A stretch of 64,000 bases of DNA. Source: Candidatus Bathyarchaeota archaeon (GTDB taxonomy: Archaea; Thermoproteota; Bathyarchaeia; Bathyarchaeales; Bathycorpusculaceae). The notes beneath the pieces are model-generated. The model saw nothing but the letters and a program-made list of their open reading frames with translations, was not told where the DNA came from and searched no databases. Of this stretch, positions 1-64,000 are shown in pieces; position 1 is the stretch's first letter; the number at the start of each line of letters is the position of its first letter. The position numbers were made by a program, and so were the translations under genes. The stretch lies in NCBI GenBank assembly GCA_963775465.1, contig CAVZIW010000001.1:96001-160000 (forward strand). The letters run 5' to 3'.

Positions 1-1
1 G

Positions 2-748
2 CCAGCACCCTCAGCAGCATTCCTATCTGCACTTGTTGACCAAGGCAGCTACTATATCCTTATCAGAATATTACTTTTCATAGTTCTTCCCTCATCAACG
101 TTGGATTGGACGATTATGTTAGCCATCCTCGCGGCTCTAACCATGATTGTAGGAAACGTATTCGCCCTAATCCAAAACGACATTAAACGCCTTATCGCGT
201 ACATATGCGTCGCAGACGTTGGCTACAACCTAGTTGCAATTGCCAGCTGGCAAACACAATTAGGCATCGCAGGCAACCTCTACTTCTTCCTAATTGGCGG
301 CTTAACTACTGCTTTGGCGTTCATGGTTATCGGAGTCATCAATAAGCATGGCATTAAAACACTCAATGACTTCGCAGGCTTAGGAAAAAAAATGCCTCTG
401 GCATGCATAGCCTTAGTCATCGCAGGTTTATCCTTTGCTGGAGTTCCACCACTCGGAGGATTCGTAGGCAAATATCTCGTATTCACTGCAGCTATAAGCT
501 CAAACCTTAGTTGGCTAGCAATCATAGGAGTATTAACAAGCGTGCTCCAAACCGCATACATTTTCCGCCTTATGAACGTCATGTACGGAAAGAAACCCAA
601 AGACGAAAGCCCCATAAAAGAAAACAAACATCTTCTCATCCCGATCTTCATGCTCGTAGCAGCAATCTTCATCCTCGGGCTATTCCCAGACATGGTGTTG
701 CAACTCATAAAACCAGTCATGAATCAACTACCCTACATAATACCATAG
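2..748 (+). CDS. Proton-translocating antiporter-like membrane subunit (NuoN/MrpD family), 5'-truncated by the window edge
   Basis: Frame is open from nt 2 (PAPSAAFLSA...). Motifs QNDIKRLIAY, GLGKKMP and LSFAGVPPLGGFVGK are typical of NuoN/MrpD subunits. A T-rich terminator-like tract follows. Confidence 0.85.
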   Translation, partial: PAPSAAFLSALVDQGSYYILIRILLFIVLPSSTLDWTIMLAILAALTMIVGNVFALIQNDIKRLIAYICVADVGYNLVAIASWQTQLGIAGNLYFFLIGGLTTALAFMVIGVINKHGIKTLNDFAGLGKKMPLACIALVIAGLSFAGVPPLGGFVGKYLVFTAAISSNLSWLAIIGVLTSVLQTAYIFRLMNVMYGKKPKDESPIKENKHLLIPIFMLVAAIFILGLFPDMVLQLIKPVMNQLPYIIP

Positions 749-893
749 CATCTCCTTCTTTTGGCAGCCTTATTTTTTCTTCTGCCAAAATTGAAATTAT
801 CGAGATGGCGAGGTCAATTTGAAAAACCTAAATTGTTTAATTTAAAATTTTTTAGAAAGTATAGTTGGGATAGTTCGCCAAATAAGACGAACT

Positions 894-2132
894 CTACCTG
901 ATTTGGCCACTGCCCAAGACAATGTATTTTGTTGTTGTTAGGTGCTGTACGCTCATTGGTCCGCGAGCATGAAGTTTTTGGGTGCTGATACCGATTTCTG
1001 CGCCTAAGCCAAATTGGTTCCCATCAGTGAAACGCGTAGAAGCATTCCAGTAAACTGCTGCTGAATCGATCTCCTTTATGAATTGCAACGCTTTTCCAAA
1101 GTCAACAGTTAGAATACTCTCGCTATGATGGGTTCCGTATTTGTTAATGTGGTTGATTGCTTCGTTAAGGTTATTGACTACTTTAATGCCTATTTTTAAG
1201 TCAAGGTATTCGGTGCCCCAATCTTGTTCGGTTGCTGCTTTTACATCAGGCACTATGCTGCAGGTTTCTTCGTCTCCACGAACCTCAACGCCGTTTTTGC
1301 GTAACTCTGCAATTACAATAGGTAGATATTGTTTAGCGATGTTTTTGTGCACCAGTAGTTTTTCGGCGGCATTGCATGTTCCCGGACGTTGGCATTTAGC
1401 GTTTATTACAATGGGTGTTGCTTTGGTTAAATCAGCGTCTTCCTCAACATAGATATGGCAGTTTCCAGTTCCCGTTTCTATTACTGGTATGCGGGATTTT
1501 TCGATAACAGTTTTTATTAGGTCTGATCCTCCTCTTGGAACGAGCACGTCAATGTAGTCACGCATACCCATTAACTCCTCTGCGACTTTGCGGTCAGGTG
1601 AAGGAACAACTTGAATCGCATCAACAGGTATGTTGGTTCCGGACAGTGCTTCTCTGAGAACTTCCCCGATTGCGACGTTAGAGTTCAAGGCATCTGAGCC
1701 ACCGCGTAAAATGACTACGTTTCCTGATTTGATGCATATTCCTGCGGAATCAGAGGTTACATTTGGACGTGATTCATAAATTACACCGATAACTCCCATA
1801 GGAACTCGGATTTGGCTGATTATCAATCCGTTGGGACGTGTCCAAGTATTAAGATAAGTCCCTATGGGATCGGGAAGAGCAGAGACTTCTCTGAGTTCTT
1901 TAGCCATGGTTTGAATTTTCTTTTGGTCTAAAGCCAAGCGATCAAGCAGAGCGGCTTTAAGTCCTCTACTCTTTGCTGCTTCCACATCTTTTTTGTTTGC
2001 TGCCAAAATCTCCTCAGTATTTGCTTCCAACGCGTTTGCCATTCTGCACAATGCGGTATTTTTAGCCTCCGTTGACAGCTTGCCCATCTGAAAAGATGCA
2101 GCTTTAGCTTTTTTACAAATTTCTTCTATCAT
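894..2132 (-). CDS. proA: Gamma-glutamyl phosphate reductase
   Basis: Motifs GVIGVIYESRPNVT, catalytic CNAAE and NASTRFTDGNQFGLGAEIGISTQKLHARGP; 4-nt overlap with proB. Confidence 0.97.
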   Translation of the reverse strand: MIEEICKKAKAASFQMGKLSTEAKNTALCRMANALEANTEEILAANKKDVEAAKSRGLKAALLDRLALDQKKIQTMAKELREVSALPDPIGTYLNTWTRPNGLIISQIRVPMGVIGVIYESRPNVTSDSAGICIKSGNVVILRGGSDALNSNVAIGEVLREALSGTNIPVDAIQVVPSPDRKVAEELMGMRDYIDVLVPRGGSDLIKTVIEKSRIPVIETGTGNCHIYVEEDADLTKATPIVINAKCQRPGTCNAAEKLLVHKNIAKQYLPIVIAELRKNGVEVRGDEETCSIVPDVKAATEQDWGTEYLDLKIGIKVVNNLNEAINHINKYGTHHSESILTVDFGKALQFIKEIDSAAVYWNASTRFTDGNQFGLGAEIGISTQKLHARGPMSVQHLTTTKYIVLGSGQIR

Positions 2133-3253
2133 TTTTCTTCCTCAATTAGGTGAATATTTCGATGTTCGATTACTTCTTTGGGTTTATCTGAACCCAGTTT
2201 TTTATGTACTTGTGTTATTTGCAGCCCTTTAATTAGGTTTAACTGGGTGCTGTTGTAGTTTGGGTTGCCACGGGCGAATTTAACGTGTTCTTCATCTTCC
2301 AAACTCACCACATCCCCTTCATCAAAAGTCCCTGTGACGTTAGTTACTCCAACTGGCAACAGACTGGAGCCTTCCATAATTGCCTTCTTTGCACCATCGT
2401 TAACTTCAATGGTTCCTTTAGCCGCGGCACAATAAGCGATCCAACGTTTCATCGCAGGCATCCGTGTTTGCGCTTTAAAGTGAGTTCCAACGTCTTTTCC
2501 AGTTAAAATATCTAAAATGACGTTGTTTTTTCGGCTGTTGGCAACAATAACTTGAATGCCACAGTTAGTGGCGATTTCTGCGGCTTTAATTTTGCTTTGG
2601 ATTCCTCCTCTGCCTATTTTGCTCTTGCCGTTTAGAGAATTTTTGAATTCAGTGGTTATTGACTCTACGGTTTTTATCAATTTAGCCCCGGGCTCAGAGG
2701 GATCTGCTGTGTATACTCCGTCAACATCTGAGAGAATAATTACCATATCTGCGCAGATTGCCCCAGCAACAAGTACACTGAGAATGTCGTTATCGCTAAA
2801 GTTAACTTTGTAACCTTCGGTTCTCATGAGTTCATCGATGGATGTGACGTCGTTTTCGTTAATTATAGGAATCACACCGATTTTTAGAAGTAAACTTAGA
2901 ACGTTACAGGTATGCACGTAGGATGCTCTATTTGAGAGGTCTTCGGCGGTTAACAGAATCTGGGCAACTTTCAAATCGAATTTTTTGAATAGTTCTCGGT
3001 ATTTTGCCATGAGAACGTTCTGTCCAGAAGCCGCTGCGGCTTGTTGGAAAACGATATCTTTGGGTTTAGGGGGAATTCCTAATTCTGCGATGCCTGCAGC
3101 AACCGCTCCTGAAGAGATGAGGACTATTTTGTCTCCTTTTTTTGTGGCATTGGCTATTTGACTTGTTAATTTATTCATTTCTTCGTGGTCTAGTTTTCCA
3201 TCTTTGGTTATGCCGTTTGTGCCGACTTTAACCACTATTAATCTTTGAGGCAT
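2129..3253 (-). CDS. proB: Glutamate 5-kinase with C-terminal PUA domain
   Basis: Motifs IVVKVGT, SSGAVAAG, PIINEND, FSDNDILS and the PUA segment SSLLPVGV...GTFDEGD. Confidence 0.97.
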   Translation of the reverse strand: MPQRLIVVKVGTNGITKDGKLDHEEMNKLTSQIANATKKGDKIVLISSGAVAAGIAELGIPPKPKDIVFQQAAAASGQNVLMAKYRELFKKFDLKVAQILLTAEDLSNRASYVHTCNVLSLLLKIGVIPIINENDVTSIDELMRTEGYKVNFSDNDILSVLVAGAICADMVIILSDVDGVYTADPSEPGAKLIKTVESITTEFKNSLNGKSKIGRGGIQSKIKAAEIATNCGIQVIVANSRKNNVILDILTGKDVGTHFKAQTRMPAMKRWIAYCAAAKGTIEVNDGAKKAIMEGSSLLPVGVTNVTGTFDEGDVVSLEDEEHVKFARGNPNYNSTQLNLIKGLQITQVHKKLGSDKPKEVIEHRNIHLIEEEK

Positions 3254-3417
3254 CGCAAGTCCCTTTTAAATTAGGCTTATTTGAAATATGTTCGGCTTGC
3301 TTTTAAATGCAACCAAAGCTAGGCATAAAACTGTCGCGATTTTAAGTTAATTTGATGCTGAAAACATCAAAAAGATCCTAAAAATTTAGGAAAAATATAT
3401 AAGTAAAATGGGCATGG

Positions 3418-5634
3418 GTGTCAAATATGTTACCCTTACAAGCATTAGCATCATTGTTAACTAACAGTCAATTTGTCTTTTGGATTGCACCCATTGCAGG
3501 TGTAGTTGCCGTTCTTGCGTCTCTTTTACTCATGTACCGCATTGGAAAAATGAGTCCAGGTGGACCCAAAACCGTTGAAGTTGGCAACGCAATCAGGGAA
3601 GGTGCATATGCATTTCTAAAAAGACAATACAAAACCATCGCCATAATTACAGTAGTGATTTTTGTTCTACTATGGATTGCCTTGCCCAGCGGTTATCTTG
3701 GAGTGGGTACCGCGGCAGCTTTCTTGGTTGGTGCAGTAGCATCCTTAGCTGCTGGCTACATCGCCATGGACAACGCAACTAAAGCCAACGTTCGAACGGT
3801 GGCAGCGGCAAAAGATCATGGTGCAGAAAAAGCGTTAAAGACAGCATTTTACGGTGGCGCCACTATGGGCATGGCAGTCGTCGGTTTGTCTTTGTTGGGC
3901 GTAAGTTTTCTCTTCTTGCTCTACGGCGGTTACAACGCCATGTTTAACACCCTTGACGTCACCCAAGCAGCACAACTTGGGAGAGATGCGGCAAGCGGAA
4001 TTGTAGGTATGGGTTTTGGTGCCTCCTTGATCGCATTGTTTGCTCAGTTAGGCGGCGGAATTTACACTAAAGCCGCGGACGTCGGTGCAGACCTTGTGGG
4101 AAAAGTTGAAGCAGGAATCCCTGAAGACGACCCACGCAATCCAGCGGTAATCGCAGATAATGTTGGCGATAATGTCGGTGATTCTGCAGGTAGAGGTGCA
4201 GACCTCTTTGAATCTGCAACTGGGGAGAACATCGGAGGTATGATTATCGGCGGTTTAATCAGCATCGCTACAGGTAACCTTGTGTTTCTGATTTTCCCGT
4301 TAATCGCACGTGCCTTGGGCATCTTTGCAACATTAGTTGGAATGCCTTTTGTGAAACTTACTCAAGCAGAAGCAAAACATCCAATGAAAGCATTAAGAAA
4401 AGGACTAATGGTTACGACCATTGTTTCAGGTATATTGTTCTTGTTTGCAACAATCTTTCTCTTAGGCGATGGCTCTTTCTCCATGACCTTCTTGTACCTG
4501 TATTTTGCATTACTTGCGGGTCTAGCTGCAAGCGTAGCAATTGACTACATTACAGACTACTATACAGGTGCAAACCGAGGTCCCGTATTTAAAATTGCAA
4601 AAGCCAGCGAAACAGGCTCAGCAACTAACATCATTACCGGTTTTGCCGTTGGACTAGAGACAACCGCTTTACCAATCGTTTCACTTGTAATAGCGTTGAT
4701 TGTTTCGTATTTCTTCGGTACACAATTTGCGGTTTCTTGGAACGCAACTCATCCTTCATTCATTGATCCGTTTATTGGCGGTATATACGGAACAACACTT
4801 GCGACCATGGGTATGCTCGCAGTCATGGGCATGGTCTTAGCTCTCGACGGGTTTGGTCCAATCGCTGACAACGCAGCAGGCATTGCAGAAATGTCCGGAG
4901 AAGGTGGAGCAGAAGAAACAATGGAAGCACTTGATGCAGTCGGAAACACGACTAAAGCCCTCACAAAAGGGTTTGCACTTGGCTCAGCTCTGCTTGCAGC
5001 GCAATTGTTATTCCAAACTTATGCTTCAGAAGTTACAGCAATTACGGGAGTCAACTTCGTTGTAGACATTTCGAACCCTGCAGTGTTAATCGCAGGGTTT
5101 ATCGGTGCAATGTTACCCTTCTTTTTTAGTTCCCAAGCCATTAGTGCAGTTGGCAAAGCAGCAGCAGAAATGGTCGCAGAGGTTAGACGTCAATTCCGAG
5201 AAATACCTGGCATCATGGACGGAACAGGTAAACCCGATTATGGTCGAGCAGTTGATATAAGCACAAAATCTGCACTTAGAGGCATGGTACTTCCAGGATT
5301 GATCATAGTTGTCGTTCCAATTGTTGTCGGTGTCTTATTGGGACCTGAAGCCGTTGGAGCACTCGTAATTGGAGCCACCCTCTCAGCAGTACCATTAGCA
5401 CTGTTCATGAACACAGGAGGAGGTGCATGGGATAACGCAAAGAAATTCATTGAAGCAGGACACTTCGGAGGCAAAGGAAGCCCCGCACATGCGGCGGCAG
5501 TTGTCGGCGATACTGTAGGAGACCCACTAAAAGACACTGCAGGACCAAGTCTACACGTTCTCATAAAACTACTCAGCACTCTCTCAATCGTCTTTATCCC
5601 ACTGTTTTTCAACCTCCTGCAACTGATTCATTGA
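3418..5634 (+). CDS. hppA: Membrane H+-translocating pyrophosphatase, K+-independent type
   Basis: Motifs GGGIYTKAADVGADLVGKVEAGIPEDDPRNPAVIADNVGDNVGD and GDTVGDPLKDTAGP. The Lys in GNTTKA marks the K+-independent subfamily. Confidence 0.96.
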   Translation: MSNMLPLQALASLLTNSQFVFWIAPIAGVVAVLASLLLMYRIGKMSPGGPKTVEVGNAIREGAYAFLKRQYKTIAIITVVIFVLLWIALPSGYLGVGTAAAFLVGAVASLAAGYIAMDNATKANVRTVAAAKDHGAEKALKTAFYGGATMGMAVVGLSLLGVSFLFLLYGGYNAMFNTLDVTQAAQLGRDAASGIVGMGFGASLIALFAQLGGGIYTKAADVGADLVGKVEAGIPEDDPRNPAVIADNVGDNVGDSAGRGADLFESATGENIGGMIIGGLISIATGNLVFLIFPLIARALGIFATLVGMPFVKLTQAEAKHPMKALRKGLMVTTIVSGILFLFATIFLLGDGSFSMTFLYLYFALLAGLAASVAIDYITDYYTGANRGPVFKIAKASETGSATNIITGFAVGLETTALPIVSLVIALIVSYFFGTQFAVSWNATHPSFIDPFIGGIYGTTLATMGMLAVMGMVLALDGFGPIADNAAGIAEMSGEGGAEETMEALDAVGNTTKALTKGFALGSALLAAQLLFQTYASEVTAITGVNFVVDISNPAVLIAGFIGAMLPFFFSSQAISAVGKAAAEMVAEVRRQFREIPGIMDGTGKPDYGRAVDISTKSALRGMVLPGLIIVVVPIVVGVLLGPEAVGALVIGATLSAVPLALFMNTGGGAWDNAKKFIEAGHFGGKGSPAHAAAVVGDTVGDPLKDTAGPSLHVLIKLLSTLSIVFIPLFFNLLQLIH

Positions 5635-5759
5635 GCGCGAAAATCGGGAAGTCTTTTCTTCCCTGCCTTATTTTTCTTTTATCATTTTGAATTTGTTTTT
5701 TTCCGCAGTATATTTTTACCTCATTGTGCATTCACCTAAGCTTAACGAGATGTGCTCTG

Positions 5760-6848
5760 TTGAAAATTATTGAAAAGAACCTGCAGCAAGATTTTGTCAA
5801 AGTGGTACCTGATTCACCAGATGATCTTTGGCATCTATATAACGTAATCTTTGCGGATGATGAAGTCTACGCTTATAGTTCAAGAGCAATAAAAAGCGAT
5901 ACTGAAGGATCACGACCCAAAAGTGGTGAAAGGGTTGCAGCTTTCATGGGTGTGAAAGTAATTTCGGTTAGTTGGGATAAATTCCTTGGCAAACTACGGG
6001 TTCATGGATTAATTTGTCATGCTCCAGATATTATTCCTACAGGAGCGCATCACACGATTAGTGTTGCATTAAACCAACCTGTTACTATTGTAAAAAAGGA
6101 ATGGCCCAAACACCTGCTTGATCGCTTGACGCATGCAAGTGAAACCGAAAAACCCATGCTTATAATCTCTATTGACGACGAAGGCTTTGCAATAGCTGAA
6201 ACAAGACAGTACGGTTATGAAACTCGGGTGGACCAACGTATGAGATTGCCTGGAAAGCAAGAGGCAGATAAACGTGTTGAAGCTACCAAAGGCTACTTCC
6301 GACTTGCAGTTAATAGCTTGAACAAATTATGGGCACTAAACCATAATCCAATCGTTATCATAGGAGCTGGGTTTGTTAAGAACGATTTTGTAAAATTTTT
6401 AGACGAAGAATCTCATGAAATGGCCAAATCTGTGGTCGATGTTAAGAGCGTAAATAATGGAGGGACGGCAGGTATCGGTGAAGCGTTACGTTCAGGTGTT
6501 TTGTTAAAAGCTGCGCATACACTGAGAATTGTTGAAGAAACCGAAACCATGGAGGAGGTGATGAAACGGCTAGGCAAGGAAGAAGGTACAGTTGCCTATG
6601 GGTTGACGGCGGTGGAGAACGCGGTGATAATGGGGGCAGTAGAGAAGTTGGTAATTGCAGATACAACTCTTCGTGAAGCTGACGAAGCGCAACGACTCAA
6701 ATTAGATGACTTGATGAGGCAGGTGGAAAAACGAAATGCATCAATAACTGTGGTTAGCACTGAACATGAAGCAGGCGCAAAACTACTTTCATTAGGTGGA
6801 ATTGTGGCACTTCTGAGATACCCATTATACAGAGATAATGCTCCTTAG
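5760..6848 (+). CDS. pelA: mRNA surveillance / ribosome rescue protein pelota
   Basis: Motifs PDSPDDLWHLYNVI, LRVHG, GAHHTI and EAGAKLLSLGGIVALLRY. Likely start is TTG 5760 (ORF track starts at 5724). Confidence 0.95.
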   Translation: MKIIEKNLQQDFVKVVPDSPDDLWHLYNVIFADDEVYAYSSRAIKSDTEGSRPKSGERVAAFMGVKVISVSWDKFLGKLRVHGLICHAPDIIPTGAHHTISVALNQPVTIVKKEWPKHLLDRLTHASETEKPMLIISIDDEGFAIAETRQYGYETRVDQRMRLPGKQEADKRVEATKGYFRLAVNSLNKLWALNHNPIVIIGAGFVKNDFVKFLDEESHEMAKSVVDVKSVNNGGTAGIGEALRSGVLLKAAHTLRIVEETETMEEVMKRLGKEEGTVAYGLTAVENAVIMGAVEKLVIADTTLREADEAQRLKLDDLMRQVEKRNASITVVSTEHEAGAKLLSLGGIVALLRYPLYRDNAP

Positions 6849-6967
6849 AGATGGCATGACTATTATTGCTACCCACAAATTTGTAAATGGGCCATCGTCA
6901 CCTAATTGCACCGTTAAGGGAATATTGAACACTGGACGTTATCATTTTTCTCTCTACCAGAAAACGA

Positions 6968-7013
6968 CTTTATAAAGCCTTGTTTAAGCCTTTATAAATA
7001 GATGCTTTATATA
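6968..7013 (+). promoter_or_regulatory. Cluster of three TATA-box-like elements upstream of tbp
   Basis: CTTTATA at 6968, 6990 and 7005, 45-90 nt upstream of the tbp ATG. Confidence 0.55.
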
Positions 7014-7057
7014 CTCCTCTGTTAATTTAAATACTCTAACCGTGACCGTGAATTGAC

Positions 7058-7621
7058 ATGAGTAAACGAAAACCAATCATTTCGATTCAAAACATAGTTG
7101 CTTCAGTTTCACTTAACCAAAAAATCGACCTGCAGAAGATCGTGGAAAAATTTCCACAAACAGAATATAACCCCTCCGTTTTTCCAGGCTTAGTTTTTCG
7201 GCTAAAGAAACCCAAAACAGCTACCTTAATATTCGGTACAGGTAAAATGGTATGTACAGGTGCTAAATCTGAAAAAGAAAGCCGCAGCGCAGTAGAAAAA
7301 GTCGTTAAGGAACTCCGAAGCGAGGGCATCCAAATCACTGAAAAGCCAATCGTCAACATTCAAAACATCGTTGCATCAGCTGAGCTTGGCGGAGAAATCG
7401 ACCTTGAAAGTCTCGTCTATAAACTTGAACGGGTTATGTATGAACCCGAGCAGTTTCCAGGGGCAGTTTTTCGAATGGCGGAACCAAAGGTTGTTTTCTT
7501 AATTTTTAGTGCAGGTAAGCTTGTGTGTGTTGGCGCAAAGAAGGAAGAGCAAGTTTACGAAGCTGTCGACAAAATCCAGCAGTTGTTGGAAGAAAAGGAA
7601 CTCATCTACTATCCTTCTTAG
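7058..7621 (+). CDS. tbp: TATA-box-binding protein
   Basis: Two repeats, IQNIVAS...YNPSVFPGLVFR...LIFGTGKMVCTGAKS and IQNIVAS...YEPEQFPGAVFR...LIFSAGKLVCVGAK. Confidence 0.98.
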   Translation: MSKRKPIISIQNIVASVSLNQKIDLQKIVEKFPQTEYNPSVFPGLVFRLKKPKTATLIFGTGKMVCTGAKSEKESRSAVEKVVKELRSEGIQITEKPIVNIQNIVASAELGGEIDLESLVYKLERVMYEPEQFPGAVFRMAEPKVVFLIFSAGKLVCVGAKKEEQVYEAVDKIQQLLEEKELIYYPS

Positions 7622-8328
7622 ACTTCTTTTTTCATTCTTCGCCTAACAGCAGGATTTATTTCTGATACCTTTTTAAGTGATTGTTCAAAAGTTTCATTAG
7701 GCATCAATCCTCTTTTTAAAAATACACCAGTCCTTCCAACAGTATCCCGTTTCAATAATGCGTGGACTCTGTCTAAGACTGTTTCAGAAGATACGCCTAT
7801 TATTTTTGCGGCAAATTCTTCTCTTCCGACTATGGTGCTTTCTATGTGTCCTTTTTTGGTTGGTTCAATAAGCATCAAACGTTTGTCTACTCCCGATACC
7901 CGAATGTTTGCTATTAATTGATTTAGGGTTATTTCTCCGCCAAACCTGTAGAACTCCCGCTCAACTCGACGCATTTGCATGAGGGGGAAAGAAACAATTG
8001 TTGATTCGTCGATTTCGATATGGGCTTTCATGGCATAATTGGGTGTTGCCTGAACAACAAAACGCGTATTTACTGAGATTTTGGCTTGTTGAAGCGCAGT
8101 CTCTACCAAGAAACTGTTTTGAACTTCAGGAATAAAGATGTCGATGTCACTGCTACCTTTAACGTCGCCTCTTGCTATACTTCCGTGAACAATTGCCTGC
8201 AAATGATATTTTTCTAACGCTGTCATTATTGGATTAGCTTTTTCTCTGAGAGTAGCAAGCTGCTTCCATTTCATGTTTGTATAGATGATTTCTCGGGTAT
8301 CAGCGTTCTTGACGGGTTTAGTTGCCAT
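7618..8328 (-). CDS. Pol-beta-like nucleotidyltransferase (archaeal COG2413-like)
   Basis: NTase motif HGSIARGDV..SDIDI, plus EREFYRFGG, GVDKRL and GRTGVFL. Confidence 0.85.
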   Translation of the reverse strand: MATKPVKNADTREIIYTNMKWKQLATLREKANPIMTALEKYHLQAIVHGSIARGDVKGSSDIDIFIPEVQNSFLVETALQQAKISVNTRFVVQATPNYAMKAHIEIDESTIVSFPLMQMRRVEREFYRFGGEITLNQLIANIRVSGVDKRLMLIEPTKKGHIESTIVGREEFAAKIIGVSSETVLDRVHALLKRDTVGRTGVFLKRGLMPNETFEQSLKKVSEINPAVRRRMKKEV

Positions 8329-8654
8329 TTTGTTCCGCTGAAATAGAACTTTAATATGACATCGTTTATTTACCTAACCCATTTTTCCTATTCTTAAACC
8401 TCTTTGGCTTTTTCTTCATCTAATTTTTTACCGGGGATTTGTTCAATCAATTTCTGTTCAATCTTTATCTAAAAATGTTTTCCGCTATAACTTAAGAAAA
8501 ACTTATCTGCTTAGGATAGCTATTCGTGTTAGAATTAACTGCGCTCTCCGGCTTTAGTCTACTTCGTATTAGTGTTGTGCGCTAAAAGTTTTTGAGATTA
8601 CAAATTCACATTTTTTATATATTGTAAATTAGGTTTAATCATAACTATCGCGAT

Positions 8655-9026
8655 GTGGTGCCCAGTTTGGCAATTTCCCTAACAGTAAACGACTTCGATG
8701 AACTATTGGTACAGGTTATCGAAGAAACGATCATATATTGTTTGGGAGAAAGAAACGCAAATATTATTATTAATTATTTGGACACGCAAAACTACCCCTT
8801 AAGCGAAACGCCTAAAAGACCTGAATTTTTCTCGGAGGAGCTAAGAAACCTAATGGGTTTTGGGCGAAGACAAATTATGGGAGCTGCAGTAGTGCTCGAA
8901 GAAACAATATTAGAACTGTTTTGCAAAAAATTAGGAATGAAATTTGAAGCAGAACTACCCATAAATTTTCCATATCAAGTAAGAAAATTACGCGAATTGT
9001 GCAGAGCGGGAAACATCAGGAGGTGA
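8655..9026 (+). CDS. Small archaeal signalling-associated protein (DUF3227/NitrOD5-like)
   Basis: Pattern LL..IEE....LGE.....I..YL...P+RPE.F...L..L.G..A..LE..I; first gene of a two-component cluster. Confidence 0.55.
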   Translation: MVPSLAISLTVNDFDELLVQVIEETIIYCLGERNANIIINYLDTQNYPLSETPKRPEFFSEELRNLMGFGRRQIMGAAVVLEETILELFCKKLGMKFEAELPINFPYQVRKLRELCRAGNIRR

Positions 9027-9033
9027 ACTTGTA

Positions 9034-9495
9034 GTGCAAAAAAGACCAAGTATCCTAATTGTTGATGATGACAAGGAGATAGCTAGATCCTTAAGCATGG
9101 TTTTAGAATCCGAAGGGTACCAAACTGCAGTAGCTAATACTATAAAAGAAGCTATTGAAAAGTCCTATGAAAGTTTTTACAATATGGCAATTTTGGATAT
9201 CAAGCTCCCAGATGGGGAAGGAACGAGCCTTCTTAAAAAACTGCGAGAGATCTCTCCAAAGACATTGAAGATAATGATCACTGGATATCCGATACTGAAA
9301 AATGCAGTTGATTCTTTAAATGACGGTGCAGTTGCTTACTTAATCAAACCAGTTGATTTACAAAAATTAACGATGACAATAAAAAATAAAATTGAAGAAC
9401 AGAAAGCCAATGAGACAACAACTGAAGACAGCATTGCCGATTTTATCCAAGCCAGATCAAAAAAGCTATTGGGCAAGAAAACAAGTTTCCAATAA
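9034..9495 (+). CDS. Stand-alone response regulator receiver protein
   Basis: ILIVDDD, phospho-acceptor AILDIKLPD, IMITG and YLIKP. Confidence 0.93.
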   Translation: MQKRPSILIVDDDKEIARSLSMVLESEGYQTAVANTIKEAIEKSYESFYNMAILDIKLPDGEGTSLLKKLREISPKTLKIMITGYPILKNAVDSLNDGAVAYLIKPVDLQKLTMTIKNKIEEQKANETTTEDSIADFIQARSKKLLGKKTSFQ

Positions 9496-9551
9496 AATCT
9501 TTAAAAAACGATCGAAGACATGGAATTAATCAAGGTTGGAATATAGAAAAA

Positions 9552-10103
9552 TTGATTGAAAAGAGCAGCCCCAAGGGCAATAAAAAGCAAAACTCGCTGA
9601 AAGGAATAGCAGACGAAACTAGCAAATTCGCAGTGGATTTTTCGAACTTAACGAACAATCCTGCAAAAAAAACAGAACACAAATCATTTGACTCGAATTT
9701 GAGAAGTATCATACCGCTAGATATAGAATACATTGGGCAATCACTCAAAAAAGTTCAAAATATTAAAATTTTTAGTGAAATGCTTTGGTCAGACAAGAAA
9801 ATTTCAGGAAAAATAACTAGCGATGTAATCAAAATAATGAATAAAGTTTACAGAAAAAATTTCTTGTTTGGAAACGGAAAGAGTTTGAGGTGCCCATTGG
9901 GAGGGTTGTTCTATCTTTTGGGTCATAGGTATGGTGATCCGAAGAAACAAAGAGAAGTAGCGCTAGTTCTTCAAACAACTGAAGTCTCGATAAGAATTTA
10001 TTACAAGCAATGGCTAAGAGATTTCCCTGAATTATTCCAAGATATAAAAGGAAAACTCTCTAAACAAGATCTTTTTCGTAAAGATTATTGTAAAATACCG
10101 TGA
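9552..10103 (+). CDS. Protein with a single TFIIB/TFB C-terminal cyclin repeat and HTH
   Basis: GKSLRCPLGGLFYLLG...KKQREVALVLQTTEVSIRIYYKQW resembles the TFB C-terminal consensus GKxP.GLAAA.LY...TQREVA.....TEVTIRNRYKEL. No Zn ribbon. Confidence 0.6.
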   Translation: MIEKSSPKGNKKQNSLKGIADETSKFAVDFSNLTNNPAKKTEHKSFDSNLRSIIPLDIEYIGQSLKKVQNIKIFSEMLWSDKKISGKITSDVIKIMNKVYRKNFLFGNGKSLRCPLGGLFYLLGHRYGDPKKQREVALVLQTTEVSIRIYYKQWLRDFPELFQDIKGKLSKQDLFRKDYCKIP

Positions 10104-10294
10104 GGGCGAATTGGATTTAATATTAGCAAGAAATGCAAAGATGTAGTAACATAGAGAATGATCAATAACCTTTACATTTGAATGATTTTATGGATCCTGA
10201 ATTCATAAATTAATTATAAACAAATTGGCGGTAGTTGATTGAGAGATGATTAGTACAACCTTCAATCTGAAAGGAGTGTATAGAATTACCAAAT

Positions 10295-13200
10295 TTGCCT
10301 GCTGCAAAGAATAATGCAATGAGAGTTCTACATGTTGAAGATGATCCATCCATCATAGAAATCTCGAAACGCATTCTAACTGAAATGAATCCCAACTTTA
10401 AGATCGAAGGTGCAAGTTGTGTTGATGAAGCCTTCAAGAAACTGTCAACTGGAAGATATGATGTCGTGGTTTCAGATTATGGGCTGCCCAGAAAAAACGG
10501 TTTACAGTTCCTTAAAGAGTTGCGTGAAGCAAAAAACGAAATCCCATTCATCCTATTTACAGGCAAAAGCAAAGAAGAAGTAGTTATCGAAGCCCTAAAT
10601 CTCGGAGCAGATGGATACTTCAACAAACAAGGCAATCTAAAGACAGTTTATGGAGAATTGGCTCATCGAATTAAGCGATTAGTAGATCAAAATCGCCCTA
10701 GTGCAACGTTATACAGTGAAAAAGAACGTTTTAGCCAACTATTCAATAACACACCTATGGCTGTAGCAATCTACGAGGCAGTTGATTATGGAGAAGATTT
10801 TATTATTAAAGATTTTAATGCCGCCGCTGAACAGATTGAAAAAATTGATAAAAAGGAGATTTTAGAAAAACGCGTTACTGCAGTTTTTCCTGGTGTAAAA
10901 AAATTTGGCATTTTTGAGGTTTTCAAACGTGTTTGGAATAGTGGGAAAACAGAACATTTTCCCGCAGCGATATATCAAGATGATCGAGAAAATGGTTCGT
11001 GGCGTGAAAACTGGGTGTTTAAACTATCAAACAATATCATCGTGGCTATTTACTGGGATGTCTCCGAACGTAAACGGGCTGAAAAGACGCTGATTCAAAG
11101 CGAGTCACATTACCGTTTGTTAGCAGATAATATGCATGATGTCATTTGGACAATGGATTTAGAGGGTCATTTCACATATGTTAGTCCATCGGTCTACCAG
11201 TTGAGAGGCTATACGTCTGAAGAAGTAATGAAACAATCAATTTCTGAAGCTCTATCTCCGGATTCAGCAATAAAAGTATTTGAGGGGATGAAAGTCTTCA
11301 ATGAAACTGGAAAAATTCCTTCTTCTTATTTTGAATTACAGCAACCTTGTAAAGATGGTTCAGTTGTTCTTACTGAAGTTAACTTTTCCGTTCTTCATGA
11401 CCAAGATGGAAGACCTTACTCTATTTTAGGTGTAAGCCGTGATGTTACCCAACGAAAGGAAGCTGAAGACGAACTTAAGCAGAAAAATGAGATTCTTGAA
11501 AGAGTAGCGGAAAGCATTGATGCTGGCTTGGCCATAATCGGCAAGGATTACCGTGTGGTTTGGGCTAATAAGCGTCTTAACGATTTGGGTGTTTTACCTG
11601 ACAAGAAGTGCTACCAGACCTTTAACAGGCTAAATTCAGTTTGTCCTGATTGCGGGGTTAAGAAAGTTTTTGAGGAAAACGCAGTTTTAGATGTCCATGA
11701 ATTTGAAACAGTAGATAAGAACGGTGAAAAAACTTGGATTGAGCTAAGAGTTAACCCTCTAAGAGATAAAAATGGAAACGTGATAGCTGCAATAGAACTT
11801 GCAGTGCCAGTCACTGAGCGGAAGAAAGCTGAAATAAAATTGAGAAAAAGTGAAGAAAAGCACAGGAATCTTGCGGATTCTCTGCCTGAAATCGTTTTTG
11901 AGACGGATATTTATGGTAAATTAATTTATGCAAATCAAAGCGCTTTTAGAATAACTGGCTATACTAAAGCTGATTTTGACAAAGGGATTTGTGTTTTCGA
12001 TATAATTGAAGAAAAAGACAAAAAGAAAGCCAAAAAAGAATTCAAAAGAATAATCGCAAATAAACCTACCGTTGACAAAGAGTACTTTTTTGTTAGAAAA
12101 GATGGCAGCATCTGTCCAACAATGACTTACAGTAAACCAATCATTGTTGATGGTAAAACTGTTGGTATCAGAGGCATAGCCGTAGATATTACGCAACATA
12201 AAAAAGCCGAAGAAGCTCTAAAAGAAAGTGAGAATAGATTAAGAGCAATAGTTGCTAATGCTCAAATCGGAATTGCAACATCAGATGATAATAACCGCTT
12301 CTTAAGCGCAAATGAAGCATTCTGCAAAATACTAGGCTACACTGAAGAGGAACTGCAGAAACTAACCTACAAAGACATAACGTATCCAAGTGATCTCAAA
12401 GTGAGCATTCTGAAAATGAATGATCTAAAAAACGGCAGAATATCATCCTTCACGATTGAAAAACGATACGTTAAAAAAGATGGAACTGTGATTGACGCAA
12501 AAATAATGGTTAGTGGAGTGCCAAATGAGAATAGCCAGCCCAGTCTTTTTGTTGCTGAACTTGAAGACATCACCGAGCAAAAGGTCTTGGAAAGTAAGGT
12601 AAACAACTATTCTAAACACTTGGAAAGTTTAGTTGAATTGAGAACTGCCCAGTTAAAGAGTGCTAATGAACGACTGGTCAAGTCTGAACGTCTTGCAACT
12701 ATAGGTGAATTAGCTGGAATGGTTGGCCATGACCTCCGCAATCCTTTAGCAGCGATTAAGAACGCAGCATATTACCTGAAAAAGAAAGATCCATCAATTT
12801 CTGAAGCGCAATCTCAAGAAATGCTAGAAATCCTTGATAGAGCTATTAACCACTCAGACAAAATCATCAATGATCTACTAGATTATTCAAGGGAACTGCA
12901 TTTGAGCCTCAAAAAATGTTCAGTTCCATATCTTATTGATTTGACTCTTGGAATGATAAAGGTTCCAGAACAAATTAAAATTGTTAATCTTGTTCATAAT
13001 GAATCTTGGGTTTCGGTCGACGCTGAAAAGATTATGCGTGTCTTCATTAATCTAATTGAGAATGCACTTGACGCAATGTCTGATAAAGGAAAACTCGAAA
13101 TCACGAGTTGCCTATCAACAGATTACGTGGAGATTGCATTCAAAGATAACGGCACAGGGATTCCAGATGACATTTTGCCAAAGCTTTTTTTGCCATTGAT

Positions 13201-13396
13201 AACGACGAAGGCACAAGGAATGGGGTTTGGTTTGGCGTTTTGTAAACGTATTATTGAAGCTCATGGAGGATCCATAAAAGTAAAAACAAAATTGAATAAA
13301 GGAACAACTTTTACGGTGACTTTGCCACTTAAAATAAAAGAGAATAATGAACAAGAAAAAATTTGGCTGAGCTTGCCTGATAAGATAGTAACTTAA
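10295..13396 (+). CDS. Hybrid REC-multi-PAS sensor histidine kinase
   Basis: N-terminal REC (VLHVEDD, VVSDY), several PAS/PAC repeats, HisKA GHDLRNPL, HATPase NLIENA, DNGTGI, GMGFGL. Confidence 0.95.
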   Translation: MPAAKNNAMRVLHVEDDPSIIEISKRILTEMNPNFKIEGASCVDEAFKKLSTGRYDVVVSDYGLPRKNGLQFLKELREAKNEIPFILFTGKSKEEVVIEALNLGADGYFNKQGNLKTVYGELAHRIKRLVDQNRPSATLYSEKERFSQLFNNTPMAVAIYEAVDYGEDFIIKDFNAAAEQIEKIDKKEILEKRVTAVFPGVKKFGIFEVFKRVWNSGKTEHFPAAIYQDDRENGSWRENWVFKLSNNIIVAIYWDVSERKRAEKTLIQSESHYRLLADNMHDVIWTMDLEGHFTYVSPSVYQLRGYTSEEVMKQSISEALSPDSAIKVFEGMKVFNETGKIPSSYFELQQPCKDGSVVLTEVNFSVLHDQDGRPYSILGVSRDVTQRKEAEDELKQKNEILERVAESIDAGLAIIGKDYRVVWANKRLNDLGVLPDKKCYQTFNRLNSVCPDCGVKKVFEENAVLDVHEFETVDKNGEKTWIELRVNPLRDKNGNVIAAIELAVPVTERKKAEIKLRKSEEKHRNLADSLPEIVFETDIYGKLIYANQSAFRITGYTKADFDKGICVFDIIEEKDKKKAKKEFKRIIANKPTVDKEYFFVRKDGSICPTMTYSKPIIVDGKTVGIRGIAVDITQHKKAEEALKESENRLRAIVANAQIGIATSDDNNRFLSANEAFCKILGYTEEELQKLTYKDITYPSDLKVSILKMNDLKNGRISSFTIEKRYVKKDGTVIDAKIMVSGVPNENSQPSLFVAELEDITEQKVLESKVNNYSKHLESLVELRTAQLKSANERLVKSERLATIGELAGMVGHDLRNPLAAIKNAAYYLKKKDPSISEAQSQEMLEILDRAINHSDKIINDLLDYSRELHLSLKKCSVPYLIDLTLGMIKVPEQIKIVNLVHNESWVSVDAEKIMRVFINLIENALDAMSDKGKLEITSCLSTDYVEIAFKDNGTGIPDDILPKLFLPLITTKAQGMGFGLAFCKRIIEAHGGSIKVKTKLNKGTTFTVTLPLKIKENNEQEKIWLSLPDKIVT

Positions 13397-13774
13397 AGAT
13401 GTTCTCATTTGTGCATTTTTTACAATTTGCCCTATATACTTTTTAACCAAATAACCTCCGGGTCTTTTCATGGTTTATTCGAGTTTTGGCGCTTTAGTGA
13501 TTCTCGCAAAACCCCTGAAAAAGGCAGAGTTTGAAAAGCTTTTAAACATTTAGAAATCAATATGAACTGTGTCCCGGTGGCGCAACCGAATTCATACAAA
13601 GTAGCTAAAAAGTATTGCCCAAAATGTTGTGCCGGAACAGCCCCTAAAGTTGAAGATCCCAAATGCGGATAAGACTAAGACATAAGCAAATTTCCTAAAA
13701 AAAGACAAGGGATATGGTGCGGGTAATGTTGACGGGTGACAATATATATTTAGTTATGCACCCAATCAAAAGCC

Positions 13775-14713
13775 ATGGAACCTCAAATTTGCACTTGCTG
13801 CAAAACTCGTCGAGCTTTCTTTTTTCGACAGTACTCAGGGGAGCGGCTGTGCAAAAAATGCTTTACCCAATCCATCGAAGCCAAAGTTCGCGCAACAATT
13901 ACCCGTTACCATATGTTAAACTTTAATGATCATCTGGCGGTGGCGGTTTCAGGAGGCAAAGACAGCCTTAGCATACTTTACATTTTGGCGAAGCTTAGGA
14001 AGTTCCGACCTAAAACCACTCTAACGGCGGTCACTGTGGATGAAGGTATCAAAGGGTATCGTGACGAAGCTTTGGAAATTGCTTCCGCTTTATGTGAGAA
14101 GCTTGCGGTTCCTCAACATCTTGTTTCTTTTAAGGAATTGTACGGTTTTACGCTTGATGAAATGATAGCGCGAGTTCGTGAAAGGGGGCGAACTGAACTT
14201 ACTGCTTGCGCTTATTGCGGTGTACTGCGGCGGAGGGCTATAAACGCAGGTGCAAAGCAAGTTAAAGCTGACAAAATCGCAACTGGACACACCTTAGATG
14301 ATGAAGTTCAAACGGAGCTTATGAACATTTTTCATGGTGACATCGCACGCTTAGCCAAAGAGAAACCCGTCACAAGTGAAGTACATCCTTTATTCGTGCA
14401 GAAAATCAAGCCTTTTTGTGAAATTCCTGAAAAAGAAAGTGCTCTTTACGCTTATGTTAAAAAAATCGATTTCCAAGACACTCCTTGTCCTTATGCTTCG
14501 GAAGCGTTACGTAACGACATCCGAGGAATGCTCAACTGCATTGAAGCTAAACATGCGGGAACCAAGTTCACGGTTTTCAAAGCTATAGAGCGACTGCGTC
14601 CAGCCATCGAAGAAACTGTTAAAAAAGAAAGCTTTAAAACTTGCATGGAATGTGGTGAGCCTTCTGCTTTGGATATTTGTAAAACTTGTGAAATGCTTCG
14701 GCATGTGCGTTAA
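13775..14713 (+). CDS. tRNA 2-thiolation enzyme, TIGR00269 / NcsA-TtuA-Ctu1 family
   Basis: PP-loop AVSGGKDS, CAYCGVLRR, ATGHTLDDE, CPY, and N- and C-terminal CxxC Zn fingers. Confidence 0.92.
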   Translation: MEPQICTCCKTRRAFFFRQYSGERLCKKCFTQSIEAKVRATITRYHMLNFNDHLAVAVSGGKDSLSILYILAKLRKFRPKTTLTAVTVDEGIKGYRDEALEIASALCEKLAVPQHLVSFKELYGFTLDEMIARVRERGRTELTACAYCGVLRRRAINAGAKQVKADKIATGHTLDDEVQTELMNIFHGDIARLAKEKPVTSEVHPLFVQKIKPFCEIPEKESALYAYVKKIDFQDTPCPYASEALRNDIRGMLNCIEAKHAGTKFTVFKAIERLRPAIEETVKKESFKTCMECGEPSALDICKTCEMLRHVR

Positions 14714-14913
14714 CTTTTGACAAAGCCTTTTTCGCTTTTTAGTTTTTTGAGAATTTCTGACGCTTCTTTAGCTGTATTTGCAGATGCAACTTTTTGTGCA
14801 CGCAAAAGGGTCACATTTGCGCCGCAGTAAGGGCAAATTTTGGTCTTCTGTGCTTTTGCAGTAAGCATATAACCTCCGCATTTGGTGCATTTTACGATTA
14901 CTGTGGTGCCCAT
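14710..14913 (-). CDS. Small Zn-ribbon protein (DUF1922-like)
   Basis: CTKCG...KTKICPYCG; likely ATG at 14913. Confidence 0.75.
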   Translation of the reverse strand: MGTTVIVKCTKCGGYMLTAKAQKTKICPYCGANVTLLRAQKVASANTAKEASEILKKLKSEKGFVKS

Positions 14914-14987
14914 TTGTTGGTAGCTTCCGAAAACCTTTTTCACATACAAGCAGATAACAGTTTAGTAGGGATAAGAGAGCGAGCATC

Positions 14988-15347
14988 ATGAGAGATGAAG
15001 GTCAGGTAAAACCTAGAAATCGTTTAATCGAATTGGCAGTTAAGTACTTCAAAAAGGAAGGTTACAAATTAAATTATGAAAATGCCCAGTTAGAGGGTCA
15101 TAGCGGTATACTGCGTCATTTTGATTTGATTGTGCAGAAAGGGCGTTTTGAGCAGGGTGTCTGGGTTAGAGATTGGAATCGCACAATAGGTGTAAATGTC
15201 ATTATTAATTTGGATTCAGCCTCTGACGATGTGGGCATGTCAAGCCCAATAATGATAGGCGATAAATTCAGTGACCATGCAAAATCATATAGCAATCGCC
15301 GAAAAATCACGTTGTTAACTAAGCAAAAACTCGGAAGCTTACGTTAG
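14988..15347 (+). CDS. Mrr-like restriction-endonuclease-fold protein (degenerate active site)
   Basis: YF.KEGYK...LEGHSGI..HFDL.V...GKFS..AK.Y...RKI.L pattern of the Mrr_cat fold; the D-x-ExK motif is altered (VWVRD). Confidence 0.65.
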   Translation: MRDEGQVKPRNRLIELAVKYFKKEGYKLNYENAQLEGHSGILRHFDLIVQKGRFEQGVWVRDWNRTIGVNVIINLDSASDDVGMSSPIMIGDKFSDHAKSYSNRRKITLLTKQKLGSLR

Positions 15348-15350
15348 ACC

Positions 15351-15932
15351 TTAAGCTCTAAGGTACTGATCGGTTAATCCTTCTTTTTCTAGCATTCCAA
15401 GCCAATCTACAAATCCAATGCAACATTTCTTAGGGGCGCCCAAAACATCTAGTATTTCAGCTGTGACTTCATCCACAGTTTTTGAGGTGGCATCGATTTC
15501 GCATACTTTGCCTTGCTGGGTTTGAATGGCTTCAATTAGGCAGCTGTCAAGAATCTCAGCGGAGAGGTTTTCCCAAAGCTTGTTTTCTGTATACCCGCGG
15601 TTTTCCATGAAGATTTTAAGTTCTTTTGGGTTTCGCCGCAAAACAAACACGTTGCTGACAAGCTCGCTTGGAGTAACAGCTGGAGCGTAGTGTCCGTCAA
15701 TGATAATCGTCTGATTGGATGAATCTTGGATTGTTTTTTCCAGTTCTTGTCGCATAGCTTTTTCGTTAATTATCGTTGTTTGGCGTATTTTGTCTTCGTC
15801 AAGTGTTAAGTTACGGGTTTTTGCATAGTTCGTTAAGTTGATGTATTCCGCGTTGAGCTTGTCGGTTAGGATCTTTGCAATTGTGGTTTTTCCTACGCAT
15901 GGCGTGCCTGTTATGAGGATAACGTGTTTCAT
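15351..15932 (-). CDS. Archaeal adenylate kinase (AK6/Fap7/hCINAP family)
   Basis: P-loop ITGTPCVGKTT, IIDGH and RGY.E.K..EN..AEI. Confidence 0.92.
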   Translation of the reverse strand: MKHVILITGTPCVGKTTIAKILTDKLNAEYINLTNYAKTRNLTLDEDKIRQTTIINEKAMRQELEKTIQDSSNQTIIIDGHYAPAVTPSELVSNVFVLRRNPKELKIFMENRGYTENKLWENLSAEILDSCLIEAIQTQQGKVCEIDATSKTVDEVTAEILDVLGAPKKCCIGFVDWLGMLEKEGLTDQYLRA

Positions 15933-16089
15933 GGATTATGTTCTGTTGGGCGCTTAATTATTGGTTTTGGCTCTCAAAAAAGCATCAAAAAAGCTTAGCT
16001 CTATGGAGTTGTCTTCTATTTTGTTCGATCAAGGCAAAATTCCCACGTTTGGTGGTTATCTTTATTGGTTGGAACTGTGCAGTTTGAAT

Positions 16090-16402
16090 TGGGCTGGCGT
16101 GTTGGTGTGTGGCTTTCGGACCCCAAAGGGTCTGAGGAAACTCCGCCCACATGTAGAATTGCAGTGCCCTCAGGGTACAAGTCGAGAGGCTTGGCAACGG
16201 AGCAGAAACGAAACGTCCAACTGGATATGGCCATGACACATTTGTGATGTCGAGTCCGCCAGCTTGGAAACGATGAAACGGCCGTCCTGCAAGTGGAAAG
16301 GGCAAACAGCGCCGATGAAGTCTCTACCGGAAGGTGCAGGTAGCCCGATTAGCCGAATGCCACAAATAACAGAAGGCGGGTTACGGCCAATACACCAGCC
16401 CA
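16090..16402 (+). ncRNA. rnpB: RNase P RNA (archaeal)
   Basis: P1: GGGCTGGCGTGTTGGT pairs with GCCAATACACCAGCCC. P2: TGTGGC/GCCACA. P3: GGACCC/GGGTCT. CR-I GAGGAAACTCCGCC pairs with GGCGGGTT (P4). Conserved GCAGAAAC, TGAAACGGC, TTAGCCGAATG and AACAGAAGGCGGGTTA are present. Confidence 0.95.
16373..16401 (+). repeat. attL core (rnpB 3' end: P4 and P1 3' strands)
   Basis: AAGGCGGGTTACGGCCAATACACCAGCCC, repeated at 24931. Confidence 0.9.
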
Positions 16403-16471
16403 CGTATTCAACAGAAGATAGCTGAAATAACAAATAACAGCCCTTCTGTTATATACGCCAATTCTAATGCT

Positions 16472-17431
16472 TTGGAATATTGGAAAAAGGAATTAGCAAA
16501 TAGAGACAGCAAAACTGCTTTACGATATCTCCAATACTTCAAGGGTTTCGTGGAATACATGGGACTGACTCCAGACCAAATATTAGCACAGCGAGAGCTG
16601 GATTTAAGAAGTTTAAATAGAAAAGTACAGCGCAGATTTGAAAGTGAATTCAAAGCCTACTTAGCCAAGAAAAGGGATGAAGGATTCAAAATTGCCACCC
16701 AGCAAGTAATGTTTGCTGCAATTCGCTCATTTTTTGAAATTCACTATTGCCCTCTAATAATGAGGAAAGGAGACTATCCAAAAGGAGATAGTAACGGTGT
16801 AAAAAGAGCAACAAAAGAAGCTATACTCAAAATCTTAACAAATAAAACAAGAAATTCCTTCACTTCACACACTCTTATTTTATTCATCAAGGATACTGGA
16901 TTACGCATTAGCGACGTAGTTGCAATGAAATGTGGAGACATTCCCCATCAGATTGAGAAAGGAATTTGCCCCATACAAATTAACGTAATCACTGAGAAAA
17001 CTAACCTCTTAGCTAAGACTTTCATAGGAAAAGAAGCCATCGATGCACTCAAAACCTATCTCGAAATACGAAAAGTTGGAAGTAAATGGCATAAGGAAAT
17101 AATTCCTGAAAAAATAACGCCAAATAGCCCATTGTTTAGATCTTGGACTTGTGGCTTAGTTAAGCCTTTGAACCGAATAACCGCTTCGCATCTGATCCGA
17201 AACGCATTTCTCTACATTGAAGAGAAGAGGATGTCAGCTCACAGTTTGCGAAAGAAGCTTCAAACAGATTTGGAGAAAGCTGGAGTAAACTCTAACTGGA
17301 TAGACCAGATCTTAGGGCATCAACTCATAAACAGCCGAGACGCATACAGTTTACCGACTGATGAAGAGTTAAAAGATGCCTATACAATCGCATACCAATA
17401 CATCAATCTATTCAGATTCTACATTAACTAA
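16472..17431 (+). CDS. Tyrosine recombinase/integrase, catalytic portion int(C)
   Basis: Catalytic residues DTGLRISD (R), EKT (K), HSLRK (HxxR), ILGH (H) and DAY (Y). The frame is open upstream to 16370, through the att site. Confidence 0.93.
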   Translation: MEYWKKELANRDSKTALRYLQYFKGFVEYMGLTPDQILAQRELDLRSLNRKVQRRFESEFKAYLAKKRDEGFKIATQQVMFAAIRSFFEIHYCPLIMRKGDYPKGDSNGVKRATKEAILKILTNKTRNSFTSHTLILFIKDTGLRISDVVAMKCGDIPHQIEKGICPIQINVITEKTNLLAKTFIGKEAIDALKTYLEIRKVGSKWHKEIIPEKITPNSPLFRSWTCGLVKPLNRITASHLIRNAFLYIEEKRMSAHSLRKKLQTDLEKAGVNSNWIDQILGHQLINSRDAYSLPTDEELKDAYTIAYQYINLFRFYIN

Positions 17432-17609
17432 GGAAGGATCTAAACAAAAGACAAATGTTTCATACGAGTCGACAAAAGCAGACAACTGCGATTATTCAGT
17501 AGCAGAGGCAAGAAATATTATAGAAGTAAAAACACTATTGGCAAAAGGCTTCAAATATGAGATGGACTACGATGGCATTAAGCTATTTACAAAAAATAGG
17601 CACTTTTAA
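17406..17609 (+). pseudogene. Probable frameshifted C-terminal tail of the integrase
   Basis: An overlapping ORF in another frame ends YSVAEARNIIEVKTLLAKGFKYEMDYDGIKLFTK, resembling the short C-terminal domain of many archaeal integrases (recalled, not searched). It has no independent start signal. Confidence 0.55.
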
Positions 17610-17661
17610 TGTTTGAAAGTCTTTTATACTTAAAAAACTGAAAACCCATAGAGGTAATTTC

Positions 17662-18450
17662 GTGAATCGAAGTCCAATTCAAGAACATACTACTGCACTT
17701 GTAAAGAACCTGATTAATGAATCAAAATCACTAAAAAAATTGGATCAAACAACAGTTAATGGCCGTCTAAAAGAACTGTTTATCTCTAAACTATTGAGCA
17801 AGTTTCTAACTAGCCAATTCGGAATAGGAAGTGGAGTGATAATTAATCAAATAGGCAAAGCTAGCAAGCAAATTGACATCATAATATATGATAAGAGAAT
17901 ACTACCACCGTTTATTGTTGAGCAAAACATAGGCGTTTATCCGATTGAATCTGTTTTAGCTGCCATTGAGGTACGAAGTCACGTAGATAAGTCGACAATT
18001 AAAATGTATGCAGAAAAAGCAACAAAATTAACTGCTGAAATATATGATTCTGATTGGAGTTTATACAGAGACTACTCGAAATATTTACCGTTTTATTGCC
18101 TTGTAGGTTTTTGTGATAAAGAACCATTTAAAGGTAAGAATTTTGACGAGATCTGGAGTTGGATGGCAAACAATGCCAAACCGCTTTTCGGCGTTTGCAT
18201 TATAAATAAACTTTCTTGGTTAAAAGTCTGTGGCGTAAAAGGTGCATTACATTTAGTAGACGATAATAGCGAGGAGACGAAAGCATTTATAGCGATCTTG
18301 CTTGACAATATTCGTACTTCTTCTCAGCGGAGATACCTGCACCTTGCTTATCACATAGATTGGCTAGGAATTTACACTCGAGATCAAACGGGAATAAAGA
18401 ATATTTTTGAGCAAAGAGAGGTTTCAAGAAAAGCGCAAGGAAAATTCTAG
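17662..18450 (+). CDS. DUF6602-type PD-(D/E)XK nuclease-like protein
   Basis: G.LKE....LL..FL...FGIGSG.II...SKQIDIIIYD...P.ESVLAAIEVRS pattern; RBS GAGGT before the GTG. Confidence 0.75.
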   Translation: MNRSPIQEHTTALVKNLINESKSLKKLDQTTVNGRLKELFISKLLSKFLTSQFGIGSGVIINQIGKASKQIDIIIYDKRILPPFIVEQNIGVYPIESVLAAIEVRSHVDKSTIKMYAEKATKLTAEIYDSDWSLYRDYSKYLPFYCLVGFCDKEPFKGKNFDEIWSWMANNAKPLFGVCIINKLSWLKVCGVKGALHLVDDNSEETKAFIAILLDNIRTSSQRRYLHLAYHIDWLGIYTRDQTGIKNIFEQREVSRKAQGKF

Positions 18451-18798
18451 TAATTTGGCTACAACTTATTAATTCGTTCCAGTTTGCGCGGGTCGCTCCG
18501 CTTCCCCGCTTTCTTTCAAATGAAAAGAAAGACAAGAAAAGAAACGGTTGCAATTGCAAAACCTTCCTACACTTTAGACCTTCGTCAACGAACCAAAAAA
18601 CTATGCGCATCAATCACATATCGTTCTCTTAATAGAAAAAAGAGTTATCTAAAGTAAAAACTAAAATATCAATAATTTTAAATAATGTTGAATTGAATTC
18701 ATTTGGATTTAAGAATAGATATTTCGATAAATTTTATTTGATGCAAAATTTCTTATACAACTTACGTCTAGAATTTATAGTTAGCGAGGTATGTTGCA

Positions 18799-19908
18799 AT
18801 GGTAAATAGAGAATCTTTTTCACGTGCTAAAAAGAGTGCTAGTGAACATTACAATGCGGCTCTTGGTGCTATACTTCTTTTGGTAGTTGCGGTTACTCTC
18901 TTGATAGGTTTGCCTTCGTTTATTGATCCAGAATCAGCTGTGGGTCTGACTGTTACGGTTGTTTGTGGAGTAACGGCGCTGTTGGCCACTTTGGTTCTTA
19001 CTACTTTTATTTTAAGTTGCTTAGGCTTATCGAATAGGGATGAGGCACTTGGATTGCCAACGGGTAGCGTGCGAGCGATTATTGCTTTGAGTCTAATTCT
19101 AATCTTTTCTATCCTGAGTATTTTTATGTTTCAATATATGGATGATCCCGTGGTTACAACAACAATTAATACTGTCACAACTAATAATTCTACAATTGGT
19201 CAAGAAATAATCACAAACCAGACAGATGTAATCAAGGGGACTTCACAAGCTGTAGTTGACTTTTCTAAGCAAACGTTAACAACTGTTGGAACCTTGGTTG
19301 TTGCTATTGCGGCTTTCTATTTTGGAACAAGATCTGTTCAGGTTGCTCAAGGTTCGACAGAAAAAACTGAATTATTCATTGATCCTTCAGGAACAAAAGA
19401 ATTAGTAATAGATTCTGATAATAAACTAACACCACTTACCATTTTAATAAAGCCTACTCCAGATGACGCGGCAGTTAGTTACAAAGTAGTTGACGATGAG
19501 TATAAATCGCTACAGCGTGAGAGTTCAAACAGGTATATTTATACCCCCACTACTGCAGAGGCGAAAGATGTTACTTTAACTTTCGAAATGCCAGCTTACT
19601 CTGATGTCGCGGCTAAAGAGCTCAAAGTGAAAATTGTCAAACCTGAGCTATCTATCGAACCTTCTACAGACAAGGAAATAACAAAAGGTGCCAGTATATC
19701 TTTTGAAGCTAAACCTTCGCCTAAAGACACGGATGTTGAATGCACTTTGGCTGGCGATGATAAAGGCTCAGTGAAGCAAGATCCTAAGAACAAATTTACC
19801 TATACATCTGCAATTGACGAAGGCAAAGAGGCTACTTTAACTTTCAAAATGTCTAAGTACCCCAATGTCGCGGCTAAAGAGCTCAAAGTGAAAATTGTCA
19901 AAAAGTAG
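18799..19908 (+). CDS. Multi-pass membrane protein with two C-terminal beta-rich (Ig-like) repeats
   Basis: About four hydrophobic helices, LGLPTGSVRAIIAL and AIAAFYFG, then two ~88-aa repeats each ending VAAKELKVKIVK. Confidence 0.75.
   Translation: MVNRESFSRAKKSASEHYNAALGAILLLVVAVTLLIGLPSFIDPESAVGLTVTVVCGVTALLATLVLTTFILSCLGLSNRDEALGLPTGSVRAIIALSLILIFSILSIFMFQYMDDPVVTTTINTVTTNNSTIGQEIITNQTDVIKGTSQAVVDFSKQTLTTVGTLVVAIAAFYFGTRSVQVAQGSTEKTELFIDPSGTKELVIDSDNKLTPLTILIKPTPDDAAVSYKVVDDEYKSLQRESSNRYIYTPTTAEAKDVTLTFEMPAYSDVAAKELKVKIVKPELSIEPSTDKEITKGASISFEAKPSPKDTDVECTLAGDDKGSVKQDPKNKFTYTSAIDEGKEATLTFKMSKYPNVAAKELKVKIVKK
19604..19902 (+). repeat. 38-bp perfect intragenic direct repeat
   Basis: ATGTCGCGGCTAAAGAGCTCAAAGTGAAAATTGTCAAA at 19604-19641 and 19865-19902. 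Confidence 0.9.
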
Positions 19909-20057
19909 GTTGCAGAGGTAATATTAATTGACAAGCTAACTCCATCCTTTTTTTATTATCATTTCTTAATTTTCTTTAAAGAGGTTATAGACTCAGCAAA
20001 TATTTACTTATACTTCTTTTTAGCAAAGAACCTTGCAAAGAACCTATCAAATCGCAG

Positions 20058-20327
20058 CTATTCGAAGTCATTCTCAGCTCTGAATTTCTCCCATATATCC
20101 AGCATATCTACAAAACCGTAGAATAAACTAGGCAAAGTTCTAGGCGCATAAGCACCTAAAGAATCGAATGACAAAACAACATTGAAAAACAGATAATGGC
20201 TATTAAAACGATAGTAGATTGAAATGCTGTTAGTCAATCTTAATTTGTGGTATCCTTTGGAATGAGCGGGAGTCACCCAATCTCTGTCATCAACCAAGCT
20301 ATCGCTTTCGACGTTATCCAAAATCAT
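20058..20327 (-). CDS. Hypothetical protein coupled to the rep 3' end
   Basis: ATG 20327 lies within the last codons of rep and is preceded by GAGGGG. Confidence 0.5.
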   Translation of the reverse strand: MILDNVESDSLVDDRDWVTPAHSKGYHKLRLTNSISIYYRFNSHYLFFNVVLSFDSLGAYAPRTLPSLFYGFVDMLDIWEKFRAENDFE

Positions 20328-21374
20328 GTTTTCCCCTCTCGACCCAAACGTCTCCTTGCCCCTCATTTATGTCACAAAATTCGCTTCTCTGATAGTCAAC
20401 GCTGTCTTTGCTGTAGATGAAACATCGATTGCCGAGATAGCGTAAGGGAACCAATTTTTTTTGACAAATAGGACAAAGCTCTTTGCGTTTTTGAATGGTG
20501 ACTTTTAGTTTGCGGTAGCTGCACGTTCCAAACCAAGTTGCAACGTGGAAGCGGACAACATTGCGTTTAACAGAAGCATGGTTCAGTTGATACCAAGCCG
20601 TTCCCATGATGGTTTTACGTTCATCTTTGACCTTTACGATATAACCATCTTTTTCAAACAATCGCCGAGTTCTTGCTTCAAATCCGTTACAACCCGCGCA
20701 AGTGATTATGCTTTTAGCGTTGAATTTCGGGCAATGGCGACATTGTCCGTAACCATTTAGGATAAAGCCAATACAGTGAAAGTGAGGACTCCAGTACCAG
20801 CCCTTCATGTTGCGGATTCCGTTATTGTAAACATCGTGGGCACGATATCTGAAACCATGAAAGATTAGTACACCACCGATAACGCCTCTCGATTTCAGGA
20901 TTTTTGAAGCTTTTAATCGTAATTGCTCAAAATCTAATCCATAATCAGTTTTGGGAATACTTACAATGATGTGTTCGGCAACACCAGAAGTCTTGGAAGC
21001 CTCACATATTCGCTGAGTTATTCTATCTGCTTCACGAACAGCCCAACCAGACTTAAACAGACTGGGCAAGTCGGTTTGTCACAGCTAGCATGAACCTTTC
21101 GAACAAACACCTTACCTTTATAGTTCATTCTGTCTAGCGTTGTCTTATTGTGTAATTCGGTATGAAGGCAACCCTTGAAACTGACAAATCGACCGCAGTT
21201 TGAGTTAGTTAGTTTTCCATGACCTACGAGTTCGAAATCGCCATAGACACCCCACTTCTGAAAACTCTCATCGTCGAGAGATTTCTCGAACTCTTGATAA
21301 GCCTTTTCTTCTTCGGATTTAACAAACAATGTTTTTTCATTTTTTCTCTTGCTAATATAATGAGGAAAACACAT
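20314..21374 (-). pseudogene. HUH-superfamily rolling-circle replication initiator (Zn-finger type), split by a 1-nt frameshift at ~21056
   Basis: Joined product: C..C.H and CDKPTCPVC Zn ligands, then (F)KSGWAVREA, motif I HIIVSIP, GGVLIFHGFR, motif II SPHFHCIG, motif III TAWYQLNH, WFG.CSY and CPIC. Adding one T (TGTTTAAG to TGTTTTAAG, minus strand) fuses ORFs 21018-21374 and 20314-21069. Confidence 0.8.
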
Positions 21375-21416
21375 AAATGGTAAAGTAAATTTGCCAGTAA
21401 AGGAGATTGAGTACTT

Positions 21417-21974
21417 GTGGAGAAATTTAAGGATGAATATTGTGAAAAAATTTTCGTAGTAATTTCAAACAATGATAACGAAGTTAGATTCAACGAATTA
21501 CACCGACAACTAGCCAAATATGGTGCAAAAATGTCAAAACCGACTTTGATTCAACATTTAAATCACCTTTTAGAAAAAGGAATTGTTCTACGCAAGGAAA
21601 CCGACAAACAAAATGTAACCTATGGAATAGATTGGAAAGAATACATTGAGGCGCAAAGAGTCAAGAAGTCTATGGAAAAAATGTCTAAGAGTAAAGAGAA
21701 TTTCAAGTTGGAAAGCATAAATAATCAAGTTATTTACGCCTGTGGTATGTTAACTTTGGGCGAGTTCTATTTTACTAAATTTGCTATTCTTGACCTTATT
21801 GAACCAGAAAAAAAGCTACAGCACTATATCTCTTATCAACTGATTCGAAGGATTTCTAGTATTTACTTTTCATGGCTTTTAGATACCTGCAAAGGTTCCC
21901 AAGAAAACAGTCAAAAAGCACTAAAATACATAGACAAACGCATCAAAGAAATTCACAAAGCTCTTTCAGGATAG
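21417..21974 (+). CDS. Winged-helix transcription regulator divergent from rep
   Basis: N-terminal wHTH VRFNELHRQL...MSKPTLIQHLNHLLEKGIVLR...VTY. Confidence 0.8.
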   Translation: MEKFKDEYCEKIFVVISNNDNEVRFNELHRQLAKYGAKMSKPTLIQHLNHLLEKGIVLRKETDKQNVTYGIDWKEYIEAQRVKKSMEKMSKSKENFKLESINNQVIYACGMLTLGEFYFTKFAILDLIEPEKKLQHYISYQLIRRISSIYFSWLLDTCKGSQENSQKALKYIDKRIKEIHKALSG

Positions 21975-22174
21975 TAAACATAAAAAACATACTTGGTAGA
22001 ATAAGGGAGTAACATCGCTAACGGCTCCCTCTTCTTCAGCCATGGCGTATTTGCCCTTTAAAAATAGACCGCTTTTTTATAAAAAGCTAAGCAAAAATGA
22101 ATTACTCTATGTTTGCACAAGAGTAATCAGAAAGCCTTGTTTTTTGGCACCCCAAGACCCAAAAAACCGCCAAT

Positions 22175-22357
22175 TTAACAGCTAATATGATGTTGCCCTT
22201 TTAGCAATCCTCTATGCCTTGCAGAACAACGCCTGCATCTTTTTTGACCCGTTGGAATTTTCCGCCATTCAGGAGTCTTGGCGCGTGCCTTAAGCTTCCC
22301 ATTACAGTCACAACAGTGATATTTTACTGGTCTATCCCTAATTCCAAAAATCTGCAA
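22175..22357 (-). CDS. Small putative Zn-finger protein or remnant
   Basis: CCDC...CRRC in a basic 60-aa ORF inside the element. Confidence 0.4.
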   Translation of the reverse strand: MQIFGIRDRPVKYHCCDCNGKLKARAKTPEWRKIPTGQKRCRRCSARHRGLLKGQHHISC

Positions 22358-22428
22358 GAATTAATCACTTTAAAACTAATCTTTCTGCTTTTAACTCTGT
22401 CTTATCAGTCTCATATTAATGTTTATGA

Positions 22429-22501
22429 AGCAAGACACCTCGCCTAGCGGATGACCCCATCCTAAAGGATACCTCCCCGCAGGCAAGGGCTCTGTCTTGC
22501 T
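22429..22501. repeat. Nested GC-rich stem-loop, partly repeated at 26001-26049 (candidate origin or ncRNA)
   Basis: Outer arms AGCAAGACA/TGTCTTGCT, middle arms CCTCGCCTAGCGG/CCGCAGGCAAGG, inner hairpin ATCC-TAAA-GGAT. Confidence 0.7.
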
Positions 22502-22719
22502 AAATAAACAAATAAACGAAAAAGAGAAGTATCGGTTTCTTATTATTTGATTAGCTCTTATTGATCTGATTTTGGAGTTGAGAGTGAGTTCCTAAATATT
22601 ATATTGTAGAAAAAACAGTTCAACAATACATTGAACAATTGCGGGGCTGTGTGCTAAAGGAAGGTAGTTACTGTTGGCGGCAATGTCCCCTAAATATTTG
22701 GATAAAAAATTAGTGAGTA

Positions 22720-23064
22720 TTGATGCTTTTGAAAATGAATTCAGCCGTGGAAAAGAGCTACACTCTTATTATTAGAGTGGTTAATTTTAAAGAAAACAAA
22801 CCAATTGAAAATGTTAACGTGACAGTTTTCAGATTAGAACAGGAATCAATAACTCTTAATCAGTGGACTGAAAATCTCAAAAATGGAACTCCATTTAAAA
22901 GGTTGATTTTTTCGATGAATACCGATAATAATGGCATGGTGACCGCTGAGGTTTCAGAAGGTATTTATGAAGCTAAAATCGAAAAATATGGTTTAACTAA
23001 AATTTGTGAGATAACGCAAAACGATGAAATTGTTTTTGTTGAACCAAAAAAGCATTGGTGGTGA
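22720..23064 (+). CDS. Small beta-sandwich protein (carboxypeptidase-regulatory-like)
   Basis: KPIENVNVTV...TDNNG.V...EG.YE.KIEKYG pattern. Confidence 0.6.
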   Translation: MMLLKMNSAVEKSYTLIIRVVNFKENKPIENVNVTVFRLEQESITLNQWTENLKNGTPFKRLIFSMNTDNNGMVTAEVSEGIYEAKIEKYGLTKICEITQNDEIVFVEPKKHWW

Positions 23065-23129
23065 TAGTGAAGAGTGCGCCCGCACTGAATTGCATATTTA
23101 GAAGAAATTCATTAAGAAATCAGAAACAG

Positions 23130-23348
23130 CTATTGTTTGAAAATTACCAGATATTTTCTTTCTATATCTTCTACTATGGTTAATCCATGCTTTTTCGCAT
23201 GAGCTTCTATTCCTGATTTGTTATAATCGCACTTTATTTGAATCTGATAATGGCTAGGAACTCTTTCACATATGTTTACGTATGACGGTTCAACTAAATC
23301 TTTTGACACTAATTCTTTTAGAATAGCCATGGCTTGCTCTCTATTCAA
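23130..23348 (-). CDS. Small hypothetical protein
   Basis: 72-aa ORF with TTG start and protein-like composition. Confidence 0.55.
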   Translation of the reverse strand: MNREQAMAILKELVSKDLVEPSYVNICERVPSHYQIQIKCDYNKSGIEAHAKKHGLTIVEDIERKYLVIFKQ

Positions 23349-23783
23349 ATCTAAATACCCACAAAGAATTTAGTTATTTCAAGTAGGCTAAATATTTTTC
23401 CATAGAGAAAGCATAGACAGAACTATCAAAAAATGACCTAATATGTTACTTTAAAGCCTGTTTCGCAGTTCTTACACGTATACTGTTCAACGCGGAAAAC
23501 ATTGCAACTTAGAAATTTGTCAGGGTTGGAAACGTTTTTTCCGCAATTAGGACATTTAGCCACATGCAGCCCTCGAGCATAAACTAGTACTTTTGAAAAA
23601 AGACTTAAGAAGATTTGTGATTACATCAAGGTACAATAGCCATTCCAAAGTTTTCCATAAACACGCGCTAAAAAACAAGTAGTCCTATCAGTAAAGGAAC
23701 CTTGGCTAAAGCAAGTCAGCATTACGCGAAAAGGAATAGACAAGATAACATATATATTTAGAACAAATCAAAATAGTTGTTGA

Positions 23784-24080
23784 GTGAATTATATGATAAA
23801 TTTTGAAGAAATTATGGGGTTACAGGTGGTAACTTCGGAGGCAAATATTATTGGAGTAGTAGAAGGCGCAAAAGTTGACACCGCAACTTGGATGATAAAG
23901 TTTTTGAACGTGAAACTTACTGGTGAGGCTGCCGATAATCTCGGAAAGAAGAAGAGATTCAGAAGTACCAAAATATGCATTCCAGTTGGCATGGTTCAAG
24001 CAGTTGGGAATATAGTAACCATCTCAAGGTCGATAGAAGAGTTGGAAAGCTCTCAGGAAATTACAGAATGCACAAAATAA
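23784..24080 (+). CDS. PRC-barrel domain protein
   Basis: IMGLQVVTSEANIIGVVEG..VDT.TW.I..L.V...IP...V.AVGNIVTI. Confidence 0.85.
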   Translation: MNYMINFEEIMGLQVVTSEANIIGVVEGAKVDTATWMIKFLNVKLTGEAADNLGKKKRFRSTKICIPVGMVQAVGNIVTISRSIEELESSQEITECTK

Positions 24081-24233
24081 AATGAACTAAGATCTTAAGC
24101 ACTGAGACAAGATAGTCTCATATTAGAAACTAAGAGCTTGCTTCAGAATAACCCAACATCTTTGGGGTTTTCTCGCAAATGAGGACTTTGAATTGCCGAC
24201 ACAATTTACCTGCTATGTGTAAGAGAGTTGATT

Positions 24234-24734
24234 TTAGAGAATGTGCATAGTGATGAGAACATGAAATATTATCACCAAGAAAAACACCATGACCAAGCTG
24301 GCGTGAATAAACTTGTTAGTTTTATGGTCAATTTGCTTTATTAACGGGAATCTCTCAGCGAAACCTGATATTACTTCTAATGTCATGGAAATGTAAATAG
24401 CTAAACCCGTTCCTAAAGACGGATAGAAGAATATGGATCTTCCTAGTTGACCCGAAAAATGAATTGAGACTAAAGAGAAGAATAGAAGATTACCGAATAT
24501 GTGGTACCTAAGAAGGCCTTTGTACTTTTGAGGATAATAACGCTTTAAAACTACGAATGCTGGGGTACTGATGGCGATGTAACTTGTTCCAATTATGGCA
24601 AGCCAGTGACTGAAACGAAGAGGACCAACAAAGAAGCTTACGTTAATCCAATGTAGGAAGGCTGCGACCATGAGCAAGGCTGTTACTATGATAAATAGTA
24701 ACGCCAGCAGAAATTCTGAGTTTTTAAAGTCCAA
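24234..24734 (-). CDS. Membrane protein with conserved His residues (cytochrome b561 / ferric-reductase-TM-like)
   Basis: About five TM helices with His at FSHW, RYHIFG, SIHF, FIHA and IFHV; paralog at 29835-30365. Confidence 0.65.
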   Translation of the reverse strand: MDFKNSEFLLALLFIIVTALLMVAAFLHWINVSFFVGPLRFSHWLAIIGTSYIAISTPAFVVLKRYYPQKYKGLLRYHIFGNLLFFSLVSIHFSGQLGRSIFFYPSLGTGLAIYISMTLEVISGFAERFPLIKQIDHKTNKFIHASLVMVFFLVIIFHVLITMHIL

Positions 24735-24859
24735 TAAAAATCCTCTTCCTTAAAGTATTGATAACTAAATATAAGAATTACTTAAGGCAGCTTAACTTCA
24801 AATTCTCCTTTCGATGGACTCTAATAAATAGATGACGCGCACTAAAGGAAAACTAAAAG

Positions 24860-24866
24860 TTTATAA
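24860..24866 (+). promoter_or_regulatory. TATA box upstream of the putative int(N) fragment
   Basis: AAAAGTTTATAA with a purine-rich BRE-like flank, ~35 nt upstream of ATG 24899. Confidence 0.5.
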
Positions 24867-24898
24867 CTAGATAGCGACATAAAGACACAGAGATCAAC

Positions 24899-25057
24899 AT
24901 GAGCGATAATAGAAGAAAATTACTAAGCCCAAGGCGGGTTACGTCCAATACACCAGCCCGCATATACAACAGAAGGTATCTGAAGTAACAAAAGACAGCC
25001 CTTCTGTTATACATGCCAATTCTTAATCTTTGAAATATTGGAAAAAGGAATTAGCAA
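24899..25057 (+). pseudogene. int(N) fragment (MSDNRRKLLSP...) running into attR, followed by the dead 5' part of a second, older integrase
   Basis: 24931-25057 is 112/127 nt identical to 16373-16499 and translates KAGYVQYTSPHIQQKVSEVTKDSPSVIHANS*..LKYWKKELA versus KAGYGQYTSPRIQQKIAEITNNSPSVIYANSNALEYWKKELA. Confidence 0.75.
24931..24959 (+). repeat. attR core of element 1 (also left junction of element 2)
   Basis: AAGGCGGGTTACGTCCAATACACCAGCCC, one mismatch to the rnpB 3' end. Confidence 0.9.
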
Positions 25058-25125
25058 GTAGTGATGATAATCTCCAAAGGTTTACTTCTCTCCTGCTCGC
25101 GCTTATCGCCTGTTTAAATATCTGC

Positions 25126-25440
25126 TTATGGATTAAAATTTACAGTGTCAATTCTGTGATGTTCCACTTCAGGTTGCCTTTCAAAAAAAGGAGTAACTTT
25201 GTCCATTGTGGAAGAAAATAACTCTTCTGATTCTAAAAATGACTCGTTGTCTTCCCACATCGTTATAATTAAAGCAACGTCGTCATTGTCACATGAAAAT
25301 GATGATACATAACCTCGATACCCCTTTGCGCTTCGTACAAGTTTGTTTAAGATAAGGTCTAACTCAGCAAAGCCTTCTTCGCGTTTTCCAGATTTAAAGA
25401 AAAACTTTGCTATTCTTGCGACAACCAATTCATACACCAA
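25126..25440 (-). CDS. ABM-family (antibiotic biosynthesis monooxygenase-like) dimeric alpha-beta barrel protein
   Basis: ARI..F..K.GK.EE...AKGYRG...A.IITMWE..E pattern. Confidence 0.75.
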   Translation of the reverse strand: MVYELVVARIAKFFFKSGKREEGFAELDLILNKLVRSAKGYRGYVSSFSCDNDDVALIITMWEDNESFLESEELFSSTMDKVTPFFERQPEVEHHRIDTVNFNP

Positions 25441-25625
25441 GATTAGATTATTTTTTTATAGATTTAACTTTTTGCAAATCTTTAACTTCGATAAGTCTGA
25501 GGGTTCCACCCTCTTTTGTCGCCAAACATTTTGAGTACCATCCAATGATTAAAATTTGACGAAAAATAGATCTACATCTCTTATAGCGTTGCCACTTACC
25601 TATTCTTCTCAAAACTTGTAAAGCA

Positions 25626-25856
25626 CTATGTTTTAAATGACCTAAAGTTTCGGTATCCCTTTTTTTCCATTTCAGCTAAGAAACCTTCACTCTCAGATTC
25701 GGGCAAAAGAGGACAAATGCTAAACTGTACTTTACCATTTTGATGTTGCTCTTCAGTGGTTTCATCAAAAACACATCTTTTATTTCCTTCAATTAGAAGA
25801 ATACACTTAGCATTATTATCGAAGTTACAGCATATTTTACGACCAAATTTGCCCAA
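25626..25856 (-). CDS. Small Cys-containing hypothetical protein
   Basis: 76-aa ORF with five Cys and RBS-like GAAGGTGG before the TTG. Confidence 0.5.
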   Translation of the reverse strand: MGKFGRKICCNFDNNAKCILLIEGNKRCVFDETTEEQHQNGKVQFSICPLLPESESEGFLAEMEKKGYRNFRSFKT

Positions 25857-26000
25857 AATTCCACCTTCATAGTTCTGAATGATATAGAGCCTTGGAGTAA
25901 AAATATTATACGCTAATCTTTCGCGTCGCTCCCGCTCCGCTTTTTGCCTTGCGCTTTTAAATACAGGCTAAACGGTTAAAGCGACTCGGTTGTGGTGGCA

Positions 26001-26049
26001 GATGACCCTCCCTAAAGGATACCCTCCCCGCAAGCAAGGGTTTTGTCTT
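26001..26049. repeat. Second copy of the 22450-22498 motif
   Basis: GATGACCCTCCCTAAAGGATACCCTCCCCGCAAGCAAGGGTTTTGTCTT versus GATGACCCCATCCTAAAGGATACCTCCCCGCAGGCAAGGGCTCTGTCTT. Confidence 0.85.
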
Positions 26050-26064
26050 ACAACATCATATTGG

Positions 26065-26984
26065 CTAAAGAAATTCGGCATTTTTCGGTTCAATTTGTAT
26101 TGTCGTATGTTCGATACCAAATTTATCGTTTAATAACTTGTTTATTCTTTGGATAATTTCACTCACATCTTCGCTACTATGTATAGTCGCTTCTATATGT
26201 GCGGTTAAGGAATACATTCCAGAAGTTATTTCCCATATATGCATGTCATTAATTGCCGATTTACTTCAGGGATATTTTTCTTAATTTCCTCTGTAACAAC
26301 ATTTGCGTTAATTCCTTTAGGGGAAGTCTCCATTAGAACATTAATGGAGTCTTGCATTAATCCGAAAGCCCAAATAAAGATTAGCACTGAAATCCCAATG
26401 CCCAATAATGGGTCAATTATATACCAACCAGTTAAAGAAACAACGATTGCGCCAATTATGATAAACACAGAGGAGGCTGTATCAGCAAACATGTGAAGAA
26501 ACGCACCTTTAACATTTAGGTCGTTCTTAATGCTTTTTCGCAGAATTAGTATGCTAAATCCATTTGCAGCCAATCCCGCCAAAGCAACGAGAAACATTTC
26601 AAAGCCTAAAACAGGCTGAGGATTTAGTAACCGTTCTATCCCCTGAAAAAATATGTATGCAGTTACCCCGAAGAGGAAAATGCTGTTAAATAAAGCTGCC
26701 AAAATTTCTGCTCTGTAATACCCGAATGTTCGATGATGACATGGTTCTCTGCAGGAAATCATGATCGCTGCAAAACTGATTATCAGGGCAAATAAATGGG
26801 TAAACATGTGACTTGCATCGCTGATTAACGCTAAGCTACCAGATAGTATACTTCCAACAACTTCGATTACCATAACCGACGCTGTAACAACCATAGAAAG
26901 AATTAATCGATTCTTAGTAACGTTCTTATACTCATGAATATCGGACAAAGTATCCATTTTCGGTCTATGATTGTGTTTCATCAA
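26065..26984 (-). pseudogene. CDF-family (CzcD/ZitB) metal efflux transporter, frameshifted at ~26260
   Basis: SLALISDASHM, TFGYYRAEILAA and AFLHMFAD. The C-terminal domain (INDMHIWEITSG..LTAHI...KFGIEHTTIQIE) continues in another frame to the stop at 26065. Confidence 0.85.
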
Positions 26985-27122
26985 TCTGCTCTCAGGGTAA
27001 AAAGGTAATTCTTACTTTTTAACCATAACATCATTAAATGTATTTCCAAGAGTTGTAAAGATAGATCGCTGAATTAGATAGCCAAAATGGAAAAAATGCC
27101 TGTTGAGAATTTTTCTTTCGTC

Positions 27123-27677
27123 TTAAAGCAAATGTTCTATCAAGATGCGAATCCCTATTACTATAAGGATGACACCTCCGAGTATCTCAATTTTCTGGCC
27201 AAAAAGTTTGCCTAAACCGCTACCAAAGATGAACCCCACAAATGAAAGTAGAAAGGTCACTGCACCGATAAGGGCGATTGGTAGCGCAATAGAGATTTCT
27301 AAAAAAGCAAAACTAAAACCAACCATTAAAGCGTCAATACTAGTAGCAACTGCTAAAACAAACACTGAAGATAATTTAATACTATCTTCTTTTTTATTGT
27401 CTCCATTTTTTAAAGATTCATAAATCATTTTTACACCGATAAAACCCAGTAACCCAAACGCTATCCAATGATCGATGCCGACTATAACATCTTTAAAACT
27501 TAATCCTGCAACCCACCCGATAACCGGCATTATCATTTGGAAGCCGCCAAACAATGAAGCTAATAATATAGCTGATTTGCGTCTATCCTTTTTGAAAGTT
27601 ATTCCCTTTGCTATTGAAGCAGCGAAAGCATCCATTGCTAAGCCTAAGGCAATCAGGAATATAGTAAGTATATCCAC
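27123..27677 (-). CDS. mntP: Manganese efflux pump MntP family
   Basis: IALGLAMDAFA, FQMIMP, DHWIAF, ATSIDAL and EILGG.IL. Confidence 0.92.
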   Translation of the reverse strand: MDILTIFLIALGLAMDAFAASIAKGITFKKDRRKSAILLASLFGGFQMIMPVIGWVAGLSFKDVIVGIDHWIAFGLLGFIGVKMIYESLKNGDNKKEDSIKLSSVFVLAVATSIDALMVGFSFAFLEISIALPIALIGAVTFLLSFVGFIFGSGLGKLFGQKIEILGGVILIVIGIRILIEHLL

Positions 27678-28259
27678 TTATTTCACCTAGCAAAGTTGAT
27701 ACAAAAACTAATTTCGGGAATATAGGTTTTATACGTATTTGCTAGATTTCTAAAAATACAACAGAATTCCTAAAGGTCAATCTAGACGTTGATGAAAAGG
27801 AATCAAGTATAAAATGTAGGAATAATGAGAAGGTGCTAAATCTAAAAACGGGTACGACCAACGCACTAAGCTGTGATGATATCACAAGGGGACATGTTGT
27901 AGTGTTTTAACACCAACAACAGTTTAAAGGGTTGATAGAACTTTATTTTGTAATGCGGATTTCGCCGTTTAGTCCTCATGCTAAAACATTCGCCATCTTT
28001 CCTCAAAGACAGCTTATTTTTTGCTTGGATAAACGACGAGTTCCGTTCACGTTTTCAAATTAGTAACTCTCAAAAGAAAGTAGGGAAAAGGGTCGATACT
28101 TAGAACGTCGGCCTTATTGATAATTTGATCAAATTAGATGGAACTGAAAGCAGTCAAAACTCAAGTTCTTGTTTGTATAAGTGAAACACGGGTTAAGGGG
28201 ACTTTCTTTGACTGAATCTTAATTAGACGATACAACTATTATGTACTTGAGGGATTTTT

Positions 28260-29100
28260 TTGGCGACACCTCAAAAGGAAACAAAAAGAATGTTGCCTGG
28301 CGTTGTCGATATTGCTTATGAGCAGTATAAACGTGATTTACAAAGTTATCAGATGGCAAAGGAAATAATGAGTCAGAATGTTGCTACTACAGTTCCAGAA
28401 GCTTCGCTCAAAGACGTTTCTCGAATTATGGGTGAGAAACATATTGGAAGCCTAATCGTAATGAAATATAAAACGCCCGTTGGAATAGTTACTGAACGCG
28501 ACTTACTCAGCAAGGTCCTAGCGTATGGTGAGTTTATAGGAGACGAAAAAGTTGAAGATGTGATGTCATATCCGCTATTTTCAGTTTCTTCTACAACTAA
28601 AATAAAAGAAGTTGCTCAGCTTATGATTAGTAGAAAGGGTAGACTTGCAGTATTTGATGCTGGAACTCTACGTGGGTATTGTGGCCGCTTCAGACCTAAT
28701 CAAAAGTCTGCCTGATGTTGCTGAAACTGAAGTTAAAGTTGATGACTTCATGACCAAAAATGTCATTACTGCCGACGAAGAAGCATTCGTTATCAACATA
28801 GCTAAAATTATGGGTAAACAACGTGTAGGCAGCATCATTATTACACGTGACGATGAGCCATTTGGGATTTTTACTGAACGGGACCTGCTAACGAATTTCT
28901 TGGCCACAGGCAAGTCAATGTATACAGAGTTAGGGCCAGTATGTTCACATCCTTTAATCGTTATTCCCATTGGTGAAAGCGTACATAGAGCGGCAGCCGC
29001 TATGGCACTCAAACACATTAGACGATTGCCTGTAGTTAGAGATGGCAAGTTGATAGGTATTATAACTGCACGCGATCTCGTCGAGGCTTATGCAAAATAA
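28260..29100 (+). pseudogene. Four-CBS-domain protein split by a 1-nt insertion at ~28671
   Basis: Removing the C in CTA-C-GTG joins ...DAGTL to VGIVAASDL. Two CBS pairs (GIVTERDLL, GIFTERDLL, GIITARDL). Confidence 0.8.
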
Positions 29101-29316
29101 TTTTCCTCCTTTTTTGTTTTTGCACTCAATTTTGGTAAATCATCTCAAACAAGTAACCTGCCCAAAACTCTAACTCAGACACGAAGGTGCATCCTACATG
29201 AATAAAGATGTGTCTTCAACGTTGGAATATTGAAAAAATGTAGTAGCAAACAAAATCGAAATCAATTAGAAACGACTTTGGTGATTCGCTTCCGCTCAGC
29301 CTCACAAATTTTATGT

Positions 29317-29706
29317 TCACTCTTTTTTAGATATAAAATAAAGTGCAAACATGTGGTTCTGATATGTCACGGGAACCACAATGACATTAGCATCAAATAC
29401 CTGCCCTGAAGTAGTCTTTAGCTTAACATCCATTGAAGAACCAATCATTTTCTCAGTAGCGTTAAAATATGCTGAAACCACCGCGTCCTGACTCTTCTTG
29501 TCAACGTTTTCTTCCAAAGGATTTTTTATTTTAGCCCAATCCTCAGGCGAAGTATAGCCTAAAAGTGAAGCAAACTTGTTATTGCAAACCTTGTGGTTAT
29601 CATCTAAATAAAGATAAATTGCCTGCTCTGACATGTCAAAAATTAGCTTTAACTGATTATGAAATCCGCTAACAAGCTCTTCATGATGTTTTTGTTCAGA
29701 ACTCAT
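29317..29706 (-). CDS. Stand-alone PAS-domain protein
   Basis: IFD.SEQAIY...CN.KFASLLGY.SPE; RBS GGTGAGG before ATG 29706. Confidence 0.7.
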   Translation of the reverse strand: MSSEQKHHEELVSGFHNQLKLIFDMSEQAIYLYLDDNHKVCNNKFASLLGYTSPEDWAKIKNPLEENVDKKSQDAVVSAYFNATEKMIGSSMDVKLKTTSGQVFDANVIVVPVTYQNHMFALYFISKKE

Positions 29707-29834
29707 ATCCTCACCGATGTTCATGTTTATCTAAAGGTCAGCTCTTAAATGATTGTGGTTGGCAATCAGTAACCACAACCTCTTTCGCGGTCGATCTGCT
29801 TTTATTTTCGACTTCAGATAATAAGAGCCCTCTT

Positions 29835-30365
29835 TTAAATTATGTTTAAGCCATGAAGAATGTGAACGAATATGATTAAGTAAAAAGTAAACGCTAAACC
29901 AGCATGAACAAAACGGTTTGTTGCAGGGTTTAAACGTTGAATTAAGTTAAATCTAAGACATAGCCCAGTTCCAACTAGCGAAACCATTCCAATATACAAC
30001 GCTAAACCTGTGCCAAAGGTAGGGTAGAAATCTGCTGGTCTTCCCACTTGACCTGCAAAATGCATTGAAATCAAAATGAAAGCAATTAGGTTGCCAAACC
30101 CATGGACTCTTAAAAGCAGTTTATACTTTTTTGGGGTCCTTCGTTTCAAGAATGAGAACAGAATCACTCCAAAAGCAATGTAGAGGGTTCCCGCGAATGC
30201 AATGTAGTGAATTATGCGAAACGGACCTACTCGATCAGCAAAACTGAACCAGCGGTTGTAGTATGCAAACATTAAGAAAACGGTCAGAACTATAGCTATT
30301 GTTGCGAGCCAGAGTTCCCAGTTCCTAGTTTCTTTTAGCCTCCAAACTTTTCCCAGTTTATGCAT
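29835..30365 (-). CDS. His-containing membrane protein, paralog of 24234-24734
   Basis: Shared VGP.R..H, GT.YIA, KYK.LLR.H.FGNL, HF.GQ.GR, FYP..GTGLA.YI and TN.F.HA.L. Confidence 0.7.
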   Translation of the reverse strand: MHKLGKVWRLKETRNWELWLATIAIVLTVFLMFAYYNRWFSFADRVGPFRIIHYIAFAGTLYIAFGVILFSFLKRRTPKKYKLLLRVHGFGNLIAFILISMHFAGQVGRPADFYPTFGTGLALYIGMVSLVGTGLCLRFNLIQRLNPATNRFVHAGLAFTFYLIIFVHILHGLNII

Positions 30366-30554
30366 GAATTATTTATCATGATTCCTTTTTATAATTATTC
30401 ATTTTAAAAGCGTATAATCTTTTTTTGAATCTCGAGCAGTATTTCGGTTTTATTTTTTTTAACGATTGCTTCACTTCCACCGCAATGCCCTTTTAGGCAT
30501 GAAGTTTTAATTTATTTGCTTTATCTAACAAAATAAATATTAACAAAAGAAAAG

Positions 30555-30833
30555 ATGATTTCTGTGAGACTAAAAGAAATGACTACTGGCAAATTTGAAG
30601 AAAAAATTGTTAGGCCTTATCTGCCAAACAAAATTGTTCCACCAGAATACATTCGAGACGTATTAAAAGAGGCTGATAATGATTTTCCAACTGTAGATTT
30701 TGAATTTGAGCTCCCTCATAAGTGGCAAAATGATGAATACAAGAACAAATATGAGGAATTAGAACGTCAGATGATTGAAATTCTTTCTTGGCGTGCAAGA
30801 TGGTTTGGAAATAAAGAAACAGATAAAAAATAA
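30555..30833 (+). CDS. Hypothetical protein
   Basis: 92-aa ORF with protein-like composition. Confidence 0.55.
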   Translation: MISVRLKEMTTGKFEEKIVRPYLPNKIVPPEYIRDVLKEADNDFPTVDFEFELPHKWQNDEYKNKYEELERQMIEILSWRARWFGNKETDKK

Positions 30834-30936
30834 ATATCATTATAATTTTTTTCCTTAGACAATAACACCTACGTTCTTGCAGTTTAAAAATTAAATAATA
30901 AAAAGATAAATAGAATAGAGATAGAAAGCTTTTAGA

Positions 30937-31695
30937 TTGCTAATGAAAGTAGGACTTTTTGGATTTGGTAGGGCAGGGAAAGCTGTTGCGACAGTACTGC
31001 TGCAAAGTGAAGAAGTGTATCTTTGCTGGGTTATAAGAAAATCAAAAGGGTTGCAGCATAGATCAGTTTCAGAATTTCTAGGAATTAACAAAGATGATCA
31101 AGGATTAATATTCTCAAAAGATGAATGGACACCCGAGCAGCTTTTCGACAAACACCCTGTGGATGTGATAATCGACTTTTCTTCTTCTAATGCCGTTTTA
31201 TCTTACGGAAAGGAGGCGGCTAAAAGAGGCATAGCCATTGTATCTGCAATTTCTATTTACCCTAATGAAACAATTGAGTTGCTAAAAAACTTGGCGAGGA
31301 AAACAAGAGTACTCTGGTCTCCCAATATAACCATAGGTATCAATTTCTTAATGCTGGCAGCTAAAACTCTAAAAAATATTGCTCCTTTTACGGATATTGA
31401 AGTAATAGAAGAGCATTTTAAAAATAAAAAAGAAGTTTCTGGGACAGCTATAAAAATTTCAGAGTCTTTATCGCTGCTTCATACAGATATTAAATCTGTT
31501 AGAGTGGGCGGTATTGTTGGTCGTCATGAGATTATTTTCGGTTTTCCTTATCAAACAGTGCGTTTAATTCATGAATCTATACAAAGAGAGGCTTTTGGAA
31601 ATGGGGCATTGTTTGCTGCTAAGAATCTTGTCGGCAGAAAAAAGGGATTTTATACTATGGAGAATCTATTAATACCTTTTTTTAATTTGAAATGA
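30937..31695 (+). CDS. dapB: 4-hydroxy-tetrahydrodipicolinate reductase-like protein (divergent DapB)
   Basis: Rossmann GLFGFGRAG, DVIIDFS, SPN.TIG.N, EEHFKNKKEVSGTA, SVRVGGIVGRHEI and REAFGNGA. Confidence 0.75.
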   Translation: MLMKVGLFGFGRAGKAVATVLLQSEEVYLCWVIRKSKGLQHRSVSEFLGINKDDQGLIFSKDEWTPEQLFDKHPVDVIIDFSSSNAVLSYGKEAAKRGIAIVSAISIYPNETIELLKNLARKTRVLWSPNITIGINFLMLAAKTLKNIAPFTDIEVIEEHFKNKKEVSGTAIKISESLSLLHTDIKSVRVGGIVGRHEIIFGFPYQTVRLIHESIQREAFGNGALFAAKNLVGRKKGFYTMENLLIPFFNLK

Positions 31696-31814
31696 CTTCG
31701 CTAATACCTTACCTTTTTTGATATGACGCCGACAACCCATTAGTAGACGTCTATCCAATTCGAATTAAAAAAGAAAAAGAAAAAAGGGCAATTTGTAGAT
31801 TTAGTCAGGTGATT

Positions 31815-32174
31815 CTAAAGCCATGGTGACAGTATGCCAATTCCGATAATTGCCAATATGATTGCTAGTATTGCGATCACTATTGCAAATATAACTACAG
31901 CAACGACAGCGATTACGAACGCTTTTAGCCATCCACAATCAAAGAAATGTTTGATCAATGCCAGCCAGATTATCAGCAATATTATGGTTGCAATCAAGTT
32001 ACCGATGAATGCGCCGACAACTGTGTTTATTATAGTTCCAAGAAATACGATCCAGAGTGCATCGGTGAATTTTGCTTTGTCTTTTCCCGCAATTAGTCTT
32101 CCAGAAATCCAAAGGGCTGGAGATAGCAATATTGTTCCTATTGCTATCTGAATTAATGTGCCTATTAAATCCAT
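31815..32174 (-). CDS. Small integral membrane protein
   Basis: Four hydrophobic segments; LIKHFFDCGWLKA. Confidence 0.7.
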   Translation of the reverse strand: MDLIGTLIQIAIGTILLSPALWISGRLIAGKDKAKFTDALWIVFLGTIINTVVGAFIGNLIATIILLIIWLALIKHFFDCGWLKAFVIAVVAVVIFAIVIAILAIILAIIGIGILSPWL

Positions 32175-32497
32175 AATTTAGCCTCTACTTAGAATTTGTT
32201 TGATTTGGTTAATAAATTTAAGTGCCTACTAAAAACTTGGAAGCCACAATCAAACCCACAAATGCACCTTATGTTTCGAGGATTTGCCTTTTTGTTACTC
32301 AAATCATAGATAATTTCTAATATATCTGCTGCGCCACTTTTTTCGCAATTATTGCTCTCTAATGCAAAACAAAGCCAGTAAAGCATAGAAGAATGAAATT
32401 AGCTGTAGATCTCTTTGCTCTTAGATAATAGGAAATTAATGAGCTATGTGCAAGCCGTAGCAATAGTTTTAAAAATAAAACTTTAACATATTAGAGT

Positions 32498-32878
32498 TTG
32501 GTAATTCTATTGGACAAAGAAGACCAAATATTAGAAGAGTTAAAGAAAATTCGTGCCGCTTTAGAGAAACCCCCAGCACCATCACCCCCAAAAGGTTTAT
32601 GGAACGAATTCAAAGACTTCCTATCAAAATACAAAATCTTCGGGCTTGCCGTAGCATTTATTATAGCATTGTATTTAGGAACACTAGTTCAATCTCTAGT
32701 CAAAGATCTACTGCTTCCAGCAATCGGCTTAGCAATCCCAGGCATGGATAACTTGGCAACAATAACTGCAGGACCATTTGGAGTCGGCGCGTTCTTGGTG
32801 GCTTTGATAACATTCATTATCGTCGCGTTGCTAGCCTTCGTTGCAGTTAAAGTAGTCAAAAAATGGGGCATCGATTAA
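32498..32878 (+). CDS. mscL: MscL-family mechanosensitive channel
   Basis: LWNEFKDFL....GLAVAFII...LVQSLVKDLLLP...GAFL.ALITFIIVA. Confidence 0.85.
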   Translation: MVILLDKEDQILEELKKIRAALEKPPAPSPPKGLWNEFKDFLSKYKIFGLAVAFIIALYLGTLVQSLVKDLLLPAIGLAIPGMDNLATITAGPFGVGAFLVALITFIIVALLAFVAVKVVKKWGID

Positions 32879-32973
32879 TCTATAGCTAAATTATTTTTAG
32901 CTACAACTCTTTTTTTTCAAAAAACTAAAGTAAATTTTCTTATCTTTATTTCCAAAGTAGTTTAAGTTTCCAA

Positions 32974-34191
32974 TCAATGCGTTTCTTTTTCTATTTTGTC
33001 TTTTTTGGCTGACTCGTCTTCTTTCATTTTAGTAGCTGGAGATTTACAAACGTCACACAGCATTTTTTTGAGTATAGGCATGGCAATGAAGGTTGTTAAG
33101 ATAACAGCTATTACAGCTACCGAGTATGATTGGGTTGAAATTAAACCACTGGTTAATCCAAGACTTGCGATTATTAGGCCCATTTCGCCTCTCGGAGTCA
33201 TACTAACACCAATTTTCAATGCATCCAAGTTAGAAAACTTGTTCATGCGAGCAGCTATAAAGCTGCCGATTATCTTTCCTGCAAAAGCTACTGCAGTGAT
33301 TATCAAACCTAATATTGCGTAATCTCCAAGAACGCTAAGGTTAACCAATGTCCCGATTGATATGAAGAAAATAGGTACGAAGAACATGTAAAGACTATGA
33401 GTATTCTCGAGAACCACCCTAACTTTAGGATGTCTTCGTGTCAACGGTAGTCCGGCAGCAAATGCCCCTACAATTAAGGACAACCCAATTGAAGCTGCGA
33501 AGTATGCTGAGACAAAACCGTAAGCTAACATGAAGAGAATTAAATATTCGTCATCAAGTCTTACCGTGTTGATTATTCTAACAATGATTTTAGAGCCGAT
33601 TAAAAGAATAACAACCCAAAACAGGATTGCTTTGACGACAACGAGTACAATGTCTAATGCATTAACGCCTCCAGATAATACACTCAACACAACAGACAAC
33701 AAGACAACAGCAATAACGTCATCCACAACACCCGCACCTAGAATCGTCAACCCTACAGGGTTGTACAATTTCCCAAAATCCTTCAACAAACGTATCGTTA
33801 TTCCAATACTGGTAGCTGTAAACACCACACCCAGAAAAAGAGATTCATCATTTGAAATTCCAAAGGATAATGCAGTATAATAGCACAAAACCAAAGGAAT
33901 AATCGCACCAAGCACACCTACAGTGAGTGATGGCACAATTTGTTTTCTCAAATCCGCTATTTCAGTTTCCAAACCAATATAAAACAAGAGAATAATGGCG
34001 CCCAACTCAGCAAACACGCTAACTGTTGCTTGATCTGAAATTAAATTAAATATTGACGGCCCAACTATGATTCCAACTAAAAGCTCACCCAACGCAACTG
34101 GATAGCCAAACCTTTTGATAAGTAAACCGCCGACGATTGCTGCTACCAATAGTATGGATAATTCAAGCACGAAAGAGGAGGGATCAGCCAT
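32974..34191 (-). CDS. CPA2 cation/proton antiporter (NapA/GerN-like)
   Basis: LGELLVGIIVGP, LLFYIGLE, ATSIGIT, GAGVVDDV, GAFAAG, FVPIFF and PRGE. Confidence 0.92.
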   Translation of the reverse strand: MADPSSFVLELSILLVAAIVGGLLIKRFGYPVALGELLVGIIVGPSIFNLISDQATVSVFAELGAIILLFYIGLETEIADLRKQIVPSLTVGVLGAIIPLVLCYYTALSFGISNDESLFLGVVFTATSIGITIRLLKDFGKLYNPVGLTILGAGVVDDVIAVVLLSVVLSVLSGGVNALDIVLVVVKAILFWVVILLIGSKIIVRIINTVRLDDEYLILFMLAYGFVSAYFAASIGLSLIVGAFAAGLPLTRRHPKVRVVLENTHSLYMFFVPIFFISIGTLVNLSVLGDYAILGLIITAVAFAGKIIGSFIAARMNKFSNLDALKIGVSMTPRGEMGLIIASLGLTSGLISTQSYSVAVIAVILTTFIAMPILKKMLCDVCKSPATKMKEDESAKKDKIEKETH

Positions 34192-34362
34192 AATTTTTCA
34201 CATTGAACTGCTTATTATTTAAATCTAAGCTCCAATTATTTCACATGATTCATTAATAAGGGCATCTCCAATTTTTAGAGAAGTGTTCAAGGTAATTAAT
34301 TTAAGGGTTTTATACGAGCATTTTATAAACGGATAGCGCTAAAATCAAGTGGGGAAACACCC

Positions 34363-34533
34363 TTGGAAAACTGGGTATTTGTCTCTCTCTTCACGTTGGC
34401 TGGCATCCTAGTGATTGCATGTGGCTTAAAGCAAGAGGTAAATTTCGCTTTTATTTCAGTTGGTTTGGTGATCTCAAGTCTTAGTTCTCTAATTCTTGTA
34501 AAAAGATTTAAGAAATGGATCGAAAAAATATAG
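34363..34533 (+). CDS. Unlisted 56-aa two-TM small protein
   Basis: TTG start; MENWVFVSLFTLAGILVIACGLKQEVNFAFISVGLVISSLSSLILVKRFKKWIEKI; TTTTATAAA at 34321. Confidence 0.55.
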   Translation: MENWVFVSLFTLAGILVIACGLKQEVNFAFISVGLVISSLSSLILVKRFKKWIEKI

Positions 34534-34674
34534 CAACTTTGCATCTGTTTCTACGAATAATTCTTCTTTGCAACTTGTCAGTAAACTCTTGAACCAACTT
34601 ATATTTTATCTTAAGGTTTTGATAGCGAGATTAAATCCGATAGAAATTAGCCAAGAAAACAGCTATTCAATACT

Positions 34675-35199
34675 TCATACGATGTATTTACCGCTCTTCT
34701 CAAAATCATGGACAATCTGAATGACACGTCTTGGCGTATACATCGGTCCAAGCGGTAAGTCTTTTAGAAGAATCCAAGGGGATTTTTTTGCAACAATTGT
34801 TGCGATGTGTGTTTTTCCAAAGCTCTTTTCTGCCACAGCAGCAACTTCCTTTCTTACATTTGTTTCGGACATCTCTCCCAATGCGTGTAGATACTCATGC
34901 AGAAGTAGATTGTAGGTCAGAGCGTTAACAGTAGGTTTGTCAGTCATATTTGCTTCAACAATTTCAACTAGTGCACGATTTAAAACAATGTTGTTTGTTC
35001 CAACTGGGTAGTAAGCACCAAGTTGCAGAGGTAGATCATCCAAGAAAAGCATCATGCCATCTCGACGTTTCCCCAAGGCATAAACTGCGGTTTCTTTAAC
35101 AATTTTCCAAACTTCTGCGTAGCTTTTCGCTCTATCTAAACTGGAGCCAAAATGTTCTTCATCTTTAGGGTGAGAAGCCCTCAAAACAGCGTCGTCCAT
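34675..35199 (-). CDS. Conserved archaeal zincin-like protein (HEXXH)
   Basis: LGAYYP.GTN.IVLN...LLHEYLHALG. Confidence 0.75.
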   Translation of the reverse strand: MDDAVLRASHPKDEEHFGSSLDRAKSYAEVWKIVKETAVYALGKRRDGMMLFLDDLPLQLGAYYPVGTNNIVLNRALVEIVEANMTDKPTVNALTYNLLLHEYLHALGEMSETNVRKEVAAVAEKSFGKTHIATIVAKKSPWILLKDLPLGPMYTPRRVIQIVHDFEKSGKYIV

Positions 35200-35314
35200 A
35201 AATAAATCAAAACATTTTCAATCCTTTAAGTGTTACACCTATTTAGAGCAGAAATTAATCGTAAAATTGATAAACAACAACTGCTTCTCTGATAGCGTTA
35301 TAGGTGAAAAATAA

Positions 35315-35737
35315 ATGGCAAGCAATGTCACAGTAAAAGACATCATGACAAAAGATGTTAAAGTGGTAAACAACAACACCGTAATGCAAGAAGTAGTTGC
35401 AATAATGAACAAATATGATAAAGACGCAATTCTTGTTGTCCAAAGCGGTAAACCAACAGGCATAATTACAGTAAAAGACGTTCTAATTCGTGCAGTTGAA
35501 GCAGGCACACCCCTCAAAACAATCATCGCAAGAATGGTCTACACAAACCCACTAGTTGTTATTGACGAAAACGCAACTGTTGAAGAAGCGGCAAAACTAA
35601 TGAAACACTGGAACATCAAACACTTACCAGTCATAGACAAAGCAGGCGCACTCGTAGGCATGGTTGATGACAGGCAAATTGTTTATGCCGTTCCAAAACT
35701 CATGTCTGTGATGGAAGAATTCTGTCGCCGAAAATAA
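35315..35737 (+). CDS. CBS-pair protein
   Basis: VKDIMT, GIITVKD and IKHLPV. Confidence 0.9.
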   Translation: MASNVTVKDIMTKDVKVVNNNTVMQEVVAIMNKYDKDAILVVQSGKPTGIITVKDVLIRAVEAGTPLKTIIARMVYTNPLVVIDENATVEEAAKLMKHWNIKHLPVIDKAGALVGMVDDRQIVYAVPKLMSVMEEFCRRK

Positions 35738-35848
35738 TTTTCCTCCAACTTTAATTTTATTTTTCTAAACCTTAGTTTTTACAATGAGATCAAACTAGAA
35801 TCTAATAATTCGACGATAACTAATACAAATAAAAAGAATAGAAAGAGG

Positions 35849-36139
35849 TTACTGTTTGCTCTCTTTAGCCCATGCTTCTTTAGCTAACTTGGCAATGTTT
35901 TCAGCGTTTGTCTGAGCATTCAAATCGGCTAGAACGTTGTTGATTTCGTTTCTTACGAGCAACGCAATCTCGTTGGTGCGTAGGGGCTCCGGTCTTGTTG
36001 ATTGATAGATACGCAACGCTCGTAAAACAAATTTAACAAACAAGTTGTTGAGCTCATCTTGCAATTCAGTGAGTTCATTTTTGCTTTCAGCCATTTTCTT
36101 GCTATAGGCGTCTGAATCCCTTTTTCCTTCGTTTGCCAT
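35849..36139 (-). CDS. Hypothetical helical protein downstream of pyrG
   Basis: Likely ATG at 36139; coiled-coil-like composition. Confidence 0.6.
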   Translation of the reverse strand: MANEGKRDSDAYSKKMAESKNELTELQDELNNLFVKFVLRALRIYQSTRPEPLRTNEIALLVRNEINNVLADLNAQTNAENIAKLAKEAWAKESKQ

Positions 36140-36198
36140 TTTATATCGGTCCTTTAAGCTCAAGTATGACTTATGCATAATAGGCTTTTCGATAAAAC

Positions 36199-37827
36199 CT
36201 AAGAAAGAGAACGCTTAGCATTATCCAACTTCTTGTCAATGCATGCCCGTATGAAACCCACATATTCAGGTGAGGGTCTTCCAGGTCGACTCCTGAATTC
36301 TCCATGAAATTGCGATGCAAAAAAGAAGTATTTGTTGGGTAACTCCAAGGTTTCCATTCTTCTACCATCACTACTTTTTCCTGTGAAACATATTCCGTTG
36401 CTTTTCAAGGGGTCTATGTAATCGAGGTTAACCTCGAAACGATGTCGGTGGCGTTCATGAATTTCTTCGCCGCCAAACAAACTATGTGCTAGACTACCTT
36501 TTTGTAGCATCACTTTATGGGCACCTAATCGCATGGTTGCTCCTTTAATTTCTATTCCTCTTTGTTCAGGCATTAAGTCAATTACTGGATAAGGTGTATC
36601 TGGGTTAATTTCGGAACTGTTTGCGTCTTTCAGTCCTGCGACGTTGCGGGCAAATTCAATAACTGCTATCTGGAATCCATAACAGATTCCTAAGAATGGA
36701 ATGTCATTTTCTCTTGCATATTTTACTGCCGCTATTTTCCCTTCAGTGCCTCTGGGACCAAACCCATAAGGAACAAATATTCCATCAAAGTTTGAAAGAG
36801 ACTGGATGCAGTCTGGTTCTCGCTCAAACTTTTCTGCTTCTAGGTAAGAAATGCAAACTTTGGTGTTGCAAGCAGCGCCACCATGACGAAGAGCTTCTGT
36901 CATGCTTACATAGCTATCTGATAATCCAGCGTATTTACCTACTAAAGCAATTTTGACTTCATAGGTAGGGTTAATCATACCATTAACAAACACTTGCCAT
37001 TCGCTAAAGTCCTTGCCTTCACAGCTAAGCCCTAAACGTTGACAAACAAAATCCCCCATACCCTGTTTATCGAGGATAAGTGGAACTTGATAAACTGTTT
37101 CGGCGTTATAAGAGCAAAACACAGCGCTCTCGGGTATGGTTCCAAATAACGCGATTTTTCTTAACGCTTCCGCATCAATCATTTTAGGGCTTCTCGCAAC
37201 AATGGTATCAGGTTGGATACCAATGCGTCTCAGTTCATTGACGCTGTGCTGAAGAGGTTTCGTTTTCATTTCTCCCGTAACATCTAAAATGGGAACTAAA
37301 GCCACATGAACATACAAAGTATTCTCGTAACCTTCTTCCACGCGCATTTGTCGAATTGCTTCCAAAAACGGTAAACCTTCGATGTCACCAACTGTTCCAC
37401 CGACTTCAGTAAGGACAATTTCAGCGTTAACCATTTTAGCTGCTTTTTTTATGCGGTTCTTTATTTCGTTAGTTACATGGGGTACGATTTGAACGCATCT
37501 ACCCAGAAAATCGCCATGGCGCTCTTTTTCAATAACGCTTCGGAAGATGGTTCCAGTGGTTAAGTTATTTTCTTGCTTCAGACTCAAATCCAAAAAACGT
37601 TCGTACCAACCCAGGTCAAGATCTGTTTCACCGCCGTCATCCGTTACGAAGACTTCACCATGCATATATGGATTCATGGTTCCAGCGTCGATGTTCACGT
37701 AGGGGTCAATCTTTACAACTGTAGGTTTTAAACCTCGAGCTTGAAGCATTTTTCCAATTGAAGAAGTCAAGATGCCTTTGCCAACTGAACTAAGCACTCC
37801 ACCCGTAACAAAAATGTACTTAACCAT
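36199..37827 (-). CDS. pyrG: CTP synthase
   Basis: KYIFVTGGVLSSVGKG, GETDLDLG.YERF, KTKPLQHSV, GICYG, ERHRHRFE and QFHGE. Confidence 0.98.
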   Translation of the reverse strand: MVKYIFVTGGVLSSVGKGILTSSIGKMLQARGLKPTVVKIDPYVNIDAGTMNPYMHGEVFVTDDGGETDLDLGWYERFLDLSLKQENNLTTGTIFRSVIEKERHGDFLGRCVQIVPHVTNEIKNRIKKAAKMVNAEIVLTEVGGTVGDIEGLPFLEAIRQMRVEEGYENTLYVHVALVPILDVTGEMKTKPLQHSVNELRRIGIQPDTIVARSPKMIDAEALRKIALFGTIPESAVFCSYNAETVYQVPLILDKQGMGDFVCQRLGLSCEGKDFSEWQVFVNGMINPTYEVKIALVGKYAGLSDSYVSMTEALRHGGAACNTKVCISYLEAEKFEREPDCIQSLSNFDGIFVPYGFGPRGTEGKIAAVKYARENDIPFLGICYGFQIAVIEFARNVAGLKDANSSEINPDTPYPVIDLMPEQRGIEIKGATMRLGAHKVMLQKGSLAHSLFGGEEIHERHRHRFEVNLDYIDPLKSNGICFTGKSSDGRRMETLELPNKYFFFASQFHGEFRSRPGRPSPEYVGFIRACIDKKLDNAKRSLS

Positions 37828-38103
37828 TATTTTCCCCGCAATAACACCTACTTTTCAGGCTGATTTAATATAACTCTTTTGTGTAACTAACTGAATAAAC
37901 GTAAAAATAGGAATGCAAAATCGAATAAACGAACAGCTTATAAAAAGTGGCTATTGCCGAGATAACATTTTGGTTAATCCCTCAAAGAAGCAACCAAACG
38001 CTTACTTTCACTCATAAGATTTGTTAAACAAAGAGAAAAATTGCAACTAATTGCATAAAAATATTAATTACAGCTTCCACTAGTATAATTCGGAGACTTA
38101 GAA

Positions 38104-38337
38104 TTGCCCAAAGCCTTTGTATTAATAAATGTTGAATCAGGAGCAGAAGAAGACCTCGTTGCAGAACTTAAAAAAATTGACGGCGTGGAAGAAGCCTACT
38201 TTTCTTACGGGGTATACGATATAATTACGAAAGTCAGAGCTGAAACTATGGAAAAACTAAAGGATATGGTTACAAGACGAGTTAGAGCAATGAGCAAAGT
38301 TAGGTCAACTTTGACTTTGATAATTATGGACGAGTAA
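38104..38337 (+). CDS. Stand-alone Lrp/AsnC ligand-binding (RAM) domain protein
   Basis: AFVLIN...GVEEA...YGVYDII..VRSTLTLI. Confidence 0.9.
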   Translation: MPKAFVLINVESGAEEDLVAELKKIDGVEEAYFSYGVYDIITKVRAETMEKLKDMVTRRVRAMSKVRSTLTLIIMDE

Positions 38338-38583
38338 TAACATTATTTTTTATTTTTTGTCAATTCAATATTTTTAGAAACAAGACAACAGTTTTTAGAT
38401 ATTATGCAAGTAAATGATGTGACCAAAGCCACAAATATAATCAAGAACATGTTTCTTGTTTGTCGATCTTTTCAGTATTATTTTGCTTATCCCGTAAAAA
38501 TTAATTAGTGAGACAAAGAAAAATAAAAACGTAGGCTGAATGATAATATTTTCTATAACCCTTAATAGGTTAGCCATCGATGG

Positions 38584-39639
38584 TTGTTAAATAAGGCTCG
38601 AAAAAGCATGGAAACGGGGAAAAAACCATTTCAGTCTAACGTAGTCCTGATAATATTAATTGCTGGGTTAGTTGCTTTCTTACTTTACGTATTTTTCTTT
38701 GTTAATCCTGCACAAATTGTGGCAACTCTTGCCAAGACAAATCTTGCAATTTATGCATTTGCCTTTGTTGCATTCGGGTTAAGCACCTTTTTCTCTTCTT
38801 TGGTTTGGAATAGTCTTCTTAATAATTTATCAGTTAAAATTTCCAAACGAAAGACCTTTCTTTTTACATGGGTGGGCTTATTTTTTGATGCCACTGTACC
38901 CCAGTTGGGTTGGTCAGCTGAAATTTCTAAAACATACCTGTTGGCAAAGGATGTCAAAGTAGAGGCTGGTCGAGTTGTGGCATCAGTAGTTGGACAAAAA
39001 ATATTTACTATGACCATAGCAATTACTGCTCTAAGTACAGGTTTAATCTTAGTATTGTTGAGCTATTCGTTGCCGCTTGTATCCATTGTGCTGATTAGCT
39101 TAGTATTAACATTGTCGATACTAACTTTAGCAGTTGTTTACTACGTTAGTTTCAAGCCAAGGACTACAAAAAAGCTTCTTAACGCGGCAATCAAAATAGC
39201 ATTGTTTTTCAGAAAAAGTTGGGATCCCCAAAATTTCAAAACCAAAGCAGAAGAAACGCTGGATAACTTCCACTCAGGTTTTAAGCAATTAAAATCTAAT
39301 CCCAAAGGATTAATTCTACCGATATGTTATGCGGTTACAGCTTTTCTTTTTGAAGTTTCAGTTGTCTTTCTAACTTTTTTGGCTCTGGGACAACCAGTAC
39401 CTATTGATGTTGTGCTCATCGTTTTTACTATAACGGGAACTTTGCAGACTGTTGGAGTGGCGATTTTCGGTTTTCCCGAGTTAATCATGACTTTAACGTT
39501 TACCGCGCTATACATTGAGCCTGCGGTTGCTGTATCTGTCGCTTTGTTAACAAGGGTTGTGAATCTTTGGTTTAGACTCTTCGTTTCATACTTAGCGCTG
39601 CAGTGGGCGGGAATAAAAATACTCAGAAAAACGTCATGA
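38584..39639 (+). CDS. Lysylphosphatidylglycerol-synthase-TM / flippase-like membrane protein
   Basis: Multi-TM topology; W..LL, FFD..VP, E.SK.Y and ALLTR.V..W patterns. Confidence 0.75.
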   Translation: MLNKARKSMETGKKPFQSNVVLIILIAGLVAFLLYVFFFVNPAQIVATLAKTNLAIYAFAFVAFGLSTFFSSLVWNSLLNNLSVKISKRKTFLFTWVGLFFDATVPQLGWSAEISKTYLLAKDVKVEAGRVVASVVGQKIFTMTIAITALSTGLILVLLSYSLPLVSIVLISLVLTLSILTLAVVYYVSFKPRTTKKLLNAAIKIALFFRKSWDPQNFKTKAEETLDNFHSGFKQLKSNPKGLILPICYAVTAFLFEVSVVFLTFLALGQPVPIDVVLIVFTITGTLQTVGVAIFGFPELIMTLTFTALYIEPAVAVSVALLTRVVNLWFRLFVSYLALQWAGIKILRKTS

Positions 39640-39699
39640 CCCAAAATAGAAAACATTTTAAAGCTAACTGTGACTAATCAATTATTAGATGATTAAGAT

Positions 39700-39936
39700 A
39701 TGCCTACAGCGTTTGTGTTAATAAATACTGAAATCGGTTCCGAATCAGACGTTCTCAAGGAATTAAAAACTGTTGAGGGCGTTGAGGAAGCTTCAGCTGT
39801 TTACGGTGTTTACGACATAGTGGCGAGAGTAAAATCGGAAACTATGGATAGGCTTAAAGAAATAGTTACATGGCGCATTCGACGCCTCGACAAAGTACGA
39901 TCAACGCTAACAATGATTGTCGTTGAAGATCGATAA
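39700..39936 (+). CDS. Stand-alone Lrp/AsnC ligand-binding domain protein (paralog of 38104)
   Basis: AFVLINTEIG.E...VYGVYDIVA...IRRLDKVRSTLTMIV. Confidence 0.9.
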   Translation: MPTAFVLINTEIGSESDVLKELKTVEGVEEASAVYGVYDIVARVKSETMDRLKEIVTWRIRRLDKVRSTLTMIVVEDR

Positions 39937-40173
39937 ACACAACTTATTTCTTTTATCAACAATAACCCATTTCATTTCTTGCGAGCATAAATAGTTTAAT
40001 TGAGAAACATCGGTAACATATCCTCAAAATTAACAATAGTTGTAACTGAAAGTCAATCAACTTCTTTAAATAATCAGCTGATCTTGAAGCATCCACTATT
40101 TCATAATTTTTTTTCCTTTAACAATATTTTTTACATCCTATTTCATTCTATTCATAAAATTGGAGAACACGCC

Positions 40174-41517
40174 TTGACTATTCAACCAACTCTTAATATC
40201 GGCTTAGATGACACTGACTCAACCAAAGGAGGATGCACCACGTACTTAACCGCTGTGCTAGTTAAGAAACTCAAGGCTTTCAAAGTTGAATTTACTGATT
40301 ATCCTTGCCTAGTTAGACTCAACCCGAATGTGCCCTGGAAAACTAGGGGAAATGGCGCTTTATGTTTACGTTTCAGATTCAAGCCGGAACTAGAGGATGA
40401 CATAAAAGATGCTGCAATAAGCCTTTGGGAAAAACATGCGGCAGTAAAAGAAAAAGGCACAGATCCAGGACTTGTTTTCTACAAAAATGCTGAAATTCCC
40501 AATGAACTAAAGACTTTCTCAAACAGAACTAAAACCTCCATTGTCACTCTCAAGGAAGCCATGAACCTGATTAAAAAAGTTGGAGCGGAAGCATTAGGTT
40601 TCAACTCTTGCAGGGGCATAATTGGCGCGTTAGCCGCTATAGGCGAAACTTTAGAAAAAGACCACACCTACGAGTTGATCACCTATCGCGCCCCTGAAAA
40701 TATAGGGTCAAAAAGAAGAGTGGATGAAACTTCAATTTTTGAAATGGATAAAGCAACCGCTCCCTACACCTTCAATAATGTGGATTCTGAAACGAGAAGA
40801 GTTGTTATTACTCCTCGTGGACCAGACCCAATTTTGTTTGGAATCCGAGGCGAAACCCCAGAAGCAGTTCTAAAGGCATTTAGTATGGTTAAGCCCAAAG
40901 AACCAGTGGAACGCTGGATGATATTCCGCAGCAACCAAGGAACTGACGCCCACTTAACCCATGTTGAAAACCTAAACAAACTTTTACCTTACAGTTCGGT
41001 AATTGTTAAGGGGGAAGTTTCGAAAGATCCCCGGATTATCCCCTTACGTCATGTTATCTTTTCAATAAAAGATGATTCTGCCGAAGTGGATTGCGTTGCG
41101 TTTGAACCAACAGGCAACCTACGTAAAATAGCACGAGAACTAATCATCGGTGACATTGTTGAAGTTTATGGCGCCGTACAGAAGGCGAAAGCTAACAAAA
41201 CACTAGCGATTAACCTTGAAAAAATAATAATACTCAATCTTGCCCAAAAAACTCGGCCAGAAAACCCTATTTGCATTAATTGTGGCAAACACCTGAAATC
41301 TATGGGCAAAATCCAAGGTTTTCGTTGTGAAAAATGCGGTAGTAAATATCCAAAATTAAAGAAAAAAGATACAATTATTCCTAGAACCCTTAAAACCGGT
41401 TTGTACTTAACATCCACACGGTCTCAACGACATCTCACTAAACCACTTAGTAGATACGGGCAAGAAAAGACTGATTCGTCAAGTTACTGTTTGATAGATG
41501 AATGGCATTCTCCATAG
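40174..41517 (+). CDS. tiaS: tRNA(Ile2) agmatinylcytidine synthase
   Basis: IGLDDTDS.KGGCTTY, LVRLNPNVPWKTRGNGA, GPDPILFGIRG, SNQGTD.H, C-terminal Zn ribbon and RHLTKP. Likely TTG 40174 after GGAG. Confidence 0.95.
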   Translation: MTIQPTLNIGLDDTDSTKGGCTTYLTAVLVKKLKAFKVEFTDYPCLVRLNPNVPWKTRGNGALCLRFRFKPELEDDIKDAAISLWEKHAAVKEKGTDPGLVFYKNAEIPNELKTFSNRTKTSIVTLKEAMNLIKKVGAEALGFNSCRGIIGALAAIGETLEKDHTYELITYRAPENIGSKRRVDETSIFEMDKATAPYTFNNVDSETRRVVITPRGPDPILFGIRGETPEAVLKAFSMVKPKEPVERWMIFRSNQGTDAHLTHVENLNKLLPYSSVIVKGEVSKDPRIIPLRHVIFSIKDDSAEVDCVAFEPTGNLRKIARELIIGDIVEVYGAVQKAKANKTLAINLEKIIILNLAQKTRPENPICINCGKHLKSMGKIQGFRCEKCGSKYPKLKKKDTIIPRTLKTGLYLTSTRSQRHLTKPLSRYGQEKTDSSSYCLIDEWHSP

Positions 41518-41601
41518 CATTAATCCGTTATTTTTTCTGCAAAATGCTTTAAATTCTTCAAGCTCGTAAACCCCTTCTCATAGGACAGAGGTTATTCTTC
41601 A

Positions 41602-44418
41602 ATGGTTGAAAAAAGTTTCCCACCATCAGCTTACGAGCTTCCCTTCTTTAAAAAAGAAGGTTTTGTCCGTAAGCATTGCCCAAAATGCGGTGAAAATTTT
41701 TGGACCCAGAACCAAAAGCAGGAGACTTGTGGTGAATCAGGTTCTGATGAATGCGGCTGCTACACTTTTCTTGGCAACCCAGCTACGATAAAGAAATATA
41801 CACTTTCTGAAATGAGGGAAGCTTTCCTATCTTTCTTCGAAAGAAATGAACATACTCGGATCAAACCTTATCCGGTTGTAGCCCGCTGGCGAAAGGACAT
41901 TTATCTAACTCATGCCAGTATCATCGATTTTCAACCGTATGTTACGGAGGGAATTGCTCCTCCACCTGCCAATCCTTTGGTGATTTCTCAACCTTGTATT
42001 AGATTAACAGACATATCCAACACGGGTCCAACTTTTGGTAGGCATTTGACCATTTTTGAAATGGGTGGGGCACACGCTTTCAATTACCCTCAAAAAGAGG
42101 TCTATTGGAAAGATGACACAGTTCGTTTCCACCATCTTTTTGCAACAGAATGTCTCGGTATTAAGTCTGAGGAAGTCATTTACAAGGAAGGAGTTTGGGT
42201 GGGAGGCGGAAACGCGGGTCCAGATGTAGAGTGCATTGTTCGTGGTTTAGAAGTGGGTACCCTTGTGTTTATGCAGTACAAGGTTGTTGGCGATGACTTT
42301 GTTGAGTTGCCTATCCGAACAGTTGACACAGGATACGGAATTGATCGTTTCGCTTGGATCAGTCAGGGCGTATCAAATGCTTTTCAAGCAATTTACGGTG
42401 ACTTAGTTGACAAAGTAATGAATATGGCTGGAATAACTAACATCGATGAAGACTTTTTGGCATGTGTGGCAAAATACTCAGGTATAGTCAGTGTTGACAA
42501 ACGTGCAAATCGTCTTGTTGCTAGAAAACGTGTTTCTGAATTAACTGGAATCGATCTCGAGACTCTTGACAGAGTTCTGATTCCCATAGAAAACGCTTGG
42601 GCAGTAATCGACCACACTAAAACACTAAGCTTCATGCTATCCGAAGGCGTCGTGCCCTCAAACATCCAAGAAGGATATCTTGCACGGCTGCTGTTCCGGC
42701 GGGTTTACCGTCTTATGCGCGCGCTCAACATTGAGCCCAACAGACTCTACGACATTATCGACTTGCAAGTAAACTATTGGGGAAAAGATTTTCCACAAAT
42801 AAAAGAGATGCAAAACGAAATCATTGAAATGCTCAAATTAGAGGATGAAAAATTCAAAGAGACCCTTAAACGTGGCGAAGGAATGGTAAAACGTATCGCA
42901 ACTGAGCTCAAGTCTGAGGGGAAAGGTAAACTTCCAACGGATAGACTCACAGAGTTGTATGATTCCCATGGGTTACCGCCTGAAATCGTAAAACAAGCTG
43001 CTGAGAAAGAAGGGGTCGAAGTTGACGTGCCTGAAAACTTCTATGCGCTTATTGCAAATCGCCATATGCAGATGCCTAAACCTGTTGAGGAAGATGAAGT
43101 GAAGTCAGAGCAGAACCTTGAGAAAGTTGCTGAGGAATTGTCCGCTACCGAGCTGCTGTATTATAATGATGTTTACATGAAAGAATTTGATGCTAAAGTC
43201 CTTAAGGTTTTGGAGGGCATCTATATTGTACTTGATGGTACATGTTTCTATCCTGAAGGGGGAGGCCAACCCCACGATGAAGGCTGGATCATAAGCGAAG
43301 ACAACAAATTTGAAGTAGTTGATGTGCAGAAAATTGGGAAAGTCATCGTTCACAAACTCAACACGCCTGCAACATTCAAGGAAGGAAGTACAGTTCATGG
43401 TATGCTCAACTGGGATAGACGTTACTCGCTAATGAAAGCCCATACCGTTACACACCTAATCAATGGTGCAGCGCGCAGAGTATTAGGCGAACATGTTTGG
43501 CAATCAGGAACACAAAAAGGTCTGGAAACCTCCCGCCTAGATATTTCTCATTATCGAAGATTAACCCAAGAAGAAATTTACAAAATCGAAACACTAGCCA
43601 ACAAAGCAATAACTGCCAACATGAAAGTTGAAACCACTTGGTTGCCCCGAAATGAAGCAGAAGCACACTATGGTTTCCGTCTTTATCAGGGTGGTGCAGT
43701 GCCGGGCAAAGATATCCGCGTTGTCAAAACAGGTGATTGGGATGTAGAGGCATGCGCCGGAACGCACCTTGGCACTACCGGCGAAGTGGCCTTTGTCAAA
43801 ATTGTCTACACCGAACGCATCCAAGACGGAGTTGAACGACTTGGTTATGCCGTTGGGCTTAGAGCGCTCAAATATGTTCAAGAACAAGAAAGTCTGTTAA
43901 TTAAGGTTTCAGAGTCATTAATTTCTCCAATAGATAAACTTGATAAGACTGCAGAAAAAATTGTCCGTGAACTCAAAGAAGCTAATGCAGAGAAACGTCG
44001 CTTAATCAAAGAGTTGGCAGAAAAGGAAAGCTTAGCCGGACAAATGCAAAACTCAAAAGATATATCAGATTTTGGCGGGATCGTGATTGTGAAACGTGAT
44101 TTCGGTGAAGTAGTAGATGTTAACCGAATGCTGCAAACCGCAACTGAAATCATAAAGCAAAATAATGCTACAGTTACACTGTTTTTTGGTTCAGATGGAA
44201 AAACCTGTAGATTATTGGTTATGGCAGGTGATGCAGCACTTCAAAAAGGCATTAATGCAGACAAAATAGTCAAAGTGGTATCCCCGATTTTCGGAGGAGG
44301 CGGCGGCGGAAGAGCCAACTTTGCTCAAGGAGGCGGCACTAAACCAGAAAAAATCCAAGAGGCTGTGAAGGCAGCTGAAGAGGAAGCAAAGAAACAGCTG
44401 AAAAATAACTCCGTTTAA
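41602..44418 (+). CDS. alaS: Alanyl-tRNA synthetase (archaeal type)
   Basis: YPVVARWR, QPCIR, VDTGYG.DR, editing HTVTH and CAGTH, and C-Ala GGGGGGR. Confidence 0.98.
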   Translation: MVEKSFPPSAYELPFFKKEGFVRKHCPKCGENFWTQNQKQETCGESGSDECGCYTFLGNPATIKKYTLSEMREAFLSFFERNEHTRIKPYPVVARWRKDIYLTHASIIDFQPYVTEGIAPPPANPLVISQPCIRLTDISNTGPTFGRHLTIFEMGGAHAFNYPQKEVYWKDDTVRFHHLFATECLGIKSEEVIYKEGVWVGGGNAGPDVECIVRGLEVGTLVFMQYKVVGDDFVELPIRTVDTGYGIDRFAWISQGVSNAFQAIYGDLVDKVMNMAGITNIDEDFLACVAKYSGIVSVDKRANRLVARKRVSELTGIDLETLDRVLIPIENAWAVIDHTKTLSFMLSEGVVPSNIQEGYLARLLFRRVYRLMRALNIEPNRLYDIIDLQVNYWGKDFPQIKEMQNEIIEMLKLEDEKFKETLKRGEGMVKRIATELKSEGKGKLPTDRLTELYDSHGLPPEIVKQAAEKEGVEVDVPENFYALIANRHMQMPKPVEEDEVKSEQNLEKVAEELSATELLYYNDVYMKEFDAKVLKVLEGIYIVLDGTCFYPEGGGQPHDEGWIISEDNKFEVVDVQKIGKVIVHKLNTPATFKEGSTVHGMLNWDRRYSLMKAHTVTHLINGAARRVLGEHVWQSGTQKGLETSRLDISHYRRLTQEEIYKIETLANKAITANMKVETTWLPRNEAEAHYGFRLYQGGAVPGKDIRVVKTGDWDVEACAGTHLGTTGEVAFVKIVYTERIQDGVERLGYAVGLRALKYVQEQESLLIKVSESLISPIDKLDKTAEKIVRELKEANAEKRRLIKELAEKESLAGQMQNSKDISDFGGIVIVKRDFGEVVDVNRMLQTATEIIKQNNATVTLFFGSDGKTCRLLVMAGDAALQKGINADKIVKVVSPIFGGGGGGRANFAQGGGTKPEKIQEAVKAAEEEAKKQLKNNSV

Positions 44419-44553
44419 AACAAAAAACATACACTAAAGCAATCCGGACACCTCTAAAAATTACCTCCATATTTTCAGGAAAAAGCTCAAATTGACAGGA
44501 ACTAACTATTTTGACAATGGATAATACAAAAAATACTCAGCAAGAAAAAAAAG

Positions 44554-45127
44554 TTGAGGAACAACATAAGACACTTCAAGCAGCCAAAAATAGATAGTCT
44601 GGCATACCAATTTGACATCCAAAAATCAATAAACAAGGAAAAACCCAAGAAAACAATAGTTATCACTGGAATTACTCATATCCCAAAAGAAAACGAGTTG
44701 GGCATTAAAATTTGGTTCGACTTATTGCCTTCAAAAGCTTCATTCTCCAAAATAACATTAGACATATACTTTCAAGACCATTTACTCAAATCAACAACAC
44801 TTGGCATACCGCAAAGCTTACTTCTAAACGATAGTTTTGAGCATTCCTTAGTGTTAGACATGAGAGGAATACGCGAAGGAGACTACATAATCAGGGTAGA
44901 AATCTACGAGTTATGGGATGCAAATGAAAAACTAAACTTCACTTCCGAAGAAAGAATCATACATTATGTACCTATAACTAGTAGAAGAAAGATTAGTTAG
45001 AATTCCAACAGTAAAGAGCGTTGGTGACACCGACTTGGCAGTTGTTTCATCTGCTGCAAGGGGAATTTTTAGCGAATTAAATGATGACTTGAGAAGAGAA
45101 TCAGAAAGCAAAAGAGACCAATGGTGA
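44554..45127 (+). pseudogene. Hypothetical protein, probably frameshifted at ~44980
   Basis: The ORF stops at 45000, but the +1 frame continues 48 codons (VEERLVRIPTVKSVG...KRDQW*) to 45127. Confidence 0.5.
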
Positions 45128-45204
45128 AGCGCATCCTGTAATCTTATTCCACTTTAGAAAACAGTTAAAACGGTCCTATGACTTAATCTGTAAGGCGACG
45201 TCTA

Positions 45205-45537
45205 ATGGACGCATTTAAGGTAACAATCATTGTAGCCGTACTGGCTTCTCTAGCTGTTTTAGGAGGCATTGTAGTCATTAGTCAGGATGCTATAGATAAT
45301 GCAAAAATCCCCGAAGTCCAAAAAGACAAAGTCGTTTCTAAAACTGTTATTGAGGATGGTTATCCAGCAAACTTTTCCGTTATACTTGACAGCGGTCAAA
45401 TACTGTACATTTTAAATGACTCAGCTCTTTACGATAGCATATTGATTAATCAAACTTACCAATTTGATTGTCGGCTAGATTTCAAACAAAAAATAATTTT
45501 TATAGAGACAGCAACACTACAAGACAAAATTGCATAG
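45205..45537 (+). CDS. Membrane-anchored hypothetical protein
   Basis: N-terminal TM followed by a beta-rich domain. Confidence 0.65.
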   Translation: MDAFKVTIIVAVLASLAVLGGIVVISQDAIDNAKIPEVQKDKVVSKTVIEDGYPANFSVILDSGQILYILNDSALYDSILINQTYQFDCRLDFKQKIIFIETATLQDKIA

Positions 45538-45588
45538 AAGTCTTTAGTCTACAAATGGAATAATCTTATTCTAGTAAAAAGGATCTTT

Positions 45589-46161
45589 TTATGCTAAGAC
45601 GTTTAGGTTTATCAAAATAAAGACGCTAATGTAGATTAAGAAGAAAACACTAAAGAATTTATGATAATTTTGATTTTTTGTCACAACTGCAACTATGCTC
45701 AAAACGGTCATCAACAGAATTGTAATAATGTATAATGGTCCTTGAGTTAGTAAATGCGGGACTCCTTTAAGCACAGTATCCACAAAGTCTAATAGCGGAA
45801 GCATAGCCGCCAAAGCAAAAAACCAACGGTGATCCTCATAAAAGTTCTCCTTAAAATTCATGATTGGCTCCTCGAAAGGATCAGGAAACAAAATAACTGT
45901 TAATAAGAATGAAACAGTTGGCGTTAAGAGCAAAAACATGAAAAGCGGAAAAGTCCACGTAGGCTGCGGTTCCCAACGGAACATTACCCACCAATTTAAA
46001 CCCATAAACAAAAAAACGTTAAGGCTCCAAAGCAAATGAACCCAATAAGTATGGACCTTTTTTCTCTTCTCTAAAATTCTCCCTATCCCAGTAAGGAGCC
46101 TAGTTATGCCTAAGGCAATGACTATTGAAGGTACGATGGATATGTAGGAGAAAGCATCCAT
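45589..46161 (-). CDS. Integral membrane hypothetical protein
   Basis: FSY.S...SI..ALG.TRLL.G, YWVH..W, WW..F and F...RWFF; likely ATG at 46161. Confidence 0.75.
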   Translation of the reverse strand: MDAFSYISIVPSIVIALGITRLLTGIGRILEKRKKVHTYWVHLLWSLNVFLFMGLNWWVMFRWEPQPTWTFPLFMFLLLTPTVSFLLTVILFPDPFEEPIMNFKENFYEDHRWFFALAAMLPLLDFVDTVLKGVPHLLTQGPLYIITILLMTVLSIVAVVTKNQNYHKFFSVFFLIYISVFILINLNVLA

Positions 46162-46262
46162 GCTTTCGCTCAGCCAGCAATAGAGCAAAAATATGAAGAT
46201 GAATATTTAACATTTGCTCAGAAACCCATTTTTACTTTAGAATCAAGAGGGACAAGTTTTTT

Positions 46263-46535
46263 CTATTCTTTCTTAGCTTTCCATTCTTCTACCATGCGTT
46301 TTACTTTCTTTTCCAACTTCAACTCGTATTCATGTTCTGGCACCATAGGTAGAAGCGCGTCTTCCTTTACCAACTCGCTTGGCTGCACAATACGTCTTTC
46401 TCCAGCTTTAACAGGGACCTTTTCACCTTCTAAACAATCCTTAAAATCTTCCAAAGCTTCCACGATCCAGTAGCCTTCACTTTCTGTTATAATTTTGACT
46501 TTGTATTTTCCTCTATAATAGTAGAAAGGGTCCAA
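46263..46535 (-). CDS. Small hypothetical protein
   Basis: 90-aa ORF with a beta-rich N-half and charged helical C-end. Confidence 0.65.
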   Translation of the reverse strand: MDPFYYYRGKYKVKIITESEGYWIVEALEDFKDCLEGEKVPVKAGERRIVQPSELVKEDALLPMVPEHEYELKLEKKVKRMVEEWKAKKE

Positions 46536-47108
46536 AGAATTTCACAATAACTAGTTTGTTTGAGGGTAAATAACTCTTACTCATGGCTCTATAGAGTGCA
46601 CTCAAGTCTTTTTTAATACCATTCATTGATTAAAGAGATTAAAAAAAGAGCATGCAACAAAGCCCAGGGAAGATGAATCAAGACTAATTTCTCAAAATCA
46701 TGGAAACAGGTCTCGAAATCTTTCTTAAATTGCGACTTCGAGACTTCGAAGACAACGAAAATCTCGCTTCACCCTTCAAGTCGGTCAATTTAAACAAGAT
46801 TCCTTTATTGTAACGCTTCTTCGATTATCGAAAAGTCAACAAGCCAACATCACTAATTTTTGATAACTTCAAATGTTTGTTCACTAATACACGCACTTAG
46901 CAGAAAAGCAATATTTAGTGAAACAACAAGGCTAACTTTTTTTATATGCAAATTTTATGAATTTTGTTGAGTCGATCGATATCCGAATAGGTTTTTTCGC
47001 AAAACTATTGCAATTTATTGCCTTCTACTTGTGATGCAAATGTCCAGTTTGTTTTCTATTTCAGATACGCTTCTGATAGCTGCAACGACTATATTGCAGT
47101 TTCAACAA

Positions 47109-48822
47109 TTAGCCATTAACGGTTTCTAAGCTTTGAGTCTTTTTACAGAGATTTGAGATAGCAAGCATAATTGGCGGCATTGTAAAAATACTAAATACCC
47201 GCGTGTACTTGGCCGCACCAGCTTTTTGGACGTTATCCACATTCCCGCCCCCGCGCAAGTATCCGTCGATAAAAGCCTTAGCAATGGACTCAGCTTTATT
47301 ACTACTGTTGAAAGGTTGAAGATGATGTCCACAATAATAAAGAAAAACTGCTATATCCCAAGCTTTATCCCCACCCTGTGTGGCTTGTTCAAAATCAATT
47401 AGGAAAATCGTTCCGTCTTTTTTAATTAACATGTTTTCTGGTTTAGTGTCGCCTAAAACAATATTTCGGGAATGAACTTTAGCAAAAATTTCTGCCCACT
47501 TTGTCAATTAAAGCAAGTTCAGCTGAAGTATCTTGACCGATTTCTGCTTCCGCTATGCGTTTAACGGCTTGGCTTAGGCTTTCTCCTTCTATAAACTCCA
47601 TAAAAACCAAACGTTGTGAATTACTTATATGTAAAATCTTGGGAACATTGAAGCCTTCTGACCTTAGCAATTCGCTGATTGCACATTCTTTGGAGAGACG
47701 CGCTTGACCTGAAACTGCAAATGATCGAGCTCCAAAAGACCACAATGACAACGGGAACCATTTGAATCCTGCCCAATCTTTGAACCGTTTAGCTAAGACT
47801 TTTTGTTCAGCTCCGTCAATGTGTGCGCTAATCAAATAGACGTCGTTTAACATTCCGCCGACTGGTTCTACCTGGATGTCGCCGACACGCCCTTTTAACA
47901 ACATTTTTTTTGCGAATCCCTTAATGTTAACTCTATCTGACAATGAAACCAATCCTTCGCTTGTCGGTATATACACATACTTCTGTGGGTCAATAAACTT
48001 GCATCCAAAATCAAGCTGACGAACCCAATTAATTCTCTGAGTTTTCAAAAAAGTTTCCGTATTGTGGGAAACAATACTCATTAATTGCGGTAAAACCCCA
48101 AATATTGATGTAAATAAAGTTCTGGGCGCGTTTTTTGACATATTTATAAAACGTTTTTTAGGGTTTTGAACTTTTGAAATGACTTTTTGGGAAATTTTTA
48201 CATAGCCATTAGAGAAACTAATTTTTCCTTCTGCTTCAAGTTGTTGCAGGGCGTTTTTATAGCCGCTGAGTTCTTGGTCCTCGTTCTGTTCAAGGCACCC
48301 CATCAATCCTGCCAAATCATAGGCTAATAATGGGAAAACTCGTATACGTTTAAGATAAACCTCGTATAGGAAATATTGTGGTTTAATTTGGATTTGATTT
48401 GCTAGTTCGGGGAAATTTAACGCCAAGTTCTCGATTAACTCAAGAACTAGGCGTTTTTTTAATTCAATTTCTTTTTCACGCAAATATTTTTTGCCGAGAA
48501 GAGGGAAATATGGAAAAATGAGTTTGCTTGCGAAAGCTTCTCCTAATAATCCTCTTTCTACGTCGCGTTCGAAAATCCATTGGTCAACTGCAAAAATAAA
48601 AAATGTCTTGCCATTAATCACCTTTAGATAGCTAATCATCCTTGGCGGATAATCGTGAATAACAAGCATGACTTCTTGAATTGTTCGCTCAAAAGATGTT
48701 TTAGCGGAATAGATGTCAACATATGCAATGGATGAGATTGTTGATGAACCAGCGAGGTGTCTACAAAAATCCAGTACTTGCTTGTTTAATCCGCTGCCTG
48801 CGCTGCTATTATTTTCTTTCAA
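47109..48822 (-). pseudogene. NTase-like + atypical protein kinase (RIO/Bud32/Kdo-like) fusion, split by a 1-nt insertion at ~47494
   Basis: GGMLNDVY, VLAKRF and FMEFIEG lie in ORF 47479-48822; GDTKPEN and IDFEQA lie in ORF 47109-47507. Removing one A (GGC-A-GAA) gives DKVGEIFAKVH. Confidence 0.75.
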
Positions 48823-49022
48823 TTTTTCACCAAAGCATATAGAAGGAAATATTAAATGATGTATTTAAAACGAGTTTGTTTAAGTCTATCATTATTTAAT
48901 GTTATTGAGGAAAGCAAGTAAGATAAAAACAGCAAAATCACCTAATTCTATTTCCCCGGCAATTATTCCCGATGAAAAAGCTTTTATCTTCATTGAACTC
49001 ACAGAAAATTAGAGGAATAAAA

Positions 49023-49682
49023 ATGACTTTAGACACAAGCAAAACTTTAGGTGGCATCGGAGCGATCCTTCTACTCATCGGCATAATACCATTCATTCAA
49101 TACATTTGGATAATAGGACTTGTAGGCGTCGTTCTAATTTTAGCGGCACTACATGGCTTAGAATCATTCTATAACTCAAAAGGTATTTTTAGCAATGCAA
49201 TCTACGGCATCATAACTGGCGTAGTTGGAGTAGTCATCGCAGTAATAGTAGCTGTCGCTTCTTTAATCGCAAACATTGGCAACATTAACGCTTTCATATC
49301 AACTGTCTATCCTGACTGGAACGGTGATTGGTCCACCCTCTCTGGCTTATCACCAACGACCGCTAACGTCAACCCGTCGGATCTAATCCCTCTCATTTCG
49401 GGATTAATCATAACATTTGTAGCAGTTTTTGTAGTCGTCTGGGTCTTTGCTATCATTTCAACATTCTTTTTTAGAAGATCACTGACACAAGTGAAGGACA
49501 AAACAAACGTAGGCTTGTTCGGCACTGTCGGCATACTTCTTTTCATAGGCGCAATCTTGATTATAGTAGTTGGATTTGGATTTTTGCTAATGTGGATAGC
49601 AATCTTGCTTCTTGCAATTGCCTTCTTCACTATAAAAACCCCGACGCAGTCAATGCCATCTGCAATGCCTTCGTCACCGTAA
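49023..49682 (+). CDS. DUF996-family membrane protein
   Basis: SKTLGGIGAIL, GIF.NA.YG, LF.T.G.L..IGA.L.I and ILLAIAFF.I; ATG 49023 after GAGG. Confidence 0.8.
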   Translation: MTLDTSKTLGGIGAILLLIGIIPFIQYIWIIGLVGVVLILAALHGLESFYNSKGIFSNAIYGIITGVVGVVIAVIVAVASLIANIGNINAFISTVYPDWNGDWSTLSGLSPTTANVNPSDLIPLISGLIITFVAVFVVVWVFAIISTFFFRRSLTQVKDKTNVGLFGTVGILLFIGAILIIVVGFGFLLMWIAILLLAIAFFTIKTPTQSMPSAMPSSP

Positions 49683-49887
49683 GCAGCAGTCTGAAAACAT
49701 TTCCCCATTTTTTTTATTAGTATCTAGATTTGAATCATTGCGACAACTTATCTACAGAAACAATAATTCTTTCACTTCTTGGCTCTCCACTCATGCAAAA
49801 ATTGGCCTTTGAGCACGAGAGATACAATTTAGGGATGTACCAGCTACGAGTTGTTATTTATATGACTTTAAATTAGCTTTATCGAAT

Positions 49888-50268
49888 CTACCTTTTCTTT
49901 TTACGTTTGCTTTCTAAGTCAGCATCTTTAGCTTCAGCCATTAACACTACATCTCTAACAGTAGTCGGCTTGTTTGTAGCCTTCAAAAAATCTTTTCCTC
50001 TCCATCCGCATTCCCGACATTCATACTCAGGACGAGTAAAACCCATATGAGAGAACATATCTCCACTCATTGTATTGACCCTTCGAATCCGTGGGCTCTT
50101 ACATTTAGGACAGACTGCAATATCAACATGTTTTCCTTCTTTTTCCAACTTATCTAAAGCTTCGACTAATTCAGGCAAGAGTTTGCTTTCTACTTTTTCT
50201 GTCTCTAGGATTGTTATCTGTTTTTTTCTTTTCTTTTTTTTCTTTTGTTCTTGTTCTCTTTCGCCCAT
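49888..50268 (-). CDS. Zn-ribbon hypothetical protein
   Basis: CPKCKS...YECRECGW.G with Lys-rich termini. Confidence 0.7.
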   Translation of the reverse strand: MGEREQEQKKKKKRKKQITILETEKVESKLLPELVEALDKLEKEGKHVDIAVCPKCKSPRIRRVNTMSGDMFSHMGFTRPEYECRECGWRGKDFLKATNKPTTVRDVVLMAEAKDADLESKRKKKR

Positions 50269-50760
50269 TACAGTCAGACTCTGAACTAAATGAACAAATA
50301 TGTTCTTATAAATTTTGTACCCGTTAATTTTTCATATCTTATTTTTTTCTCTTTATAAACATCTTTAAAAATAGCTTGCTGTACCATCATCGGGCTGATG
50401 CCTCCGTCTTCTTATTCAAAAGTTTCTTAAATTTTCTTGTAGGTGTGTATTTAGCTTCAACGGTTAGTTTTACCAATGTTTCTAAATATAGTCCACCCTC
50501 CATAGAAATACGACAGGCCTCCCCGTCCTCCTCATCCCATCCGACCCAACCCAACATAGACTACAAACAAAAAAACACACCTCCCATCCCAACAACAACA
50601 AAAAAACATTCCAAACCAAAAAAGCAAACACCCCCACCACCAAAAGATTGGATGCGAACACATCACAAGAACCCATCCTCAAAAAGAAAAAAAATTACGC
50701 TAAAACGAAGCAAAAATGTTGGCTAGAACAACTCGAACTAAATACAGACTCCAGGTCTTT

Positions 50761-51054
50761 CTAAATATGTTTGATGTAGACGCGTGCGTTTTGTGTATTC
50801 TTAGAAGTCTTTAAAAATCCGTTCAAATGAATAAGCTAAAGCATCTTTTGCAGTAAATTATCACTTCATGTAGCTCATTGTTCCTCATTGCAATATCGTG
50901 AATAACGTAGTTAGCTTCTAATTGGTCGTCTGGGGATATTTTCATTCCGCAGTTAGGGCATTTGAAAGAGCCATCTTTGCCTAGTTCTGGATACAACGAT
51001 CTGGTATGCCTTAATTTGCTGGGTATTCTTTTGTACCAACTTAGTTTCCCTCAA
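50761..51054 (-). pseudogene. Small Zn-ribbon protein interrupted by two frameshifts (not in ORF track)
   Basis: Reconstructed MRETKLVQKNTQQIKAYQIVVS / ELGKDGSFKCPNCGMKISPDD...EVIIYCKRCFS / IHLNGF...KHI*. Confidence 0.6.
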
Positions 51055-51228
51055 GTCTACCTGAACCTTGTTACCTTATTAATTGATTTTTCATAATTTT
51101 GTGCAAATTTCTCCCAAATTAAAAACCCTAATGAAAAAAAGTTAACCTCAAAAACAGGGTCCTTGGGTGCGATTGCGATAGGATTCTTCTTTAACGTGGT
51201 GTATCTTGTTGCCGAAGGTTTTTTGCTT

Positions 51229-51483
51229 CTATAAGAAAACGGTTGTGGCAGAATTGGAAATAATTTTATTAGCTTTCCAAAGGTAGGCACCGTAAAAGAG
51301 ATCTAAAAAAATTTTTAGTGGCATTTCATATATTTGCTGTTTGGAAAAGCCTTCCTTACACATAATCTGCAAAACTTCTTTTTCTAAGAGCACTTTTTCA
51401 GAGTAGCAGTTAGGACTTGAATTTTCCATTTCGCGCAAAAAAGTTGCAAATGTTTCTTGCAAACAGATTCCTTCTCCTTGCAC
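51229..51483 (-). CDS. Hypothetical protein
   Basis: 84-aa ORF with GTG start; no recognisable motif. Confidence 0.4.
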   Translation of the reverse strand: MQGEGICLQETFATFLREMENSSPNCYSEKVLLEKEVLQIMCKEGFSKQQIYEMPLKIFLDLFYGAYLWKANKIISNSATTVFL

Positions 51484-51647
51484 TTATCAAAGCACAATTT
51501 TCTATAAATCAATATGCTTTTTGTAATTGAAAAATCGGAATGTTCGTTATAATTGGCTAAATAAGCTGTAGTTTTTCTATTTGACTTTTGTGGAAAATTT
51601 TTTAAGCGAAAAGTAAAGAATAAAGAATTAAAAAAAGAGGCTGCAAA

Positions 51648-51848
51648 ATGAAAAGGTTGTCTGTAGTAATCTCATTAACAATTGGATTGCTATGTTTGTT
51701 TTCTTCAATGGAAGTAGTTCTTGCTAACGTAACGATTGATTATACGCTTCCAACTATCTGGGTAATTATCATCGGGGGATTTGTGTTTTTTTTGGCGCTT
51801 GTCGGGTGGATAGTTTTTGACTGGCTACGTCATCGAGAAAAAAAGTAA
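51648..51848 (+). CDS. Small membrane protein (signal peptide + TM)
   Basis: RBS GAGG; two hydrophobic segments and a basic tail. Confidence 0.6.
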   Translation: MKRLSVVISLTIGLLCLFSSMEVVLANVTIDYTLPTIWVIIIGGFVFFLALVGWIVFDWLRHREKK

Positions 51849-51928
51849 TACTTGAGATGTTGAATGTTTCAGGTTAAGATATCTAAAAGTTGGTTTGTGG
51901 GTTAAAAAAAGATAAATTGTGAGTTTCA

Positions 51929-52282
51929 TTGGTGTTTGACGTTTTTGTTCGTTTATTGATGGCGTTATTTTTGTCAATTCTGATAGAGTGTGTCATTGCA
52001 TTCGCGTTTGGATTTAGAGAGAGAAAGTTATTTCTTGCAGTTGCCACGATAAATCTGATTACAAATCCCATCCTGAATTACCTGATACTGATCATTCAAA
52101 GTCTTGCCTTGTTTCGAGTTGATTTTTTTGTTTTATTAATTTTCGAGTTTGGTGTTGTGTTTGTTGAGTGGAGATTGCTAGCTTTTTCTGCATTTGGAAA
52201 CGCTAAAAAACTGCTATTGCTTTCTTTGGCTATGAATTTGTGCTCCTTCGCTTCAGGTTTACTTATTTTCGCTTTAGTATAG
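51929..52282 (+). CDS. Four-TM membrane protein
   Basis: ILIE, INLITNP.LN, E..V..VE and SL..N..SF..G pattern. Confidence 0.65.
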   Translation: MVFDVFVRLLMALFLSILIECVIAFAFGFRERKLFLAVATINLITNPILNYLILIIQSLALFRVDFFVLLIFEFGVVFVEWRLLAFSAFGNAKKLLLLSLAMNLCSFASGLLIFALV

Positions 52283-52844
52283 CTTTTTGTGTTGACGTTA
52301 AAAAGATGGCTTTTTCCATGTTAATCCTATAGATTGTACTGCTATATTGTAGGATTCTCAGTTTTTCTTTTGATATCACTTTGTTAGCTATTGTTATTTT
52401 TCCTATGTTATTTGGGCTTGAGTTGCTCCAAGAATTGCTCTACTATTTTTCGGTTAATTTTCTTTTCATCTCCCAAAGCCCTTAAGTGACTGGGACGCTG
52501 TTCTATGAGCGGGGGATGATGTCGCCGTCCCAGTCTGATCGGGAAAGATGAAGAATTAAACGATTGACAGACCCCAAACAAATCCAAATATGTTGAAAAT
52601 GATGCCACCCATAAAAAAAATTTGCCCAAAATGCGGTTCAAGCGAAGTAGAAAATCAGAAAAATCAAGAATTCTGCTGCAAAAGATGTGGCGAAATCTTC
52701 TATTTTGTCACTCCAAACACTGCCAGCCCCGAAATGGATAGGTATAAATTATAAGAGCTTTTTTCTGGGTGTTCTTTTAGGAGAACAAGCTGTTCCTTGG
52801 GGAGAGTAATATTCTGCGTTGCATATGTTGTCTATTAGAATTCG

Positions 52845-54683
52845 GTGAGACCCTTGAAAAATAGAACGATTAATACCTTAACGATTCTTGCAATTGCTTT
52901 AGTCCTATTTTGGGTAATAGACGTTCAAAATGTAGATGCAGCCAAAACAATCGTCGTTCCTGATCAATTTTCAACTATAAGTATGGCCATTGCCAACGCA
53001 GCGGCAGGCGACACTATCCAAGTGAAAAGCGGCATATATTATGAAAACTTCAATATCGATAAGCCCTTAACGCTGCAGGGGCAAGAACGCAAAACAACTA
53101 TCATCATTGGAGAAGGAGGTCTTGATCGAGGAGCACACCCCGTAATCGTCCTAAATAGCAACAACATAAAGATTTCAGGCTTCACCATAGAAAGCCAGAA
53201 TTATTCCACCCCGAATTTCTACGCCACTGGAATTTCTGTTCAAGGCGATCAATGCACCATCATAAACAACATTATTCAAAATACCTACATAGGTATATTT
53301 TGCCCCATTCAATCCTCAATCGTCATAAAAGACAACCGTATTGACGGCAACCTCAAAGATGGCCTGCGCTTCTACGGGGGATCTCACATCCAAGTTGAAA
53401 ACAACACCATAACAGGGAACACGGGTTCAGGAATTGCCATGAACGGCTATCAGAATCTCATCTCAAACAACAACATAAGCGCTAACCTTCGAGCAATCGG
53501 ATACGGCGGATCATACTCAGTTATTTACGGAAACCAATTATCATCCAACACTGAATCAGGCCTTTTCCTAGCCGGATCAAACAACATAATCTCAGGCAAC
53601 CAGTTCTCCTCAAACAAATTTGGAGTTTTCGTAACCTCCCAACTTGAAGCACCACACGAAAACACATTCTACTTAAACAACTTCCTTAGCAACTTCTACA
53701 ACGCATTTGACAATTCTTCATCTTTTGCTGAACAATGGAACAATGACAAAGCTTTAGGAAACTACTGGAGCGACTACAGAACCAAGTATCCCAACGCCTC
53801 CGAATCCCCTCAATCAGGAATAGGAGATACAGCTTACGTGATTGCCCAAAACAACACAGACTACTATCCCTTGTTAACTCCCATAGAGAAAGCAAACCAG
53901 AACCAACCAACCTTGCCACCAGTTCCAGACGCATCACCAAACAGCATAGTAAGTTGGTGGTCTTTTGAAACGATAGAATCAAACGGAATGACTCCTGACG
54001 CAACAGGCAGAAACCCTGCTGCATTGGGATCAGAGACTGCATCCGAGTCTTTCGTTCCACAACAAGTAGAAGGAAAAGTCGGCAAAGCGCTGAGCTTTGA
54101 CGGAGCATTTTACGTCTTCGTTCCTCCCTCAAAGAGTCTCGAAACGCCCGATGAAGTGACAATCGAGGCGTGGGTTAACGTACAATCTCTTAAAGAAAAC
54201 GTCGCTTACAACAACATAATCGTAGAATGCGTCAGATCTTCAGCAGCATTACCTACACGCACCCTAGGATTAGCAATAAACGGCGAAACACCACAAAACT
54301 CAAGCGCCCCAATCATAGGCGCCATAAGAGCATACGTCCTAACGAATAGTGGATTCAACGAAATAGCGACCACAAACCCGATTGCCGAAAACACTTGGGT
54401 ACATGTAGCCTTTACTCGCAGCTTAATTGACGGCATGCACATCTACATAGATGGAAAAGACCAACCCGTTCAAATTGTTTCAGGAACTCAAAATCCACAA
54501 GGAGCAACGCTAAAGCAGAATGAAATCTACATCGGTCACGACTCAATAACCCAAATTGACGAACTCAAAATCAGCAATTTTGTAGAAAAAACAAACCCCT
54601 TATGGATGCAATGGTGGATCTGGGCAATCGTTGCAGTAATAGGAGTAGCCTCTTTGCTTGCGTTTTATCGATTCAAAAAATAA
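52845..54683 (+). CDS. Secreted, C-terminally anchored parallel beta-helix (NosD/CASH) + LamG-like protein
   Basis: Signal peptide, TIVVPD.F.TI..AI, N-rich beta-helix repeats, GNYWSDY, LamG segment (G.VGKAL.FDG, TIEAWV, W.HVA) and a C-terminal TM. Confidence 0.85.
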   Translation: MRPLKNRTINTLTILAIALVLFWVIDVQNVDAAKTIVVPDQFSTISMAIANAAAGDTIQVKSGIYYENFNIDKPLTLQGQERKTTIIIGEGGLDRGAHPVIVLNSNNIKISGFTIESQNYSTPNFYATGISVQGDQCTIINNIIQNTYIGIFCPIQSSIVIKDNRIDGNLKDGLRFYGGSHIQVENNTITGNTGSGIAMNGYQNLISNNNISANLRAIGYGGSYSVIYGNQLSSNTESGLFLAGSNNIISGNQFSSNKFGVFVTSQLEAPHENTFYLNNFLSNFYNAFDNSSSFAEQWNNDKALGNYWSDYRTKYPNASESPQSGIGDTAYVIAQNNTDYYPLLTPIEKANQNQPTLPPVPDASPNSIVSWWSFETIESNGMTPDATGRNPAALGSETASESFVPQQVEGKVGKALSFDGAFYVFVPPSKSLETPDEVTIEAWVNVQSLKENVAYNNIIVECVRSSAALPTRTLGLAINGETPQNSSAPIIGAIRAYVLTNSGFNEIATTNPIAENTWVHVAFTRSLIDGMHIYIDGKDQPVQIVSGTQNPQGATLKQNEIYIGHDSITQIDELKISNFVEKTNPLWMQWWIWAIVAVIGVASLLAFYRFKK

Positions 54684-54797
54684 CTTTTTCCTCAAACTAA
54701 ACAGAGCAAAAGCTAGGAATCAAAGTTATTATACCCGTAATAACTTAGAACTTCTTAACGCTCTAACGCACATGCATCAATCAAGGGAAATTTTGAC

Positions 54798-56987
54798 ATG
54801 AGTGAAAACTTCTTTGAAGAAAGCCGAATTCTAAACATACCCACCCGAATCAGCAGAATCTTTGAGCTTGCCAACAACTTATGGTGGAGTTGGCACGAAG
54901 AAGGTCGGCAAGTTTTTCGTGCCTTGGACTATTCGCTTTGGAGAACTAGTGGTCACAATCCTGTCAAGCAGCTTCGAACTATAACGACACAAAAACTCGA
55001 AGACGCGGCAAGAGATCCAACTTTTCTTGAACTCTACGATGACGTGATGACAAAATTTGATGCAGAAATGACTAAGCCTCACGATTGGTGTGGTCAAACA
55101 AAGGTTAACAGACCTTACGGGCAAATAGCTTACTTTTCCGCGGAATACGCAATTCATAATTCTTTGCCAATATATGCAGGAGGTTTGGGTGTTTTAGCAG
55201 GTGATATCTGCAAAGAATGCTCCGACCGAGGATTGCCACTTGTTGCCGTAGGATTCATGTATCCTCAAGGATATTTCCGTCAACGCATATCTCCGGAGGG
55301 AGATCAACAAGAAGACTATACACAGCTAAATTTCGATGAAGCACCCATTACCCCATGTGCTTGGCCCTATGGATGTGGTCCTCTAATTCCAATTCAATTA
55401 GCTGATCGCCAACTTTACGTAAAAGTCTGGCAAGTGCGAGTAGGACTAGTCAACTTGTATTTGCTGGACACAAACGTTGACGAAAACAATCCTGCCGACA
55501 GGGCATTATCCGCCAGACTCTACACAGCAAACCAAGAAGAACGATTGCGCCAACTAATCGTACTAGGCGTTGGAGGAGTCCGAGTGCTCAGAGAATTGAA
55601 ATTGAATCCAGTGGTTTGGCACGCCAACGAAGACCATACAGCCTTCATGATGCTGGAAAGACTAAGACTTGAACGAGTCAACGGAGCTTCCTTGGAAGAA
55701 ACAATCCAAAAAGTGCGACAAAGCACAATTTTTACTACCCATACCCCCGTACCAGCTGGACATCACGTCTTTAGCGTGACTTTGATGGAACAATATGCGC
55801 GCAATTTCTGGGAATCCCTAAACATTGATAAAGAGACATTCCTAAAACTTGGTCAATCCGCAGACTTACCAAGCGACAAATTTAACCTGACAGCTTTCGC
55901 GTTTCGACTTTCAAGCAATGCAAACGCCGTTTCCAAGTTGCACGGAAAGGTAACTCGCCATATGTGGCATGTTCTTTGGCCTGACAAAAAAGAAGATGAA
56001 GTTCCAATTCTATCCATCACCAACGGGGTTCATTTACCCAGTTGGCAAGCCCCAGAAATAACTGAATTATGCGAAAAGCACGTCAATCCAGAGCTGGCAG
56101 AAAAGCAGGAGAGCGAAGAGTTCTGGAAATGCACCGACAAAATTCCCGATGCCGAACTTTGGCACGAAAAACAGAAACTGAAAGCAAGACTTATTGTAGC
56201 GATCCAAGATCGAGCAATGAAACGTTGGAATCAGGACTCTATATCTCCGCAGCAGGTCATTGCTATGGGTTCTTTGTTGGATCCTTACGCATTAACCATC
56301 GGGTTTGCCCGTCGATTCACCGAGTACAAACGCCCATATCTCTTACTATCTGATCGAGAGAGACTAAAACGTATCTTAACTGATCCTGAAAGACCAGTTC
56401 AACTGATATTTGCTGGTAAATCACATCCAGCTGATTATGCTTCAAAGCAGCTTCTAAAGCAAGTCTATCAAGTAGCTATGGATCGACGCTTTCAAGGGCG
56501 AGTTGTTTTCGTTGAAGATTACGACTTAAACTTAGCTCGAGAGCTCGTCCGAGGAGTCGACGTTTGGCTAAACATGCCCAGAAGACTTCAAGAAGCATCT
56601 GGAACTAGTGGAATGAAAGCTTCTATGAACGGAGGTATTAATTTTAGTGTTCTCGACGGTTGGTGGGCTGAAGGCTACAATGGCAAAAACGGCTGGGCTA
56701 TAGGTGAACTTCAAAGCGACAGCCCACAAGAGGAAGACCAAAAAGACGCGGACTCAATCTATCGACAACTAGAAAATGAAATCATTCCCCTGTATTATGA
56801 GCGTGACCGTATGGGTGTTCCTCATCGCTGGATTGGAATCGTTAAAGAGGCGATAAAAACGGTTGCACCAACTTTCAGTGCTTGCCGTATGATGAGGGAA
56901 TACGCTCAGCAAATGTATTTGCCTGCTACAAGCCCGAATAGTCAAAAAAATGGTTTAGAGGGAAAAAATGTTGGAACAACAGGATAA
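54798..56987 (+). CDS. glgP: Alpha-glucan (glycogen/starch) phosphorylase
   Basis: AYFSAEY, YAGGLGVLAGD, FTTHTP, ITNGVH, FARRFTEYKR and PLP-Lys motif EASGTSGMK. Confidence 0.96.
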   Translation: MSENFFEESRILNIPTRISRIFELANNLWWSWHEEGRQVFRALDYSLWRTSGHNPVKQLRTITTQKLEDAARDPTFLELYDDVMTKFDAEMTKPHDWCGQTKVNRPYGQIAYFSAEYAIHNSLPIYAGGLGVLAGDICKECSDRGLPLVAVGFMYPQGYFRQRISPEGDQQEDYTQLNFDEAPITPCAWPYGCGPLIPIQLADRQLYVKVWQVRVGLVNLYLLDTNVDENNPADRALSARLYTANQEERLRQLIVLGVGGVRVLRELKLNPVVWHANEDHTAFMMLERLRLERVNGASLEETIQKVRQSTIFTTHTPVPAGHHVFSVTLMEQYARNFWESLNIDKETFLKLGQSADLPSDKFNLTAFAFRLSSNANAVSKLHGKVTRHMWHVLWPDKKEDEVPILSITNGVHLPSWQAPEITELCEKHVNPELAEKQESEEFWKCTDKIPDAELWHEKQKLKARLIVAIQDRAMKRWNQDSISPQQVIAMGSLLDPYALTIGFARRFTEYKRPYLLLSDRERLKRILTDPERPVQLIFAGKSHPADYASKQLLKQVYQVAMDRRFQGRVVFVEDYDLNLARELVRGVDVWLNMPRRLQEASGTSGMKASMNGGINFSVLDGWWAEGYNGKNGWAIGELQSDSPQEEDQKDADSIYRQLENEIIPLYYERDRMGVPHRWIGIVKEAIKTVAPTFSACRMMREYAQQMYLPATSPNSQKNGLEGKNVGTTG

Positions 56988-58173
56988 AACGGCAAAATAT
57001 TATTTCGATAGAGCTGACGTTCTAATGGTTGCAATTAGCAGTGATGGAGTAATTCAAGACATAAATCAAACTGCATTAAAAATTCTAGGGTATTCAAAGG
57101 ACGAAGTTTTAGGTAAAAACTGGTTTGACAATTTTGTTGAAGAAAAAACCAGAGAAAGCACCAGAAATTTATTCCATGAAACCTTGCGTAGTAATATACG
57201 TCATGTCCATTTTGAGCAGACAATTCTCACTAAGCAAGGACAAACTCGAATTTTTGATTTCCATAATGTGCTCACTAGCGATGGAAAAGGCACAACTCTA
57301 GGCGTACTAAGCTCAGGCAATGAAATTAGTCAACAAAAAAAGAAAGATGAGACACAAAAACAATTGGAGAGTCGACTTCAAGCAACTCTCGACTACATGA
57401 TTGAAGGAGTCCAAATAATCGATTACGATTGGAGGTATATTTACGTCAACGAAGCTGCTGCCAAGCAAGGCAAAAAATCTAAAAAAGAATTAATTGGGTT
57501 CACGATGATGCAAGCCTACCCGGGTATCAACAAAACAGAGATGTTCAATCATTTGATCAATTGCATGACAAATCGAGTTCCAGCTAGAATAGAAAATGAG
57601 TTCACTTTTGAAGACGGATCTAAAGGTTGGTTTGAACTACGGATAGAACCAGTTCCAGAGGGTATACTGATCTTTTCAGTCGACATAACCAAGAATAAAG
57701 CAAACGAAGCTGAACTAAACAAGTACCGTAATCGACTAGAGGAAGTTGTTGCAGAAAAAACCGCTGAATGCGGCAAAATAAGCACCGATCTACACTTTGA
57801 AGTTGAAGAACATAAGAAAGACCTTGAGGCACTAAAACTTCGTGCAACCATTCTAGACAACGCCATGGAATCAATTGTTTTGACTAACGTCAAGGGAGAA
57901 TTAGCCTACGCTAATAAGTCAGCGCAAGAAGCTTATGACTACACTCTAGATGAGTTGCTCAACAAAAGAATTACAGCGTTGTTACCTGCTAAAGACGCTT
58001 CCTCTGTCGAAGGGCTATTGAGGCATATTTCGGAAAAAGGACAAACTAGCTTAGAGATGATACACGTCGGCAAAAACGGCGTTGAAATGCCGGTGAAGGT
58101 ATACGCTAATCTAGTTAAAACCATGCATGGACATTACATAGTATTCGTCATCCGTCAACTCCATCGTCGATAA
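56968..58173 (+). CDS. Multi-PAS protein without kinase or output domain
   Basis: Three PAS repeats joined by coiled coils; overlaps glgP by 20 nt. Confidence 0.85.
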   Translation: MLEQQDKTAKYYFDRADVLMVAISSDGVIQDINQTALKILGYSKDEVLGKNWFDNFVEEKTRESTRNLFHETLRSNIRHVHFEQTILTKQGQTRIFDFHNVLTSDGKGTTLGVLSSGNEISQQKKKDETQKQLESRLQATLDYMIEGVQIIDYDWRYIYVNEAAAKQGKKSKKELIGFTMMQAYPGINKTEMFNHLINCMTNRVPARIENEFTFEDGSKGWFELRIEPVPEGILIFSVDITKNKANEAELNKYRNRLEEVVAEKTAECGKISTDLHFEVEEHKKDLEALKLRATILDNAMESIVLTNVKGELAYANKSAQEAYDYTLDELLNKRITALLPAKDASSVEGLLRHISEKGQTSLEMIHVGKNGVEMPVKVYANLVKTMHGHYIVFVIRQLHRR

Positions 58174-58226
58174 AAAAAACTTTCAACGCAGAATCTGAAG
58201 CGATAATATTGTCGAAGATTTTAAGG

Positions 58227-58304
58227 TGGTGGGCCGGGCCGGATTCGGACCGGCGACCTTCTGCACGTCAAGCAGATGTCCTAACCAGGCTAGACGACCG
58301 GCCC
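58227..58304 (-). tRNA. tRNA-Val(GAC), CCA encoded
   Basis: Acceptor GGGCCGG/CCGGCCC-A-CCA; anticodon arm TCTGC-TTGACGT-GCAGA; T arm GCCGG-TCCGAAT-CCGGC. Confidence 0.93.
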
Positions 58305-58662
58305 ACACATTTGCATCATCTTTTATTGCGCCTTCCTATATAATCGTATAGCTGTAAAAATTTCGTGAAATATCAAACACTTCATGCTGAATCACTAAGA
58401 AAAACCAACGTTCACCATCAGCTACTGACTGAGAAATATGCCATTTGTGTTACTCATGGGTTTATACAAAAATATTCATTCTAAAAATAAAAAAGTAAAG
58501 GATGTATGGACTATTTAGAATAGTCACTACAAAAAGGGCTATCTCTTTTTGATTTTCTATTAATTGGTTTCTATTTTTGTGTTAAACACTTTCTCAATCG
58601 CTTGCTGGCTACAGAGCAGTTTTAAGGTACCTCTCGCTTATATCATGACATTGGGTATTGGG

Positions 58663-59913
58663 ATGGTTGCAACAGACGAAGTCTTATCTCTGCTAGTTGA
58701 ATTCATCAACAAAAACTCTAAAGCGGCTGATGTACAATGGGACAGACGTATGAGTCCAAGACTACTTTTTAACCCCTATTCAGAAAAATATGAAGAGCGC
58801 AAAATTATAGCTCACTACTTTATGCTCGCTGCATCCATCCTTGATGATACCATTGTGGGATACCCGGAAAATGCAAGAATGCTAATGGTTTATTTGCATG
58901 AAGCGTTCGGAAATAGCCTGTTTGATATTAAAAAAGCTCACCTTTTCGAAGAAGAAATCATAAAGGCTAATTTTTATCGCGATTTAGGGCCAAATAAAAA
59001 AGCTGCTTCAGAAAACTTAACCCAAGTTAACCTTTTTGTTCGGTCTAAAGCGGAGCGAAATCTCTTAAAATACGCGCAAATATTCTCCAAACCAAAAGAC
59101 TTCGTTAATGATATCGCACTAAACGTTCCAGCGCTTGGTGGTCCCCATATTGATAGATCTTGGATTTACATGCGGTGGATGGTGCGTCCTCAACCTGATT
59201 TGCAAATTTACGACCACATGTTGCCTGAAAATCTTTCCGTTCCTTTGACTAAAGAGAATGCGAATGTTGCTGCTAGTTTAGGGATAATCAATTCGGCTTC
59301 CCCTTCTTTATGGAGAGATGAACAAACAACTTCAGTAGCAAGGCAAAAAATAACTGACTTTGCAAAACGTCTATTTCCGCAAGACCCCGCTAAAGTCGAT
59401 TATCCTTTCTTCTTGTTAGGCAAATGGCTTAAACAAAAAACTCTAAACCGCTATACCTTGAAGACTGCATTGGATTTTTTGGAGCGTATGCAAAAAATCA
59501 CTGGGCAACCCCAAGAATACTATCAGAAGATGAGTCGCTATAAGAGCGGTTGGGAGAAGAAAACTGCATTAACTCTTTTGCGAATGCATATTCCTTATGG
59601 CTATGAAACTATCAGTTTTCCGTTACCAAATGAGGTGTACACCCCCGATTTTATTTTAGAGAAAAACGTTCATGGTAGAAAAATAATCCTTGAACCCCAC
59701 TTTGAAATGACCAAGAAACAAGCGAGGAAATATGCGTTGTTTAAGCGAACTTACGGTCACAAATTTCTACTAATCTTATTATTAAAGAATGATTTAATAC
59801 CGTTATATCACCAACGTAAAATCTTAACCGACGATGTTTGCGATGACGTTTGGCCAATAGAGTTTATCCATCTTTTGGTTGAAAAAATTAGGCGAGGGAC
59901 CTATGGGCAATAG
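58663..59913 (+). CDS. DUF2400 (TIGR02757)-like domain fused to an endonuclease-I-like PD-(D/E)XK domain
   Basis: YMRWMVRP.PDL, L.VPL and DPAKVDYPFF; C-terminal YKSGWE...YE...YTPDFIL...IILEPH. Likely ATG at 58663. Confidence 0.65.
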   Translation: MVATDEVLSLLVEFINKNSKAADVQWDRRMSPRLLFNPYSEKYEERKIIAHYFMLAASILDDTIVGYPENARMLMVYLHEAFGNSLFDIKKAHLFEEEIIKANFYRDLGPNKKAASENLTQVNLFVRSKAERNLLKYAQIFSKPKDFVNDIALNVPALGGPHIDRSWIYMRWMVRPQPDLQIYDHMLPENLSVPLTKENANVAASLGIINSASPSLWRDEQTTSVARQKITDFAKRLFPQDPAKVDYPFFLLGKWLKQKTLNRYTLKTALDFLERMQKITGQPQEYYQKMSRYKSGWEKKTALTLLRMHIPYGYETISFPLPNEVYTPDFILEKNVHGRKIILEPHFEMTKKQARKYALFKRTYGHKFLLILLLKNDLIPLYHQRKILTDDVCDDVWPIEFIHLLVEKIRRGTYGQ

Positions 59914-60322
59914 AAAGGAACCTGTTAAGAAGCAACCGCATATAACAGCGACTTTGAACTGTGAAGATGACTTTAAACCATTAGCTGTTTGGCTTATTTT
60001 AAACGGTAAAACAGAAAGTGCTCTTGAGCTTTTAGCAAAAACCTATCGGGTAAACGTACCAAACCTAAGAGTTGGTCTACCAAAAAAGCATAAAACTAAA
60101 GCCTACGGAACATATACAGCTAAAGACCAAACCATTTCTGTGCTTAATAGCGATGTTTTTGTTAATCCATTTGTTGTTATACATGAATTTTATCATCATC
60201 TTCGGAGCAAAGGTGTAGATAGAATTCACCGAGGAACTGAGGGAAATGCTGACAAATTTGCCATTGACTTTCTTGTTGCATTCCAGTTAACCTCTTTAAA
60301 GACTAAAGATTACATTCAATAA
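59903..60322 (+). CDS. Small HEXXH zincin (ImmA/IrrE-like) protein
   Basis: YGTY...I.V...VIHEFYHH...TEGNADKFA; 11-nt overlap with the upstream gene. Confidence 0.7.
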   Translation: MGNRKEPVKKQPHITATLNCEDDFKPLAVWLILNGKTESALELLAKTYRVNVPNLRVGLPKKHKTKAYGTYTAKDQTISVLNSDVFVNPFVVIHEFYHHLRSKGVDRIHRGTEGNADKFAIDFLVAFQLTSLKTKDYIQ

Positions 60323-60735
60323 AACTCATCATCATTGCACTCCAAAGCAGCAGTTATTTCTATGGGCACACTGTTCCCATTTGAATCATAAGCGACTATG
60401 CAACTTTTTCCTTCATACGGATAACCAACAATCATGAGTATTCGCCCAAAAAAATAGTTTAAATCAGTGTCACTTGGCGAAATATTTCCAGAAGGATGCG
60501 AATGCACCGTGCCAACAAGTGAGAAATCTCCTGCAAACATGTACGGGTTAAAATGGGCAAAGCCTTCACCGTGCACAGCAAAGGGTGCTAAAACCAAATC
60601 AGTAACACTAATGACGTCTCTGCTTTTCTTCCCTCTTAACAGCAGAAAACTTTCTCGTGGGTAGAGTTCTTTGGCGCCAGCATATATGGCATCTAGTATG
60701 TTGCTTGGAATATGCACAATTATTGATTTGGCCAT
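60316..60735 (-). CDS. JAMM/MPN+ (Mov34) metalloprotease
   Basis: YPRE and the JAMM motif GTVHSHPSGNISPSDTD. Confidence 0.9.
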   Translation of the reverse strand: MAKSIIVHIPSNILDAIYAGAKELYPRESFLLLRGKKSRDVISVTDLVLAPFAVHGEGFAHFNPYMFAGDFSLVGTVHSHPSGNISPSDTDLNYFFGRILMIVGYPYEGKSCIVAYDSNGNSVPIEITAALECNDDEFY

Positions 60736-60842
60736 GCAAACAACGGTTACTTGCGTGGGTTAAGTACTTTTGCCCAATAGCTAGCTCAACAAAGACTCGG
60801 TAAACATTTAAGACACAATGAGCTAAACTGTTGATTCGAAGT

Positions 60843-60927
60843 GCCGGGATGGCAGAGTGGTTAACGCGCGGGCCTTGAGAGCCCGTGGACCTTCCGGTCC
60901 GCATGGGTTCGAATCCCATTCCCGGCG
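60843..60927 (+). tRNA. tRNA-Ser(TGA)
   Basis: Acceptor GCCGGGA/TCCCGGC with G discriminator; anticodon arm CGGGC-CTTGAGA-GCCCG; long variable arm GGACC-TTCC-GGTCC; T arm ATGGG-TTCGAAT-CCCAT. Confidence 0.96.
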
Positions 60928-60943
60928 CTCTTCGAAAATTCCT

Positions 60944-63070
60944 TTAAACTTCGAGATAGCTGAGCATTTTTTCAACGTCGTTTGTTGGAGGCATGCATGT
61001 TTGGGCTATACAAACATAAGCTGTTGTTTTTCCATCGATTTTCTCATATCTCATTCCTGGAATTTGCGAAATTGTTGATTCGGGGTTTACAACCTTTACG
61101 GTTAAGTTAGGCAAATAATTTTTTCTTATGGCATTCAGCATTTCAATCGTGTCTTGATTTGATGGTTTCCCAACCAAAACAATGTTAAGACTCGGGCCAA
61201 GATCAAAATCAAATCCTGAAAGCATGAAAGTGTGCCCTAGAGGACTATTTTTTGTTTCTTCAGAGAAGGTCTCCAAAGTTTTTCTTCCATAATCGGCAAA
61301 GGATAGTTCTCCGCTCAAAATGGACAACCGCAGGAGGTTCAGTGCCGCGACCGCATTTCCTGAAGGCACAGCTCCATCATAAGTTTGTTTTATTCTTGGC
61401 ACAGCTGGATCTGAACCCTTTTTGCTAAAGAAGAAACCTAGCGAGTTTTCATCCCAAAACTCAGCAACCATTTTCTTAGTCAAATCCACACTTGCAAAAA
61501 GAAACTTTTCATTAAAACTTGCTTCATACAATTCAATCAAACCGAAAACAAAATAGGCATAGTCATCTAGAAAACCGTCAACCGCTTTTTCACCTTTTGC
61601 AAAACGATGATACAACATACCTTCGTTTGTTAACATTTCTTTCAGAATAAAGTCAGCTGTTTTTTTCGCTGCCTGAAGGTACTTTGGCTCCCCTAAAACT
61701 TGACTTGCCCGTGCTAACGCTGCAATCATTAGTCCATTCCAGTCAACAAGCACCTTATAGTCTATAGCTGGGTGAACACGTTTCTTTCTCGCATTAAACA
61801 AATTGCTTATAATTCTATTAAGGATCCCTATGAGCTCATTAATGGTTAAGTTGGATTCTGCGGCTAACTGGTCTAAAGGCTTTGAGAAGTGGAGAATATT
61901 CTTACCATTTCTGCCTGTAGGCGGTTCATAGTAATTGCCTTCTTTCTTGATATCGAAAAAATTAATAGCGAAATCTGTGTTTGGCAAAGGTACAGCTCGT
62001 TTAATTTCATCTTGGGTCCAAAGATAGAATTTGCCTTCTACGTTTTCACTATCCGCATCTTGCGCTGAATAGAAACCTCCTTCTGTTGCAGATAAATCTC
62101 TTAACACATAATCTAAGGTTTCTTTAGCGGTTATTTTAAATTTGGCCTGACCAGATGCTTGATAGGCTTCTATGTAAGCCAAGGTCAATAAAGCTTGATC
62201 GTAGAGCATTTTTTCGAAATGTGGAACTAACCACTGTGCATCAGTTGAGTAACGATGAAAGCCAAATCCGATTTGGTCGAAGATTCCACCTAGTCGCATT
62301 TCCCGAAGTGTCTTTTCCACCATACTCCACGCTGTTTTTTCTTTTGTTCTTTTGTGGTATCTTAATAAGAAAAGCAGGTTGTGGGGCGAAGGAAATTTGG
62401 GTGCCCGTCCAAATCCACCGTTTTCTTGGTCAAACCGCAAGAATAACTGTTCGTAAGCGTTGTCAAGGTCAGCTTTGCCCAGTGCATTTCCAATATTTTC
62501 TCCCTTGGAAGGTTCTATTTGTTGTTTAAGCTCTTTGCCGATGTTTTCCATTTCTAATTGTCTGGTTTTCCAGATTTGACTTATTTGAGGTATAAGACTC
62601 AGCATTCCAACCACTCCGTAACGGTTTTCTTTTGGAATGTAACTGCCGACGAAAAACGGGTTCTTATCGGGAGTCATTATAACGTTTAAAGGCCAACCAC
62701 AATTTCTTCCCATTGATTGACAAACCGCCATATACGCAGCGTCAAGATCAGGACGTTCTTCTCGATCAACTTTTATGCACACAAAAGCTTGGTTCATAAG
62801 TTGTGCCACGCCTTCATCTTCGAAGGATTCTTTTTCCATAACATGGCACCAGTGACAAGTTGAATATCCTATAGAGACAAAAACGGGTTTATTTTCAGAT
62901 TTTGCTTTTTCAAAAGCATCATTTCCCCAAGGATACCATTCAACGGGGTTATATGCATGTTGAAGCAGGTAGGGACTTTTTTGGCTTATCAACTTATTTG
63001 GCTTTCTTTCTTGCCCAGAATTGGTTTGCATAGAAACGCTCTCTTCCATAACAATTGTTACGTCTACCAC
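60944..63070 (-). CDS. YyaL/SSP411-family thioredoxin-domain protein (DUF255)
   Basis: [36 protein letters not shown] and [11 protein letters not shown]. The true start may be ATG 63031. Confidence 0.93.
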
Positions 63071-63093
63071 TTATTCGTTACGAAGAAAAAAGA

Positions 63094-63741
63094 TTAGAAG
63101 TAGTATGTAGCAGTTGCATTTACAGCATTACTGTCTTGCCCGTCTAGGTTTCCTATTACGAGTAGGACATCGCCTGGAAGTATCGGAAATGCCGCGGTGC
63201 CATTTGCTCCTAAAGTCTGATTGTAGTCAAAGTTATAATTCCCAAAAGTGTACATTACTTGTGCAAAAGTTGAAGTTGAGTTAGCCGTTGCTTCGACAAC
63301 AACTACTCCAGCATAATCCACGGGGTTGTTATACAGTATTGTTGTGGTATTAGCTTCTTGAATAAATGGACCTTCATACATAATTCCCGATGAACGCATT
63401 TGAACTATCTGGAGCAAACTGGAGTATGCTTCGCTAACGCTTGTGTAACTAGCATTTGCGTCATCTAATTGTTGATTTAGATTAGCTAATTGTTGATTTA
63501 GATATGCGATTTGTTCAACATAGGTGGAAGTGGCATTTGGCACTTGCGACAATTGAAGTTGCAAAGCTGAAATGTTATCATTCAATGACGCGATTGTAGA
63601 GTCTTTGTCTGAAAGTTGAGCTTGATTGCTTAAATAAACTGCAGAAACTCCGACTAAGCTGACGGCTAAAATAATACAAATTACTATTACTGCGAGGAAT
63701 TTTATGCTTCTTTTTTTCTGAACTGGTGTTTCTTGACTCAT
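63094..63741 (-). CDS. Membrane-anchored coiled-coil protein
   Basis: N-terminal TM, Q/N/L heptads and a beta-rich C-terminus. Confidence 0.7.
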   Translation of the reverse strand: MSQETPVQKKRSIKFLAVIVICIILAVSLVGVSAVYLSNQAQLSDKDSTIASLNDNISALQLQLSQVPNATSTYVEQIAYLNQQLANLNQQLDDANASYTSVSEAYSSLLQIVQMRSSGIMYEGPFIQEANTTTILYNNPVDYAGVVVVEATANSTSTFAQVMYTFGNYNFDYNQTLGANGTAAFPILPGDVLLVIGNLDGQDSNAVNATATYYF

Positions 63742-63842
63742 AGGTTTCATCTGCTTTGTGCATGCATAGCTATGAATCTGTATAAATAATTTTTTCCATA
63801 TTGCACCCAATCAGATTCCTAAAAGGAGGGACAAATCCTGAG

Positions 63843-64000
63843 TTAATATTTTATGCTCAGGTAAAACAGCGCCAATAACCCTACCATCTCAAAGACATCA
63901 GGTAAGAACGCAAAAGGTCCTAAGCCGAATAAGAAGAATCCGATGCCTCCGATAATCAGGGGACTCCATGTAATGTCTTTAATAAGAAAGAACGATGCGA
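63843..64000 (-). CDS. C-terminal end of a membrane protein, truncated by the window edge
   Basis: Open hydrophobic frame ...WSPLIIGGIGFFLFGLGPFAFLPDVFEMVGLLALFYLSIKY*. Confidence 0.55.
   Translation of the reverse strand, partial: ASFFLIKDITWSPLIIGGIGFFLFGLGPFAFLPDVFEMVGLLALFYLSIKY

Follow-up and report, generated by a model that had tools for sequence, protein, structure and literature searches.

An integrative element with the RNase P RNA gene's 3′ end as its probable attachment site in Bathyarchaeia

Organization of the rnpB locus

The window, by which we mean the whole 64,000-nt stretch of DNA that was analysed, belongs to a Bathyarchaeia MAG of 15 contigs. It carries an RNase P RNA gene (rnpB) followed by a tyrosine integrase gene, cargo and Rep-like genes, a displaced copy of the rnpB 3′ end and the stub of an older element:

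16091..16401, +, rnpB, the target gene (RF00373 match, P1 extended by complementarity)
16373..16401, +, attL core, formed by the final 29 nt of rnpB (repeat; distal copies of relatives begin at the matching position)
16402..16471, +, left arm of the element, from the core to the integrase gene, holding AACAGAAG (16421-16428) and an inverted copy, CTTCTGTT
16472..17431, +, tyrosine integrase, TTG start, catalytic part intact (PF00589, PHROG)
17376..17609, +, ORF for the integrase C-terminal domain in another frame (apparent frameshift; fused in relatives)
17662..18450, +, PD-(D/E)xK nuclease, NucC-like (DUF6602), cargo (Pfam, PADLOC)
18799..19908, +, predicted membrane protein with two C-terminal repeats, cargo (ORF translation)
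20058..20366, −, small conserved ORF downstream of the Rep-like gene (52-56% identical ORF in L098 and L089)
20314..21374, −, HUH-like putative rolling-circle Rep, split in two frames (ORFs 20314-21069 and 21018-21374)
21417..21974, +, winged-helix regulator candidate (weak Pfam HTH, PADLOC Csa3)
22447..24734, no single strand, right-hand cargo module (near-identical in metagenome contigs), with ORFs at 22720-23064 (+) and 23130-23348 (−), a PRC-barrel protein at 23784-24080 (+) and a membrane protein at 24234-24734 (−)
24915..24930, +, right end of the element (GAAAATTACTAAGCCC), directly before the core (motif kept across loci)
24931..24959, +, attR core, where the rnpB 3′ end recurs, displaced and with T at position 24944 (repeat; bridged by contigs)
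24960..26082, +, stub of an older related element, with integrase leader and first 12 codons to 25064
25126-25440, −, ABM-like ORF within the older stub (homologue inside the element of genome G010, 87.5% identity)
25998-26056 and 26061-26082, short repeats common to the stub and the 8.5-kb element (repeat comparison)

A complete archaeal rnpB had been proposed in a first-pass annotation of this DNA and is borne out by the Rfam covariance model RF00373, which matches 16097-16395 on the plus strand along its full length (positions 1-288 of 288), with 193.1 bits against a gathering score of 84. By direct complementarity, helix P1 reaches 16091-16105 / 16387-16401, and the copy at 16091-16401 is the sole rnpB of the 2.4-Mb assembly. 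The integrase gene, likewise placed just after rnpB by that annotation, starts 70 nt past the rnpB end, and its product matches PF00589 (60.7 bits, cut-off 27.1, E 2e-16; Pfam) and the PHROG integrase family (E 7e-21). An alignment of 11 homologues shows no variation at R145, K176, H257, R260, H283 and Y292, residues that, as read from the conserved boxes, would form the catalytic R..K..HxxR..H..Y set. A chromosomal XerA was considered for this gene and rejected on its NCBIfam score (NF040815, 76.1 bits against a cut-off of 220).

Among the cargo, the nuclease matches DUF6602 (E 1.7e-22, Pfam) as well as PD_DExK (E 6.6e-31) and NucC (E 5.7e-17) in PADLOC. The membrane-protein gene at 18799-19908 contains an internal repeat (19528-19641 / 19789-19902), and its product has no family match in Pfam, PHROG, PADLOC or NCBIfam. 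The gene previously called Rep is conserved and tentatively HUH-like, being kept in the elements of 5 relatives with H174, H176 and Y238 invariant in the protein alignment, but it is split, unannotated and falls in no recognised Rep family. A full-length relative found no match in Pfam, PHROG, NCBIfam or PADLOC (including Rep_1, PF01446) and nothing relevant in a PDB sequence profile search, and Foldseek against the PDB gave no match below E 0.06. Its neighbours in the ESM Atlas carry Rep_1 in 28-84% of members, and a BFVD fold search returned 13 matches at E<=1e-3 (best E 2.4e-7), the only named match among the 50 listed being a Rep ORF2/G2P protein at rank 49. The regulator of the first-pass annotation is present as a candidate, but with weak winged-helix matches (Pfam HTH at E about 1e-3, below cut-offs; PADLOC Csa3 wHTH region at E 6.4e-6). 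In metagenome contigs with 91-95% identity in the chromosomal flanks, the right-hand module reaches 98.5-100% identity.

The attachment repeat and the probable point of strand exchange

The last 29 nt of rnpB (16373-16401) recur at 24931-24959 with one mismatch (G16386 versus T24944) and a start-to-start distance of 8558 nt; 0 of 100 shuffled controls gave two matches. Both copies had been reported at this length, but the similarity continues to 134 nt at 87% identity (16373-16506 versus 24931-25064), with a sharp left edge at 16373, and takes in the spacer and the first 12 integrase codons, because the stub of an earlier related element follows attR. A further repeat, of 59 nt, occurs in just two places in the genome, in this stub and in the 8.5-kb element. 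In relatives, the distal copies begin at positions 282-286 of a 312-nt query. As annotated before, the core covers the 3′ strands of two helices, P4 (GGCGGGUU, 16375-16382) and P1 (16387-16401), an assignment read from their complementarity to the stretches 16139-16147 and 16091-16105 and from the Rfam alignment. The flanks of the core are also conserved: in most occupied loci the proximal core has a flank containing ACAGAAG on its right, and nearly all loci compared have AATTACT plus 6-8 nt directly to the left of the distal core.

The two cores differ reciprocally among loci. At core positions 13-14, the distal copy has GT where rnpB has a host-specific pair (5 loci), and at position 29, 6 pairs have C in the proximal and T in the distal copy; the final base of integrase-free rnpB genes (G012, G106) is T, with ATTTTACTAA after it. 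From these proximal/distal base differences, we infer that strand exchange takes place between core positions 15 and 28, at about 16387-16400 within the P1 3′ strand, where the exact overlap would lie. The single mismatch had been taken for a P1 wobble pair broken in the distal copy, with selection on the rnpB copy. This interpretation does not hold: G16386 falls in an unpaired column of the Rfam alignment, and the T is an element-type base, since 4 other loci have it in their distal copy and a different base at that place in rnpB. The mismatch is a base carried in by the element and not a sign of selection.

These features suggest a route of integration. The attP core would copy the rnpB 3′ end and be flanked by the conserved arms of the element, and a lambda-style tyrosine integrase gene would be left intact on integration. 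With exchange at core positions 15-28, the host would keep its P4 strand and the element would supply the distal part of the P1 3′ strand plus a new downstream flank, such that rnpB would stay whole and the displaced 29-nt copy would mark the far end. The G/U-rich 5′ strand of P1 is able to pair with all 3′ variants seen, and this tolerance may be what suits a single-copy essential ribozyme gene as a landing pad.

Occupied and unoccupied rnpB genes in other genomes

Scanning 120 genomes of the genus (match threshold E<=1e-20) located the integrase in 20, the window's own genome counted. In 11 of the 19 other genomes it adjoins a full rnpB, in two it lies on the rnpB contig 3.2 and 13.8 kb downstream of the gene, and in four it adjoins an rnpB 3′ fragment of 19-64 nt; one (G046) has no rnpB sequence beside the integrase, and one (G042) has a distant integrase of 28% identity beside a tRNA-Arg gene. 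Integrase and rnpB are on different contigs in five genomes (G013, G098, G071, G075, G046). Named genome records contributed 24 loci, all from Bathyarchaeia, with a full rnpB directly upstream in 13. Beyond the genus, rnpB is directly upstream of the integrase in two genomes of the sister genus (G262, G290), and in G376, from another family, the sequence beside the integrase includes 49 nt identical to the GC-rich end of that genome's own rnpB. Among 80 metagenome loci, a full rnpB lies directly upstream in 21, an rnpB cut by the contig start in 15, a partial rnpB in one and a 3′ fragment only in six.

All occupied loci scored retain a full-length rnpB. The distal copies share their rnpB start nucleotide, at distances from rnpB of 1.4 to 11 kb (10 genomes) and 4.0 to 8.5 kb (9 metagenome loci), and the gene content in between varies widely, with only the integrase and the Rep-like gene recurring. 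The expectation that integrase homologues would be linked to rnpB with a duplicated 3′ end is thereby supported from many independent assemblies. In a tree of 79 integrases, built with a quick method and not a finished careful search, the rnpB-linked label changes 4 times against a shuffled mean of 25.7, and the rnpB-linked integrases fall in a 57-row group with support 93; a nested clade has a different conserved upstream motif in 13 rows, plus one row without it, and no rnpB. We consider it reasonably likely that rnpB is the ancestral attachment site of this whole clade of Bathyarchaeia tyrosine integrases, in at least two host families. If so, mobile DNA would supply the P1 3′ strand of an essential ribozyme in many of these archaea, the rnpB locus would be an accretion hotspot for cargo such as the NucC-like nuclease, and archaea would have their first described case of a ribozyme gene serving as attB.

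Unoccupied rnpB genes (G012, G014, G106) have a distinct native flank. Across species, the flank after attR in L158 aligns with the sequence that directly follows rnpB in G014, which has no integrase there (offsets 37 versus 26), and the genes after attR in G073 are collinear with those after rnpB in G014. The search for an empty site in relatives, as set out in the first-pass annotation, led to these cross-species comparisons; no exact, same-species empty site was found for the window's copy. The window's own attR is followed by the older stub.

Nature and state of the element

Taken together, 16402-24930 is very probably an 8.5-kb integrative, plasmid-like element that uses the rnpB 3′ end as attB and restores the gene. 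The anatomy of the locus, its recurrence across genomes, the reciprocal base markers and the variable content at a fixed boundary are seen in the sequences; the recombination reaction and replication by the HUH-like protein are inferred. The earlier proposal of a site-specific element that rebuilds rnpB is thus upheld by the anatomy, the direct repeat, the rnpB-linked homologues and the full-length rnpB of occupied loci. Furthermore, the rnpB 3′ end is a tandem accretion site that has been used repeatedly, since the stub of an earlier element follows attR.

The window's copy itself may be inactive or decaying, and that it is a fixed relic of a real arrangement, no longer mobile, is a serious possibility, against which we lean only slightly. 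The integrase C-terminal domain lies in another frame, in an ORF (17376-17609) that matches the 3′ ends of relatives' integrase genes by tblastn, and the nearest relatives (L140, L141) have one integrase ORF of 371 aa. The Rep-like gene is split and is a single ORF of 330-380 aa in L098, L086 and L101. Neither the excision joint (16401 to 24960) nor the circle joint (24930 to 16402), the attP junction predicted earlier, is present in the assembled contigs of four runs, and 0 of 80 metagenome contigs have the overlapping ends of circular forms, in assemblies that drop rare forms. Moreover, relatives commonly have integrase stubs at rnpB, or att-bounded segments that lack an integrase (G021, G019, G106, G121, G003). 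On the other hand, the CBS gene also has a 1-nt frameshift, at 28671, and its extra base is absent from all four metagenome assemblies, so that indel errors in the MAG assembly are plausible. The catalytic domain is intact through Y292, the att cores differ at just one of 29 nt, and the right module is near-identical across populations, all of which speak against a relic.

An origin as the provirus of a small archaeal virus is, in our view, unlikely. The size of 8.5 kb and a membrane protein with repeat domains would suit such a virus, and the fold matches of the Rep-like protein are predicted viral proteins. However, searches of Pfam, PHROGs and NCBIfam gave no virion family, be it a capsid, a packaging ATPase or another, an IMG/VR search brought up relatives of neither the integrase nor the Rep-like gene, and the content between att sites is variable apart from these two genes.

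The integrase could also be a resident, vertically inherited recombinase that lies near rnpB by chance, with the 29-nt repeat as a local duplication; the linkage is seen mainly in one genus and its family. This explanation is disfavoured and highly improbable, given that only one in six genomes of the genus has the integrase and that, although upstream synteny is conserved, neither an integrase nor a stub lies within 1.5 kb in 14 of the 18 rnpB loci examined in the genus. The boundary is fixed while the segments differ in length and content, the base markers are reciprocal, and the element is more conserved than its flanks. An assembly artefact, which the 15 contigs and probable indel errors of this MAG might suggest, is effectively refuted by independent contigs from two runs that bridge attR (X3 record 19, X4 record 23), by the metagenome contig L141 with rnpB and then an 85%-identical integrase, and by the same architecture in more than 40 independent assemblies.

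Comparison with known integration systems

The rnpB element is real and represents classical site-specific integration with a new kind of target beyond tRNA-type sites. According to the review 'Archaeal tyrosine recombinases' (PMC8371274), archaeal integration sites are tRNA genes and, in a minority, protein-coding genes and intergenic DNA; its non-tRNA section has just intergenic and protein-coding sites, and "RNase P RNA" has 0 occurrences in that text. A search of an open-access library found no report of rnpB as an attachment site, in agreement with the first-pass annotation, to which no described rnpB-targeting archaeal family was known.

As in the tRNA/tmRNA 3′-end islands and proviruses covered in PMC8371274, a tyrosine integrase gene lies beside the target, attP copies the 3′ end of a structured-RNA gene that is rebuilt with a displaced fragment at the far end, and tandem arrays and decayed stubs pile up at the site. 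What sets the rnpB element apart from those islands is its target, the catalytic RNase P RNA of roughly 310 nt, essential and present in one copy per genome, and its core, which consists of the 3′ strands of P4 and P1 rather than an anticodon or T-arm. A tRNA/tmRNA island in the Islander definition was rejected, as neither boundary has a tRNA or tmRNA gene; the window's tRNA genes are at 58227-58304 and 60843-60928.

With regard to the integrase classes described there, the gene resembles class II (pNOB8 / lambda-paradigm) integrases in that it is unsplit and the att core lies 70 nt upstream, outside the gene, a position on which an SSV-type (class I) integrase was rejected. The signature of the pNOB8 type, given in PMC8371274 as R...YxxR...Y, does not fit: the box here is HxxR (AHSLRK; HSLR with H257 and R260), compared with YxxR in the pNOB8 type and KxxR in the SSV type.

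A close parallel is phage phiEf11 of Enterococcus faecalis, whose integration into ffs (4.5S/SRP RNA), another housekeeping RNA gene, was reported as novel in 2025 (PMC12540744). There too, a non-tRNA housekeeping RNA gene serves as attB, with a core of 27-29 nt about 70 nt from the integrase gene. phiEf11 is a tailed phage of a bacterial host, with its integration confirmed by PCR, whereas the rnpB element is small, has an archaeal host, no virion genes and another RNA gene as its target, and is known from comparative evidence only.

Through our observations, the rule of a stable structured-RNA gene whose 3′ end the element restores comes to include a ribozyme that is large, essential and present in a single copy. 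Island finders limited to tRNA and tmRNA annotation would presumably class rnpB islands as intergenic. Bathyarchaeia are uncultured and their mobilome is poorly known, and a duplicated rnpB 3′ end offers a simple marker for mobile elements in this group. The natural attP/attB pairs and their integrases could also become genetic tools for Bathyarchaeia. Finally, the analysis brought to light a large unannotated family of HUH-like proteins, with 737 homologues of which none has a Pfam domain.

The rnpB gene and the attachment repeat

The first-pass annotation had proposed a mobile element integrating into the RNase P RNA gene, and its complete archaeal rnpB was borne out by the covariance model: the Rfam scan matched 16097–16395 on the forward strand with 193.1 bits (gathering score 84), over model positions 1–288 of 288. 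Helix P1 can be extended by reading the sequence, with 16091–16105 paired to 16387–16401 (14 of 15 standard pairs), so that the RNA spans about 16091–16401. It is the single rnpB in the 2.4-Mb, 15-contig assembly. Two related Bathyarchaeia genomes have more than one full-length match, three in G118 (contigs C10, C12 and C1) and two in G023 (C4 and C13); strain mixture, contamination or a duplication made in assembly at this repeat-prone locus could account for the extra copies. The ordinary-looking 5′ flank (14988–15932), which is syntenic in most relatives of the genus, carries genes for a protein with an Mrr-like restriction endonuclease domain and for an AAA_18 kinase-like product.

Features of the integrated element and its borders (window coordinates)
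16097–16395 (+), rnpB
16373–16401, proximal att core (attL), the end of rnpB
16472–17431, tyrosine integrase
17662–18450, PD-(D/E)xK NucC-like nuclease (DUF6602, E 1.7e-22; PADLOC PD_DExK 6.6e-31, NucC 5.7e-17)
18799–19908, membrane-like protein without family match
20314–21374, HUH-like gene, in two parts
21417–21974, winged-helix candidate (weak, with a weak Csa3-like match)
23784–24080, PRC barrel protein
24234–24734, membrane-like protein without family match
24931–24959, distal att core (attR)
24960–26082, older stub: integrase leader with 12 codons, ABM-like ORF, two short repeats common with the element

The 29 nt at 16373–16401 recur at 24931–24959 with one mismatch, and two matches were seen in none of 100 shuffles. 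Inside this repeat, GGCGGGUU (16375–16382) pairs with 16139–16147 around a bulged U; from this complementarity and textbook RNase P architecture we take it to be the 3′ strand of P4, a pseudoknot that the Rfam model leaves unpaired. The entire 3′ strand of P1 also lies within the repeat. Its 5′ partner is almost invariant, G/U-rich and able to pair with every 3′ variant seen, those at core positions 18–19 (A/G and T/C; position 1 is 16373) being accommodated through G-U or U-G wobbles. The repeat with its single mismatch thus stands as first described, but 29 nt is not its full extent: similarity runs for 134 nt at 87% identity (16373–16506 against 24931–25064) and takes in, past the core, the spacer and the first 12 integrase codons.

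Linkage of the integrase to rnpB

PF00589 (E 2e-16) identifies the ORF directly 3′ of rnpB as a tyrosine recombinase, as the initial reading had it. All of 11 aligned homologues share R145, K176, H257, R260, H283 and Y292, and with 76 bits the protein stays far under the 220-bit cut-off for XerA. Scanning the genus gave an integrase match at E ≤ 1e-20 in 20 of 120 genomes, the window's own included. A full rnpB adjoins the integrase in 11 of the 19 others (G058, G095, G048, G049, G111, G008, G068, G010, G118, G101 and G073). In G106 and G121 an integrase stub shares contig and strand with rnpB and lies 3.2 and 13.8 kb 3′ of it, and four genomes (G013, G098, G071 and G075) have the integrase beside a 19–64-nt 3′ fragment of rnpB, with rnpB on a separate contig. 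The scan found no rnpB sequence beside the integrase of G046, and that of G042, 28% identical, adjoins tRNA-Arg.

Named genome records contributed 24 loci, all from Bathyarchaeia, 13 of which have a full rnpB on the same strand that ends 53–115 nt before the integrase; the related named loci belong to Candidatus Bathyarchaeia or Bathyarchaeota MAGs obtained from peat, soil and sediment, several of which bear the label Bathy-6 or MCG-6. A class-wide scan of 401 genomes placed rnpB directly upstream in the sister-genus genomes G262 and G290 too. In G376, a member of another family with a GC-rich rnpB, the integrase start is 78 nt away from a 49-nt exact copy of the genome's own rnpB end, which is inverted; two shorter copies are close by, and rnpB itself is on another contig. 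The rnpB-end copies of this locus (L135, contig C42) are at 5352–5390, 6070–6089 and 7602–7626. The 80 metagenome loci were scored by eye and with an nhmmer profile built from 33 rnpB sequences: rnpB is full and directly upstream in 21, cut by the contig start in 15, partial in one and present as a 3′ fragment only in six, two loci have distant integrases, and about 15 begin within the integrase gene and so are not judgeable for rnpB.

On a quick IQ-TREE tree of 79 distinct integrases, 42 of the 45 rnpB-linked rows fall within one 57-row group (SH-aLRT support 93), and the rnpB label needs four changes, where shuffled labels need 25.7 on average. Integrases with less than about 33% identity lie outside this group, except L116 (genome G459, 31%), which falls in the outgroup clade. 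The linkage of integrase homologues to rnpB with a duplicated 3′ end, which the first-pass annotation had named among its checks, is seen in many genomes and contigs. This supports the reading of an rnpB-integrating element and widens it to a whole family of them.

Element boundaries and predicted strand exchange

In its distal copies the rnpB end starts at query positions 282–286, which correspond to window 16371–16375. These copies lie 1.4–11 kb away from rnpB in G095, G003 (where there are two), G048, G021, G058, G111, G073, G008, G013 and G098, and 4.0–8.5 kb from it in nine metagenome loci. Directly left of almost every distal core is AATTACT followed by 6–8 nt, a conserved element end (24915–24930 in the window), and a conserved flank containing ACAGAAG lies right of most proximal cores. 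Gene content between these ends varies, and only the integrase and the HUH-like gene recur.

Across 25 proximal/distal pairs, the two cores differ at positions 12, 13 and 14 in 7, 11 and 10 pairs, with further clusters at position 22, where 7 pairs differ, and at positions 26–29 (8, 6, 6 and 9 pairs); positions 1–11, 15–21 and 23–25 each differ in at most four. At positions 13–14 the distal copy reads GT and rnpB a host-specific pair (GG in the window, AG in G095 and G098, AA in G073 and G048), and at position 29 six pairs have C in the proximal and T in the distal copy. The integrase-free rnpB genes of G012 and G106 have CAGCCT as their last bases and ATTTTACTAA after them, and that of G014 ends in CAGCTC before the same ATTTTACTAA flank. 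Such reciprocal differences are what conservative recombination predicts: attL would join host-left to element-right sequence and attR element-left to host-right, with strand exchange probably between core positions 15 and 28 (window 16387–16400), within CCAAYACACCAGCC. The one mismatch had at first been read as consistent with selection on the rnpB copy. That view did not hold, since G16386 falls in an unpaired Rfam column and the distal GT together with the reciprocal pattern marks T24944 as the element's own base.

At two loci, L093 (G013, contig C1) and L100 (G002), an element adjoins a longer, decayed rnpB 3′ fragment, of 64 nt in the first and 57 nt in the second. Both fragments lie apart from the intact rnpB, that of G013 on a different contig and that of G002 0.7 kb downstream. 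This suggests displaced pieces reused as landing sites, or rearranged arrays.

Tandem accretion

Because the 134-nt repeat reaches 12 codons into the integrase, the distal core is followed not by native chromosome but by the stub of an earlier related element (24960–26082). Its ABM-like ORF (25126–25440) has an 87.5%-identical homologue within the element of G010, and two more short repeats (25998–26056 and 26061–26082) are common to stub and element. The first of these, of 59 nt, occurs genome-wide only there and at 22447–22505; metagenome contigs break or switch at this repeat. With an older stub after attR, the site is one of tandem accretion. Ungapped searches of the window gave no third copy of the core at up to 11 mismatches, and no further copy of its 18-nt right half at up to four. 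A weak, gapped pair resembling an att site and an integrase start, at about 29150–29250, is possibly due to chance. The cation-efflux/MntP segment 25976–28071 varies among related populations, and 29134–29832 is absent from them, contigs of two metagenome runs (X2 and X4) having 39 nt instead. In G106, dapB lies about 130 nt from the last att copy, against 6 kb beyond attR in the window.

Mobility and state of this copy

Among 18 rnpB loci of the genus with 1.5-kb flanks, 14 carry neither integrase nor stub, and upstream synteny is kept in most. The flank after attR at locus L158 aligns with that right after rnpB in integrase-free G014 (offsets 37 and 26), and in G073 the genes that follow attR are collinear with G014 genes about 1.1 kb past rnpB. 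A further empty-site pair, G002 and G003, was withdrawn: more att copies lie downstream in G002, and the 0.64-kb flank common to both may itself be an old remnant.

The right module of the element (22459–24700) is 98.5–100% identical in contigs of four metagenome runs (X1–X4), in which the chromosomal flank 14000–16000 and the stub 24947–25975 are only 91–95% identical. Similarity to the window ends exactly at 16402 in X1 and X4, and contigs of X3 and X4 bridge attR. Against mobility of the copy in the window, neither an excision joint (16401 to 24960) nor a circle joint (24930 to 16402) appeared in the contigs of these runs over window 14000–30000, an absence that says little in Logan contigs with word shares up to 0.27. 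None of the 80 metagenome contigs has the overlapping ends of a circular form, and alignment scans of IMG/VR gave no relatives of the integrase or of the Rep-like protein.

Two genes of the element are frameshifted by 1 nt each, the integrase near 17400 and the HUH-like gene near 21040. The C-terminal domain of the integrase, about 35 aa, lies in another frame (17376–17609), its nearest relatives (L140 and L141, 85% identity) having a single 371-aa ORF, and the HUH-like gene is split into 20314–21069 and 21018–21374, with a single ORF of 330–380 aa in relatives. Outside the element, a CBS-domain gene (28260–29100) likewise occupies two overlapping frames and is one ORF in G013; its 1-nt frameshift at 28671 stems from an extra base that is absent from all four metagenome assemblies. 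Since a comparable frameshift is missing there, assembly indels are a live explanation for those in the integrase and HUH-like genes, and decay of this copy stands on a par with it.

Gene content

The nuclease and the winged-helix candidate may be defence cargo. The HUH-like protein has invariant residues at H174, H176 and Y238 and in several Cys clusters; its 737 homologues include none with a Pfam domain, and Rep_1 is found in 28–84% of the members of its ESM Atlas neighbours. Its AlphaFold model has a mean pLDDT of 83, and a BFVD fold search returned 13 matches at E ≤ 1e-3, mostly unnamed. Among the 50 best BFVD matches, the one with a name is a Rep ORF2/G2P protein, at rank 49. Pfam, PHROGs, NCBIfam and PADLOC gave no match, a PDB sequence profile search nothing relevant, and Foldseek no PDB match below E 0.06. 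The gene first labelled Rep is HUH-like and of no recognised Rep family, and we therefore treat a rolling-circle Rep as a lead rather than a finding. The family of the homologue at L098:1981–2970, with invariant HxH, Tyr and three Cys clusters and most members on short metagenome contigs, is a candidate for a new family of HUH Rep proteins in Bathyarchaeia elements.

Comparison with known integration sites

Unlike SSV-type integrases, the one described here has its att core outside the integrase gene, and in place of the YxxR box by which a review (PMC8371274) defines the pNOB8 type it has HSLR. According to the same review, integration sites in archaea are tRNA genes, protein-coding genes and intergenic DNA. 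For RNA genes, a 2025 paper lists tRNA, tmRNA and csRNA genes as known sites and adds ffs as a novel one in a bacterium (PMC12540744). Searches of open-access full texts returned no account of rnpB serving as an attachment site, although supplementary island or provirus tables could still list rnpB-adjacent islands; where these texts mention rnpB or RNase P RNA alongside integrases, it figures only as a phylogenetic marker or in RNA inventories and reference lists. As this literature is open-access, the claim to novelty is provisional and concerns rnpB as the target. The mechanism is known and the target is the new feature; the system clearly matters to those who study archaeal mobile elements or RNase P, but it is not categorically new.

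A nested clade with another upstream motif

About 20 of the 80 metagenome loci have a conserved TTTATATAAGGGGGCTTTTGG-like motif in place of rnpB, about 65 nt 5′ of the integrase start; the loci with this motif are L153, L156, L159, L167, L176–L179, L181, L182, L185, L186, L188, L190, L193–L195, L200, L202 and L110. On the quick IQ-TREE tree this type forms a 14-row clade (support 94) nested among the rnpB-linked integrases, itself without rnpB. Rfam gave no RNA gene at the motif. A TATAAGGGGGCT-type pattern matched the window's genome once with two mismatches, against one match for a control pattern, and repeat searches in seven loci with TATAAGGGGGCT-type integrases returned only repeats of 11–14 nt. 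At L179, a 13-nt part of the motif is repeated 2.5 and 10.4 kb downstream.

Follow-up and report, generated by a model that had tools for sequence, protein, structure and literature searches.

Integration modules that carry the attachment site

Integrases whose genes enclose the attachment site are described, in the available text of PMC8371274, as having a single origin and forming one superfamily in hyperthermophilic archaea, in which the domain PF16795 (Phage_integr_3) marks the suicidal integrases of SSV, pTN3 and pT26-2. In SSV1, pTN3 and pT26-2, attP lies inside the integrase frame, and insertion at the 3' end of a stable RNA gene parts the 5' end of the integrase gene from its catalytic part (PMC8371274 and PMC7253208, both in excerpt). 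For the pT26-2 family, the available text of PMC7253208 describes integrase relics left by tandem or repeated insertions, reconstitution of the gene when insertion occurs in tandem, and an att peptide that tolerates change and varies in reading frame between relatives. XerA and the pNOB8-type enzymes are two-domain tyrosine recombinases with conserved residues of the R-K-HxxR-H-Y type, and a complete gene with its own start is a pNOB8-type feature. The bacterial element ICEclc targets a tRNA-Gly gene and, when integrated, keeps a weak promoter, Pint, together with a complete intB13 ORF. In ICEclc of Pseudomonas knackmussii B13, a second, outward-facing promoter, Pcirc, comes to lie upstream of the integrase only in the circle, where it raises integrase expression (available text of PMC5812530).

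Here we compare with these systems a locus in the window, a 64,000-nucleotide stretch of a Bathyarchaeia genome, where an integrase of another protein family lies next to rnpB, the gene for RNase P RNA. Our main reading, to which we assign a probability of about 60%, is that the integrase gene spans attP, that the far arm of the element supplies its promoter and start, that integration beheads the gene, and that the copy in the window is probably decaying. A literature search outside supplements and most subscription journals found no paper on rnpB as an archaeal attachment site, and RNase P is not mentioned in the available portions of a Bathyarchaeia virus paper (PMC10541130) or a Thaumarchaeota mobile-element paper (PMC6563490).

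An integrated element at the 3' end of rnpB

The rnpB gene (16097..16400, plus strand) was identified with the Rfam model RNaseP_arch (RF00373), which matches positions 16097-16395 with 193 bits over model positions 1-288; judged by eye from the sequence, the 3' strand of helix P1 reaches about 16400. The gene is present as a single copy in the 2.42 Mb genome. Its last 28 or so nucleotides lie within the attL core, a 30-nt sequence (16373..16402, plus strand) of which 28 nucleotides are identical to 24931-24960. The latter, a direct repeat with attL on the plus strand, is the attR core (24931..24960) and represents the original 3' end of rnpB. The interval 16373-24960 is an integrated element of about 8.6 kb, inserted in the last 30 nt of the single rnpB of this Bathyarchaeia genome. 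Because the element brings a copy of the rnpB 3' end, the gene is whole after insertion and still reaches 193 bits over the full model. The arrangement resembles integration into tRNA and tmRNA genes, where the element likewise carries a copy of the RNA gene's 3' end, except that the target is the RNase P RNA gene. The repeats of related elements have the same sequence, that of the last 30 or so nucleotides of rnpB, and measure 28-33 nt, with a perfect 33-nt repeat in L044.

On the Rfam alignment, the attL core takes in both the conserved ACAGAAGGCGGGUUAC stretch and the P1 3' strand, and in the integrase frame the same nucleotides form the codons KAGYGQYTSP. The original prediction had one sequence serving as codons, recombination core and P4/P1 strands of the ribozyme, within an SSV/pTN3-type design. 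The overlap is borne out, since the core spans the conserved ACAGAAGGnGGnUUAC stretch, the P1 3' strand and the KAGY codons; the family label is not.

The direct repeat as a whole is longer than the core, extending over 134 nt at 87% identity (16373-16506 versus 24931-25064), because attR is adjoined by the relic of an older integrase 5' end. From these alignments, the true att core is taken to be the first 30 nt of the repeat only. Contigs of run X2, from another study, diverge from the window sequence at 16401 and 16403. The relic (24961..25064, plus strand) comprises the 104 nt of the repeat outside the core. It descends from the 5' part of a different integrase belonging to the same subfamily, is 87% identical in DNA to 16403-16506, and carries an in-frame TAA at 25024-25026. 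A search of the window's own genome with the integrase as query matched the relic to query residues 2-48 with 68% identity and one TAA. The position of the relic after attR indicates that the same rnpB site had been occupied earlier, and tandem arrays at rnpB are found in four related loci (L007, L008, L023 and L030).

The integrase is a Xer/lambda-like enzyme with a frame open through the core

Directly 3' of rnpB, and on the same strand, lies a Xer/lambda-like tyrosine integrase, the body of which occupies 16370..17431 (plus strand). As had been predicted, its frame is bounded upstream by an in-frame TAA at 16367-16369 and contains no stop from 16370 on, reading QKAGYGQYTSPRIQQKIAEITNNSPSVIYANSNALEYWKK... 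until the stop at 17431. Pfam assigns residues 148-327 to PF00589 with an E-value of 2.1e-16 and 60.6 bits, against a cut-off of 27.1, and two relatives match the same family. In an alignment of 28 sequences (A1), R179, K210/K216, H291, R294 and Y326 are invariant and H317 is nearly so; we take the invariant residues to be catalytic from their agreement with the motif order R...K...HxxR...H/W...Y. The AlphaFold2 model of the integrase has a mean pLDDT of 83, with low values for residues 1-30, and its folded core-binding domain starts at ALEYW (around 16466).

Neither sequence nor fold places the enzyme in the SSV/pTN3 family, to which it had been assigned. No match to PF16795 was obtained at E<=10 for the P0001, L044 and L043 integrases. 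The closest solved sequences are XerA (4a8e, 3.9e-5) and XerD, the closest folds are XerA (4a8e, 6.1e-8), the integron integrase and the lambda integrase, and no SSV integrase is among the PDB sequence matches or the fold matches listed. The predicted division into Int(N) and Int(C) is likewise not supported, as the part detached in the window amounts to 11 codons and a putative promoter, with no folded domain. Given the low confidence of residues 1-30 and a fold that begins at ALEYW, what integration would take away is a short tail together with the start codon and the putative promoter.

The likeness to the SSV1, pTN3 and pT26-2 systems would be one of arrangement, with attP probably inside the integrase frame and the 5' end parted from the catalytic part at the 3' end of a stable RNA gene. 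The varying frame of the att peptide, the integrase relics and reconstitution by tandem insertion are further features in common with the pT26-2 family. The differences are several. The protein is Xer/lambda-like and without PF16795, the target is rnpB instead of a tRNA gene, and the detached portion comprises 3-29 codons and a promoter, with the whole folded enzyme left on one side. The integrase runs in the same direction as rnpB, whereas that of pT26-2 is antiparallel to its tRNA (PMC7253208, available text). The hosts are Bathyarchaeia of soil, sediment and marsh, in contrast to the hyperthermophilic hosts of the SSV type. The enzyme shares its two domains and conserved residues with XerA and the pNOB8-type recombinases, from which it differs by a long N-terminal tail that would be encoded across attP and a conserved C-terminal tail of about 35 aa, and by being element-borne and specific for rnpB.

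In the window this C-terminal tail is cut off from the integrase body by a frameshift near 17399-17412. It is found as a separate ORF in the +1 frame (17376..17609, plus strand, ending in ...AEARNIIEVKTLLAKGFKYEMDYDGIKLFTKNRHF), whereas in the homologs the tail is in frame and the protein measures 402-417 aa counted from the core. The frameshift was placed near 17400 at the protein level; comparison of the integrase 3' end with L037 and L038 by blastn gave no match.

The far arm carries a putative promoter and start codon

At the other end of the element, the original prediction described a TATA box at 24860 and an ATG at 24899 that opens the peptide MSDNRRKLLSP towards attR, one base out of frame with KAGY, and proposed that an A was missing. 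All of these features were recovered. The promoter-like region (24855..24898, plus strand) contains AAAAG followed by the TATA-like box TTTATAAC at 24860-24867, and GAGATC at 24890-24895, which ends 3 nt ahead of the ATG. The start codon and the rest of the 10 2/3 codons leading into attR occupy 24899..24930 (plus strand), so that 32 nt separate the ATG from the core instead of the canonical 33.

Fifteen right arms could be aligned (alignment A2), and they share, in this order, a AAAAGCTTATAACTAG box, CAGGGATTAAA, ATG AGT GAA..., AAATTACTAAGCCC and the core. From the sequence we infer that the box is a promoter and the motif upstream of the ATG a Shine-Dalgarno (SD) sequence. Twelve of the 15 arms have their start codon in frame with KAGY, at ATG-to-core lengths of 24, 30, 33, 39, 42 or 54 nt, each divisible by three. 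The three exceptional arms are each one base below a multiple of three, at 32 nt in the window, 38 nt in L005 and 41 nt in L049. Only the window arm lacks a base between TACTAAGCC and AAGG. The 14 aligned relatives are all at least one base longer at this point, and three contigs of near relatives from two other studies (one contig of X1 and two of X2) have the extra A after 24930, so that the relatives bear out the proposed missing A. In this comparison, made with Logan contigs of related strains that leave large parts of the element without cover, neither a true deletion at 24930 nor the frameshift near 17400 can be told from an assembly error. Having two frameshifts, one in the arm and one at the C-terminus, the window copy is probably decaying; most likely it is a decaying, immobilised copy, or else its two defects are assembly errors.

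The far arm also invites comparison with Pcirc of ICEclc, since its AAAAGCTTATAACTAG box and ATG face outward and, going by their placement, would be joined upstream of the integrase in the circle. The two differ in that many members of the present family seem to lose the start codon as well on integration, and in that ICEclc is a bacterial element.

Joining the ends of the element in silico

In the mechanism that we favor, transcription and translation would begin on the far arm of the circular form. Translation would then cross attP, reading the rnpB 3' sequence as some ten codons, and pass through an unstructured linker of about 25 codons before entering the folded integrase. On integration the gene would lose its promoter and start codon along with its first 11 codons, so that the integrase would be made efficiently only from an excised or incoming circle.

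If so, relatives should yield a continuous N-terminus when circularised, as the original prediction had it, and this was found for part of the set. Among the 15 elements whose ends were joined, six (L007, L008, L043, L044, L049 and L050) give full-length ORFs of 408-424 aa that begin at the arm start, cross the core and continue into the catalytic domain, and a seventh (L023) gives an in-frame fusion to an integrase that is broken downstream. Compared with its relative L044, L049 has an arm that is shorter by 1 nt and an integrase for which the core is read in the RRVT frame; the frames of arm and integrase have therefore shifted together and the fusion has been kept. An attP inside the ORF is absent from five Group A elements (L001, L002, L005, L040 and L020), the circles of which have an arm ORF of 45-54 aa. 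The remaining three of the 15, namely the window, L014 and L055, are discordant; the window arm is 1 nt off, and its ORF as it stands measures 26 aa. Programmed -1 frameshifting was considered and rejected: L014 has the sequence C CCA AAA TAA, and its arm and integrase frames differ by -1, while the window and L055 have no such site.

No circle joint (go-back) was seen among the Logan contigs of related strains compared, and none of the retrieved contigs overlaps itself at its ends as a circular molecule would. A scan of viral_contigs with the family alignment gave no relatives, and hence no free viral or plasmid form. An N-terminus of the KLLSP-KAGY type occurs in none of the best 120 of the 281 database homologs. 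In L009, arm, core and integrase are contiguous and are accompanied by HNH, AAA and STAND-like neighbors, with no housekeeping genes, a neighborhood that fits a free element and a tandem junction alike.

Where translation of the integrase begins

A gene that spans attP and is beheaded by integration is the best supported reading, and its main rival concerns the start of translation. In this alternative, which we regard as unlikely but serious, the arm carries the promoter and a short upstream ORF across attP, while the integrase starts internally, at TTG 16472 or seven residues before the A-x-x-Y-W motif. Fusions would then be tolerated by-products, and integration would uncouple the promoter without splitting the protein. 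Such an internal start is suggested by Group A (L001, L002, L003, L005, L022, L039 and L040), where the integrase has its own GGAGG and ATG or GTG, so that the gene is complete after integration as in the pNOB8 type. In L001, L002, L003 and L005, examined by hand, the stop of the arm ORF lies within about 10 nt of this GGAGG-preceded start. Group A, L014, L007/L008 and P0103 have ATG, GTG or TTG as the codon seven residues before A-x-x-Y-W, and 38 of the best 120 of the 281 homologs start there. The arm motif AAATTACTnnGCCC is kept in DNA although the frame differs between L049 and L044, and the linker varies in sequence and is predicted to lack structure; these features, like the 26-aa ORF of the window arm, favor the alternative.

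Set against this, six representatives (L011, L013, L028, L044, L045 and L046) have no ATG, GTG or TTG anywhere between the core and the invariant YW motif, and in these translation must begin upstream of the core; four elements, L011, L013, L044 and L046, lack the complete gene with its own start that Group A possesses. At the position of 16472, 11 of 16 representatives carry a codon that cannot serve as a start. The variation of arm lengths in multiples of three and the joint shift of both frames in L049 likewise speak against the leader. In favor of TTG 16472 as a possible start, TTG stands at that leucine in 4 of the 16 representatives, compared with an overall TTG share of 11%. It had been proposed that homologs starting at the equivalent of TTG 16472, with their own promoter and no protein-level conservation upstream, would refute a gene running through the core. 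This is nearly the situation in a large subgroup, which has an SD and ATG or GTG, and is not that of the window's own subgroup, whose gene calls (P0002-P0009) have inconsistent starts.

The open frame also weighs against an internal start, and does so only at the level of the family. Taken by itself, the window does not go beyond chance, with 29% of shuffles leaving the interval between the core and the conserved start open. Of 33 distinct linkers, by contrast, 23 are open in the integrase frame and 5 and 5 in the other two frames, against a mean shuffle expectation of 0.29. All three frames of the core are in use among the relatives (KAGY, RRVT and GGLRP), and the comparison of the linkers indicates that what is conserved is openness and not the peptide. 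No coding signal or purifying selection was detected between the window linker and the relic by codon position or by synonymous and non-synonymous differences (2 synonymous versus 13 non-synonymous, the other frames being similar), a comparison that says little because the relic is a pseudogene. Whether translation starts on the arm or internally, integration would uncouple the integrase from its promoter, by analogy with Pcirc of ICEclc (PMC5812530, available text).

It is improbable that the window holds an ordinary, unsplit integrase of the pNOB8 type beside attL, with its own signals at TTG 16472, a frame open by chance in T-poor DNA, and an arm ATG belonging to an unrelated small ORF. The shuffles of the window are compatible with such a gene, as is the T content of the linkers (6-29%). 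TTG 16472 is also the first ATG, GTG or TTG of the integrase frame and the sole candidate for a start of its own once the element is integrated; in the database, the gene called for the window (P0002) begins at it, and a TTATATA lies upstream at 16449-16455, within the linker. This TTATATA is missing, however, from the linker of the closest relative (L038, peptide GPYVTNFPS), its spacing would put the transcription start site after the TTG, and no SD precedes the TTG. Openness across the family and the conservation of the box and ATG in 15 arms are also at odds with a chance frame and an unrelated arm ORF.

Least credible is read-through from rnpB, in which the ATG of GAATGCC, within the ribozyme gene, would act as start codon and supply the integrase N-terminus in the integrated state: gene calls such as MPQKTKGGLRP... 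and MPLKQKAGY... do begin at that ATG, which is in frame with the integrase in L007, L008, L014, L053 and L055, but these are 5 of about 20 open rnpB-adjacent loci and do not exceed the one-in-three level of chance, the window is blocked by the TAA at 16367, and RNase P RNA, being processed and structured, is unlikely to be translated.

Distribution of the family and possible significance

The window integrase has 281 homologs in the database, and its close genomic matches all come from Bathyarchaeia. A family member (E<=1e-50) is present in 11 of the 401 genomes sampled from the class, mostly in the window's own family (9 of 103 genomes) and genus (6 of 40). In 18 of 36 genome loci and 16 of 23 metagenome loci, the integrase is immediately preceded by an rnpB gene of the same orientation, although these loci are kin and the counts overstate their independence. 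An Rfam scan of 12 loci that have the integrase without an upstream rnpB detected no RNA gene.

More tentatively, and at slightly less than even odds in our estimation, these elements may represent a second, independent origin of self-splitting integration modules, in a Xer/lambda-like family of mesophilic Bathyarchaeia. Their attP would be the universally conserved 3' end of rnpB, so that 30 nt would act as ribozyme strand, recombination core and codons in any of the three frames, with the arm start set to match, and the module would contain its own directionality switch. If this is true, the att-inside-gene design arose independently in an unrelated branch of the tyrosine recombinases, which would suggest that it is selected as a compact module for integration and directionality. 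The RNase P RNA gene would be added to the tRNA and tmRNA genes that serve archaeal elements as attachment sites, and the core would be a clear case of a short sequence under three constraints together, those of a catalytic RNA, a recombination site and a coding sequence. For practical purposes, the presence of an integrase immediately 3' of rnpB can serve as a marker of integrated elements in Bathyarchaeia, a class with poorly known mobile elements, and integrase gene calls that start inside rnpB should be treated as artefacts.

Cargo of the element

Between the integrase and the far arm, the element carries mixed ORFs over 17662..24734, which were characterised from the ORF list and with Pfam and PHROGs. 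They include a DUF6602 protein (17662-18450), a 369-aa repeat-bearing membrane or surface protein (18799-19908), two overlapping ORFs on the minus strand (20314-21374), a winged-helix-like regulator (21417-21974), a PRC-barrel protein (23784-24080) and a 166-aa membrane protein (24234-24734); the remaining cargo ORFs are of no known family. The PHROGs search of the cargo matched only families of unknown function, and the element is therefore not classed as a virus or a plasmid. Its GC content is 36.5%, compared with 38.6-40.4% in the flanks.

Integrase starts and arm types at rnpB

Public gene calls of the Xer/lambda-like tyrosine integrase family often start within the RNase P RNA gene (rnpB), as in the database homologs P0016, P0023, P0052, P0058, P0080, P0088, P0091, P0092, P0102, P0111, P0116, and P0119. 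Their N-termini, such as MPQKTKGGLRP... and ...ARVARLAECH..QKAGY, are annotation artefacts arising from the open frame.

Among the relatives' loci (L numbers), two additional types of arm, the far end of the element where a start codon reads into the att core, are present. The second type, GATATTAAGAATATTAGT followed by an ATG and two codons before the core, is located at 13562 in L007, 4304 in L008, and 12660 in L030, and in all three loci terminates small elements of ~3.5-3.8 kb that are arrayed in tandem at rnpB. Its ATG and a tiny ORF, MILRILV, overlap. The third type reads GTG GCA ATT TCG CCA AAT and then enters a later-starting core; it is found in L009 (8466-9659), L051 (from 1579), L023 (15176 and 17118), and L024 (9762). 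In L009 and L051, this arm is contiguous with a full integrase and the upstream region lacks rnpB, an arrangement corresponding either to an attP-like state or to the junction of tandem elements.

In L014, around 9938-9949, the arm frame stops at C CCA AAA TAA right after the core, and the integrase proceeds in the -1 frame. This site fits the pattern of a slippery heptamer, but is found in one lineage only. L013 contains two rnpB copies inverted relative to each other, at 177-472 (+) and 2862-3160 (-); either the sequence was inverted or duplicated at the att site, or the pair is a fold-back artefact of the assembly. An integrase follows each copy, and both converge at the extreme end of the 252-kb contig.

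Integrase tail and members with no rnpB nearby

In six loci (L010, L012, L015, L016, L025, and L056), neither rnpB nor any other Rfam RNA was detected in the region upstream of the integrase. This subgroup shares a TATAAAGGGGCTTTTGG-like stretch encoding (Y/N)KGAFG, located ~20 codons ahead of the conserved start, which could be an alternative target site or a promoter.

Comparison of the family revealed a conserved C-terminal tail of ~35 aa in two types, ...AEARNxxEVKxLLAKGYKYEMDYDGIKLF.. and ...IEVNANDIQAIKQALLKGYRHADTVGDIRLYL..., encoded in the window by a separate +1-frame ORF (17376-17609) downstream of a frameshift near 17399-17412.

Repeats in and around the window element

A direct repeat of 59 nt with 71% identity (family D3) has one copy within the element (22447-22505) and the other (25998-26056) ~1 kb past attR. 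Given this second copy, the remains of the older element may extend to 26056 or further; the GC content of 25065-26100 is element-like (36.8%). Within the element, the 369-aa ORF at 18799-19908, for which no family match was found in Pfam or PHROG, contains an internal repeat of 114 nt with 76% identity and a spacing of 261 nt (19528-19641 and 19789-19902). The ORF also has hydrophobic stretches in its N-terminal part.
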